Below are positions 1 through 64,000 of a stretch of 64,000 bases of DNA, one piece after another. A model generated the notes under the pieces. The model saw only the letters and a program-made list of their open reading frames with translations. It was not told the origin of the DNA and made no database searches. The translations under genes were made by a program, and so were the position numbers. The stretch lies in the NCBI GenBank assembly GCA_964057225.1, contig OZ059897.1:10664001-10728000 (forward strand), written 5' to 3'. The DNA comes from Auanema rhodensis. Its lineage: Eukaryota; Animalia; Nematoda. Each line of letters opens with the position of its first letter. Positions within the stretch are counted from its first letter, which is position 1.

Positions 1-82
1 TGTTGTCACACAGAAATTGAAGAATCTTAGTTCATTTCAGTAACAATGAACACACTAACTTTGTTAAGTTGTTGTAATATCG

Positions 83-154
83 GCCCAAGTAGTATAGTGG
101 TTAGTACTCCACGTTGTGGCCGTGGCGACACAGGTTCGATTCCTGTCTTGGGCA
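83..154 (+). tRNA. tRNA-His(GTG), representative intact copy
   Basis: Cloverleaf: acceptor GCCCAAG/CTTGGGC, anticodon arm CCACG-TTGTGGC-CGTGG (GTG at 116-118), T arm ACAGG-TTCGATT-CCTGT, discriminator A154; no intron and no encoded CCA; G at -1 (82). Confidence 0.97.
90..143 (+). promoter_or_regulatory. Pol III internal promoter: A box (90-100) and B box (133-143), repeated in each unit
   Basis: TAGTATAGTGG and GGTTCGATTCC match the type-2 Pol III A- and B-box consensus. Confidence 0.9.
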
Positions 155-160
155 TTTTTT
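155..160 (+). terminator. Pol III oligo-dT terminator (T6, followed by GTTTT), repeated in each unit
   Basis: TTTTTT immediately after the discriminator base in every unit inspected. Confidence 0.9.
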
Positions 161-414
161 GTTTTGAAATTAAAATGCTATAAAATTATTGCTTGCTTGT
201 CATGTTAGATTTCTTTAATTTGAATACTTATTCAAGTTATAACAATTTTCGATTTAATCACGTTCAATTAACTGTATTGTTTTCAAAAATAAAGACAAAA
301 TTCAATTTCTGTTCATTGAATTAGAATTATCATGTTGTCACACAGAAATTGAAGAATCTTAGTTCATTTCAGTAACAATGAACACACTAACTTTGTTAAG
401 TTGTTGTAATATCG

Positions 415-486
415 GCCCAAGTAATATAGTGGTTAGTACTCCACGTTGTGGCCGTGGCGACACAGATTCGATTCCTGTTTTGGGCA
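415..486 (+). pseudogene. tRNA-His variant with G10A, G53A and an acceptor-stem C>T; representative of the likely defective class
   Basis: AAGTAATATAG (D stem/A box changed), CAGATTCG (B box and T-stem pair lost), TTTGGGC. Confidence 0.7.
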
Positions 487-1410
487 TTTTTTGTTTTGAA
501 ATTTAAATGCTATAAAATTATTGCTTGCTTGTCATGTTAGATTTCTTTAATTTGAATACTTATTCAAGTTATAACAATTTTCGATTTAATCACGTTCAAT
601 CAACTGTATTGTTTTCAAAAATAAAGACAAAATTCAATTTCTGTTCATTGAATTAGAATTTTCATGTTGTCACACAGAAATTGAAGAATCTTAGTTCATT
701 TCAGTAACAATGAACACACTAACTTTGTTAAGTTGTTGTAATATCGGCCCAAGTAGTATAGTGGTTAGTACTCCACGTTGTGGCCGTGGCGACACAGGTT
801 CGATTCCTGTCTTGGGCATTTTTTGTTTTGAAATTAAAATGCTATGAAATTATTGCTTGCTTGTCTTGTTAGATTTCTTTAATTTGAATACTTATTCAAG
901 TTATAACAATTTTCGATTTAATCACGTTCAATCAACTGTATTGTTTTCAAAAATAAAGACAAAATTCAATTTCTATTCATTGAATTAGAATTTTCATGTT
1001 GTCACACAGAAATTGAAGAATCTTAGTTCAATTCAGTAACAATAAACACACTAACTTTGTTAAGTTGTTGTAATATCGGCCCAAGTAATATAGTGGTTAG
1101 TACTCCACATTGTGGCCGTGGCGACACAGATTCGATTCCTGTTTTGGGCATTTTTTGTTTTGAAATTTAAATGCTATAAAATTATTGCTTGCTTGTCATG
1201 TTAGATTTCTTTAATTTGAATACTTATTCAAGTTATAACAATTTTCGATTTAATCACGTTCAATCAACTGTATTGTTCTCAAAAATAAAGACAAAATTCA
1301 ATTTCTGTTCATTGAATTAGAATTTTCATGTTGTCACACAGAAATTGAAGAATCTTTGTTCAATTCAGTAACAATGAACACACTAACTTTGTTAAGTTGT
1401 TGTAATATCG

Positions 1411-1488
1411 GCCCAAGTAATATAGTGGTTAGTACTCCACGTTGTGGCCGTGGCCGTGGCGACACAGATTCGATTCCTGTCTTGGACA
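1411..1488 (+). pseudogene. tRNA-His pseudogene with a 6-bp duplication in the anticodon arm
   Basis: GTGGCCGTGGCCGTGGC plus G10A, G53A and acceptor mismatch CTTGGAC. Confidence 0.85.
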
Positions 1489-4400
1489 TTTTTTGTTTTG
1501 AAATTAAAATGCTACAAAATTATTGCTTGCTTGTCATGTTAGATTTCTTTAATTTGAATACTTATTCAAGTTATAACAATTTTTGATTTAATCACGTTCA
1601 ATCAACTGTATTGTTTTCAAAAATATAGACAAAATTCAATTTCTGTTCATTGAATTAGAATTTTCATGTTGTCACACAGAAATTGAAGAATCTTAGTTCA
1701 ATTCAGTAACAATGAACACACTAACTTTGTTAAGTTGTTGTAATATCGGCCCAAGTAATATAGTGGTTAGTACTCCACGTTGTGGCCGTGGCGACACAGA
1801 TTCGATTCCTGTTTTGGGCATTTTTTGTTTTGAAATTTAAATGCTATAAAATTATTGCTTGCTTGTCATGTTAGATTTCTTTAATTCGAATACTTATTCA
1901 AGTTATAACAATTTTCGATTTAATCACGTTCAATCAACTGTATTGTTTTCAAAAATAAAGACAAAATTCAGTTTCTGTTCATTGAATTAGAATTTTCATG
2001 TTGTCACACAGAAATTGAAGAATCTTAGTTCAATTCAGTAACAATGAACACACTAACTTTGTTAAGTTGTTGTAATATCGGCTCAAGTAATATAGTGGTT
2101 AGTACTCCACGTTGTGGCCGTGGCGACACAGGTTCGATTCCTGTCTTGGACATTTTTTGTTTTGAAATTAAAATGCTACAAAATTATTGCTTGTTTGTCA
2201 TGTTAGATTTCTTTAATTTGAATACTTATTTAAGTTAGAACAATTTTCGATTTAATCACGTTCAATCAACTGTATTGTTTTCAAAAATAAAGACAAAATT
2301 CAATTTCTGTTCATTGAATTAGAATTTTCATGTTGTCACACAGAAATTGAAGAATCTTAGTTCATTTCAGTAACAATGAACACACTAACTTTGTTAAGTT
2401 GTTGTAATATCGGCCCAAGTAGTATAGTGGTCAGTACTTCACGTTGTGGCCGTGGCGACACAGGTTCCATTCCTGTCTTGGGCATTTTTTGTTTTGAAAT
2501 TTAAATGCTATGAAATTATTGCTTGCTTGTCATGTTAGATTTGTTTAATTTAAATACTTATTTAAGTTCCAACAATTTTTGATTAAATCACGTTCAATTA
2601 ACTGTATTGTTTTCAAAAATAAAGACAAAATTCAATTTCTGTTCATTGAATTAGAATTTTCATGTTGTCACACAGGAAATGAAGAATCTTAGTTCATTTC
2701 AGTAACAATGAACACAATAACTTTGTTTAGTTGTTGTAATACCGGCCCAAGTAGTATAGTGGTTAGTACTCCACGTTGTGGCCGTGGCGACACAGGTTCG
2801 ATTCCTGTCTTGGGCATTTTTTGTTTTGAAATTAAAATGCTATAAACATATTGCTTGCTTGTCATGTTAGATTTGTTTAATTCAAATACTTATTTAAGTT
2901 CTAACAATTTTTGATTTAATCACGTTCAATTAACAGTATTGTTTTCAAAAATAAAGACATCTTTCAATTTTTGGTCATTGATTAGAATTTTCATGTTGTC
3001 ACACAGAAATTGAAGAATCTTAGTTCATTTCAGTAACAATGAACACACTAACTTTGTTAAGTTGTTGTAATATCGGCCCAAGTAGTATAGTGGTTAGTAC
3101 TCCACGTTGTGGCCGTGGCGACACAGGTTCGATTCCTGTCTTGGGCATTTTTTGTTTTGAAATTTAAATGCTATAAAATTATTGCTTGCTTGTCATGTTT
3201 GATTTGTTTAATTCAAATACTTATTTAAGTTCTAACAATTTTTGATTTAATCACGTTCAATTAACAGTATTGTTTTCAAAAATGAAGACATCTTTCAATT
3301 TTTGGTCATTGATTAGAATTTTCATGTTGTCACACAGAAATTGAAGAATCTTAGTTCATTTCAGTAACAATGAACACACTAACTTTGTTAAGTTGTTGTA
3401 ATATCGGCCCAAGTAGTATAGTGGTTAGTACTCCACGTTGTGGCCGTGGCGACACAGGTTCGATTCCTGTCTTGGGCATTTTTTGTTTTGAAATTTAAAT
3501 GCTATAAAATTATTGCTTGCTTGTCATGTTAGATTTGTTTAATTCAAATACTTATTTAAGTTCTAACAATTTTTGATTTAATCACGTTCAATTAACTGTA
3601 TTGTTTTCAAAAATAAAGACATCTTTCAATTTCTGGTCATTGAATTAGAATTTTCATGTTGTCACCCAGGAATTGAAGATTCTTAGTTCAATTCAGTAAC
3701 AATGAACACACTAACTTTGTTAAGTTGTTGTGATATCGGCCCAAGTAATATAGTGGTTAGTACTCCACGTTGTGGCCGTGGCGACACAGATTCGATTCCT
3801 GTCTTGGGCATTTTTTGTTTTGAAATTAAAATGCTACAAAATTATTGCTTGCTTGTCATGTTAGATTTGTTTAATTCAAATACTTATTTAAGTTCGAACA
3901 ATTATCGATTTAATCACGTTCAATTAACTGTATTGTTTTCAAAAATAAAGACATCTTTCAATTTCTGGTCATTGAATTAGAATTTTCATGTTGTCACACA
4001 GAAAATGGAAAAATCTTAGTTCAATTCAGTAACAACGAACACACTAACTTTGTTAAGTTGTTGTAATATCGGCCCAAGTAATATAGTGGTTAGTACTCCA
4101 CGTTGTGGCCGTGGCGACACAGATTCGATTCCTGTTTTGGGCATTTTTTGTTTTGAAATTTAAATGCTATAAACATATTGCTTGCTTGTCATGTTAGATT
4201 TGTTTAATTCAAATACTTATTTAAGTTCTATCAATTTTCGATTTAATCACGTTCAATCAACTGTATTGTTTTCAAAAATAAAGACATCTTTCAATTTCTG
4301 GTCATTGAATTAGAATTTTCATGTTGTCACACAGAAATTGAAGAATCTTAGTTCATTTCAGTAACAATGAACACACTAACTTTGTTAAGTTGTTGTAATA

Positions 4401-7400
4401 TCGGCCCAAGTAGTATAGTGGTTAGTACTCCACGTTGTGGCCGTGGCGACACAGGTTCGATTCCTGTCTTGGGCATTTTTTGTTTTGAAATTAAAATGCT
4501 ATAAAATTATTGCTTGCTTGTCTTGTTAGATTTGTTTAATTCAAATACTTATTTAAGTTCTAACAATTTTCGATTTAATCACGTTCAATCAACTGTATTG
4601 TTTTCAAAAATAAAGACATCTTTCAATTTCTGGTCATTGAATTAGAATTTTCATGTTGTCACACAGAAATTGAAGAATCTTAGTTCATTTCAGTAACAAT
4701 GAACACACTAACTTTGTTAAGTTGTTGTAATATCGGCCCAAGTAGTATAGTGGTTAGTACTCTACGTTGTGGCCGTGGCGACACAGGTTCGATTCCTGTC
4801 TTGGGCATTTTTTGTTTTGAAATTTAAATGCTATAAACATATTGCTTGCTTGTCATGTTAGATTTCTTCAATTTGAATACTTATTCAAGTTATAACAATT
4901 TTTGATTTAATCACGTTCAATTAACTGTATTGTTTTCAAAAATAAAGACATCTTTCAATTTCTGGTCATTGAATTAGAATTTTCATGTTGTCACACAGAA
5001 ATTGAAGAATCTTAGTTCATTTCAGTAACAATGAACACACTAACTTTGTTAAGTTGTTGTAATATCGGCCCAAGTAGTATAGTGGTTAGTACTCCACGTT
5101 GTGGCCGTGGCGACACAGATTCGATTCCTGTCTTGGGCATTTTTTGTTTTGAAATTAAAGTGCTATAAACATATTGCTTGCTTGTCATTTTAGATTTGTT
5201 TAATTCAAATACTTATTTAAGTTCTATCAATTTTCGATTTAATCACGTTCAATCAACTGTATTGTTTTCAAAAATAAAGACATCTTTCAATTTTTGGTCA
5301 TTGATTAGAATTTTCATGTTGTCACACAGAAATTGAAGAATCTTAGTTCATTTCAGTAACAATGAACACACTAACTTTGTTAAGTTGTTGTAATATCGGC
5401 CCAAGTAGTATAGTGGTTAGTACTCCACGTTGTGGCCGTGGCGACACAGGTTCCATTCCTGTCTTGGGCATTTTTTGTTTTGAAATTTAAATGCTATGAA
5501 ATTATTGCTTGCTTGTCATGTTAGATTTGTTTAATTTAAATACTTATTTAAGTTCCAACAATTTTTGATTAAATCACGTTCAATTAACTGTATTGTTTTC
5601 AAAAATAAAGACAAAATTCAATTTCTGTTCATTGAATTAGAATTTTCATGTTGTCACACAGGAAATGAAGAATCTTAGTTCATTTCAGTAACAATGAACA
5701 CAATAACTTTGTTTAGTTGTTGTAATACCGGCCCAAGTAGTATAGTGGTTAGTACTCCACGTTGTGGCCGTGGCGACACAGGTTCGATTCCTGTCTTGGG
5801 CATTTTTTGTTTTGAAATTAAAATGCTATAAACATATTGCTTGCTTGTCATGTTAGATTTGTTTAATTCAAATACTTATTTAAGTTCTAACAATTTTTGA
5901 TTTAATCACGTTCAATTAACAGTATTGTTTTCAAAAATAAAGACATCTTTCAATTTTTGGTCATTGATTAGAATTTTCATGTTGTCACACAGAAATTGAA
6001 GAATCTTAGTTCATTTCAGTAACAATGAACACACTAACTTTGTTAAGTTGTTGTAATATCGGCCCAAGTAGTATAGTGGTTAGTACTCTACGTTGTGGCC
6101 GTGGCGACACAGGTTCGATTCCTGTCTTGGGCATTTTTTGTTTTGAAATTTAAATGCTATAAACATATTGCTTGCTTGTCATGTTAGATTTCTTCAATTT
6201 GAATACTTATTCAAGTTATAACAATTTTTGATTTAATCACGTTCAATTAACTGTATTGTTTTCAAAAATAAAGACATCTTTCAATTTCTGGTCATTGAAT
6301 TAGAATTTTCATGTTGTCACACAGAAATTGAAGAATCTTAGTTCATTTCAGTAACAATGAACACACTAACTTTGTTAAGTTGTTGTAATATCGGCCCAAG
6401 TAGTATAGTGGTTAGTACTCCACGTTGTGGCCGTGGCGACACAGGTTCGATTCCTGTCTTGGGCATTTTTTGTTTTGAAATTAAAATGCTATAAAATTAT
6501 TGCTTGCTTGTCATGTTAGATTTCTTTAATTTGAATACTTATTCAAGTTATAACAATTTTCGATTTAATCACGTTCAATTAACTGTATTGTTTTCAAAAA
6601 TAAAGACAAAATTCAATTTCTGTTCATTGAATTAGAATTATCATGTTGTCACACAGAAATTGAAGAATCTTAGTTCATTTCAGTAACAATGAACACACTA
6701 ACTTTGTTAAGTTGTTGTAATATCGGCCCAAGTAATATAGTGGTTAGTACTCCACGTTGTGGCCGTGGCGACACAGATTCGATTCCTGTTTTGGGCATTT
6801 TTTGTTTTGAAATTTAAATGCTATAAAATTATTGCTTGCTTGTCATGTTAGATTTCTTTAATTTGAATACTTATTCAAGTTATAACAATTTTCGATTTAA
6901 TCACGTTCAATCAACTGTATTGTTTTCAAAAATAAAGACAAAATTCAATTTCTGTTCATTGAATTAGAATTTTCATGTTGTCACACAGAAATTGAAGAAT
7001 CTTAGTTCATTTCAGTAACAATGAACACACTAACTTTGTTAAGTTGTTGTAATATCGGCCCAAGTAGTATAGTGGTTAGTACTCCACGTTGTGGCCGTGG
7101 CGACACAGGTTCGATTCCTGTCTTGGGCATTTTTTGTTTTGAAATTAAAATGCTATTAAATTATTGCTTGCTTGTCTTGTTAGATTTCTTTAATTTGAAT
7201 ACTTATTCAAGTTATAACAATTTTCGATTTAATCACGTTCAATCAACTGTATTGTTTTCAAAAATAAAGACAAAATTCAATTTCTGTTCATTGAATTAGA
7301 ATTTTCATGTTGTCACACAGAAATTGAAGAATCTTAGTTCAATTCAGTAACAATAAACACACTAACTTTGTTAAGTTGTTGTAATATCGGCCCAAGTAAT

Positions 7401-7721
7401 ATAGTGGTTAGTACTCCACATTGTGGCCGTGGCGACACAGATTCGATTCCTGTTTTGGGCATTTTTTGTTTTGAAATTTAAATGCTATAAAATTATTGCT
7501 TGCTTGTCATGTTAGATTTCTTTAATTTGAATACTTATTCAAGTTATAACAATTTTCGATTTAATCACGTTCAATCAACTGTATTGTTCTCAAAAATAAA
7601 GACAAAATTCAATTTCTGTTCATTGAATTAGAATTTTCATGTTGTCACACAGAAATTGAAGAATCTTTGTTCAATTCAGTAACAATGAACACACTAACTT
7701 TGTTAAGTTGTTGTAATATCG

Positions 7722-7799
7722 GCCCAAGTAATATAGTGGTTAGTACTCCACGTTGTGGCCGTGGCCGTGGCGACACAGATTCGATTCCTGTCTTGGACA
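7722..7799 (+). pseudogene. Second copy of the 6-bp-duplication tRNA-His pseudogene
   Basis: Same lesions as 1411-1488, 6311 bp downstream. Confidence 0.85.
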
Positions 7800-10700
7800 T
7801 TTTTTGTTTTGAAATTAAAATGCTACAAAATTATTGCTTGCTTGTCATGTTAGATTTCTTTAATTTGAATACTTATTCAAGTTATAACAATTTTTGATTT
7901 AATCACGTTCAATCAACTGTATTGTTTTCAAAAATATAGACAAAATTCAATTTCTGTTCATTGAATTAGAATTTTCATGTTGTCACACAGAAATTGAAGA
8001 ATCTTAGTTCAATTCAGTAACAATGAACACACTAACTTTGTTAAGTTGTTGTAATATCGGCCCAAGTAATATAGTGGTTAGTACTCCACGTTGTGGCCGT
8101 GGCGACACAGATTCGATTCCTGTTTTGGGCATTTTTTGTTTTGAAATTTAAATGCTATAAAATTATTGCTTGCTTGTCATGTTAGATTTCTTTAATTCGA
8201 ATACTTATTCAAGTTATAACAATTTTCGATTTAATCACGTTCAATCAACTGTATTGTTTTCAAAAATAAAGACAAAATTCAGTTTCTGTTCATTGAATTA
8301 GAATTTTCATGTTGTCACACAGAAATTGAAGAATCTTAGTTCAATTCAGTAACAATGAACACACTAACTTTGTTAAGTTGTTGTAATATCGGCTCAAGTA
8401 ATATAGTGGTTAGTACTCCACGTTGTGGCCGTGGCGACACAGGTTCGATTCCTGTCTTGGACATTTTTTGTTTTGAAATTAAAATGCTACAAAATTATTG
8501 CTTGTTTGTCATGTTAGATTTCTTTAATTTGAATACTTATTTAAGTTAGAACAATTTTCGATTTAATCACGTTCAATCAACTGTATTGTTTTCAAAAATA
8601 AAGACAAAATTCAATTTCTGTTCATTGAATTAGAATTTTCATGTTGTCACACAGGAAATGAAGAATCTTAGTTCATTTCAGTAACAATGAACACAATAAC
8701 TTTGTTTAGTTGTTGTAATACCGGCCCAAGTAGTATAGTGGTTAGTACTCCACGTTGTGGCCGTGGCGACACAGGTTCGATTCCTGTCTTGGGCATTTTT
8801 TGTTTTGAAATTAAAATGCTATAAACATATTGCTTGCTTGTCATGTTAGATTTGTTTAATTCAAATACTTATTTAAGTTCTAACAATTTTTGATTTAATC
8901 ACGTTCAATTAACAGTATTGTTTTCAAAAATAAAGACATCTTTCAATTTTTGGTCATTGATTAGAATTTTCATGTTGTCACACAGAAATTGAAGAATCTT
9001 AGTTCATTTCAGTAACAATGAACACACTAACTTTGTTAAGTTGTTGTAATATCGGCCCAAGTAGTATAGTGGTTAGTACTCCACGTTGTGGCCGTGGCGA
9101 CACAGGTTCGATTCCTGTCTTGGGCATTTTTTGTTTTGAAATTTAAATGCTATAAAATTATTGCTTGCTTGTCATGTTAGATTTGTTTAATTCAAATACT
9201 TATTTAAGTTCTAACAATTTTTGATTTAATCACGTTCAATTAACAGTATTGTTTTCAAAAATGAAGACATCTTTCAATTTTTGGTCATTGATTAGAATTT
9301 TCATGTTGTCACACAGAAATTGAAGAATCTTAGTTCATTTCAGTAACAATGAACACACTAACTTTGTTAAGTTGTTGTAATATCGGCCCAAGTAGTATAG
9401 TGGTTAGTACTCCACGTTGTGGCCGTGGCGACACAGGTTCGATTCCTGTCTTGGGCATTTTTTGTTTTGAAATTTAAATGCTATAAAATTATTGCTTGCT
9501 TGTCATGTTAGATTTGTTTAATTCAAATACTTATTTAAGTTCTAACAATTTTTGATTTAATCACGTTCAATTAACTGTATTGTTTTCAAAAATAAAGACA
9601 TCTTTCAATTTCTGGTCATTGAATTAGAATTTTCATGTTGTCACCCAGGAATTGAAGATTCTTAGTTCAATTCAGTAACAATGAACACACTAACTTTGTT
9701 AAGTTGTTGTGATATCGGCCCAAGTAATATAGTGGTTAGTACTCCACGTTGTGGCCGTGGCGACACAGATTCGATTCCTGTCTTGGGCATTTTTTGTTTT
9801 GAAATTAAAATGCTACAAAATTATTGCTTGCTTGTCATGTTAGATTTGTTTAATTCAAATACTTATTTAAGTTCGAACAATTATCGATTTAATCACGTTC
9901 AATTAACTGTATTGTTTTCAAAAATGAAGACATCTTTCAATTTCTGGTCATTGAATTAGAATTTTCATGTTGTCACACAGAAAATGGAAAAATCTTAGTT
10001 CAATTCAGTAACAACGAACACACTAACTTTGTTAAGTTGTTGTAATATCGGCCCAAGTAATATAGTGGTTAGTACTCCACGTTGTGGCCGTGGCGACACA
10101 GATTCGATTCCTGTTTTGGGCATTTTTTGTTTTGAAATTTAAATGCTATAAACATATTGCTTGCTTGTCATGTTAGATTTGTTTAATTCAAATACTTATT
10201 TAAGTTCTATCAATTTTCGATTTAATCACGTTCAATCAACTGTATTGTTTTCAAAAATAAAGACATCTTTCAATTTCTGGTCATTGAATTAGAATTTTCA
10301 TGTTGTCACACAGAAATTGAAGAATCTTAGTTCATTTCAGTAACAATGAACACACTAACTTTGTTAAGTTGTTGTAATATCGGCCCAAGTAGTATAGTGG
10401 TTAGTACTCCACGTTGTGGCCGTGGCGACACAGGTTCGATTCCTGTCTTGGGCATTTTTTGTTTTGAAATTAAAATGCTATAAAATTATTGCTTGCTTGT
10501 CTTGTTAGATTTGTTTAATTCAAATACTTATTTAAGTTCTAACAATTTTCGATTTAATCACGTTCAATCAACTGTATTGTTTTCAAAAATAAAGACATCT
10601 TTCAATTTCTGGTCATTGAATTAGAATTTTCATGTTGTCACACAGAAATTGAAGAATCTTAGTTCATTTCAGTAACAATGAACACACTAACTTTGTTAAG

Positions 10701-13700
10701 TTGTTGTAATATCGGCCCAAGTAGTATAGTGGTTAGTACTCTACGTTGTGGCCGTGGCGACACAGGTTCGATTCCTGTCTTGGGCATTTTTTGTTTTGAA
10801 ATTTAAATGCTATAAACATATTGCTTGCTTGTCATGTTAGATTTCTTCAATTTGAATACTTATTCAAGTTATAACAATTTTTGATTTAATCACGTTCAAT
10901 TAACTGTATTGTTTTCAAAAATAAAGACATCTTTCAATTTCTGGTCATTGAATTAGAATTTTCATGTTGTCACACAGAAATTGAAGAATCTTAGTTCATT
11001 TCAGTAACAATGAACACACTAACTTTGTTAAGTTGTTGTAATATCCGCCCAAGTAGTATAGTGGTTAGTACTCCACGTTGTGGCCGTGGCGACACAGATT
11101 CGATTCCTGTCTTGGGCATTTTTTGTTTTGAAATTAAAGTGCTATAAACATATTGCTTGCTTGTCATTTTAGATTTGTTTAATTCAAATACTTATTTAAG
11201 TTCTATCAATTTTCGATTTAATCACGTTCAATCAACTGTATTGTTTTCAAAAATAAAGACATCTTTCAATTTTTGGTCATTGATTAGAATTTTCATGTTG
11301 TCACACAGAAATTGAAGAATCTTAGTTCATTTCAGTAACAATGAACACACTAACTTTGTTAAGTTGTTGTAATATCGGCCCAAGTAGTATAGTGGTTAGT
11401 ACTCCACGTTGTGGCCGTGGCGACACAGGTTCGATTCCTGTCTTGGGCATTTTTTGTTTTGAAATTTAAATGCTATAAACATATTGCTTGCTTGTCATGT
11501 TAGATTTGTTTAATTCAAATACTTATTTAAGTTCTATCAATTTTCGATTTAATCACGTTCAATCAACTGTATTGTTTTCAAAAATAAAGACATCTTTCAA
11601 TTTCTGGTCATTGAATTAGAATTTTCATGTTGTCACACAGAAATTGAAGAATCTTAGTTCATTTCAGTAACAATGAACACACTAACTTTGTTAAGTTGTT
11701 GTAATATCGGCCCAAGTAGTATAGTGGTTAGTACTCCACGTTGTGGCCGTGGCGACACAGGTTCGATTCCTGTCTTGGGCATTTTTTGTTTTGAAATTAA
11801 AATGCTATAAAATTATTGCTTGCTTGTCTTGTTAGATTTGTTTAATTCAAATACTTATTTAAGTTCTAACAATTTTCGATTTGATCACGTTCAATCAACT
11901 GTATTGTTTTCAAAAATAAAGACATCTTTCAATTTCTGGTCATTGAATTAGAATTTTCATGTTGTCACACAGAAATTGAAGAATCTTAGTTCATTTCAGT
12001 AACAATGAACACACTAACTTTGTTAAGTTGTTGTAATATCGGCCCAAGTAGTATAGTGGTTAGTACTCTACGTTGTGGCCGTGGCGACACAGGTTCGATT
12101 CCTGTCTTGGGCATTTTTTGTTTTGAAATTTAAATGCTATAAACATATTGCTTGCTTGTCATGTTAGATTTCTTCAATTTGAATACTTATTCAAGTTATA
12201 ACAATTTTTGATTTAATCACGTTCAATTAACTGTATTGTTTTCAAAAATAAAGACATCTTTCAATTTCTGGTCATTGAATTAGAATTTTCATGTTGTCAC
12301 ACAGAAATTGAAGAATCTTAGTTCATTTCAGTAACAATGAACACACTAACTTTGTTAAGTTGTTGTAATATCGGCCCAAGTAGTATAGTGGTTAGTACTC
12401 CACGTTGTGGCCGTGGCGACACAGGTTCGATTCCTGTCTTGGGCATTTTTTGTTTTGAAATTTAAATGCTATAAACATATTGCTTGCTTGTCATGTTAGA
12501 TTTGTTTAATTCAAATACTTATTTAAGTTCTATCAATTTTCGATTTAATCACGTTCAATCAACTGTATTGTTTTCAAAAATAAAGACATCTTTCAATTTC
12601 TGGTCATTGAATTAGAATTTTCATGTTGTCACACAGAAATTGAAGAATCTTAGTTCATTTCAGTAACAATGAACACACTAACTTTGTTAAGTTGTTGTAA
12701 TATCGGCCCAAGTAGTATAGTGGTTAGTACTCCACGTTGTGGCCGTAGCGACACAGGTTCGATTCCTGTCTTGGGCATTTTTTGTTTTGAAATTAAAATG
12801 CTATAAAATTATTGCTTGCTTGTCTTGTTAGATTTGTTTAATTCAAATACTTATTTAAGTTCTAACAATTTTCGATTTAATCACGTTCAATCAACTGTAT
12901 TGTTTTCAAAAATAAAGACATCTTTCAATTTCTGGTCATTGAATTAGAATTTTCATGTTGTCACACAGAAATTGAAGAATCTTAGTTCATTTCAGTAACA
13001 ATGAACACACTAACTTTGTTAAGTTGTTGTAATATCGGCCCAAGTAGTATAGTGGTTAGTACTCTACGTTGTGGCCGTGGCGACACAGGTTCGATTCCTG
13101 TCTTGGGCATTTTTTGTTTTGAAATTTAAATGCTATAAACATATTGCTTGCTTGTCATGTTAGATTTCTTCAATTTGAATACTTATTCAAGTTATAACAA
13201 TTTTTGATTTAATCACGTTCAATTAACTGTATTGTTTTCAAAAATAAAGACATCTTTCAATTTCTGGTCATTGAATTAGAATTTTCATGTTGTCACACAG
13301 AAATTGAAGAATCTTAGTTCATTTCAGTAACAATGAACACACTAACTTTGTTAAGTTGTTGTAATATCGGCCCAAGTAGTATAGTGGTTAGTACTCCACG
13401 TTGTGGCCGTGGCGACACAGATTCGATTCCTGTCTTGGGCATTTTTTGTTTTGAAATTTAAATGCTATAAACATATTGCTTGCTTGTCATCTTAGATTTC
13501 TTCAATTTGAATACTTATTCAAGTTATAACAATTTTTGATTTAATCACGTTCAATAAACTGTATTGTTTTCAAAAATAAAGACATCTTTCAATTTCTGGT
13601 CATTGAATTAGAATTTTCATGTTGTCACACAGAAATTGAAGAATCTTAGTTCATTTCAGTAACAATGAACACACTAACTTTGTTAAGTTGTTGTAATATC

Positions 13701-15244
13701 GGCCCAAGTAGTATAGTGGTTAGTACTCCACGTTGTGGCCGTGGCGACACAGGTTCGATTCCTGTCTTGGGCATTTTTTGTTTTGAAATTTAAATGCTAT
13801 AAACATATTGCTTGCTTGTCATGTTAGATTTCTTCAATTTGAATACTTATTCAAGTTATAACAATTTTTGATTTAATCACGTTCAATTAACTGTATTGTT
13901 TTCAAAAATAAAGACATCTTTCAATTTCTGGTCATTGAATTAGAATTTTCATGTTGTCACACAGAAATTGAAGAATCTTAGTTCATTTCAGTAACAATGA
14001 ACACACTAACTTTGTTAAGTTGTTGTAATATCGGCCCAAGTAGTATAGTGGTTAGTACTCCACGTTGTGGCCGTGGCGACACAGATTCGATTCCTGTCTT
14101 GGGCATTTTTTGTTTTGAAATTAAAGTGCTATAAACATATTGCTTGCTTGTCATTTTAGATTTGTTTAATTCAAATACTTATTTAAGTTCTATCAATTTT
14201 CGATTTAATCACGTTCAATCAACTGTATTGTTTTCAAAAATAAAGACATCTTTCAATTTTTGGTCATTGATTAGAATTTTCATGTTGTCACACAGAAATT
14301 GAAGAATCTTAGTTCATTTCAGTAACAATGAACACACTAACTTTGTTAAGTTGTTGTAATATCGGCCCAAGTAGTATAGTGGTTAGTACTCCACGTTGTG
14401 GCCGTGGCGACACAGGTTCGATTCCTGTCTTGGGCATTTTTTGTTTTGAAATTTAAATGCTATAAACATATTGCTTGCTTGTCATCTTAGATTTCTTCAA
14501 TTTGAATACTTATTCAAGTTATAACAATTTTTGATTTAATCACGTTCAATAAACTGTATTGTTTTCAAAAATAAAGACATCTTTCAATTTCTGGTCATTG
14601 AATTAGAATTTTCATGTTGTCACACAGAAATTGAAGAATCTTAGTTCATTTCAGTAACAATGAACACACTAACTTTGTTAAGTTGTTGTAATATCGGCCC
14701 AAGTAGTATAGTGGTTAGTACTCCACGTTGTGGCCGTGGCGACACAGGTTCGATTCCTGTCTTGGGCATTTTTTGTTTTGAAATTTAAATGCTATAAACA
14801 TATTGCTTGCTTGTCATGTTAGATTTCTTCAATTTGAATACTTATTCAAGTTATAACAATTTTTGATTTAATCACGTTCAATTAACTGTATTGTTTTCAA
14901 AAATAAAGACATCTTTCAATTTCTGGTCATTGAATTAGAATTTTCATGTTGTCACACAGAAATTGAAGAATCTTAGTTCATTTCAGTAACAATGAACACA
15001 CTAACTTTGTTAAGTTGTTGTAATATCGGCCCAAGTAGTATAGTGGTTAGTACTCCACGTTGTGGCCGTGGCGACACAGATTCGATTCCTGTCTTGGGCA
15101 TTTTTTGTTTTGAAATTAAAGTGCTATAAACATATTGCTTGCTTGTCATGTTAGATTTGTTTAATTCAAATACTTATTTAAGTTCTATCAATTTTCGATT
15201 TAATCACGTTCAATCAACTGTATTGTTTTCAAAAATAAAGACAT

Positions 15245-15625
15245 TGTCACATCTGCAAGCACATGGTAAACATGTGCGCGCTATTCAAATAGCGGGAGCC
15301 TGAACAAGCCCCGCCCACAACATGGGACACACATGGCACTCTTGCTTCTGGTCTAACCCAGATAGGTTGTCTTATAGTCATGTGAGTCTCATCTCTTTAT
15401 CATCTATATATATACTCTATTTAATACTTTATTATATCTTTTTATATTCTTTCTTAATGTAATTCTTATATTGTATTTTCTTGTTATCTGATAATGAATC
15501 CTTTTCTCTTTGAGTATTTGTCTTAATAAGGAAATCGGGGCGTTCGGGTCTGCCTACCTAAGGAACAAGGTAGAAGTACATATATCTTCCGACCATGAAA
15601 AGACGGGAAGAAACGATATGTAACG
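15245..15625 (+). repeat. 5' LTR of copy 1 (381 bp, TGTCACA...TGTAACG)
   Basis: Matches the reverse complement of 24842-25222 and 34549-34929; contains a GC box (CCCCGCCC), several CANNTG motifs and a TATATATA run near 15405-15414. Confidence 0.96.
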
Positions 15626-15638
15626 TGGAGGTTCCACC
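15626..15638 (+). promoter_or_regulatory. Primer-binding site, tRNA-Gln
   Basis: TGGAGGTTCCACC directly abuts the LTR and is complementary to the metazoan tRNA-Gln 3' end (...GGUGGAACCU-CCA, recalled sequence). Confidence 0.85.
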
Positions 15639-16777
15639 TTGCTTACTTTACTGTTAATTTATTGACAGCAAGTTTACGAGACTTTTGGACTTAATTACCC
15701 AACAGTGAGGAGTAACCGAGCCGTGCACCATGATTTCCCCAAAAAATATTTTGGCTACCACTTCTCCTCCGCTCAACGAAAACTGGGAGGTGTCTGAGAC
15801 GTTTGGGGAAACTATCAGACAATAGTTTTGACGAGCGTTACCTTTTTGTTATGCACGCGCGTGCTATTTTGATTCATTACTTTATGATGTGAATGTCCAG
15901 TGTGGCAACAGAGCTCACTTTTTAGCTGAGTTGTTTGGAAGCTGGAGGCTGTTGGGATAATTTTATTTACGATTTTTGATTTTGATTCACATCCAAGGGT
16001 TCATCAGGGCTCTACTCCTGTTAACTCTTTTCTTATTAGTTCAGAGATAATAAGAACATTTAAATTCCTACCCACCCAAGTCCACTCTACGTCTGCCAAC
16101 GTTTCCTTTTTCCTATATTATTGACAGATTACTGAATTTAAACTCCTATATCAATCTTAAATTACCATCTAAATCTTTGGAAATTAAATTAAAAATTATC
16201 TTAATTAAGATTTATTTTGAAATTCTTTCTACAAATCTTAATAAACTTTATAAAATTGAACTTAATATACGAGATGAGACATTTTTGTTTACTTTAAGCT
16301 TACTCACATTCAAATAGTTGGCCCACGCGTACCAGCTGTTCGACATGTGTAGTCAATAACAGCTGTTAAAATTCAAAAGTTTTCAAACAGGCTTAAGGCA
16401 CCATCTGTGATTCCTTATTTGTCTCTAAGCTGACATTAGTGATTATAATATTCAAATATCACGACAGACGGTCAATGGTTGTTTACCATAAGCGCTAACA
16501 TCTGGTGTCGTGACACATGGCTGGAGGCGGAGCTTGAAGCTTCAACGACCCTCCTTCATCAGACGCCATTGTCACAAACGTTTTTACTGGAGTCTAGTTG
16601 CTTCCAGTACGCGCTCTTATATTCATCTAACTGTATTCACCAGCCACCCTGTCGGACTCGGACATCAGCGAGGAAAACAAAGATCAGGAACAAGGATCAC
16701 CAGAGGTACGCCAAGTTTTTGAATTTAATTCTAAAAACTTAAATACTCCATCCACCTACCTCTCTCCTATTGAATTT

Positions 16778-19700
16778 TTGAGAGAAGAAGGTGATTCCTC
16801 TTCTTCTTCTCACTCTTCTTCTCTAACAATTAGAACGAGAAGTAAAAGCAGAAAGGCCATCACTGAGGAAACACCTCGGGCACCTACTATAGTACGAAAT
16901 AGATCACCAAGTCGGTGGGCCGCTGCTATAACTAAAGCTTTTGAAAGAAAAATGACTCCTACCTCTCCATCTCCTAATTCTAATGTTGCTCCACCCTCTA
17001 GAAATATGGCAACTATTTTAAATTGCCATCTCTGTCCCAGGTATGACGGCTCTCGTAGCTTTCGTTCTTTTGTTGAATCTTTAAATAGATTTTTTAATGT
17101 TATGAATCTAAGCTTACCTGAGAGACTATTAATTTTGCCTCTTCTTTTGGAATCAAATGAAACAGCTCTCTCCTTGTATAATAGTATTCCTAGTGGCATA
17201 AGAACTAATGGCCCATGGATTGTTTTGATGGATCAGCTCACTGAGCTTTTAGCGCCTAAAACAGATAAAAATTTCACCATAGCGCTTATTCATCGAGTAC
17301 AACAAGGAGATAAATCTGTTCTTGATTTTAGTATGGAATTAGAGAGAATGGCAAGCACCATAATGTCACCAATGGATCCCGAGCGGGAACCAATGTTGAA
17401 AACGGCATTTTTAAATGGTTTAAAAGAGGAGCTGGGTATTGCGGTTTTAACTAAAAACCCCGCCACTTATGAACAAGCTAAGAAATTAGCTAGGTTTGAA
17501 GAAGGCGTTCGAAATAGCTTCATGAAAAGAAATGAAGACACTAGCACCTTGAAGGAGCTCATAAATGCTTTACAGCATAAATTAAGCTTTAGTGAAGAAA
17601 GAGAAAGAAGTAGGAATAATAATAATAATAAAAATTATAAAAATAATAAAAAAAATAATAACTGGACTCAGCACAATAATGGCTCTAATGATTATGAGCG
17701 AGAGAGAGAGCGACCTTCTGCCGTACGTTATTATAATAATAACTCGCAGAACGGGAAAATGAATAGGCGTCCTAACCCGGGAAACCGCCCATTTGCCAAT
17801 GGCAGAAATGCCAATAGTTCGTCTTGGAACCCTAGGCCTAGTTCCCCAAGAAGACAAAGACCATCAGCCAATGGGAATGGTAACTCAAGGGTATACAGCG
17901 TAGCGACCCCATTCATGCCACCGGTCACGTTGTGCCTGACTTTATTGGCACTCTCATGCCTTCCCTTTGGGTCGGCAAAATATCAGATTTGCGCTCAATC
18001 TGAAGGGGGTATATTAGTAACACCTCCTGTGGTCACAGGCTGCCATAAGGCAGAAATTGAAAAGGCTCACAGTGTTGAGGTAGAAATATATCTACCAAAG
18101 GCTGAGATAGAGTCATGGGAAGCATGGAAATGCTATGTGAAAAAGTATAAAAGCTGTGTGAGAGATTTCATGTTTTTGAGAGATCGTAACACCACATTCT
18201 CTCATATTGAAACAGTAGATAAGAAAGATTGTGTTCGAGCACATAGAAATCGTATGTGGAATGATAAAATCATGAATGCCCAACAGCATTCAGTTTTTGA
18301 AACACCATTAAACGAGCATAATCCAACTCGCTCTTGGTCCACCGAAGAATGTGTAGAAATTGAACAATTTGTATTGAAGCGAGGGATAATAACTAGATTG
18401 AAAGAAGATCACATTGTATCAGACTTATTTATAAATACTGATAATTGTAAAGGAAATGAAGGGTTTTGTGCAACTGGTGAAAGTGCAGTTATCTGGCAAC
18501 CACCTATCCCATCAGTTGTCTGTCACTATCAAAAACTTGGCCCCTTCTCCGCCATGTTGGGTGATCATATTCTTCTAGTTCACTCTATTGAAAGCGCTTT
18601 TGTTCTCCAAAATCATTCCACATCCGCTCACGTTCAATCTTGTTTCGAATTCGCTGTTTTTGAATCATCCTCTGAGGCAATTATCCGATTCACAGCATAT
18701 CCCCGTGTTTATAATTTGCTTGATCTTTCCAATACTTTGCTTAATGCTGATAGACGCAGAAATAAACGTAATGCATTACCTCAAAAACATCGCTCTTTCA
18801 GTGATGATTATCTTTTTGTTAATGCGAAATCCCAACCATATGCGTTTCCATTTCTAAGACCTACTTTCATTTTTGGATCTGCATCTATCACTAAGTTTTA
18901 CGCAAAATATATGAGATATGCAGCTACATCATCTTATGAGAGTTTGCTCCAATTCGCGATAGATAATCCACTGTTCATTGACACAATTGTTAGTTTAGGA
19001 TTGACAAAAGATCACATAACTAACTGGGCAAAGTCTAATAATTTCAAAGATCCCAATCTTTTGATTTTACAATGTATGGGTATAGAGGAAATTAAACTGG
19101 CTACTAGACAGATGATTAACAGCATGAAATTGGATGATCTTATCACTCAAGTAGCTCGTCGTATAGAAGTTCCTCGGTTAAAAAGATCTTTGATGAAATC
19201 TACAACATCCATAGAAGATTTCTTTCGAGGAATGGCTCACGCAGTAGTATATCAAGCCACAATTCTTGATGGTACACAAACAGTTCCATCAATCGAACAG
19301 TTGGCAAGAGCCTTATATCCATCTATATTACCACGCAGTGGAAATATGAATCAATCTGAAATTATTGCAACTGCTCAAGGCATGTTATTCATGATCCAAC
19401 AACAATCGGGAAAAGAACAAATATCTCGTGACATGCAAGTCAGTCGACAACAAAAAGCTGATGCTACTGTTAGAAACAACCAAGAGCAAGATTTAGCAAT
19501 TATATCCAAGCTGCCTGACTATCACAACCTTTATACAAAGAATAGTACAGCATATTATGGATTTCCTCCACAGTCCATCGAATACCCACAGGAAAATCCT
19601 AAATTCAATAAAACAGAAGTTTTAGAATTCATAAGTTGGGTTAAAACGCAAATCACAACTGATAAAAATATGGTACAGCATACTACTGTAACCCCAATAA

Positions 19701-22700
19701 CTTCCACCAAAACTACAATTCGTAGTTTAACAACTCCTACCCCTAATGCGTACGAGAGAGGTCGAGAGTTGTATGTAGCAGAAGTATATGACAATGTTCT
19801 CCACAAATCAGAGCATAAAACTAAAACGATAATAGATAATAAGTTGAATTATGGGTTTGAGAAAGCGCGTCTCTCCATAATTGACGAATTTCATCAACAG
19901 TTTCATACCATCTGTAAATCTCAAATGGAAACTGTAAAAAGCTGGCAAGCTATATTACGTATACATCCTACAATAGGAGTAAGAGCTATGCTTCAGCGGG
20001 ATGATATCGTTGCCCGATTTGTTGGAAGAAATGTTTTAAAAATAACAACTTGTCAGGAAATAGAACCACATTTCATTTATCGTAATCATTCTTACAATGA
20101 TAAATGTTATGCAGAGACCCCTGTTTTAACACACAATAAACAATTATTCTTTGCTCCTATCGATAGCTACGATTTGAGCACTGAAGGACATGAGATCAAT
20201 TGTGAACACAAAGAGACAGAGATTTGGTATGAAAATGGAACATGGAGAGATTATAAAGGTGACACACATAAAGTAGATAGTATTCATTCAGAAAAACATG
20301 ATCATTATGCTGAATTGAGTAAACTTCGATTCACAGGGCGGAATTTGTTTGAAAATTCGACTGAAAAATCCTTAGCCCTATCTATTGGATTAACTTATGG
20401 TTATAGTTTATCTACTTCACCTCACCATGATCTTCTCCGCATAATTTCTCGTTCACGTGATTGGCCTCAAATTTCCTCTTTCATCTTGAAAGGAAGTAAA
20501 CTTATAAGAGATGCCAGGAAAATTGTTTTCTCCAATTGGGATCTGTTCATTGACTTTTGTATAGGTTCAATTGAACGAACACTCATTACCATCGGTTGTA
20601 TAACTCTGATATTATGTCTAATGATAGCATTATATTTCACTATAAAATGTTATCTCTCCCCTACTTCTATGTTAAAAATAAACCATATCATGTTGAGCCC
20701 AACAGCTCCACCACTTGAGGGAGATGAGATTCATGAAACAGTTAGTGATGAATTGATGCGGAGCTATTTTCCTACCATCATAACTTACATTCCTTTAGCC
20801 ATACCTTTTGTATGTCACACAACAACAAAGAAAAATGGACACTTGTTACCGTTTGTTCATATTGACATTGAAGGTAGAGGACTGTTAGCATTATGGGATT
20901 CTGGAGCTACTGTCTCATATATTCCGTTCTCCACATTGGCATATATTGGAAGACAATATTTTACAAAATATTCTAAATCTGCATCCACTGCAAATGGATC
21001 AGAGTTTCGCTTTGTGGGAAAATGCAAGTTAGATGTGGGTATAGCAGGTTACCAAGTGGAACACGAATTTTTAATATCTGAAGACAATGACTGTCCAGGA
21101 CAAATGTTACTTGGTACTGATTTTATGCGTACGTTGGAAGAAAGAGAGATATTTACTACATTAAAACTATGTAAAGGAAAGTTGATTGTTGGTAATATGG
21201 AAACACCCTTAGTAAAATCTGGTTGTTTTGCATATAAAACCACAACTAAAACAGTAAATATCATAAGTTTGTCCACAGTAACAGTTCCACCACATAGTAC
21301 CTCCCACATATCTTTGCAAACAGGACCAGAATTAGATTTTGATCAATATGCTCTTTTAAAATCTAGCATAGGTCCTATCTCAATTCCAGATGCCGCCATA
21401 GGACCTTTTCCTATTACTATGGTAGTATCAAACAATTCTTCAAAGCCAATTAAAATTAATAAAAATGACCACATTGGTTCAGGACTTATAGCATCTAAAG
21501 AAATTATGAACGATTATGTTCCACCTGAAGCTGATTGGGAAGATAAGTTACCAACTTTTCCTCAGCATCTTTTGGATGATTTGAACTTCAATTCTTGCAC
21601 TCTGTCCCATAAAATGAAGAAAAATCTGATCACAATCATTAAGGAAAACCAAACGGCATTTTTCAACCATGATCATAATATTGGTCTCTTTTGCGGACCA
21701 GTAGAACATGCCATTCCTATAAGATCCGATATGGATTTCCCAAAAAGTAGATCTTACAGAGTACCATTGGGTAAGCAAGAAGAAGTAGAACGGCAAGTGA
21801 AAGAAATGTTGTCGCAAGGTATAATCGAAAATTCGACGGCTACTTTCACTAGTCCAGTTGTTCTTGTGAAAAAGAAAGATAATTCTTTCCGGTTCGTAAC
21901 TGACTTTAGAGCATTGAATAGTGTTACTAAGAAACAAACATACAGCATCCCACACATTCCTGATATCATAGACTTAGCGGCTGGAGCTCAGTTCTTTTCG
22001 AATTTTGATCTCATTTCTGGTTTCTTCCAAATACCGTTGAAACGCTCAGATAGACACCTAACTGCTTTTACCACTCCATCAGGTACCTATCAGTATTGCC
22101 GAATGCCTATGGGATTGTGTGGAGCGCCACACACTTTTCAATCCGCAGTACGATACTTGCAATCTCTTGTTAGATGCAAACTGTTTGTATATCTAGATGA
22201 TTTGCTAATAATTTCGAACTCAGCTGATGAACATTTAAGAGATATACAAGAAGTGCTGAAAAAGGTCACTGAACTAGGGTTAAAAATTAAGTTATCTAAA
22301 TGTTGCTTTGCAGCCACTGAAGTAAAGTTTTTGGGTTTTATAATAGGTAGAAATGGTGTTAAACCAGATCCTGCTAAAATACAGGCTGTTTCCGAATTTC
22401 CAAATCCAAGCACAGTTACGGCTGTCAGATCCTTTCTAGGTATGACTAACTATTTTCGACGGTTTATTCAAAATTATGCCGGAATAGCTGAGCCATTGTA
22501 TAAGTTAACACATAAGGATACTCCTTTTGAGTGGAAATCGGAACATGCAGACGCATTTAAAACTTTAAAAACATTACTGTGTACTGCCCCTGTACTGAAA
22601 CCTCCTAAAGCAGACCAACCTTTTGTTATAGAAAGTGATGGCAGTATGATCGCTGTGGGAGCAGTTTTATTGCAATCAGCAGAGAAAAATTCTCCATTAC

Positions 22701-24208
22701 ACCCGATTGCGTTCGCTAGTAGAAAGTTGACTCCAGCGGAACGGAAATATCCTCCTATTGAAGTTGAAGCACTCGGTTTAGTCTTTGCTCTTCAACAATT
22801 CCGTACCTATGTATTAGGAGTACCTACCACAGTTATCACAGATCACCGACCATTAACCAGTTTAATGTCGCGTAAAGATCTCATAGGTAGATTAGCCAAG
22901 TATCAACTAATGATACAAGATTTCAACATAAAGATTGAATATCGTCCTGGCAAATTAAACAGTGTCTGTGATGCTCTCTCCAGGTATATAGGAAACGAAG
23001 CAAATGACAGTCGTCCTACTAAACCAAAGGACAAAGTAAAACCTGTTGATGCTTTTATTGCTCATATCACAACTATTTCTTCTATTGACCAACTAAATTG
23101 TGAAGAAATACGGAAAGTTCAAGCTGGAGTTCCCTGGATTCGCGAAGCACTTTCTCAAATTAATAATGATAACTGTCCGGCTAATATATCAGACCGGTAT
23201 GAAGAACGAGAAGGCATATTACATGCAAAACAAGCGAAAAATTATTTAAAACCATCTATTATTTTGCCTCGAAACGACAAAATAACTGATGTTGTCATCA
23301 AATTTTTTCACGAAGATTCCAAAATTGGTGCACACCTAGGTATTAATAAAACTACTGATGCGATTCGACGACGATTCTTTTGGACTAATATGGTTTTACA
23401 AATAACTGAATTTATTAATCGTTGTACAAAATGTGCAAGTAGGAAATCTAACCCACAACAATCGTATATTCAACCTATGGGAAGATTTGTTATACCCGAA
23501 AAGCCATTTGATCGTATTCATGTAGATATACTAGGTCCTTTACCTCGCACTAATGATGGACATCGATACATCTTGAGTATTCAAGACGCTTTTAGTAAAT
23601 GGGGAACAACTTGCCCATTAATAACACAAACGGCTACTGAAATCACAGAAGCGTTTGTAATTAGATTTGTTTTCATATATGGACCACCAATGAGTATGAT
23701 AACCGATAATGGTAGTAGCTTTTTGTCATCTGAATTTCAAGCTATGTGTAAACAATTTGGAATTAAACACACTACTACGCTACCATATCATAAAAATGCT
23801 AATGGACAAGTTGAGAGACTTCATAGAACTTTGGAAGAAGCTCTCTCTTCATTCGTGAATGAACAACAAACTAACTGGGATATACACCTACCCAAAGTTA
23901 TGTTTGCGATCAATACGTTACCAAACTCATCAACATCTATTAGTCCATATGTTGTATTATTTGGTCGGGATGCAAGACTTCCTATTGACCATCAATTGCC
24001 TGGAAATAATCTTCAAACTGAAGAACCAGCCAATCCTACAGAAGATTTTGTCAATAGATCGCTAATACAAAATGAAAGCACATCTAATATAGTAAAAGAT
24101 AGAATTGAAACATGCACAAAGAAGAATGAACAACGGTACAATACACGAAATAGAACACAAAATAAAGAATTTAGTATTTTAGTATTAGTATTTAGTATTT
24201 TTTTATGA
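16778..24208 (+). CDS. Gag-Env-Pol polyprotein, copy 1 (first ATG at 16952; integrase C-terminus truncated by the deletion)
   Basis: 2476-codon ORF: capsid motifs (YDG...F; QQGDKSV..F; AFLNGL), signal peptide aa 380-400, TM aa 1269-1289, protease DSG (D1374), RT YLDD (22190-22201), RNase H, integrase HHCC + D,D,E. Confidence 0.95.
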   Translation: MREEGDSSSSSHSSSLTIRTRSKSRKAITEETPRAPTIVRNRSPSRWAAAITKAFERKMTPTSPSPNSNVAPPSRNMATILNCHLCPRYDGSRSFRSFVESLNRFFNVMNLSLPERLLILPLLLESNETALSLYNSIPSGIRTNGPWIVLMDQLTELLAPKTDKNFTIALIHRVQQGDKSVLDFSMELERMASTIMSPMDPEREPMLKTAFLNGLKEELGIAVLTKNPATYEQAKKLARFEEGVRNSFMKRNEDTSTLKELINALQHKLSFSEERERSRNNNNNKNYKNNKKNNNWTQHNNGSNDYERERERPSAVRYYNNNSQNGKMNRRPNPGNRPFANGRNANSSSWNPRPSSPRRQRPSANGNGNSRVYSVATPFMPPVTLCLTLLALSCLPFGSAKYQICAQSEGGILVTPPVVTGCHKAEIEKAHSVEVEIYLPKAEIESWEAWKCYVKKYKSCVRDFMFLRDRNTTFSHIETVDKKDCVRAHRNRMWNDKIMNAQQHSVFETPLNEHNPTRSWSTEECVEIEQFVLKRGIITRLKEDHIVSDLFINTDNCKGNEGFCATGESAVIWQPPIPSVVCHYQKLGPFSAMLGDHILLVHSIESAFVLQNHSTSAHVQSCFEFAVFESSSEAIIRFTAYPRVYNLLDLSNTLLNADRRRNKRNALPQKHRSFSDDYLFVNAKSQPYAFPFLRPTFIFGSASITKFYAKYMRYAATSSYESLLQFAIDNPLFIDTIVSLGLTKDHITNWAKSNNFKDPNLLILQCMGIEEIKLATRQMINSMKLDDLITQVARRIEVPRLKRSLMKSTTSIEDFFRGMAHAVVYQATILDGTQTVPSIEQLARALYPSILPRSGNMNQSEIIATAQGMLFMIQQQSGKEQISRDMQVSRQQKADATVRNNQEQDLAIISKLPDYHNLYTKNSTAYYGFPPQSIEYPQENPKFNKTEVLEFISWVKTQITTDKNMVQHTTVTPITSTKTTIRSLTTPTPNAYERGRELYVAEVYDNVLHKSEHKTKTIIDNKLNYGFEKARLSIIDEFHQQFHTICKSQMETVKSWQAILRIHPTIGVRAMLQRDDIVARFVGRNVLKITTCQEIEPHFIYRNHSYNDKCYAETPVLTHNKQLFFAPIDSYDLSTEGHEINCEHKETEIWYENGTWRDYKGDTHKVDSIHSEKHDHYAELSKLRFTGRNLFENSTEKSLALSIGLTYGYSLSTSPHHDLLRIISRSRDWPQISSFILKGSKLIRDARKIVFSNWDLFIDFCIGSIERTLITIGCITLILCLMIALYFTIKCYLSPTSMLKINHIMLSPTAPPLEGDEIHETVSDELMRSYFPTIITYIPLAIPFVCHTTTKKNGHLLPFVHIDIEGRGLLALWDSGATVSYIPFSTLAYIGRQYFTKYSKSASTANGSEFRFVGKCKLDVGIAGYQVEHEFLISEDNDCPGQMLLGTDFMRTLEEREIFTTLKLCKGKLIVGNMETPLVKSGCFAYKTTTKTVNIISLSTVTVPPHSTSHISLQTGPELDFDQYALLKSSIGPISIPDAAIGPFPITMVVSNNSSKPIKINKNDHIGSGLIASKEIMNDYVPPEADWEDKLPTFPQHLLDDLNFNSCTLSHKMKKNLITIIKENQTAFFNHDHNIGLFCGPVEHAIPIRSDMDFPKSRSYRVPLGKQEEVERQVKEMLSQGIIENSTATFTSPVVLVKKKDNSFRFVTDFRALNSVTKKQTYSIPHIPDIIDLAAGAQFFSNFDLISGFFQIPLKRSDRHLTAFTTPSGTYQYCRMPMGLCGAPHTFQSAVRYLQSLVRCKLFVYLDDLLIISNSADEHLRDIQEVLKKVTELGLKIKLSKCCFAATEVKFLGFIIGRNGVKPDPAKIQAVSEFPNPSTVTAVRSFLGMTNYFRRFIQNYAGIAEPLYKLTHKDTPFEWKSEHADAFKTLKTLLCTAPVLKPPKADQPFVIESDGSMIAVGAVLLQSAEKNSPLHPIAFASRKLTPAERKYPPIEVEALGLVFALQQFRTYVLGVPTTVITDHRPLTSLMSRKDLIGRLAKYQLMIQDFNIKIEYRPGKLNSVCDALSRYIGNEANDSRPTKPKDKVKPVDAFIAHITTISSIDQLNCEEIRKVQAGVPWIREALSQINNDNCPANISDRYEEREGILHAKQAKNYLKPSIILPRNDKITDVVIKFFHEDSKIGAHLGINKTTDAIRRRFFWTNMVLQITEFINRCTKCASRKSNPQQSYIQPMGRFVIPEKPFDRIHVDILGPLPRTNDGHRYILSIQDAFSKWGTTCPLITQTATEITEAFVIRFVFIYGPPMSMITDNGSSFLSSEFQAMCKQFGIKHTTTLPYHKNANGQVERLHRTLEEALSSFVNEQQTNWDIHLPKVMFAINTLPNSSTSISPYVVLFGRDARLPIDHQLPGNNLQTEEPANPTEDFVNRSLIQNESTSNIVKDRIETCTKKNEQRYNTRNRTQNKEFSILVLVFSIFL
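17015..17530 (+). other. gag: Gag capsid domain
   Basis: PRYDGSRSFRSFVESLNRFF ... QQGDKSVLDFSMELERMA ... AFLNGL ... PATYEQAKKLARFEE is typical of Ty3/Gypsy capsid. Confidence 0.85.
17915..20644 (+). other. env: Envelope glycoprotein domain, class III fusogen-like (herpesvirus gB / chuvirus G type)
   Basis: Signal peptide MPPVTLCLTLLALSCLPFGSA; Cys-rich ectodomain with N-glycosylation sequons; furin sites RNKR and RLKR; gB-like C..Q......W......P.......R....AR..G..V....TC and CY...P motifs; TM LITIGCITLILCLMIALYFTI. Confidence 0.85.
20840..24169 (+). other. pol: Pol region: aspartic protease, reverse transcriptase, RNase H, integrase
   Basis: ALWDSGA/LLGTDF; SPVVLVKKKD, DFRALN, MPMGL, YLDD; SDGS..AVGAVL, TDH; H-H-C-C, HVDILGP, TDNG, NGQVER. 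Confidence 0.97.
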
Positions 24209-24209
24209 A
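24170..24209. other. 40-bp filler DNA at the deletion junction of copy 1
   Basis: Reiterated (T)TAGTATT motif replaces ~1012 bp that is present in copy 2 (24995-26006). Confidence 0.85.
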
Positions 24210-24362
24210 GTATTTTCTTGTTATCTGATAATGAATCCTTTTCTCTTTGAGTATTTGTCTTAATAAGGAAATCGGGGCTTTCGGGTCTGCCTACCTAAGG
24301 AACAAGGTAGAAGTACATATATCTTCCGACCATGAAAAGACGGGAAGAAACGATATGTAACG
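24210..24362 (+). repeat. Truncated 3' LTR of copy 1 (last 153 bp)
   Basis: Matches 15473-15625 with one substitution seen. Confidence 0.95.
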
Positions 24363-24481
24363 ACATCTTTCAATTTTTGGTCATTGATTAGAATTTTCAT
24401 GTTGTCACACAGAAATTGAAGAATCTTAGTTCATTTCAGTAACAATGAACACACTAACTTTGTTAAGTTGTTGTAATATCG

Positions 24482-24553
24482 GCCCAAGTAGTATAGTGGT
24501 TAGTACTCCACGTTGTGGCCGTGGCGACACAGGTTCGATTCCTGTCTTGGGCA
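24482..24553 (+). tRNA. tRNA-His(GTG), intact copy between the two retroelements
   Basis: Consensus cloverleaf with intact A and B boxes. Confidence 0.95.
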
Positions 24554-24813
24554 TTTTTTGTTTTGAAATTTAAATGCTATAAACATATTGCTTGCTTGTC
24601 ATCTTAGATTTCTTCAATTTGAATACTTATTCAAGTTATAACAATTTTTGATTTAATCACGTTCAATAAACTGTATTGTTTTCAAAAATAAAGACATCTT
24701 TCAATTTCTGGTCATTGAATTAGAATTTTCATGTTGTCACACAGAAATTGAAGAATCTTAGTTCATTTCAGTAACAATGAACACACTAACTTTGTTAAGT
24801 TGTTGTAATATCG

Positions 24814-24841
24814 GCCCAAGTAGTATAGTGGTTAGTACTCC
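24814..24841 (+). pseudogene. 5' part of a tRNA-His split by LTR copy 2
   Basis: GCCCAAG...TACTCC followed by the LTR; the remainder is at 34930-34977. Confidence 0.95.
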
Positions 24842-25222
24842 CGTTACATATTGTTTCTTCCCGTCTTTTCATGGTCGGAAGATATATGTACTTCTACCTT
24901 GTTCCTTAGGTAGGCAGACCCGAACGCCCCGATTTCCTTATTAAGACAAATACTCAAAGAGAAAAGGATTCATTATCAGATAACAAGAAAATACAATATA
25001 AGAATTACATTAAGAAAGAATATAAAGAGATATAATAAAGTATTAAATAGAGTATATATATAGATGATATAGAGATGAGACTCACATGACTATAAGACAA
25101 CCTATCTGGGTTAGGCCAGAAGCAAGAGTGCCATGTGTGTCCCATGTTGTGGGCGGGGCTTGTTCAGGCTCCCGCTATTTGAATAGCGCGCACATGTTTA
25201 CCATGTGCTTGCAGATGTGACA
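24842..25222 (-). repeat. 3' LTR of copy 2
   Basis: Direct repeat of 34549-34929. Confidence 0.97.
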
Positions 25223-25234
25223 TCCCCCCACTTT
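25223..25234 (-). promoter_or_regulatory. Polypurine tract
   Basis: AAAGTGGGGGGA on the minus strand, immediately before the TGTCACA start of the 3' LTR. Confidence 0.9.
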
Positions 25235-25736
25235 AAAAAGTTGAACGTCCTCGTTCAAAAACAAAATAAATTAATTCAATTTTTAAGATAGTTGGATGTT
25301 GGAAAAAAAATCATGGTGTAGTGGATAAAAAAATGTATACAATACGATTTGAAAGTTTAGCTATTGTCTCTTCAAGTTTGTTGAATTCGAAATGTAGTAT
25401 CGAGTAGATTCTATTCCATTCACTTGCAAACGAGAGCTTTGCTTCTAAACCATTCGACTGTGATATAGTCGTTCATTTTCTCGAGTTCTACAGGTACGGT
25501 GTTACCCTGAGAATAGGTCGAGCCCGTTCTGTACAAAAAAATGAAAACTCGTTTAACCCGTATGACTAATGTCCATAAGGTGAATACAAGTAATGATTAT
25601 GCATAAAAAAATAGCAAGATTCACAAGAGAATGTTGAAAAATCTACTCAATGAGAGTTGGAGTAATAAAACAAAACCTTGTAAAACAATAGCAGACTTTT
25701 CAGAGAAAATCAATCAACAACAAAGAAGTGTTACAA

Positions 25737-28700
25737 TCAGAAATGGCACAAAATAAAAAAAAATAAAAATTTCAACAATTTGATTTTGTTAAAAAAAAAA
25801 CTACCTTCAAGAAATTGTGATAACCGGAATAGATGTGGTCCGTTGGTAAGGTTTGACGAAGTCCTTGTGTACTCTTCTGCTTTTTCCTTTATCTGTTTGA
25901 ACCACGACGAAAGATCTTTGAAGACTAAATAAGGCCCTTCGAATGAAGGTGTTAGTTTGTTTCGAGTAGAATTCACTTTTATCATAACTAAGTCATCAAC
26001 CTGAATTTCTTTATTTTGTGTTCTATTTCGTGTATTGTACCGTTGTTCATTCTTCTTTGTGCATGTTTCAATTCTATCTTTTACTATATTAGATGTGCTT
26101 TCATTTTGTATTAGCGATCTATTGACAAAATCTTCTGTAGGATTGGCTGGTTCTTCAGTTTGAAGATTATTTCCAGGCAATTGATGGTCAATAGGAAGTC
26201 TTGCATCCCGACCAAATAATACAACATATGGACTAATAGATGTTGATGAGTTTGGTAACGTATTGATCGCAAACATAACTTTGGGTAGGTGTATATCCCA
26301 GTTAGTTTGTTGTTCATTCACGAATGAAGAGAGAGCTTCTTCCAAAGTTCTATGAAGTCTCTCAACTTGTCCATTAGCATTTTTATGATATGGTAGCGTA
26401 GTAGTGTGTTTAATTCCAAATTGTTTACACATAGCTTGAAATTCAGATGACAAAAAGCTACTACCATTATCGGTTATCATACTCATTGGTGGTCCATATA
26501 TGAAAACAAATCTAATTACAAACGCTTCTGTGATTTCAGTAGCCGTTTGTGTTATTAATGGGCAAGTTGTTCCCCATTTACTAAAAGCGTCTTGAATACT
26601 CAAGATGTATCGATGTCCATCATTAGTGCGAGGTAAAGGACCTAGTATATCTACATGAATACGATCAAATGGCTTTTCGGGTATAACAAATCTTCCCATA
26701 GGTTGAATATACGATTGTTGTGGGTTAGATTTCCTACTTGCACATTTTGTACAACGATTAATAAATTCAGTTATTTGTAAAACCATATTAGTCCAAAAGA
26801 ATCGTCGTCGAATCGCATCAGTAGTTTTATTAATACCTAGGTGTGCACCAATTTTGGAATCTTCGTGAAAAAATTTGATGACAACATCAGTTATTTTGTC
26901 GTTTCGAGGCAAAATAATAGATGGTTTTAAATAATTTTTCGCTTGTTTTGCATGTAATATGCCTTCTCGTTCTTCATACCGGTCTGATATATTAGCCGGA
27001 CAGTTATCATTATTAATTTGAGAAAGTGCTTCGCGAATCCAGGGAACTCCAGCTTGAACTTTCCGTATTTCTTCACAATTTAGTTGGTCAATAGAAGAAA
27101 TAGTTGTGATATGAGCAATAAAAGCATCAACAGGTTTTACTTTGTCCTTTGGTTTAGTAGGACGACTGTCATTTGCTTCGTTTCCTATATACCTGGAGAG
27201 AGCATCACAGACACTGTTTAATTTGCCAGGACGATATTCAATCTTTATGTTGAAATCTTGTATCATTAGTTGATACTTGGCTAATCTACCTATGAGATCT
27301 TTACGCGACATTAAACTGGTTAATGGTCGGTGATCTGTGATAACTGTGGTAGGTACTCCTAATACATAGGTACGGAATTGTTGAAGAGCAAAGACTAAAC
27401 CGAGTGCTTCAACTTCAATAGGAGGATATTTCCGTTCCGCTGGAGTCAACTTTCTACTAGCGAACGCAATCGGGTGTAATGGAGAATTTTTCTCTGCTGA
27501 TTGCAATAAAACTGCTCCCACAGCGATCATACTGCCATCACTTTCTATAACAAAAGGTTGGTCTGCTTTAGGAGGTTTCAGTACAGGGGCAGTACACAGT
27601 AATGTTTTTAAAGTTTTAAATGCGTCTGCATGTTCCGATTTCCACTCAAAAGGAGTATCCTTATGTGTTAACTTATACAATGGCTCAGCTATTCCGGCAT
27701 AATTTTGAATAAACCGTCGAAAATAGTTAGTCATACCTAGAAAGGATCTGACAGCCGTAACTGTGCTTGGATTTGGAAATTCGGAAACAGCCTGTATTTT
27801 AGCAGGATCTGGTTTAACACCATTTCTACCTATTATAAAACCCAAAAACTTTACTTCAGTGGCTGCAAAGCAACATTTAGATAACTTAATTTTTAACCCT
27901 AGTTCAGTGACCTTTTTCAGCACTTCTTGTATATCTCTTAAATGTTCATCAGCTGAGTTCGAAATTATTAGCAAATCATCTAGATATACAAACAGTTTGC
28001 ATCTAACAAGAGATTGCAAGTATCGTACTGCGGATTGAAAAGTGTGTGGCGCTCCACACAATCCCATAGGCATTCGGCAATACTGATAGGTACCTGATGG
28101 AGTGGTAAAAGCAGTTAGGTGTCTATCTGAGCGTTTCAACGGTATTTGGAAGAAACCAGAAATGAGATCAAAATTCGAAAAGAACTGAGCTCCAGCCGCT
28201 AAGTCTATGATATCAGGAATGTGTGGGATGCTGTATGTTTGTTTCTTAGTAACACTATTCAATGCTCTAAAGTCAGTTACGAACCGGAAAGAATTATCTT
28301 TCTTTTTCACAAGAACAACTGGACTAGTGAAAGTAGCCGTCGAATTTTCGATTATACCTTGCGACAACATTTCTTTCACTTGCCGTTCTACTTCTTCTTG
28401 CTTACCCAATGGTACTCTGTAAGATCTACTTTTTGGGAAATCCATATCGGATCTTATAGGAATGGCATGTTCTACTGGTCCGCAAAAGAGACCAATATTA
28501 TGATCATGGTTGAAAAATGCCGTTTGGTTTTCCTTAATGATTGTGATCAGATTTTTCTTCATTTTATGGGACAGAGTGCAAGAATTGAAGTTCAAATCAT
28601 CCAAAAGATGCTGAGGAAAAGTTGGTAACTTATCTTCCCAATCAGCTTCAGGTGGAACATAATCGTTCATAATTTCTTTAGATGCTATAAGTCCTGAACC

Positions 28701-31700
28701 AATGTGGTCATTTTTATTAATTTTAATTGGCTTTGAAGAATTGTTTGATACTACCATAGTAATAGGAAAAGGTCCTATGGCGGCATCTGGAATTGAGATA
28801 GGACCTATGCTAGATTTTAAAAGAGCATATTGATCAAAATCTAATTCTGGTCCTGTTTGCAAAGATATGTGGGAGGTACTATGTGGTGGAACTGTTACTG
28901 TGGACAAACTTATGATATTTACTGTTTTAGTTGTGGTTTTATATGCAAAACAACCAGATTTTACTAAGGGTGTTTCCATATTACCAACAATCAACTTTCC
29001 TTTACATAGTTTTAATGTAGTAAATATCTCTCTTTCTTCCAACGTACGCATAAAATCAGTACCAAGTAACATTTGTCCTGGACAGTCATTGTCTTCAGAT
29101 ATTAAAAATTCGTGTTCCACTTGGTAACCTGCTATACCCACATCTAACTTGCATTTTCCCACAAAGCGAAACTCTGATCCATTTGCAGTGGATGCAGATT
29201 TAGAATATTTTGTAAAATATTGTCTTCCAATATATGCCAATGTGGAGAACGGAATATATGAGACAGTAGCTCCAGAATCCCATAATGCTAACAGTCCTCT
29301 ACCTTCAATGTCAATATGAACAAACGGTAACAAGTGTCCATTTTTCTTTGTTGTTGTGTGACATACAAAAGGTATGGCTAAAGGAATGTAAGTTATGATG
29401 GTAGGAAAATAGCTCCGCATCAATTCATCACTAACTGTTTCATGAATCTCATCTCCCTCAAGTGGTGGAGCTGTTGGGCTCAACATGATATGGTTTATTT
29501 TTAACATAGAAGTAGGGGAGAGATAACATTTTATAGTGAAATATAATGCTATCATTAGACATAATATCAGAGTTATACAACCGATGGTAATGAGTGTTCG
29601 TTCAATTGAACCTATACAAAAGTCAATGAACAGATCCCAATTGGAGAAAACAATTTTCCTGGCATCTCTTATAAGTTTACTTCCTTTCAAGATGAAAGAG
29701 GAAATTTGAGGCCAATCACGTGAACGAGAAATTACGCGGAGAAGATCATGGTGAGGTGAAGTAGATAAACTATAACCATAAGTTAATCCAATAGATAGGG
29801 CTAAGGATTTTTCAGTCGAATTTTCAAACAAATTCCGCCCTGTGAATCGAAGTTTACTCAATTCAGCATAATGATCATGTTTTTCTGAATGAATACTATC
29901 TACTTTATGTGTGTCACCTTTATAATCTCTCCATGTTCCATTTTCATACCAAATCTCTGTCTCTTTGTGTTCACAATTGATCTCATGTCCTTCAGTGCTC
30001 AAATCGTAGCTATCGATAGGAGCAAAGAATAATTGTTTATTGTGTGTTAAAACAGGGGTCTCTGCATAACATTTATCATTGTAAGAATGATTACGATAAA
30101 TGAAATGTGGTTCTATTTCCTGACAAGTTGTTATTTTTAAAACATTTCTTCCAACAAATCGGGCAACGATATCATCCCGCTGAAGCATAGCTCTTACTCC
30201 TATTGTAGGATGTATACGTAATATAGCTTGCCAGCTTTTTACAGTTTCCATTTGAGATTTACAGATGGTATGAAACTGTTGATGAAATTCGTCAATTATG
30301 GAGAGACGCGCTTTCTCAAACCCATAATTCAACTTATTATCTATTATCGTTTTAGTTTTATGCTCTGATTTGTGGAGAACATTGTCATATACTTCTGCTA
30401 CATACAACTCTCGACCTCTCTCGTACGCATTAGGGGTAGGAGTTGTTAAACTACGAATTGTAGTTTTGGTGGCAGTTATTGGGGTTACAGTAGTATGCTG
30501 TACCATATTTTTATCAGTTGTGATTTGAGTTTTAACCCAACTTATGAATTCTAAAACTTCTGTTTTATTGAATTTAGGATTTTCTTGTGGGTATTCGATG
30601 GACTGTGGAGGAAATCCATAATATGCTGTACTATTCTTTGTATAAAGGTTGTGATAGTCAGGCAGCTTGGATATAATTGCTAAAACTTGCTCTTGGTTGT
30701 TTCTAACAGTAGCATCAGCTTTTTGTTGTCGACTGACTTGCATGTCACGAGATATTTGTTCTTTTCCCGATTGTTGTTGGATCATGAATAACATGCCTTG
30801 AGCAGTTGCAATAATTTCAGATTGATTCATATTTCCACTGCGTGCTAATATAGATGGATATAAGGCTCTGGCCAACTGTTCGATTGATGGAACTGTTTGT
30901 GTACCATCAAGAATTGTGGCTTGATATACTACTGCGTGAGCCATTCCTCGAAAGAAGTCTTCTATGGATGTTGTAGATTTCATCAACGATCTTTTTAACC
31001 GAGGAACTTCTATACGACGAGCTACTTGAGTGATAAGATCATCCAATTTCATGCTATTAATCACCTGTCTAGTAGCCAGTTTAATTTCCTCTATACCCAT
31101 ACATTGTAAAATCAAAAGATTGGGATCTTTGAAATTATTAGACTTTGCCCAGTTAGTTATGTGATCTTTTGTCAATCCTAAACTAACAATTGTGTCAATG
31201 AACAGTGGATTATCTATCGCGAATTGGAGCAAACTCTCATAAGATGATGTAGCTGCATATCTCATATATTTTGCGTAAAACTTAGTGATAGATGCAGATC
31301 CAAAAATGAAAGTAGGTCTTAGAAATGGAAACGCATATGGTTGGGATTTCGCATTAACAAAAAGATAATCATCACTGAAAGAGCGATGTTTTTGAGGTAA
31401 TGCATTACGTTTATTTCTGCGTCTATCAGCATTAAGCAAAGTATTGGAAAGATCAAGCAAATTATAAACACGGGGATATGCTGTGAATCGGATAATTGCC
31501 TCAAAGGATGATTCAAAAACAGCGAATTCGAAACAAGATTGAACGTGAGCGGATGTGGAATGATTTTGGAGAACAAAAGCGCTTTCAATAGAGTGAACTA
31601 GAAGAATATGATCACCCAACATGGCGGAGAAGGGGCCAAGTTTTTGATAGTGACAGACAACTGATGGGATAGGTGGTTGCCAGATAACTGCACTTTCACC

Positions 31701-33398
31701 AGTTGCACAAAACCCTTCATTTCCTTTACAATTATCAGTATTTATAAATAAGTCTGATACAATGTGATCTTCTTTCAATCTAGTTATTATCCCTCGCTTC
31801 AATACAAATTGTTCAATTTCTACACATTCTTCGGTGGACCAAGAGCGAGTTGGATTATGCTCGTTTAATGGTGTTTCAAAAACTGAATGCTGTTGGGCAT
31901 TCATGATTTTATCATTCCACATACGATTTCTATGTGCTCGAACACAATCTTTCTTATCTACTGTTTCAATATGAGAGAATGTGGTGTTACGATCTCTCAA
32001 AAACATGAAATCTCTCACACAGCTTTTATACTTTTTCACATAGCATTTCCATGCTTCCCATGACTCTATCTCAGCCTTTGGTAGATATATTTCTACCTCA
32101 ACACTGTGAGCCTTTTCAATTTCTGCCTTATGGCAGCCTGTGACCACAGGAGGTGTTACTAATATACCCCCTTCAGATTGAGCGCAAATCTGATATTTTG
32201 CCGACCCAAAGGGAAGGCATGAGAGTGCCAATAAAGTCAGGCACAACGTGACCGGTGGCATGAATGGGGTCGCTACGCTGTATACCCTTGAGTTACCATT
32301 CCCATTGGCTGATGGTCTTTGTCTTCTTGGGGAACTAGGCCTAGGGTTCCAAGACGAGCTATTGGCATTTCTGCCATTCGCAAATGGGCGGTTTCCCGGG
32401 TTAGGACGCCTATTCATATTCCCGTTCTGCGAGTTATTATTATTATAACGTACGGCAGAAGGTCGCTCTCTCTCTCGCTCATAATCATTAGAGCCATTAT
32501 TGTGCTGAGTCCAGTTATTATTTTTTTTATTATTTTTATAATTTTTATTATTATTATTATTCCTACTTCTTTCTCTTTCTTCACTAAAGCTTAATTTATG
32601 CTGTAGAGCATTTATGAGCTCCTTCAAGGTGCTAGTGTCTTCATTTCTTTTCATGAAGCTATTTCGAACGCCTTCTTCAAACCTAGCTAATTTCTTAGCT
32701 TGTTCATAAGTGGCGGGGTTTTTAGTTAAAACCGCAATACCCAGCTCCTCTTTTAAACCATTTAAAAATGCCGTTTTCAACATTGGTTCCCGCTCGGGAT
32801 CCATTGGTGACATTATGGTGCTTGCCATTCTCTCTAATTCCATACTAAAATCAAGAACAGATTTATCTCCTTGTTGTACTCGATGAATAAGCGCTATGGT
32901 GAAATTTTTATCTGTTTTAGGCGCTAAAAGCTCAGTGAGCTGATCCATCAAAACAATCCATGGGCCATTAGTTCTTATGCCACTAGGAATACTATTATAC
33001 AAGGAGAGAGCTGTTTCATTTGATTCCAAAAGAAGAGGCAAAATTAATAGTCTCTCAGGTAAGCTTAGATTCATAACATTAAAAAATCTATTTAAAGATT
33101 CAACAAAAGAACGAAAGCTACGAGAGCCGTCATACCTGGGACAGAGATGGCAATTTAAAATAGTTGCCATATTTCTAGAGGGTGGAGCAACATTAGAATT
33201 AGGAGATGGAGAGGTAGGAGTCATTTTTCTTTCAAAAGCTTTAGTTATAGCAGCGGCCCACCGACTTGGTGATCTATTTCGTACTGTAGTAGGTGCCCGA
33301 GGTGTTTCCTCAGTGATGGCCTTTCTGCTTTTACTTCTCATTCTAATTGTTAGAGAAGAAGAGTGAGAAGAAGAAGAGGAATCACCTTCTTCTCTCAA
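25737..33398 (-). CDS. Gag-Env-Pol polyprotein, copy 2 (probable frameshift in the integrase GPY/F tail)
   Basis: About 10 aa differences from copy 1, all in Gag/Env; extends to LTPSFEGPYLV; env domain at 29532-32261. Confidence 0.95.
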   Translation of the reverse strand: MREEGDSSSSSHSSSLTIRMRSKSRKAITEETPRAPTTVRNRSPSRWAAAITKAFERKMTPTSPSPNSNVAPPSRNMATILNCHLCPRYDGSRSFRSFVESLNRFFNVMNLSLPERLLILPLLLESNETALSLYNSIPSGIRTNGPWIVLMDQLTELLAPKTDKNFTIALIHRVQQGDKSVLDFSMELERMASTIMSPMDPEREPMLKTAFLNGLKEELGIAVLTKNPATYEQAKKLARFEEGVRNSFMKRNEDTSTLKELINALQHKLSFSEERERSRNNNNNKNYKNNKKNNNWTQHNNGSNDYERERERPSAVRYNNNNSQNGNMNRRPNPGNRPFANGRNANSSSWNPRPSSPRRQRPSANGNGNSRVYSVATPFMPPVTLCLTLLALSCLPFGSAKYQICAQSEGGILVTPPVVTGCHKAEIEKAHSVEVEIYLPKAEIESWEAWKCYVKKYKSCVRDFMFLRDRNTTFSHIETVDKKDCVRAHRNRMWNDKIMNAQQHSVFETPLNEHNPTRSWSTEECVEIEQFVLKRGIITRLKEDHIVSDLFINTDNCKGNEGFCATGESAVIWQPPIPSVVCHYQKLGPFSAMLGDHILLVHSIESAFVLQNHSTSAHVQSCFEFAVFESSFEAIIRFTAYPRVYNLLDLSNTLLNADRRRNKRNALPQKHRSFSDDYLFVNAKSQPYAFPFLRPTFIFGSASITKFYAKYMRYAATSSYESLLQFAIDNPLFIDTIVSLGLTKDHITNWAKSNNFKDPNLLILQCMGIEEIKLATRQVINSMKLDDLITQVARRIEVPRLKRSLMKSTTSIEDFFRGMAHAVVYQATILDGTQTVPSIEQLARALYPSILARSGNMNQSEIIATAQGMLFMIQQQSGKEQISRDMQVSRQQKADATVRNNQEQVLAIISKLPDYHNLYTKNSTAYYGFPPQSIEYPQENPKFNKTEVLEFISWVKTQITTDKNMVQHTTVTPITATKTTIRSLTTPTPNAYERGRELYVAEVYDNVLHKSEHKTKTIIDNKLNYGFEKARLSIIDEFHQQFHTICKSQMETVKSWQAILRIHPTIGVRAMLQRDDIVARFVGRNVLKITTCQEIEPHFIYRNHSYNDKCYAETPVLTHNKQLFFAPIDSYDLSTEGHEINCEHKETEIWYENGTWRDYKGDTHKVDSIHSEKHDHYAELSKLRFTGRNLFENSTEKSLALSIGLTYGYSLSTSPHHDLLRVISRSRDWPQISSFILKGSKLIRDARKIVFSNWDLFIDFCIGSIERTLITIGCITLILCLMIALYFTIKCYLSPTSMLKINHIMLSPTAPPLEGDEIHETVSDELMRSYFPTIITYIPLAIPFVCHTTTKKNGHLLPFVHIDIEGRGLLALWDSGATVSYIPFSTLAYIGRQYFTKYSKSASTANGSEFRFVGKCKLDVGIAGYQVEHEFLISEDNDCPGQMLLGTDFMRTLEEREIFTTLKLCKGKLIVGNMETPLVKSGCFAYKTTTKTVNIISLSTVTVPPHSTSHISLQTGPELDFDQYALLKSSIGPISIPDAAIGPFPITMVVSNNSSKPIKINKNDHIGSGLIASKEIMNDYVPPEADWEDKLPTFPQHLLDDLNFNSCTLSHKMKKNLITIIKENQTAFFNHDHNIGLFCGPVEHAIPIRSDMDFPKSRSYRVPLGKQEEVERQVKEMLSQGIIENSTATFTSPVVLVKKKDNSFRFVTDFRALNSVTKKQTYSIPHIPDIIDLAAGAQFFSNFDLISGFFQIPLKRSDRHLTAFTTPSGTYQYCRMPMGLCGAPHTFQSAVRYLQSLVRCKLFVYLDDLLIISNSADEHLRDIQEVLKKVTELGLKIKLSKCCFAATEVKFLGFIIGRNGVKPDPAKIQAVSEFPNPSTVTAVRSFLGMTNYFRRFIQNYAGIAEPLYKLTHKDTPFEWKSEHADAFKTLKTLLCTAPVLKPPKADQPFVIESDGSMIAVGAVLLQSAEKNSPLHPIAFASRKLTPAERKYPPIEVEALGLVFALQQFRTYVLGVPTTVITDHRPLTSLMSRKDLIGRLAKYQLMIQDFNIKIEYRPGKLNSVCDALSRYIGNEANDSRPTKPKDKVKPVDAFIAHITTISSIDQLNCEEIRKVQAGVPWIREALSQINNDNCPANISDRYEEREGILHAKQAKNYLKPSIILPRNDKITDVVIKFFHEDSKIGAHLGINKTTDAIRRRFFWTNMVLQITEFINRCTKCASRKSNPQQSYIQPMGRFVIPEKPFDRIHVDILGPLPRTNDGHRYILSIQDAFSKWGTTCPLITQTATEITEAFVIRFVFIYGPPMSMITDNGSSFLSSEFQAMCKQFGIKHTTTLPYHKNANGQVERLHRTLEEALSSFVNEQQTNWDIHLPKVMFAINTLPNSSTSISPYVVLFGRDARLPIDHQLPGNNLQTEEPANPTEDFVNRSLIQNESTSNIVKDRIETCTKKNEQRYNTRNRTQNKEIQVDDLVMIKVNSTRNKLTPSFEGPYLVFKDLSSWFKQIKEKAEEYTRTSSNLTNGPHLFRLSQFLEGSFFFNKIKLLKFLFFFILCHF

Positions 33399-34535
33399 AA
33401 ATTCAAAAGGAGAGAGGTAGGTGGATGGAGTATTTAAGTTTTTAGAATTAAATTCAAAAACTTGGCGTACCTCTGGTGATCCTTGTTCCTGATCTTTGTT
33501 TTCGTCGCTGATGTCCGAGTCCGACAGGGTGGCTGGTGAATACAGTTAGATGAATATAAAAGCGCGTACTGGAAGCAACTAGACTCCAGTAAAAACGTTT
33601 GTGACAATGGCGTCCGATGAAGGAGGATCGTTGAAGCTTCAAGCTCCGTCTCCAGCCATGTGTCACGACACCAGATGTTAGCGCTTATGGTAAACAACCA
33701 TTGACCGTCTGTCGTGATATTTGAATATTATAATCACTAATGTCAGCTTAGAGACAAATAGGAATCACAGATGGTGCCTTAAGCCTGTTTGAAAACTTTT
33801 GAATTTTAACAGCTGTTATTGACTACACATGCCGAACAGCTGGTACGCGTGAGCCAACTATTCGAATGTGAGTAAGCTTAAAGTAAACAAAAATGTCTCA
33901 TCTCGTATATTAAGTTCAATTTTATAAAGTTTATTAAGATTTGTAGAAAGAATTTCAAAATAAATCTTAATTAAGATAATTTTTAATTTAATTTCAAAAG
34001 ATTGAGAAGGTAATTTATGATTGATATAGGAATCTAAATTTAGTTATCTGTCAATATTATAGGAAAAAGGAAACGTTGGCAGACGTAGAGTGGACTTGGG
34101 TGGGTAGGAATTTAAATATTCTTATTATCTCTGAACTAATAAGAAAAGAGTTAACAGGAGTAGAACCCTGATGAACCCTTGGATGTGAATCAAAAGCAAA
34201 AAATCGTAAATAAAATTATCCCAACAGCCTCCAGCTTCCAAACAACTCAGCTAAAAAGTGAGCTCTGTTGCCACACTGGACATTCACATCATAAAGTAAT
34301 GAATCAAAATAGCACGCGTGCATAACAAAAAGGTAACGCTCGTCAAAACTATTGTCTGATAGTTTCCCCAAACGTCTCAGACACCTCCCAGTTTTCGTTG
34401 AGCGGAGGAGAAGTGGTAGCCAAAATAATTTTTGGGGAAATCATGGTGCACGGCTCGGTTACTCCTCACTGTTGGGTAATTAAGTCCAAAAGTCTCGTAA
34501 ACTTGCTGTCAATAAATTAACAGTAAAGTAAGCAA

Positions 34536-34548
34536 GGCGGAACCTCCA
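34536..34548 (-). promoter_or_regulatory. Primer-binding site, tRNA-Gln (one A>G change, compatible with a G-U pair)
   Basis: TGGAGGTTCCGCC on the minus strand abutting the 5' LTR. Confidence 0.8.
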
Positions 34549-34929
34549 CGTTACATATTGTTTCTTTCCGTCTTTTCATGGTCGGAAGATATATGTACTT
34601 CTACCTTGTTCCTTAGGTAGGCAGACCCGAACGCCCCGATTTCCTTATTAAGACAAATACTCAAAGAGAAAAGGATTCATTATCAGATAACAAGAAAATA
34701 CAATAAAAGAATTACATTAAGAAAGAATATAAAGAGATATAATAAAGTATTAAATAGAGTATATATATAGATGATATAGAGATGAGACTCACATGACTAT
34801 AAGACAACCAATCTGGGTTAGGCCAGAAGCAAGAGTGCCATGTGTGTCCCATGTTGTGGGCGGGGCTTGTTCAGGCTCCCGCTATTTGAATAGCGCGCAC
34901 ATGTTTACCATGTGCTTGCAGATGTGACA
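34549..34929 (-). repeat. 5' LTR of copy 2
   Basis: 381 bp, TGTCACA...TGTAACG on the minus strand. Confidence 0.97.
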
Positions 34930-37898
34930 CTCCACGTTGTGGCCGTGGCGACACAGGTTCGATTCCTGTCTTGGGCATTTTTTGTTTTGAAATTAAAATG
35001 CTATAAAATTATTGCTTGCTTGTCTTGTTAGATTTCTTTAATTTGAATACTTATTCAAGTTATAACAATTTTCGATTTAATCACGTTCAATCAACTGTAT
35101 TGTTTTCAAAAATAAAGACATCTTTCAATTTCTGGTCATTGAATTAGAATTTTCATGTTGTCACACAGAAATTGAAGAATCTTAGTTCATTTCAGTAACA
35201 ATGAATACACTAACTTTGTTAAGTTGTTGTAATATCGGCCCAAGTAGTATAGTGGTTAGTACTCCACGTTGTGGCCGTGGCGACACAGGTTCGATTCCTG
35301 TCTTGGGCATTTTTTGTTTTGAAATTAAAATGCTATAAAATTATTGCTTGCTTGTCTTGTTAGATTTCTTTAATTTGAATACTTATTCAAGTTATAACAA
35401 TTTTCGATTTAATCACGTTCAATCAACTGTATTGTTTTCAAAAATAAAGACATCTTTCAATTTCTGGTCATTGAATTAGAATTTTCATGTTGTCACACAG
35501 AAATTGAAGAATCTTAGTTCATTTCAGTAACAATGAACACACTAACTTTGTTAAGTTGTTGTAATATCGGCCCAAGTAGTATAGTGGTTAGTACTCCACG
35601 TTGTGGCCGTGGCGACACAGGTTCGATTCCTGTCTTGGGCATTTTTTGTTTTGAAATTTAAATGCTATAAAATTATTGCTTGCTTGTCATGTTAAATTTG
35701 TTTAATTCAAATACTTATTTAAGTTCTAACAATTTTCGATTTAATCACGTTCAATCAACTGTATTGTTTTCAAAAATAAAGACATCTTTCAATTTCTGGT
35801 CATTGAATTAGAGTTTTCATGTTGTCACACAGAAATTGAAGAATCTTAGTTCATTTCAGTAACAATGAACACACTAACTTTGTTAAGTTGTTGTAATATC
35901 GACCCAAGTAGTATAGTGGTTAGTACTCCACGTTGTGGCCGTGGCGACACAGGTTCGATTCCTGTCTTGGGCATTTTTTGTTTTGAAATTTAAATGCTAT
36001 AAACATATTGCTTGCTTGTCATCTTAGATTTCTTCAATTTGAATCCTTATTCAAGTTATAACAATTTTTGATTTAATCACGTTCAATAAACTGTATTGTT
36101 TTCAAAAATAAAGACATCTTTCAATTTCTGGTCATTGAATTAGAATTTTCATGTTGTCACACAGAAATTGAAGAATCTTAGTTCATTTCAGTAACAATGA
36201 ACACACTAACTTTGTTAAGTTGTTGTAATATCGGCCCAAGTAGTATAGTGGTTAGTACTCCACGTTGTGGCCGTGGCGACACAGGTTCGATTCCTGTCTT
36301 GGGCATTTTTTGTTTTGAAATTTAAATGCTATAAACATATTGCTTGCTTGTCATCTTAGATTTCTTCAATTTGAATCCTTATTCAAGTTATAACAATTTT
36401 TGATTTAATCACGTTCAATAAACTGTATTGTTTTCAAAAATAAAGACATCTTTCAATTTCTGGTCATTGAATTAGAATTTTCATGTTGTCACACAGAAAT
36501 TGAAGAATCTTAGTTCATTTCAGTAACAATGAACACACTAACTTTGTTAAGTTGTTGTAATATCGGCCCAAGTAGTATAGTGGTTAGTACTGCACGTTGT
36601 GGCCGTGGCGACACAGGTTCGATTCCTGTCTTGGGCATTTTTTGTTTTGAAATTAAAATGCTATAAAATTATTGCTTGCTTGTCTTGTTAGATTGGTTTA
36701 ATTCAAATACTTATCTAAGTTCTAACAATTTTCGATTTAATCACGTTCAATTAACTGTATTGTTTTCAAAAATAAAGACATCTTTCAATTTCTGGTCATT
36801 GAATTAGAATTTTCATGTTGTCACACAGAAATTGAAGAATCTTAGTTCATTTCAGTAACAATGAACACACTAACTTTGTTAAGTTGTTGTAATATCGGCC
36901 CAAGTAGTATAGTGGTTAGTACTCCACGTTGTGGCCGTGGCGACACAGGTTCGATTCCTGTCTTGGGCATTTTTTGTTTTGAAATTAAAATGCTATAAAA
37001 TTATTGCTTGCTTGTCTTGTTAGATTTCTTTAATTTGAATACTTATTCAAGTTATAACAATTTTCGATTTAATCACGTTCAATCAACTGTATTGTTTTCA
37101 AAAATAAAGACATCTTTCAATTTCTGGTCATTGAATTAGAATTTTCATGTTGTCACACAGAAATTGAAGAATCTTAGTTCATTTCAGTAACAATGAACAC
37201 ACTAACTTTGTTAAGTTGTTGTAATATCGGCTCAAGTAGTATAGTGGTTAGTACTCCACGTTGTGGCCGTGGCGACACAGGTTCGATTCCTGTCTTGGGC
37301 ATTTTTTGTTTTGAAATTAAAATGCTATAAAATTATTGCTTGCTTGTCTTGTTAGATTTCTTTAATTTGAATACTTATTCAAGTTATAACAATTTTCGAT
37401 TTAATCACGTTCAATCAACTGTATTGTTTTCAAAAATAAAGACATCTTTCAATTTCTGGTCATTGAATTAGAATTTTCATGTTGTCACACAGAAATTGAA
37501 GAATCTTAGTTCATTTCAGTAACAATGAACACACTAACTTTGTTAAGTTGTTGTAATATCGGCCCAAGTAGTATAGTGGTTAGTACTCCACGTTGTGGCC
37601 GTGGCGACACAGGTTCGATTCCTGTCTTGGGCATTTTTTGTTTTGAAATTTAAATGCTATAAAATTATTGCTTGCTTGTCATGTTAGATTTGTTAAATTC
37701 AAATACTTATTTAAGTTCCAACGATTTTCGATTAAATCACGTTCATTTAACTGTATTGTTTTCAAAAATAAAGACAAAATTCAATTTCTGTTCGTTGAAT
37801 TAGAATTTTCATGTTGTCACACAGAAATTGAAGAATCTTAGTTCAATTCAGTAACAACGAACACACTAACTTTGTTAAGTTGTTGTAATATCGGCCCA
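34930..37898 (+). repeat. tRNA-His array segment C (3' half of the split gene plus 8 complete genes)
   Basis: tRNA starts at 35238 ... 37562, period 332. Confidence 0.97.
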
Positions 37899-38032
37899 GG
37901 CATTTCTACGTTGACACCAATTTACATGTACACCAAGTGTACACCATACAATGACACCGCTGATTCTACATAGACACTACACTATATACAATGACACTAT
38001 TTCCCAAAATTTGAATTCTTTCCTGTTCCCAC
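37899..38032 (+). repeat. Left TIR of the MULE (134 bp)
   Basis: Reverse complement of 41137-41270 with 2 mismatches; internal (G/T)ACAC(C/T) motifs. Confidence 0.95.
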
Positions 38033-38206
38033 CAAAATATCTGTATGTATTTAGTATTTTTCCAACAAAAAGTCAATTTATTTCTCAAAAACACTTAAAT
38101 GAAGTAATGGGTAGCAGTTCAACGTTTAATTTTCTTCTAATGATGATACAGTTGTGCTGAATAAGTAGATATAATTGATAAAGTGAGTTTTATCTCAGGA
38201 AGAAAC

Positions 38207-41027
38207 TTACTTTGCAAGACTGACGTAGTTTCTGGACCTGTTATTCTTGCTGTATTGGGATCCTTTCCGTTTGCAAAATTTGGTACCTTGTTCAGGACGC
38301 ATTTGTTCACGTAAAATGGCTGCGCAGTTTATTTCTTCTTTCGTTTTCTCCATTTCAGTAATTATGTTAGCTCGAGTTTCATTTCCCAATTGTAATATGG
38401 CGGCAAGTCTGTAAATTGTTTCTGATACAAACAATGTGAGTCTTACCTATGGATGCAGAAACGATAAGAAACCTTTTTTTTGCACATTACGCTATAGCAT
38501 ACAAGAGAATTTTCCTTGTGTACCACAAGAACACAACTATAATCTTTTGTTTAAAAAAAGAATTACTCAAAACAAACTCATGAGAAGATTTTTTGTTCAA
38601 AATGAAAAAAAATGATACGTTTCTGTCACTCATATGAACACTTGTATCCTGTACCAGCGAATTTAAAGTCTCAATTGGAAGTTTCAAAGGCAGACTCCAA
38701 TCGGGCACATTATCGAACACGTTCAATGGAATACAGTTTTGTAATCCAAATGTAGTTAATGCTAATCGCTTCTGGGAAGCACTTTTGAGTTTCCATTCGC
38801 TGGGAGTAAATGCAAAATCGTTTATTAGCTTGTTAGAGATACCGCCAACAGATCTGACCCTCTCTTCTATTTCTTCTGAAATTCCTGTATTTTATTATTC
38901 AGTATATTTTATATACCTTTATGCAGATTGAGGAAATCATTCAAAAGCTTTTGCGCAGGTTTTTTGCAAGATATCAGTTGTTTAAGATGACAATTACGAG
39001 CTTCAATTATATTTGAAGAAAGAAATTGGGCAGGCCATCCAGCTAAAAGTTTTCTTCCCATAGAGTTACACTCGTATAAACTGGTAAAATTCAACGTGAG
39101 CCTAAAATTCAAAATTAATTTATAAACCGAACTAAAAAAACCATCTTTTGAGAGATCCTTCAGTTTCATTGATAAAATTGATCATCTTTTCTTCATATTC
39201 ATTTTTTGTTAATGAGCACAATATTCCTTTTTTGAGTATAGTGCCTTTATCAGTCTGAAGTAGAAAGTTTAGTTGAATTTTCTCGAATTGTTCTCACATT
39301 TCTTTTTACACCATACATGAGCTCCTTGACCAGGTGGTAATCGTGGAGGTTGTCTTTATTGATAGCATCTTTCATGTTATTGAGTCGATGCACGTCACAA
39401 CGAATAAGTATAGAGTTTTTCAAGAAAGAACCCTAAATAGCTGGCTAAATATAGACTAAATATTTTTCAAAGATTACCGAATTATAAACATGAAAACTAT
39501 GCTCTCCATCATGTACTTGAATTCCTATTGTTTTTCCTGGACAATACTTTTCGAACATCTTATTTAAAAACAAGCTAAGTTCTTCATGATCTTCAGTATC
39601 TTTTTTTGAATGAATCATAACACCCAAAATAATACTTGAATTTTTTTTTGAACATTTGCTTCTGAAAAGTAAAACAGAAAATGATGAAATTGTTGAGAAA
39701 ATTACTTGTAAGAATCCGAAATTCCTAAAACCAACGTTACGTATTCGGCTGAACCAAGAGAAAACGTGGTATCTAACATCAAACACGAGCCAATAGTCGG
39801 TAAGCTTCCACTGTCCGTAACTGAAGCCAAGAAGGAATCTACAAAAAATTTAAAATTAAATTATGAAGGTTAATTTACTGAAGTAGCGCTCTTTTTCATT
39901 ATGATTCATGGATTCCAACAATGAAACATTTCTTCTGTGTTCACTTATATCCTCCAATGTTGGCAAACTGGCTCCAAAAGAGGTGAAAGCTGCCGGATAT
40001 CCAATAATAATTCTGATCCGTAAACTTCCATCTTCTATTAAATATTTTTTCAAATCTTCTTATTAAGCTGTACCGTTATGTTCAATAACAGGCTTCTCTA
40101 ATATTTCTTCTTCATGAGGCTTTGATAAAAACCTATCCATAACGGTATAAAAATCCACTGGAGCTTTTCTGCCAATATTTGACTTTACGTGATCAGGAAC
40201 TGATCTACTTAAACTAGATAACTGAAATAACAAACACAATTAGCAAAAAAATTTCAAATTTGTTCTACTGTATTTGACGTAACAATAACTCCCTGATCTC
40301 TAAGAAAACGTTTAGCATCACTTGTGGTACGATAAACTAAAGCATTTTTTATGACACTACGATTGGAAGGAAGAATTCGTTTAATACTGGGTATTTCGAA
40401 GTCCACTTCTTTCTCAAAAAGTGGTATTCTCGAATTTCATTAACAGGATAAAACCAACCTCAGATTTATATAGGTAGATTACGTGACTAAGCAGATTTTT
40501 TTCTTCATCGATAACAAAAAATATCTACAGAAATAGCAATGTGCTTCTTAAATTAAACGCAAAAAAACTTCTCGCTTCAGGCCAATTCTATTTGCATGCG
40601 TATTTCTGATCACTCGTAGACTACAAACACCATATGCACTGAACTCTATAACATTATCTTCTTCTCTGATGTGAACTGGATGATTAGACACTTTGGTAGT
40701 GTTGCGATTGCCATACAAATCTGAAAGATGAAAATTATATACTACAACGCGACTTACTCTACCTTTTCCTGTCCAAGGACTCAAGACATCATAAGTAAGA
40801 TCTGCTAAAGACACAACAACTGATTTATCAAGGAAAAACAACGTGATTCCTTCTAGAAGCTTTTCAAAGTTAGGTTTTTCATTTAGAACTTCGCAATCGG
40901 TTCTAAAAAAAATTACAGTGGGTATACTTTTAACGTATAAAATCAAAATATTAAATATTTACCTAGAAGCGTTCAGATATCGGAGAGCTTCAGCTGGACT
41001 CGTATTCTTCATTATGAGAAATGACAT
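38207..41027 (-). pseudogene. Multi-exon MULE transposase, apparently disrupted (boundaries approximate)
   Basis: Manual splicing gives LMLDTTFSLG (D at 39771-39773), GVMIHSKK, VHDGE (D at 39508-39510), RCDVH (39388-39399), SSNIIEARN (E at 39002-39004) and a C-terminal CSC...CIH SWIM-like motif; introns are ~45-60 nt GT...TTT(C)AG; several apparent stops or frameshifts. Confidence 0.8.
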
Positions 41028-41136
41028 AATGAACTTTACTAACTCTTTACCTTTCTTCCATTTTTTTTGAAAATTTCACAACAGCCATTTAAATTTTAAC
41101 ATATTCAAGATAATGAAAGAGAATTCACATAAAACC

Positions 41137-41270
41137 GTGGGAACAGGAAAGAATTCAAATTTTGGGAAATAGTGTCATTGTATATAGTGTAGTGTCTATG
41201 TAGAATTAGCGGTGTCATTGTATGGTGTACACTTGGTGTACATGTAAATTGGTGTCAACGTAGAAATACC
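41137..41270 (-). repeat. Right TIR of the MULE (134 bp)
   Basis: Inverted copy of 37899-38032. Confidence 0.95.
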
Positions 41271-44200
41271 ATCGGCCCAAGTAGTATAGTGGTTAGTACT
41301 CCACGTTGTGGCCGTGGCGACACAGGTTCGATTCCTGTCTTGGGCATTTTTTGTTTTGAAATTAAAATGCTATAAACATATTGCTTGCTTGTCATGTTAG
41401 ATTTGTTTAATTCAAATACTTATTTAAGTTCTAACAATTTTCGATTTAATCACGTTCAATCAACTGTACTGTTTTCAAAAATAAAGACATCTTTCAATTT
41501 TTGGTCATTGATTAGAATTTTCATGTTGTCACACAGAAATTGAAGAATCTTAGTTCATTTCAGTAACAATGAACACACTAACTTTGTTAAGTTGTTGTAA
41601 TATCGGCCCAAGTAGTATAGTGGTTAGTACTCCACGTTGTGGCCGTGGCGACACAGGTTCGATTCCTGTCTTGGGCATTTTTTGTTTTGAAATTTAAATG
41701 CTATAAAATTATTGCTTGCTTGTCATGTTAAATTTGTTTAATTCAAATACTTATTTAAGTTCTAACAATTTTTGATTTAATCACGTTCAATTAACAGTAT
41801 TGTTTTCAAAAATGAAGACATCTTTCAATTTTTGGTCATTGATTAGAATTTTCATGTTGTCACACAGAAATTGAAGAATCTTAGTTCATTTCAGTAACAA
41901 TGAACACACTAACTTTGTTAAGTTATTGTAATATCGGCCCAAGTAGTATAGTGGTTAGTACTCCACGTTGTGGCCGTGGCGACACAGGTTCGATTCCTGT
42001 CTTGGGCATTTTTTGTTTTGAAATTTAAATGCTATAAAATTATTGCTTGCTTGTCATGTTAGATTTGTTTAATTCAAATACTTAATTAAGTTCTAACAAT
42101 TTTTGATTTAATCACGTTCAATTAACTGTATTGTTTTCAAAAATAAAGACATCTTTCAATTTCTGGTCATTGAATTAGAATTTTCATGTTGTCACACAGG
42201 AAATGAAGAATCTTAGTTCATTTCAGTAACAATGAACACAATAATTTTGTTTAGTTTGTAATACCGGCCCAAGTAGTATAGTGGTTAGTACTCCACGTTG
42301 TGGCCGTGGCGACACAGGTTCGATTCCTGTCTTGGGCATTTTTTGTTTTGAAATTTAAATGCTATAAAATTATTGCTTGCTTGTCATGTTAGATTTCTTC
42401 AATTTGAATACTTATTCAAGTTATAACAATTTTTGATTTAATCACGTTCAATTAACTGTATTGTTTTCAAAAATAAAGACATCTTTCAATTTCTGGTCAT
42501 TGAATTAGAATTTTCATGTTGTCACACAGAAATTGAAGAATCTTAGTTCATTTCAGTAACAATGAACACACTAACTTTGTTAAGTTGTTGTAATATCGGC
42601 CCAAGTAGTATAGTGGTTAGTACTCCACGTTGTGGCCGTGGCGACACAGGTTCGATTCCTGTCTTGGGCATTTTTTGTTTTGAAATTTAAATGCTATGAA
42701 ATTATTGCTTGCTTGTCATGTCAGATTTGTTTAATTTAAATACTTATTTAAGTTCCAACAATTTTTGATTAAATCACGTTCAATTAACTGTATTGTTCTC
42801 AAAAATAAAGACAAAATTCAATTTCTGTTCATTGAATTAGAATTTTCATGTTGTCACACAGGAAATGAAGAATCTTAGTTCATTTCAGTAACAATGAACA
42901 CAATAACTTTGTTTAGTTGTTGTAATACCGGCCCAAGTAGTATAGTGGTTAGTACTCCACGTTGTGGCCGTGGCGACACAGGTTCGATTCCTGTCTTGGG
43001 CATTTTTTGTTTTGAAATTAAAATGCTATAAACATATTGCTTGCTTGTCATGTTAGATTTGTTTAATTCAAATACTTATTTAAGTTCTAACAATTTTTGA
43101 TTTAATCACGTTCAATTAACAGTATTGTTTTCAAAAATAAAGACATCTTTCAATTTTTGGTCATTGATTAGAATTTTCATGTTGTCACACAGAAAATGAA
43201 GAATCTTAGTTCATTTCAGTAACAATGAACACACTAACTTTGTTAAGTTGTTGTAATATCGGCCCAAGTAGTATAGTGGTTAGTACTCCACGTTGTGGCC
43301 GTGGCGACACAGGTTCGATTCCTGTTTTGGGCATTTTTTGTTTTGAAATTTAAATGCTATAAAATTATTGCTTGCTTGTCATGTTAGATTTGTTTAATTC
43401 AAATACTTATTTAAGTTCTAACAATTTTTGATTTAATCACGTTCAATTAACTGTATTGTTTTCAAAAATAAAGACATCTATCAATTTCTGGTCATTGAAT
43501 TAGAATTTTCATGTTGTCACACAGGAAATGAAGAATCTTAGTTCATTTCAGTAACAATGAACACAATAATTTTGTTTAGTTTGTAATACCGGCCCAAGTA
43601 GTATAGTGGTCAGTACTCCACGTTGTGGCCGTGGCGACACAGGTTCGATTCCTGTCTTGGGCATTTTTTGTTTTGAAATTTAAATGCTATAAAATTATTG
43701 CTTGCTTGTCATGTTAGATTTGTTTAATTTAAATACTTGCTTAAGTTCCAACAATTTTTGATTAAATCACGTTCAATTAACTGTATTGTTTTCAAAAATA
43801 AAGACATCTTTCAATTTCTGGTCATTGAATTAGAATTTTCATGTTGTCACACAGAAATTGAAGAATCTTAGTTCATTTCAGTAACAATGAACACACTAAC
43901 TTTGTTAAGTTGTTGTAATATCGGCCCAAGTAGTATAGTGATTAGTACTCCACGTTGTGGCCGTGGCGACACAGGTTCGATTCCTGTCTTGGGCATTTTT
44001 TGTTTTGAAATTTAAATGCTATAAAATTATTGCTTGCTTGTCATGTTAGATTTGTTTAATTCAAATACTTATTTAAGTTCTAACAATTTTTGAATTAATC
44101 ACGTTCAATTAACTGTATTGTTTTCAAAAATAAAGACAAAATTCAATTTCTGTTCATTGAATTAGAATTTTCATGTTGTCACCCAGAAATTGAAGATTCT

Positions 44201-47200
44201 TAGTTCAATTCAGTAACAATGAACACACTAACTTTGTTAAGTTGTTGTGATATCGGCCCAAGTAATATAGTGGTTAGTACTCCACGTTGTGGCCGTGGCG
44301 ACACAGATTCGATTCCTTTCTTGGGCATTTTTTGTTTTGAAATTAAAATGCTACAAAATTATTGCTTGCTTGTCATGTTAGATTTGTTTAATTCAAATAC
44401 TTATTTAAGTTCTAACAATTTTTGATTTAATCACGTTCAATCAACTGTATTGTTTTCAAAAATAAAGACAAAATTCAATTTCTGTTCATTGAATTAGAAT
44501 TTTCATGTTGTCACCCAGAAATTGAAGATTCTTAGTTCAATTCAGTAACAATGAACACACTAACTTTGTTAAGTTGTTGTAATATCGGCCCAAGTAGTAT
44601 AGTGGTTAGTACTCCACGTTGTGGCCGTGGCGACACAGGTTCGATTCCTGTCTTGGGCATTTTTTGTTTTGAAATTTAAATGCTATAAAATTATTGCTTG
44701 CTTGTCATGTTAGATTTGTTTAATTCAAATACTTATTTAAGTTCTAACAATTTTTGATTTAATCACGTTCAATTAACTGTATTGTTTTCAAAAATAAAGA
44801 CATCTATCAATTTCTGGTCATTGAATTAGAATTTTCATGTTGTCACACAGGAAATGAAGAATCTTAGTTTATTTCAGTAACAATGAACACAATAATTTTG
44901 TTTAGTTTGTAATACCGGCCCAAGTAGTATAGTGGTTAGTACTCCACGTTGTGGTCGTGGCGACACAGGTTCGATTCCTGTCTTGGGCATTTTTTGTTTT
45001 GAAATTTAAATGCTATAAAATTATTGCTTGCTTGTCATGTTAGATTTGTTTAATTTAAATACTTGTTTAAGTTCCAACAATTTTTGATTAAATCACGTTC
45101 AATTAACTGTATTGTTTTCAAAAATAAAGACATCTTTCAATTTCTGGTCATTGAATTAGAATTTTCATGTTGTCACACAGAAATTGAAGAATCTTAGTTC
45201 ATTTCAGTAACAATGAACACACTAACTTTGTTAAGTTGTTGTAATATCGGCCCAAGTAGTATAGTGATTAGTACTCCACGTTGTGGCCGTGGCGACACAG
45301 GTTCGATTCCTGTCTTGGGCATTTTTTGTTTTGAAATTTAAATGCTATAAAATTATTGCTTGCTTGTCATGTTAGATTTGTTTAATTCAAATACTTATTT
45401 AAGTTCTAACAATTTTTGATTTAATCACGTTCAATTAACTGTATTGTTTTCAAAAATAAAGACAAAATTCAATTTCTGTTCATTGAATTAGAATTTTCAT
45501 GTTGTCACCCAGAAATTGAAGATTCTTAGTTCAATTCAGTAACAATGAACACACTAACTTTGTTAAGTTGTTGTGATATCGGCCCAAGTAATATAGTGGT
45601 TAGTACTCCACGTTGTGGCCGTGGCGACACAGATTCGATTCCTTTCTTGGGCATTTTTTGTTTTGAAATTAAAATGCTACAAAATTATTGCTTGCTTGTC
45701 ATGTTAGATTTGTTTAATTCAAATACTTATTTAAGTTCTAACAATTATCGATTTAATCACGTTCAATCAACTGTATTGTTTTCAAAAATAAAGACATCTT
45801 TCAATTTCTGGTCATTGAATTAGAATTTTCATGTTGTCACACAGAAAATGGAAAAATCTTAGTTCAATTCAGTAACAACGAACACACTAACTTTGTTAAG
45901 TTGTTGTAATATCGGCCCAAGTAATATAGTGGTTAGTACTCCACGTTGTGGCCGTGGCGACACAGATTCGATTCCTGTTTTGGGCATTTTTTGTTATGAA
46001 ATTTAAATGCTATAAACATATTGCTTGCTTGTCATGTTAGATTTGTTTAATTCAAATACTTATTTAAGTTCTATCAATTTTCGATTTAATCACGTTCAAT
46101 CAACTGTATTGTTTTCAAAAATAAAGACATCTTTCAATTTCTGGTCATTGAATTAGAATTTTCATGTTGTCACACAGAAATTGAAGAATCTTAGTTCATT
46201 TCAGTAACAATGAACACACTAACTTTGTTAAGTTGTTGTAATATCGGCCCAAGTAGTATAGTGGTTAGTACTCCACGTTGTGGCCGTGGCGACACAGGTT
46301 CGATTCCTGTCTTGGGCATTTTTTGTTTTGAAATTAAAGTGCTATAAACATATTGCTTGCTTGTCATGTTAGATTTGTTTAATTCAAATACTTATTTAAG
46401 TTCTATCAATTTTCGATTTAATCACGTTCAATCAACTGTATTGTTTTCAAAAATAAAGACATCTTTCAATTTTTGGTCATGTATTAGAATTTTCATGTTG
46501 TCACACAGAAATTGAAGAATCTTAGTTCATTTCAGTAACAATGAACACACTAACTTTGTTAAGTTGTTGTAATATCGGCCCAAGTAGTATAGTGGTTAGT
46601 ACTCCACGTTGTGGCCGTGGCGACACAGGTTCGATTCCTGTCTTGGGCATTTTTTGTTTTGAAATTAAAATGCTATAAAATTATTGCTTGCTTGTCTTGT
46701 TAGATTTCTTTAATTTGAATACTTATTTAAGTTATAACAATTTTCGATTTAATCACGTTCAATCAACTGTATTGTTTTCAAAAATAAAGACATCTTTCAA
46801 TTTCTGGTCATTGAATTAGAATTTTCATGTTGTCACACAGAAATTGAAGAATCTTAGTTCATTTCAGTAACAATGAACACACTAACTTTGTTAAGTTGTT
46901 GTAATATCGGCCCAAGTAGTATAGTGATTAGTACTCCACGTTGTGGCCGTGGCGACACAGGTTCGATTCCTGTCTTGGGCATTTTTTGTTTTGAAATTTA
47001 AATGCTATAAAATTATTGCTTGCTTGTCATGTTAGATTTGTTTAATTCAAATACTTATTTAAGTTCTAACAATTTTTGATTTAATCACGTTCAATTAACT
47101 GTATTGTTTTCAAAAATAAAGACAAAATTCAATTTCTGTTCATTGAATTAGAATTTTCATGTTGTCACCCAGAAATTGAAGATTCTTAGTTCAATTCAGT

Positions 47201-50200
47201 AACAATGAACACACTAACTTTGTTAAGTTGTTGTGATATCGGCCCAAGTAATATAGTGGTTAGTACTCCACGTTGTGGCCGTGGCGACACAGGTTCGATT
47301 CCTGTCTTGGGCATTTTTTGTTTTGAAATTAAAATGCTATAAAATTATTGCTTGCTTGTCTTGTTAGATTTCTTTAATTTGAATACTTATTTAAGTTATA
47401 ACAATTTTCGATTTAATCACGTTCAATCAACTGTATTGTTTTCAAAAATAAAGACATCTTTCAATTTCTGGTCATTGAATTAGAATTTTCATGTTGTCAC
47501 ACAGAAATTGAAGAATCTTAGTTCATTTCAGTAACAATGAATACACTAACTTTGTTAAGTTGTTGTAATATCGGCCCAAGTAGTATAGTGGTTAGTACTC
47601 CACGTTGTGGCCGTGGCGACACAGGTTCGATTCCTGTCTTGGGCATTTTTTGTTTTGAAATTAAAATGCTATAAAATTATTGCTTGCTTGTCTTGTTAGA
47701 TTTCTTTAATTTGAATACTTATTCAAGTTATAACAATTTTCGATTTAATCACGTTCAATCAACTGTATTGTTTTCAAAAATAAAGACATCTTTCAATTTC
47801 TGGTCATTGAATTAGAATTTTCATGTTGTCACACAGAAATTGAAGAATCTTAGTTCATTTCAGTAACAATGAACACACTAACTTTGTTAAGTTGTTGTAA
47901 TATCGGCCCAAGTAGTATAGTGGTTAGTACTCCACGTTGTGGCCGTGGCGACACAGGTTCGATTCCTGTCTTGGGCATTTTTTGTTTTGAAATTTAAATG
48001 CTATAAAATTATTGCTTGCTTGTCATGTTAGATTTGTTTATTTCAAATACTTATTTAAGTTCCAACGATTTTCGATTAAATCACGTTCATTTAACTGTAT
48101 TGTTTTCAAAAATAAAGACAAAATTCAATTTCTGTTCGTTGAATTAGAATTTTCATGTTGTCACACAGAAATTGAAGAATCTTAGTTCAATTCAGTAACA
48201 ACGAACACACTAACTTTGTTAAGTTGTTGTAATATCGACCCAAGTAGTATAGTGGTTAGTACTCCACGTTGTGGCCGTGGCGACACAGGTTCGATTCCTG
48301 TCTTGGGCATTTTTTGTTTTGAAATTAAAATGCTATAAACATATTGCTTGCTTGTCATGTTAGATTTGTTTAATTCAAATACTTATTCAAGTTCTAACAA
48401 TTTTTGATTTAATCACGTTCAATTAACAGTATTGTTTTCAAAAATAAAGACAAAATTCAATTTCTGTTCATTGAATTAGAATTTTCATGTTGTCACACAG
48501 AAATTGAAGAATCTTAGTTCATTTCAGTAACAATGAACACACTAACTTTGTTAAGTTGTTGTAATATCGGCCCAAGTAGTATAGTGGTTAGTACTCCACG
48601 TTGTGGCCGTGGCGACACAGGTTCGATTCCTGTCTTGGGCATTTTTTGTTTTGAAATTTAAATGCTATGAAATTATTGCTTGCTTGTCATGTTAGATTGT
48701 TTAATTTAAATACTTATTTAAGTTCCAACAATTTTTGATTAAATCACGTTCAATTAACTGTATTGTTCTCAAAAATAAAGACAAAATTCAATTTCTGGTC
48801 ATTGAATTAGAATTTTCATGTTGTCACACAGAAAATGGAAAAATCTTAGTTCAATTCAGTAACAACGAACACACTAACTTTGTTAAGTTGTTGTAATATC
48901 GGCCCAAGTAATATAGTGGTTAGTACTCCACGTTGTGGCCGTGGCGACACAGATTCGATTCCTGTTTTGGGCATTTTTTGTTATGAAATTTAAATGCTAT
49001 AAACATATTGCTTGCTTGTCATGTTAGATTTGTTTAATTCAAATACTTATTTAAGTTCTATCAATTTTCGATTTAATCACGTTCAATCAACTGTATTGTT
49101 TTCAAAAATAAAGACATCTTTCAATTTCTGGTCATTGAATTAGAATTTTCATGTTGTCACACAGAAATTGAAGAATCTTAGTTCATTTCAGTAACAATGA
49201 ACACACTAACTTTGTTAAGTTGTTGTAATATCGGCCCAAGTAGTATAGTGGTTAGTACTCCACGTTGTGGCCGTGGCGACACAGGTTCGATTCCTGTCTT
49301 GGGCATTTTTTGTTTTGAAATTAAAATGCTATAAAATTATTGCTTGCTTGTCTTGTTAGATTGGTTTAATTCAAATACTTATCTAAGTTCTAACAATTTT
49401 CGATTTAATCACGTTCAATTAACTGTATTGTTTTCAAAAATAAAGACATCTTTCAATTTCTGGTCATTGAATTAGAATTTTCATGTTGTCACACAGAAAT
49501 TGAAGAATCTTAGTTCATTTCAGTAACAATGAACACACTAACTTTGTTAAGTTGTTGTAATATCGGCCCAAGTAGTATAGTGGTTAGTACTCCACGTTGT
49601 GGCCGTGGCGACACAGATTCGATTCCTGTCTTGGGCATTTTTTGTTTTGAAATTAAAGTGCTATAAACATATTGCTTGCTTGTCATGTTAGATTTGTTTA
49701 ATTCAAATACTTATTTAAGTTCTATCAATTTTCGATTTAATCACGTTCAATCAACTGTATTGTTTTCAAAAATAAAGACATCTTTCAATTTTTGGTCATG
49801 TATTAGAATTTTCATGTTGTCACACAGAAATTGAAGAATCTTAGTTCATTTCAGTAACAATGAACACACTAACTTTGTTAAGTTGTTATAATATCGGCCC
49901 AAGTAGTATAGTGGTTAGTACTCCACGTTGTGGCCGTGGCGACACAGGTTCGATTCCTGTCTTGGGCATTTTTTGTTTTGAAATTAAAATGCTATAAAAT
50001 TATTGCTTGCTTGTCTTGTTAGATTTCTTTAATTTGAATACTTATTTAAGTTATAACAATTTTCGATTTAATCACGTTCAATCAACTGTATTGTTTTCAA
50101 AAATAAAGACATCTTTCAATTTCTGGTCATTGAATTAGAATTTTCATGTTGTCACACAGAAATTGAAGAATCTTAGTTCATTTCAGTAACAATGAATACA

Positions 50201-53200
50201 CTAACTTTGTTAAGTTGTTGTAATATCGGCCCAAGTAGTATAGTGGTTAGTACTCCACGTTGTGGCCGTGGCGACACAGGTTCGATTCCTGTCTTGGGCA
50301 TTTTTTGTTTTGAAATTTAAATGCTATAAAATTATTGCTTGCTTGTCATGTTAGATTTGTTTATTTCAAATACTTATTTAAGTTCCAACAATTTTCGATT
50401 AAATCACGTTCATTTAACTGTATTGTTTTCAAAAATAAAGACAAAATTCAATTTCTGTTCGTTGAATTAGAATTTTCATGTTGTCACACAGAAATTGAAG
50501 AATCTTAGTTCAATTCAGTAACAACGAACACACTAACTTTGTTAAGTTGTTGTAATATCGACCCAAGTAGTATAGTGGTTAGTACTCCACGTTGTGGCCG
50601 TGGCGACACAGGTTCGATTCCTGTCTTGGGCATTTTTTGTTTTGAAATTTAAATGCTATAAAATTATTGCTTGCTTGTCATGTTAGATTTGTTTATTTCA
50701 AATACTTATTTAAGTTCCAACAATTTTCGATTAAATCACGTTCATTTAACTGTATTGTTTTCAAAAATAAAGACAAAATTCAATTTCTGTTCGTTGAATT
50801 AGAATTTTCATGTTGTCACACAGAAATTGAAGAATCTTAGTTCAATTCAGTAACAACGAACACACTAACTTTGTTAAGTTGTTGTAATATCGACCCAAGT
50901 AGTATAGTGGTTAGTACTCCACGTTGTGGCCGTGGCGACACAGGTTCGATTCCTGTCTTGGGCATTTTTTGTTTTGAAATTAAAATGCTATAAACATATT
51001 GCTTGCTTGTCATGTTAGATTTGTTTAATTCAAATACTTATTCAAGTTCTAACAATTTTTGATTTAATCACGTTCAATTAACAGTATTGTTTTCAAAAAT
51101 AAAGACAAAATTCAATTTCTGTTCATTGAATTAGAATTTTCATGTTGTCACACAGAAATTGAAGAATCTTAGTTCATTTCAGTAACAATGAACACACTAA
51201 CTTTGTTAAGTTGTTGTAATATCGGCCCAAGTAGTATAGTGGTTAGTACTCCACGTTGTGGCCGTGGCGACACAGGTTCGATTCCTGTCTTGGGCATTTT
51301 TTGTTTTGAAATTTAAATGCTATGAAATTATTGCTTGCTTGTCATGTTAGATTGTTTAATTTAAATACTTATTTAAGTTCCAACAATTTTTGATTAAATC
51401 ACGTTCAATTAACTGTATTGTTCTCAAAAATAAAGACAAAATTCAATTTCTGTTCATTGAATTAGAATTTTCATGTTGTCACACAGGAAATGAAGAATCT
51501 TAGTTCATTTCAGTAACAATGAACACAATAACTTTGTTTTGTTGTTGTAATACCGGCCCAAGTAGTATAGTGGTTAGTACTCCACGTTGTGGCCGTGGCG
51601 ACACAGCTTCGATTCCTGTCTTGGGCATTTTTTGTTTTGAAATTTAAATGCTATGAAATTATTGCTTGCTTGTCATGTTAGATTTGTTTAATTTAAATAC
51701 TTGTTTAAGTTCCAACAATTTTTGATTAAATCACGTTCAATTAACTGTATTGTTTTCAAAAATAAAGACATCTTTCAATTTCTGGTCATTGAATTAGAAT
51801 TTTCATGTTGTCACACAGAAATTGAAGAATCTTAGTTCATTTCAGTAACAATGAACACACTAACTTTGTTAAGTTGTTGTAATATTGGCCCAAGTAGTAT
51901 AATGATTAGTACTCCACGTTGTGGCCGTGGCGACACAGGTTCGATTCCTGTCTTGGGCATTTTTTGTTTTGAAATTTAAATGCTATAAAATTATTGCTTG
52001 CTTGTCATGTTAGATTTGTTTAATTCAAATACTTATTTAAGTTCTAACCATTTTTGATTTAATCACGTTCAATTAACTGTATTGTTTTCAAAAATAAAGA
52101 CAAAATTCAATTTCTGTTCATTGAATTAGAATTTTCATGTTGTCACCCAGAAATTGAAGAATCTTAGTTCATTTCAGTAACAATGAACACACTAACTTTG
52201 TTAAGTTGTTGTAATATCGACCCAAGTAGTATAGTGGTTAGTACTCCACGTTGTGGCCGTGGCGACACAGGTTCGATTCCTGTCTTGGGCATTTTTTGTT
52301 TTGAAATTAAAATGCTATAAACATATTGCTTGCTTGTCATGTTAGATTTGTTTAATTCAAATACTTATTCAAGTTCTAACAATTTTTGATTTAATCACGT
52401 TCAATTAACAGTATTGTTTTCAAAAATAAAGACAAAATTCAATTTCTGTTCATTGAATTAGAATTTTCATGTTGTCACACAGAAATTGAAGAATCTTAGT
52501 TCATTTCAGTAACAATGAACACACTAACTTTGTTAAGTTGTTGTAATATCGGCCCAAGTAGTATAGTGGTTAGTACTCCACGTTGTGGCCGTGGCGACAC
52601 AGGTTCGATTCCTGTCTTGGGCATTTTTTGTTTTGAAATTTAAATGCTATGAAATTATTGCTTGCTTGTCATGTTAGATTGTTTAATTTAAATACTTATT
52701 TAAGTTCCAACAATTTTTGATTAAATCACGTTCAATTAACTGTATTGTTCTCAAAAATAAAGACAAAATTCAATTTCTGTTCATTGAATTAGAATTTTCA
52801 TGTTGTCACACAGGAAATGAAGAATCTTAGTTCATTTCAGTAACAATGAACACAATAACTTTGTTTTGTTGTTGTAATACCGGCCCAAGTAGTATAGTGG
52901 TTAGTACTCCACGTTGTGGCCGTGGCGACACAGATTCGATTCCTGTCTTGGGCATTTTTTGTTTTGAAATTAAAATGCTATAAAATTATTGCTTGCTTGT
53001 CATGTTAGATTTGTTTAATTTAAATACTCATTTAAGTTTCAACAATTTTCGATTAAATCACGTTCATTTAACTGTATTGTTTTCAAAAATAAAGACAAAT
53101 TTCAATTTCTGTTCATTGAATTAGAATTTTCATGTTGTCACACAGAAATTGAAGAATCTTAGTTCATTTCAGTAACAATGAACACACTAACTTTGTTAAG

Positions 53201-56200
53201 TTGTTGTAATATCGGCCCAAGTAGTATAGTGGTTAGTACTCCACGTTGTGGCCGTGGCGACACAGGTTCGATTCCTGTCTTGGGCATTTTTTGTTTTGAA
53301 ATTTAAATGCTATGAAATTATTGCTTGCTTGTCATGTTAGATTTGTTTAATTTAAATACTTGTTTAAGTTCCAACAATTTTTGATTAAATCACGTTCAAT
53401 TAACTGTATTGTTTTCAAAAATAAAGACATCTTTCAATTTCTGGTCATTGAATTAGAATTTTCATGTTGTCACACAGAAATTGAAGAATCTTAGTTCATT
53501 TCAGTAACAATGAACACACTAACTTTGTTAAGTTGTTGTAATATTGGCCCAAGTAGTATAGTGATTAGTACTCCACGTTGTGGCCGTGGCGACACAGGTT
53601 CGATTCCTGTCTTGGGCATTTTTTGTTTTGAAATTTAAATGCTATAAAATTATTGCTTGCTTGTCATGTTAGATTTGTTTAATTCAAATACTTATTTAAG
53701 TTCTAACCATTTTTGATTTAATCACGTTCAATTAACTGTATTGTTTTCAAAAATAAAGACAAAATTCAATTTCTGTTCATTGAATTAGAATTTTCATGTT
53801 GTCACCCAGAAATTGAAGATTCTTAGTTCAATTCAGTAACAATGAACACACTAACTTTGTTAAGTTGTTGTGATATCGGCCTAAGTAATATAGTGGTTAG
53901 TACTCCACGTTGTGGCCGTGGCGACACAGATTCGATTCCTGTCTTGAGCATTTTTTGTTTTGAAATTAAAATGCTACAAAATTATTGCTTGCTTGTCATG
54001 TTAGATTTGTTTATTTCAAATACTTATTTAAGTTCTATCAATTTTCGATTTAATCACGTTCAATCAACTGTATTGTTTTCAAAAATAAAGACATCTTTCA
54101 ATTTCTGGTCATTGAATTAGAATTTTCATGTTGTCACACAGAAATTGAAGAATCTTAGTTCATTTCAGTAACAATGAACACACTAACTTTGTTAAGTTGT
54201 TGTAATATCGGCCCAAGTAGTATAGTCGTTAGTACTCCACGTTGTGGCCGTGGCGACACAGGTTCGATTCCTGTCTTGGGCATTTTTTGTTTTGAAATTA
54301 AAATGCTATAAAATTATTGCTTGCTTGTCTTGTTAGATTTGTTAAATTCAAATACTTATTTAAGTTCTAACAATTTTCGATTTAATCACGTTCAATCAAC
54401 TGTATTGTTTTCAAAAATAAAGACATCTTTCAATTTCTGGTCATTGAATTAGAATTTTCATGTTGTCACACAGAAATTGAAGAATCTTAGTTCATTTCAG
54501 TAACAATGAACACACTAACTTTGTTAAGTTGTTGTAATATCGGCCCAAGTAGTATGGTGGTTAGTACTCCACGTTGTGGCCGTGGCGACACAGATTCGAT
54601 TCCTGTCTTGGGCATTTTTTGTTTTGAAATTAAAGTGCTATAAACATATTGCTTGCTTGTCATGTTAGATTTGTTTAATCCAAATACTTATTTAAGTTCT
54701 ATCAATTTTCGATTTAATCACGTTCAATCAACTGTATTGTTTTCAAAAATAAAGACATCTTTCAATTTCTGGTCATTGAATTAGAATTTTCATGTTGTCA
54801 CACAGAAATTGAAGAATCTTAGTTCATTTCAGTAACAATGAACACACTAACTTTGTTAAGTTGTTGTAATATTGGCCCAAGTAGTATAGTGATTAGTACT
54901 CCACGTTGTGGCCGTGGCGACACAGGTTCGATTCCTGTCTTGGGCATTTTTTGTTTTGAAATTTAAATGCTATAAAATTATTGCTTGCTTGTCATGTTAG
55001 ATTTGTTTAATTCAAATACTTATTTAAGTTCTAACCATTTTTGATTTAATCACGTTCAATTAACTGTATTGTTTTCAAAAATAAAGACAAAATTCAATTT
55101 CTGTTCATTGAATTAGAATTTTCATGTTGTCACACAGAAATTGAAGAATCTTAGTTCATTTCAGTAACAATGAACACACTAACTTTGTTAAGTTGTTGTA
55201 ATATCGGCCCAAGTAGTATGGTGGTTAGTACTCCACGTTGTGGCCGTGGCGACACAGATTCGATTCCTGTCTTGGGCATTTTTTGTTTTGAAATTAAAGT
55301 GCTATAAACATATTGCTTGCTTGTCATGTTAGATTTGTTTAATCCAAATACTTATTTAAGTTCTATCAATTTTCGATTTAATCACGTTCAATCAACTGTA
55401 TTGTTTTCAAAAATAAAGACATCTTTCAATTTCTGGTCATTGAATTAGAATTTTCATGTTGTCACACAGAAATTGAAGAATCTTAGTTCATTTCAGTAAC
55501 AATGAACACACTAACTTTGTTAAGTTGTTGTAATATTGGCCCAAGTAGTATAGTGATTAGTACTCCACGTTGTGGCCGTGGCGACACAGGTTCGATTCCT
55601 GTCTTGGGCATTTTTTGTTTTGAAATTTAAATGCTATAAAATTATTGCTTGCTTGTCATGTTAGATTTGTTTAATTCAAATACTTATTTAAGTTCTAACC
55701 ATTTTTGATTTAATCACGTTCAATTAACTGTATTGTTTTCAAAAATAAAGACAAAATTCAATTTCTGTTCATTGAATTAGAATTTTCATGTTGTCACCCA
55801 GAAATTGAAGATTCTTAGTTCAATTCAGTAACAATGAACACACTAACTTTGTTAAGTTGTTGTGATATCGGCCTAAGTAATATAGTGGTTAGTACTCCAC
55901 GTTGTGGCCGTGGCGACACAGATTCGATTCCTGTCTTGGGCATTTTTTGTTTTGAAATTAAAATGCTACAAAATTATTGCTTGCTTGTCATGTTAGATTT
56001 GTTTAATTCAAATACTTATTTAAGTTCTAACAATTATCGTTTTAATCACGTTCAATCAACTGTATTGTTTTCAAAAATAAAGACATCTTTCAATTTCTGG
56101 TCATTGAATTAGAATTTTCATGTTGTCACACAGAAAATGGAAAAATCTTAGTTCAATTCAGTAACAACGAACACACTAACTTTGTTAAGTTGTTGTAATA

Positions 56201-59200
56201 TCGGCCCAAGTAATATAGTGGTTAGTACTCCACGTTGTGGCCGTGGCGACACAGATTCGATTCCTGTTTTGGGCATTTTTTGTTTTGAAATTTAAATGCT
56301 ATAAACATATTGCTTGCTTGTCATGTTAGATTTGTTTATTTCAAATACTTATTTAAGTTCTATCAATTTTCGATTTAATCACGTTCAATCAACTGTATTG
56401 TTTTCAAAAATAAAGACATCTTTCAATTTCTGGTCATTGAATTAGAATTTTCATGTTGTCACACAGAAATTGAAGAATCTTAGTTCATTTCAGTAACAAT
56501 GAACACACTAACTTTGTTAAGTTGTTGTAATATCGGCCCAAGTAGTATAGTGGTTAGTACTCCACGTTGTGGCCGTGGCGACACAGGTTCGATTCCTGTC
56601 TTGGGCATTTTTTGTTTTGAAATTTAAATGCTATAAAATTATTGCTTGCTTGTCATGTTAGATTTCTTCAATTTGAATACTTATTCAAGTTATAACAATT
56701 TTTGATTTAATCACGTTCAATTAACTGTATTGTTTTCAAAAATAAAGACATCTTTCAATTTCTGGTCATTGAATTAGAATTTTCATGTTGTCACACAGAA
56801 ATTGAAGAATCCTAGTTCATTTCAGTAACAATGAACACACTAACTTTGTTAAGTTGTTGTAATATCGGCCCAAGTAGTATGGTGGTTAGTACTCCACGTT
56901 GTGGCCGTGGCGACACAGGTTCGATTCCTGTCTTGGGCATTTTTTGTTTTGAAATTTAAATGCTATAAACATATTGCTTGCTTGTCATGTTAGATTTCTT
57001 CAATTTGAATACTTATTCAAGTTATAACAATTTTTGATTTAATCACGTTCAATTAACTGTATTGTTTTCAAAAATAAAGACATCTTTCAATTTCTGGTCA
57101 TTGAATTAGAATTTTCATGTTGTCACACAGAAATTGAAGAATCTTAGTTCATTTCAGTAACAATGAACACACTAACTTTGTTAAGTTGTTGTAATATCGG
57201 CCCAAGTAGTATAGTGGTTAGTACTCCACGTTGTGGCCGTGGCGACACAGGTTCGATTCCTGTCTTGGGCATTTTTTGTTTTGAAATTTAAATGCTATAA
57301 ACATATTGCTTGCTTGTCATGTTAGATTTCTTCAATTTGAATACTTATTCAAGTTATAACAATTTTTGATTTAATCACGTTCAATTAACTGTATTGTTTT
57401 CAAAAATAAAGACATCTTTCAATTTCTGGTCATTGAATTAGAATTTTCATGTTGTCACACAGATATTGAAGAATCTTAGTTCATTTCAGTAACAATGAAC
57501 ACACTAACTTTGTTAAGTTGTTGTAATATCGGCCCAAGTAGTATGGTGGTTAGTACTCCACGTTGTGGCCGTGGCGACACAGATTCGATTCCTGTCTTGG
57601 GCATTTTTTGTTTTGAAATTAAAGTGCTATAAACATATTGCTTGCTTGTCATGTTAGATTTGTTTAATCCAAATACTTATTTAAGTTCTATCAATTTTCG
57701 ATTTAATCACGTTCAATCAACTGTATTGTTTTCAAAAATAAAGACATCTTTCAATTTCTGGTCATTGAATTAGAATTTTCATGTTGTCACACAGAAATTG
57801 AAGAATCTTAGTTCATTTCAGTAACAATGAACACACTAACTTTGTTAAGTTGTTGTAATATCGGCCCAAGTAGTATAGTGGTTAGTACTCCACGTTGTGG
57901 CCGTGGCGACACAGGTTCGATTCCTGTCTTGGGCATTTTTTGTTTTGAAATTTAAATGCTACAAAATTATTGCTTGCTTGTCATGTTAGATTTGTTTAAT
58001 TCAAATACTTATTTAAGTTCTAACCATTTTTGATTTAATCACGTTCAATTAACTGTATTGTTTTCAAAAATAAAGACAAAATTCAATTTCTGTTCATTGA
58101 ATTAGAATTTTCATGTTGTCACCCAGAAATTGAAGATTCTTAGTTCAATTCAGTAACAATGAACACACTAACTTTGTTAAGTTGTTGTGATATCGGCCTA
58201 AGTAATATAGTGGTTAGTACTCCACGTTGTGGCCGTGGCGACACAGATTCGATTCCTGTCTTGGGCATTTTTTGTTTTGAAATTAAAATGCTACAAAATT
58301 ATTGCTTGCTTGTCATGTTAGATTTGTTTAATTCAAATACTTATTTAAGTTCTAACAATTATCGTTTTAATCACGTTCAATCAACTGTATTGTTTTCAAA
58401 AATAAAGACATCTTTCAATTTCTGGTCATTGAATTAGAATTTTCATGTTGTCACACAGAAAATGGAAAAATCTTAGTTCAATTCAGTAACAACGAACACA
58501 CTAACTTTGTTAAGTTGTTGTAATATCGGCCCAAGTAATATAGTGGTTAGTACTCCACGTTGTGGCCGTGGCGACACACATTCGATTCCTGTTTTGGGCA
58601 TTTTTTGTTTTGAAATTTAAATGCTATAAACATATTGCTTGCTTGTCATGTTAGATTTGTTTATTTCAAATACTTATTTAAGTTCTATCAATTTTCGATT
58701 TAATCACGTTCAATCAACTGTATTGTTTTCAAAAATAAAGACATCTTTCAATTTCTGGTCATTGAATTAGAATTTTCATGTTGTCACACAGAAATTGAAG
58801 AATCTTAGTTCATTTCAGTAACAATGAACACACTAACTTTGTTAAGTTGTTGTAATATCGGCCCAAGTAGTATAGTGGTTAGTACTCCACGTTGTGGCCG
58901 TGGCGACACAGGTTCGATTCCTGTCTTGGGCATTTTTTGTTTTGAAATTTAAATGCTATAAAATTATTGCTTGCTTGTCATGTTAGATTTCTTCAATTTG
59001 AATACTTATTCAAGTTATAACAATTTTTGATTTAATCACGTTCAATTAACTGTATTGTTTTCAAAAATAAAGACATCTTTCAATTTCTGGTCATTGAATT
59101 AGAATTTTCATGTTGTCACACAGAAATTGAAGAATCCTAGTTCATTTCAGTAACAATGAACACACTAACTTTGTTAAGTTGTTGTAATATCGGCCCAAGT

Positions 59201-62200
59201 AGTATGGTGGTTAGTACTCCACGTTGTGGCCGTGGCGACACAGGTTCGATTCCTGTCTTGGGCATTTTTTGTTTTGAAATTTAAATGCTATAAACATATT
59301 GCTTGCTTGTCATGTTAGATTTCTTCAATTTGAATACTTATTCAAGTTATAACAATTTTTGATTTAATCACGTTCAATTAACTGTATTGTTTTCAAAAAT
59401 AAAGACATCTTTCAATTTCTGGTCATTGAATTAGAATTTTCATGTTGTCACACAGAAATTGAAGAATCTTAGTTCATTTCAGTAACAATGAACACACTAA
59501 CTTTGTTAAGTTGTTGTAATATCGGCCCAAGTAGTATAGTGGTTAGTACTCCACGTTGTGGCCGTGGCGACACAGGTTCGATTCCTGTCTTGGGCATTTT
59601 TTGTTTTGAAATTTAAATGCTATAAACATATTGCTTGCTTGTCATGTTAGATTTCTTCAATTTGAATACTTATTCAAGTTATAACAATTTTTGATTTAAT
59701 CACGTTCAATTAACTGTATTGTTTTCAAAAATAAAGACATCTTTCAATTTCTGGTCATTGAATTAGAATTTTCATGTTGTCACACAGAAATTGAAGAATC
59801 TTAGTTCATTTCAGTAACAATGAACACACTAACTTTGTTAAGTTGTTGTAATATCGGCCCAAGTAGTATGGTGGTTAGTACTCCACGTTGTGGCCGTGGC
59901 GACACAGATTCGATTCCTGTCTTGGGCATTTTTTGTTTTGAAATTAAAGTGCTATAAACATATTGCTTGCTTGTCATGTTAGATTTGTTTAATCCAAATA
60001 CTTATTTGAGTTCTATCAATTTTCGATTTAATCACGTTCAATCAACTGTATTGTTTTCAAAAATAAAGACATCTTTCAATTTCTGGTCATTGAATTAGAA
60101 TTTTCATGTTGTCACACAGAAATTGAAGAATCTTAGTTCATTTCAGTAACAATGAACACACTAACTTTGTTAAGTTGTTGTAATATCGGCCCAAGTAGTA
60201 TAGTGGTTAGTACTCCACGTTGTGGCCGTGGCGACACAGGTTCGATTCCTGTCTTGGGCATTTTTTGTTTTGAAATTTAAATGCTACAAAATTATTGCTT
60301 GCTTGTCATGTTAGATTTGTTTAATTCAAATACTTATTTAAGTTCTAACAATTATCGTTTTAATCACGTTCAATCAACTGTATTGTTTTCAAAAATAAAG
60401 ACATCTTTCAATTTCTGGTCATTGAATTAGAATTTTCATGTTGTCACACAGAAAATGGAAAAATCTTAGTTCAATTCAGTAACAACGAACACACTAACTT
60501 TGTTAAGTTGTTGTAATATCGGCCCGAGTAATATAGTGGTTAGTACTCCACGTTGTGGCCGTGGCGACACAGATTCGATTCCTGTTTTGGGCATTTTTTG
60601 TTTTGAAATTTAAATGCTATAAACATATTGCTTGCTTGTCATGTTAGATTTGTTTATTTCAAATACTTATTTAAGTTCTATCAATTTTCGATTTAATCAC
60701 GTTCAATCAACTGTATTGTTTTCAAAAATAAAGACATCTTTCAATTTCTGGTCATTGAATTAGAATTTTCATGTTGTCACACAGAAATTGAAGAATCTTA
60801 GTTCATTTCAGTAACAATGAACACACTAACTTTGTTAAGTTGTTGTAATATTGGCCCAAGTAGTATAGTGATTAGTACTCCACGTTGTGGCCGTGGCGAC
60901 ACAGGTTCGATTCCTGTCTTGGGCATTTTTTGTTTTGAAATTTAAATGCTATAAAATTATTGCTTGCTTGTCATGTTAGATTTGTTTAATTCAAATACTT
61001 ATTTAAGTTCTAACCATTTTTGATTTAATCACGTTCAATTAACTGTATTGTTTTCAAAAATAAAGACAAAATTCAATTTCTGTTCATTGAATTAGAATTT
61101 TCATGTTGTCACACAGAAATTGAAGAATCTTAGTTCATTTCAGTAACAATGAACACACTAACTTTGTTAAGTTGTTGTAATATCGGCCCAAGTAGTATGG
61201 TGGTTAGTACTCCACGTTGTGGCCGTGGCGACACAGATTCGATTCCTGTCTTGGGCATTTTTTGTTTTGAAATTAAAGTGCTATAAACATATTGCTTGCT
61301 TGTCATGTTAGATTTGTTTAATCCAAATACTTATTTAAGTTCTATCAATTTTCGATTTAATCACGTTCAATCAACTGTATTGTTTTCAAAAATAAAGACA
61401 TCTTTCAATTTCTGGTCATTGAATTAGAATTTTCATGTTGTCACACAGAAATTGAAGAATCTTAGTTCATTTCAGTAACAATGAACACACTAACTTTGTT
61501 AAGTTGTTGTAATATTGGCCCAAGTAGTATAGTGATTAGTACTCCACGTTTTGGCCGTGGCGACACAGGTTCGATTCCTGTCTTGGGCATTTTTTGTTTT
61601 GAAATTTAAATGCTATAAAATTATTGCTTGCTTGTCATGTTAGATTTGTTTAATTCAAATACTTATTTAAGTTCTAACCATTTTTGATTTAATCACGTTC
61701 AATTAACTGTATTGTTTTCAAAAATAAAGACAAAATTCAATTTCTGTTCATTGAATTAGAATTTTCATGTTGTCACCCAGAAATTGAAGATTCTTAGTTC
61801 AATTCAGTAACAATGAACACACTAACTTTGTTAAGTTGTTGTGATATCGGCCTAAGTAATATAGTGGTTAGTACTCCACGTTGTGGCCGTGGCGACACAG
61901 ATTCGATTCCTGTCTTGGGCATTTTTTGTTTTGAAATTGAAATGCTACAAAATTATTGCTTGCTTGTCATGTTAGATTTGTTTAATTCAAATACTTATTT
62001 AAGTTCTAACAATTATCGTTTTAATCACGTTCAATCAACTGTATTGTTTTCAAAAATAAAGACATCTTTCAATTTCTGGTCATTGAATTAGAATTTTCAT
62101 GTTGTCACACAGAAAATGGAAAAATCTTAGTTCAATTCAGTAACAACGAACACACTAACTTTGTTAAGTTGTTGTAATATCGGCCCAAGTAATATAGTGG

Positions 62201-64000
62201 TTAGTACTCCACGTTGTGGCCGTGGCGACACAGATTCGATTCCTGTTTTGGGCATTTTTTGTTTTGAAATTTAAATGCTATAAACATATTGCTTGCTTGT
62301 CATGTTAGATTTGTTTATTTCAAATACTTATTTAAGTTCTATCAATTTTCGATTTAATCACGTTCAATCAACTGTATTGTTTTCAAAAATAAAGACATCT
62401 TTCAATTTCTGGTCATTGAATTAGAATTTTCATGTTGTCACACAGAAATTGAAGAATCTTAGTTCATTTCAGTAACAATGAACACACTAACTTTGTTAAG
62501 TTGTTGTAATATCGGCCCAAGTAGTATAGTGGTTAGTACTCCACGTTGTGGCCGTGGCGACACAGGTTCGATTCCTGTCTTGGGCATTTTTTGTTTTGAA
62601 ATTTAAATGCTATAAACATATTGCTTGCTTGTCATGTTAGATTTCTTCAATTTGAATACTTATTCAAGTTATAACAATTTTTGATTTAATCACGTTCAAT
62701 TAACTGTATTGTTTTCAAAAATAAAGACATCTTTCAATTTCTGGTCTTTGAATTAGAATTTTCATGTTGTCACACAGAAATTGAAGAATCTTAGTTCATT
62801 TCAGTAACAATGAACACACTAACTTTGTTAAGTTGTTGTAATATCGGCCCAAGTAGTATGGTGGTTAGTACTCCACGTTGTGGCCGTGGCGACACAGATT
62901 CGATTCCTGTCTTGGGCATTTTTTGTTTTGAAATTAAAGTGCTATAAACATATTGCTTGCTTGTCATGTTAGATTTGTTTAATCCAAATACTTATTTAAG
63001 TTCTATCAATTTTCGATTTAATCACGTTCAATCAACTGTATTGTTTTCAAAAATAAAGACATCTTTCAATTTCTGGTCATTGAATTAGAATTTTCATGTT
63101 GTCACACAGAAATTGAAGAATCTTAGTTCATTTCAGTAACAATGAACACACTAACTTTGTTAAGTTGTTGTAATATCGGCCCAAGTAGTATAGTGGTTAG
63201 TACTCCACGTTGTGGCCGTGGCAACACAGGTTCGATTCCTGTCTTGGGCATTTTTTGTTTTGAAATTTAAATGCTACAAAATTATTGCTTGCTTGTCATG
63301 TTAGATTTGTTTAATTCAAATACTTATTTAAGTTCTAACAATTATCGATTTAATCACGTTCAATCAACTGTATTGTTTTCAAAAATAAAGACATCTTTCA
63401 ATTTCTGGTCATTGAATTAGAATTTTCATGTTGTCACACAGAAATTGAAGAATCTTAGTTCATTTCAGTAACAATGAACACACTAACTTTGTTAAGTTGT
63501 TGTAATATCGGCCCAAGTAGTATGGTGGTTAGTACTCCACGTTGTGGCCGTGGCGACACAGATTCGATTCCTGTCTTGGGCATTTTTTGTTTTGAAATTA
63601 AAGTGCTATAAACATATTGCTTGCTTGTCATGTTAGATTTGTTTAATCCAAATACTTATTTAAGTTCTATCAATTTTCGATTTAATCACGTTCAATCAAC
63701 TGTATTGTTTTCAAAAATAAAGACATCTTTCAATTTCTGGTCATTGAATTAGAATTTTCATGTTGTCACACAGAAATTGAAGAATCTTAGTTCATTTCAG
63801 TAACAATGAACACACTAACTTTGTTAAGTTGTTGTAATATCGGCCCAAGTAGTATAGTGGTTAGTACTCCACGTTGTGGCCGTGGCGACACAGGTTCGAT
63901 TCCTGTCTTGGGCATTTTTTGTTTTGAAATTTAAATGCTACAAAATTATTGCTTGCTTGTCATGTTAGATTTGTTTAATTCAAATACTTATTTAAGTTCT
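41271..64000 (+). repeat. tRNA-His array segment D (~69 genes; continues off the right edge)
   Basis: tRNA starts at 41275 ... 63843, period ~332. Confidence 0.98.
41275..41346 (+). tRNA. tRNA-His(GTG) restored intact by the MULE TSD, with the TIR as its new 5' flank
   Basis: The TSD spans positions -4 to +5 of the gene; the full consensus gene follows. Confidence 0.93.

What the first reader, a model, noticed from the sequence alone, without database searches (positions are those of the whole stretch)
16778..24208. Gypsy retroelement with the envelope gene between gag and pol in one uninterrupted polyprotein (gag-env-pol)
Seen: in both copies a single ORF runs Gag (aa ~80-375), internal signal peptide (380-400), ~870-aa Cys-rich ectodomain, TM (1269-1289), short tail, protease (D1374), RT, RH, IN, with no stop or frameshift between them. 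The ~0.5-kb 3' UTR holds no env. Established: retroviruses, errantiviruses and env-bearing nematode BEL/Pao elements place env downstream of pol. Inference: the topology resembles a flavi/alphavirus polyprotein, with Gag cytosolic, signal peptidase releasing a lumenal Env, and a stop-transfer TM returning Pol to the cytosol tethered to the Env tail. This would give 1:1:1 stoichiometry and a way to package Pol via Env. It is a candidate new architecture of enveloped, recently active nematode retrovirus-like element. I cannot confirm it is undescribed without a database search.
Basis: partly seen in the sequence, partly recalled or inferred. Interest (0 to 1): 0.92.

Follow-up and report, generated by a model that had tools for sequence, protein, structure and literature searches.

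The report
Nematode retroelement, envelope inside polyprotein
Two young, slightly damaged copies of a virus-like jumping gene, likely of a nematode, carry a predicted membrane-fusion (envelope) protein in the middle of one long protein, between capsid and enzymes; the layout is real but has already been described in nematodes and flatworms.

Summary
Both copies have one stop-free frame of over 2,500 codons in the order Gag, signal-like stretch, ectodomain, transmembrane helix, protease, RT, RNase H, integrase. The ectodomain is a class III fusogen of the herpesvirus-gB/mononegavirus type. It is no nested insert: 21 of 120 listed relatives, all named ones nematode, carry it ahead of pol.

The layout is not new. 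In-frame env between gag and pol was reported for planarian Burro (PMC6431247), and GAG-ENV-POL order for 36 nematode elements (PMC13524379). Two of those share copy 1's tRNA-Gln primer site. This scan met the layout before on other DNA.

Additions here:
- A clade-specific motif recurs at the predicted cytosolic junctions and likely marks cuts by the element's own protease.
- Contigs from 2 of 4 probable RNA runs (one study) skip gag and env at a GT-AG joint; no DNA control was obtained.
- Both copies are damaged in the integrase tail and sit in a tandem tRNA-His array.

Verdict: new member of a known kind; interest low to modest.

The parts
15245..24362 (+). Copy 1 of the element, with a 3' deletion; 4-bp target duplication ACAT; inserted 120 nt upstream of a tRNA-His gene
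15245..15625 (+). 5' LTR of copy 1, 381 bp, ends TG...CG
15626..15638 (+). Primer binding site; its 12-nt reverse complement equals the tRNA-Gln site listed for Clat_errantivirus_4 and Ctro_errantivirus_1
16631..24208 (+). Single gag-env-pol frame of copy 1, 2525 codons; first AUG at 16952; the stop arises at the deletion junction
17006..17530 (+). Gag capsid region (approximate), followed by an Asn/Arg-rich stretch; no zinc-knuckle Pfam hit
17909..17977 (+). Predicted internal signal peptide ending G-S-A, preceded by the VYSV motif
   Evidence: cleavage inferred from the -3/-1 rule (recalled)
17978..20566 (+). Class III (gB/mononegavirus-type) fusogen ectodomain; two furin-like sites (aa 710, 849) within a lower-confidence helical middle part
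20576..20644 (+). Predicted transmembrane helix
20645..20830 (+). Predicted cytosolic tail with the INHI motif and a conserved proline-rich hydrophobic stretch before the protease
20843..21139 (+). Aspartic protease (DSG at aa 1423)
21728..22924 (+). Reverse transcriptase (YLDD) and RNase H
23282..24172 (+). Integrase: zinc finger and catalytic core present, tail cut by the deletion
24210..24362 (+). Last 153 bp of copy 1's 3' LTR
24842..34929 (-). Copy 2, both LTRs present; 4-bp target duplication CTCC; inserted inside a tRNA-His gene; 99.4% identical to copy 1 over 8929 bp
34549..34929 (-). 5' LTR of copy 2; primer site follows, with one mismatch to copy 1's
25737..33545 (-). Single gag-env-pol frame of copy 2, 2602 codons; leaves the relatives' integrase-tail frame near 25,920
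29378..33470 (-). 4093-nt GT...AG segment (gag plus env) skipped in contigs of 2 of 4 probable RNA runs
26053..29343 (-). 3291-nt segment (most of pol) skipped at an 8-letter direct repeat in contigs of the same two runs; not a splice-type joint
25223..25236 (-). Polypurine tract
24842..25222 (-). 3' LTR of copy 2, 378 of 381 identical to its 5' LTR

Best explanation
This is a young Ty3/gypsy LTR element with env between gag and pol in one reading frame, likely a member of the already described nematode GAG-ENV-POL group, and its single protein is predicted to be threaded through the ER membrane and likely cut into capsid, envelope and enzymes by signal peptidase, furin and its own protease. 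Shown: one frame, domain order, two hydrophobic stretches, a gB-like predicted fold, LTRs, primer site, target duplications. Inferred steps: (1) Gag is made in the cytosol. (2) The internal signal peptide sends the ectodomain into the ER lumen and is cut after G-S-A. (3) The TM stops transfer, so protease, RT and integrase return to the cytosol. (4) The element's protease cuts at V/I-N-x-V/I-like sites just before the signal peptide, just after the TM and around itself, which frees Gag and Pol. (5) Furin cuts the ectodomain, and Gag, Pol and RNA, concentrated on the same membrane as Env, bud as enveloped particles that would pass between cells and into the germline. The GT-AG-joined RNA most likely comes from a shortened, non-autonomous relative. 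Odds: about 0.9 for the family assignment, 0.75 for the topology, 0.6 for protease cuts at the motif, 0.4 for cell-to-cell spread today.
For: One frame and domain order. Foldseek on the alignment-based model (mean pLDDT 63): all 38 listed PDB chains are herpesvirus gB, best E 1.4e-11; the best viral hits are rhabdo-like, nyamivirus and gB glycoproteins, best E 6.5e-17. 21 of 120 listed relatives match the ectodomain upstream of pol. 19 of 19 chosen for a Pfam scan have the fusogen match ahead of pol, and 8 of these 19 also have Gag in front. A signal-like peak occurs in 12 of 14 relatives that reach that region and a TM peak in 20 of 21. RT/RNase H tree: the element lies in a clade of 22 rows with support 1.0, of whose 21 other rows 18 have an env match. 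Primer site identical to 2 of 36 published nematode elements, and 8 of 36 use tRNA-Gln. The motif occurs 30 times in 1774 junction residues against 14 in 9808 ectodomain residues of 14 relatives.
Against: No direct alignment to a named published element, and Sacco 2022 was not readable. TM-scores of the fold matches are low (0.12-0.27 by query length) and 276 of 867 residues have pLDDT under 50. The signal stretch is only moderately hydrophobic (1.81) and no dedicated predictor was run. The motif was chosen from the same alignment on which it was counted, and the relatives are kin, so its P value is not valid. The window's own pre-signal site (VYSV) fails the strict motif, while strict matches also lie in Gag (aa 220) and the ectodomain (aa 650). 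Non-env gypsy proteins lack the motif before the protease (0-1 of 37-42 per bin), so it is not a general gypsy protease site. Many named relatives are gene models that may be spliced, so they do not prove a continuous frame. Both copies are damaged in the integrase tail.
Confidence: 0.8

Rival explanations
1. Expression is split by splicing: the full-length RNA makes Gag and Env, and a GT-AG-spliced message that skips gag and env supplies Pol alone, as foamy viruses do (recalled). The single frame would then not mean 1:1:1 output.
For: The joint 33471/29377 has GT...AG ends on the element's strand in 2 of 4 runs. Its contig depths are 20.7 and 14.3, against at most 6.8 and 7.9 for the listed unjoined pieces of the same runs. 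The acceptor lies just upstream of the protease. The chance of such ends at a random deletion is about 0.8%. One upstream frame of 71 open codons joins the Pol frame.
Against: That upstream frame has no AUG in either copy, and the first in-frame Met after the acceptor lies beyond the catalytic Asp. Entry from the Gag frame closes after 29 codons. The same contigs also lose most of pol at an 8-letter repeat. The runs are one study, 'RNA' is a guess, contig depth is a poor measure of expression, and there is no DNA control.
Confidence: 0.1
2. Env is a tolerated passenger: the element multiplies inside cells as Gag-Pol particles, and the envelope part no longer drives spread between cells.
For: No particle or infectivity data exist here; PMC13524379 says that transmission through env is unknown outside Drosophila. 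The two copies differ at 12 replacement and 9 silent codons of 2513, too few to show selection.
Against: The ectodomain, signal-like stretch and TM are kept in frame across Caenorhabditis, Meloidogyne and Panagrolaimus relatives at 20-34% identity, with invariant cysteines. A 2.6-kb membrane-crossing insert between Gag and Pol would likely be lost if useless (inference).
Confidence: 0.08
3. The ectodomain is a recent nested insertion, or an assembly artefact, in an ordinary gag-pol element.
For: Two ectodomain-only word searches found no relative.
Against: It is present in both copies, which have separate target duplications. The same position is held in 21 relatives. 10 of 15 listed sequencing runs hold half or more of the element's sampled words.
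Confidence: 0.01

Closest known systems
Nematode GAG-ENV-POL 'ancient errantiviruses' with HSV/gB-type ENV (Chary and Hayashi, eLife 2026, PMC13524379; passages, sections 6 and 9 part 1, section 5 part 1, section 22, and rows of supplementary files 1 and 4 seen)
   Same: Ty3/gypsy pol, gag-env-pol order, gB-type env, tRNA-Gln primer site (copy 1 identical to Clat_4 and Ctro_1), no chromodomain hit. My relatives come from six species also in their table (C. nigoni, C. remanei, C. brenneri, C. tropicalis, M. enterolobii, P. davidi).
   Different: Their main text has no occurrence of 'polyprotein', 'splic', 'single ORF' or 'fused', so topology, processing and splicing are not treated under those words. 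This element is 55-68% identical in RT/RNase H to its 12 nearest database relatives, so it is a new family.
Nematode endogenous retroviruses (NERVs) of Sacco et al. 2022, J Gen Virol, doi 10.1099/jgv.0.001739 (only the title and the citing sentences were seen; the abstract is recalled)
   Same: Nematode metavirus with env and pol flipped. Recalled: a continuous gag-env-pro-pol ORF and an env like Nyamiviridae glycoproteins; Nyavirus is rank 3.
   Different: Recalled: extra ORFs (a small protein or an Upf1-like helicase). No second sense ORF over 97 aa lies in copy 2. Not compared by sequence.
Planarian Burro/GYPSM1 giant gypsy elements (Arkhipova and Yushenova 2019, PMC6431247; passages seen)
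   Same: Env in frame between gag and pol in one polyprotein, with hits to mononegavirus fusion glycoproteins; called there the first such case.
   Different: About 5000 aa with BIR, BCL2, ankyrin and other domains, over 30 kb, with zinc knuckles. Here about 2500 aa, 10 kb, none of these.
Flavivirus and alphavirus structural polyproteins (recalled)
   Same: Works alike in the predicted topology: cytosolic capsid, internal signal, lumenal glycoprotein, return to the cytosol, and viral protease cuts on the cytosolic side.
   Different: Unrelated: RNA viruses with class II fusogens and no RT or integrase.

Membership tests
Ty3/gypsy (Metaviridae) LTR element | PR-RT-RNase H-IN order with gypsy-type RT | tested here: met
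   Pfam order; all 120 listed relatives are gypsy-type Pol proteins
Ty3/gypsy (Metaviridae) LTR element | LTRs, primer site, polypurine tract, short target duplication | tested here: met
   381-bp LTRs, PBS, PPT, 4-bp duplications; the LTR ends are TG...CG rather than TG...CA
Nematode GAG-ENV-POL errantivirus / NERV | env between gag and pol | tested here: met
Nematode GAG-ENV-POL errantivirus / NERV | HSV/gB-type (class III) env bounded by signal peptide and TM | tested here: met
   Pfam, fold searches and hydropathy; low TM-scores; no SignalP or DeepTMHMM
Nematode GAG-ENV-POL errantivirus / NERV | Pol groups with nematode env-before-pol elements | tested here: met
   Clade of 22 rows, support 1.0, in a FastTree of 119 rows; P0022 and P0025 left out as too short. 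Members are database proteins, not the papers' named elements
Nematode GAG-ENV-POL errantivirus / NERV | Placement against the named published elements; cysteine-bridge class (C1a, C1d, C2a, C2c) | not tested
   Their sequences were not held as session proteins; only table rows were read
Nematode GAG-ENV-POL errantivirus / NERV | Chromadorean nematode host | tested here: inconclusive
   All named env-bearing relatives are nematodes; no genome is held for the window
Nematode GAG-ENV-POL errantivirus / NERV | Enveloped, infectious particles | not testable with these tools
   Needs bench work
BEL/Pao env elements (Cer7, Atlas; recalled) | BEL/Pao-type Pol with env downstream of pol | tested here: not met
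   No Pao peptidase, DUF5641 or phlebovirus G2 match; env lies upstream
Insect errantivirus (Drosophila gypsy type) | Separate F-type env downstream of pol | tested here: not met

The most novel reading that the evidence does not exclude
Nematode gag-env-pol elements escape the fixed 1:1:1 output of their single frame in two ways not found in the papers I could read. Their own protease cuts a repeated V/I-N-x-V/I signal on both cytosolic sides of the envelope module, as a flavivirus does. A GT-AG splice placed just before the protease yields a foamy-virus-like Pol-only message, and is also the source of short non-autonomous copies.
Probability: 0.1. Interest if true: 0.62.

Novelty: new member of a known kind. 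Interest (0 to 1): 0.27.

Why it matters
The layout is known, but how such a polyprotein is threaded, cut and packaged was not treated in the passages read; PMC13524379 says that env-based transmission remains unknown outside Drosophila. This family offers testable cut sites and a candidate splice. That bears on how LTR elements become enveloped viruses and on class III fusogens that may work without the helper proteins herpesviruses need. As a discovery of architecture it adds nothing new.

Tried and rejected
Two ectodomain word searches found nothing; a third, spanning env to RT, found the family, so the blanks reflect low sensitivity. A single-sequence fold was useless (pLDDT 32). The viral contig scan gave no relative. 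The metagenome scan with P0019 gave 3 loci matching only pol; L003 had no long ORF, so relatives' DNA could not be checked for the splice sites. The HMMER search of representatives was still queued when I stopped, so no held-out test of the motif was made. No RNA holder is on record among the sequencing runs; four runs are only guessed to be RNA.

Literature searches without hits: errantivirus + glycoprotein B + 'between gag and pol'; NERV terms. Sacco 2022 is not held and its supplements were unseen. A search on tRNA arrays and retrotransposons gave nothing specific in its listing. No search was run specifically on splicing or protease sites in these elements, beyond word look-ups in PMC13524379.

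Rejected: the motif as a general gypsy protease site; tRNA-gene targeting at a fixed distance, since the two copies sit at -120 and inside the gene; a transposase in the 37899-41270 element, where 10 frames gave no Pfam match above cut-off. The sequence and place look-ups of earlier findings were empty.

Full report
Observation. The window is a 332-bp tandem array carrying 124 predicted tRNA genes, 123 His and one read as Gln. Three insertions interrupt it. Two are copies of one LTR element: copy 1 at 15245-24362 (+) and copy 2 at 24842-34929 (-), 99.4% identical over 8929 bp. Each has its own 4-bp target duplication, so they are separate insertions. The LTRs are 381 bp and end TG...CG. Copy 2's LTRs match at 378 of 381 positions, and a primer site and a polypurine tract are in place. 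Each copy holds one frame of over 2500 codons. Pfam gives Gag (weak), a viral fusion glycoprotein match, protease, RT, RNase H and integrase, in that order. The only two strongly hydrophobic stretches of copy 1's frame bound the region between Gag and protease.

The coordinate 16778 is a TTG, and the first AUG differs between copies. Copy 1's stop is made by a deletion that removes the integrase tail and part of the 3' LTR. Copy 2 departs from the relatives' frame after the GPY motif near 25,920. The catalytic motifs of protease, RT, RNase H and integrase are present. The copies differ at 21 of 2513 shared codons, 9 silent and 12 replacing.

The envelope. A model folded with a 19-row alignment has mean pLDDT 63: confident at both ends of the ectodomain, weaker in a helical middle part. 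Foldseek returned herpesvirus gB for all 38 listed PDB chains (best E 1.4e-11). In the viral library it returned rhabdo-like, nyamivirus, chuvirus and gB glycoproteins (best E 6.5e-17). TM-scores are low, so this is a domain-level match. With the Pfam hit this makes it a class III fusogen. Two furin-like sites lie at aa 710 and 849.

Relatives. A search with the env-to-RT region gave 433 proteins, of which 120 were listed. Of these, 21 match the ectodomain upstream of pol. All named ones are nematodes: Caenorhabditis, Auanema, Diploscapter, Meloidogyne, Panagrolaimus and Oesophagostomum. I chose 19 for a Pfam scan because of their listed domains or coverage. All 19 have the fusogen ahead of pol, and 8 also have Gag in front. 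Named proteins are gene models and may be spliced. In an RT/RNase H tree of 119 rows (118 of the 120 plus the window; P0022 and P0025 too short), the element is sister to an Auanema protein (0.96). It lies in a clade of 22 rows (support 1.0) in which 18 of the 21 other rows have an env match; the remaining 3 are shorter records. P0073, P0032 and P0033 share the order but fall outside, as expected if the order occurs in several clades. The insert is thus a family trait.

Literature. PMC13524379 states that nematode, bryozoan and flatworm errantiviruses carry only gB-type env, arranged GAG-ENV-POL, and credits Sacco et al. 2022 for nematodes. Its table lists 36 nematode elements; 8 use tRNA-Gln and 2 have exactly copy 1's 12-nt site. 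PMC6431247 reports env in frame between gag and pol in planarian Burro polyproteins. Of Sacco 2022 I saw the title only; that it describes one continuous gag-env-pro-pol ORF is my recollection. Earlier notes of this scan reached the same verdict on other genomes and led me to the Burro paper.

Mechanism. The topology is inferred from hydropathy and conservation: a signal-like peak in 12 of 14 relatives that reach it, and a TM peak in 20 of 21. The alignment shows a short V/I-N-x-V/I motif just before the signal peptide, again after the TM and around the protease. In 14 relatives it occurs 13 times in 630 residues before the signal and 17 times in 1144 tail residues. Against that, it occurs 14 times in 9808 ectodomain residues, 16 in 13611 Pol residues and 8 in 3156 Gag residues. 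Its position at domain borders on the predicted cytosolic side suggests cuts by the element's protease, which would free Gag from the signal anchor and Pol from Env. The caveats are strong. The motif was picked from the same data and the proteins are kin. The window's own pre-signal site is VYSV. Ordinary gypsy proteins lack the motif before their protease. If the cuts are real, the Env tether on Pol lasts only until the protease is active.

A joined RNA form. Fifteen runs hold the element, none on record as RNA. In 2 of the 4 guessed-RNA runs (one study), a contig joins 33471 to 29377, skipping gag and env. The ends read GT...AG on the element's strand, and contig depth is above that of the unjoined pieces. 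The chance of such ends is about 0.8%. The same contigs also skip most of pol at an 8-letter repeat: a joint in X13 and a matching loose end in X12. That second joint looks like a template switch in reverse transcription (inference). The splice can enter the Pol frame only from a 71-codon frame without AUG, and entry from the Gag frame closes after 29 codons. The likeliest source is therefore a short non-autonomous relative that descends from, or yields, a spliced RNA. A Pol-only message remains possible. No DNA control was obtained.

Verdict. This is a new family of a known kind, with two modest leads on processing and splicing. Interest 0.27.

Noticed in passing
window 1-15243, 24363-24841, 34930-37898, 41271-64000: The '332-bp satellite' is a tandem array of tRNA-His(GTG) genes: 124 ARAGORN calls over about 41 kb, running off both ends of the window. 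A strict pattern found 91 genes in 18 variants, 51 identical. Spacing patterns recur (for example 338-bp units at 1348 and 7659), suggesting higher-order repeats. One unit at 61518 reads as tRNA-Gln(TTG).
   Followed up: partly
window 37899-41270: A 3.4-kb DNA transposon-like insertion with 134-bp terminal inverted repeats and a 9-bp target duplication at the 5' end of a tRNA-His gene; Mutator-like by these features (recalled). Only short, probably intron-split frames; 10 of 31 frames scanned gave no Pfam match above cut-off.
   Followed up: partly
window 24363-24841: The two element copies inserted within about 480 bp of each other, in opposite orientation, and the DNA transposon lies 3 kb further on. 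All three insertions cluster in one part of the array; chance or a local hot spot.
   Followed up: no
window 15620-15625 and 24842-24847: The LTRs end in CG instead of the usual CA in all four LTR ends seen.
   Followed up: no
proteins P0032, P0033: Unnamed metagenome polyproteins with a full-length mononegavirus-type fusogen ahead of the protease, outside the nematode clade. P0032 has an Ig domain after integrase; P0033 has more than one protease-like domain.
   Followed up: no
protein P0012: A C. nigoni gene model joins a gB-type env-pol element to a downstream BEL/Pao piece with a phlebovirus G2 env; probably a nested insertion or a chimeric model.
   Followed up: no
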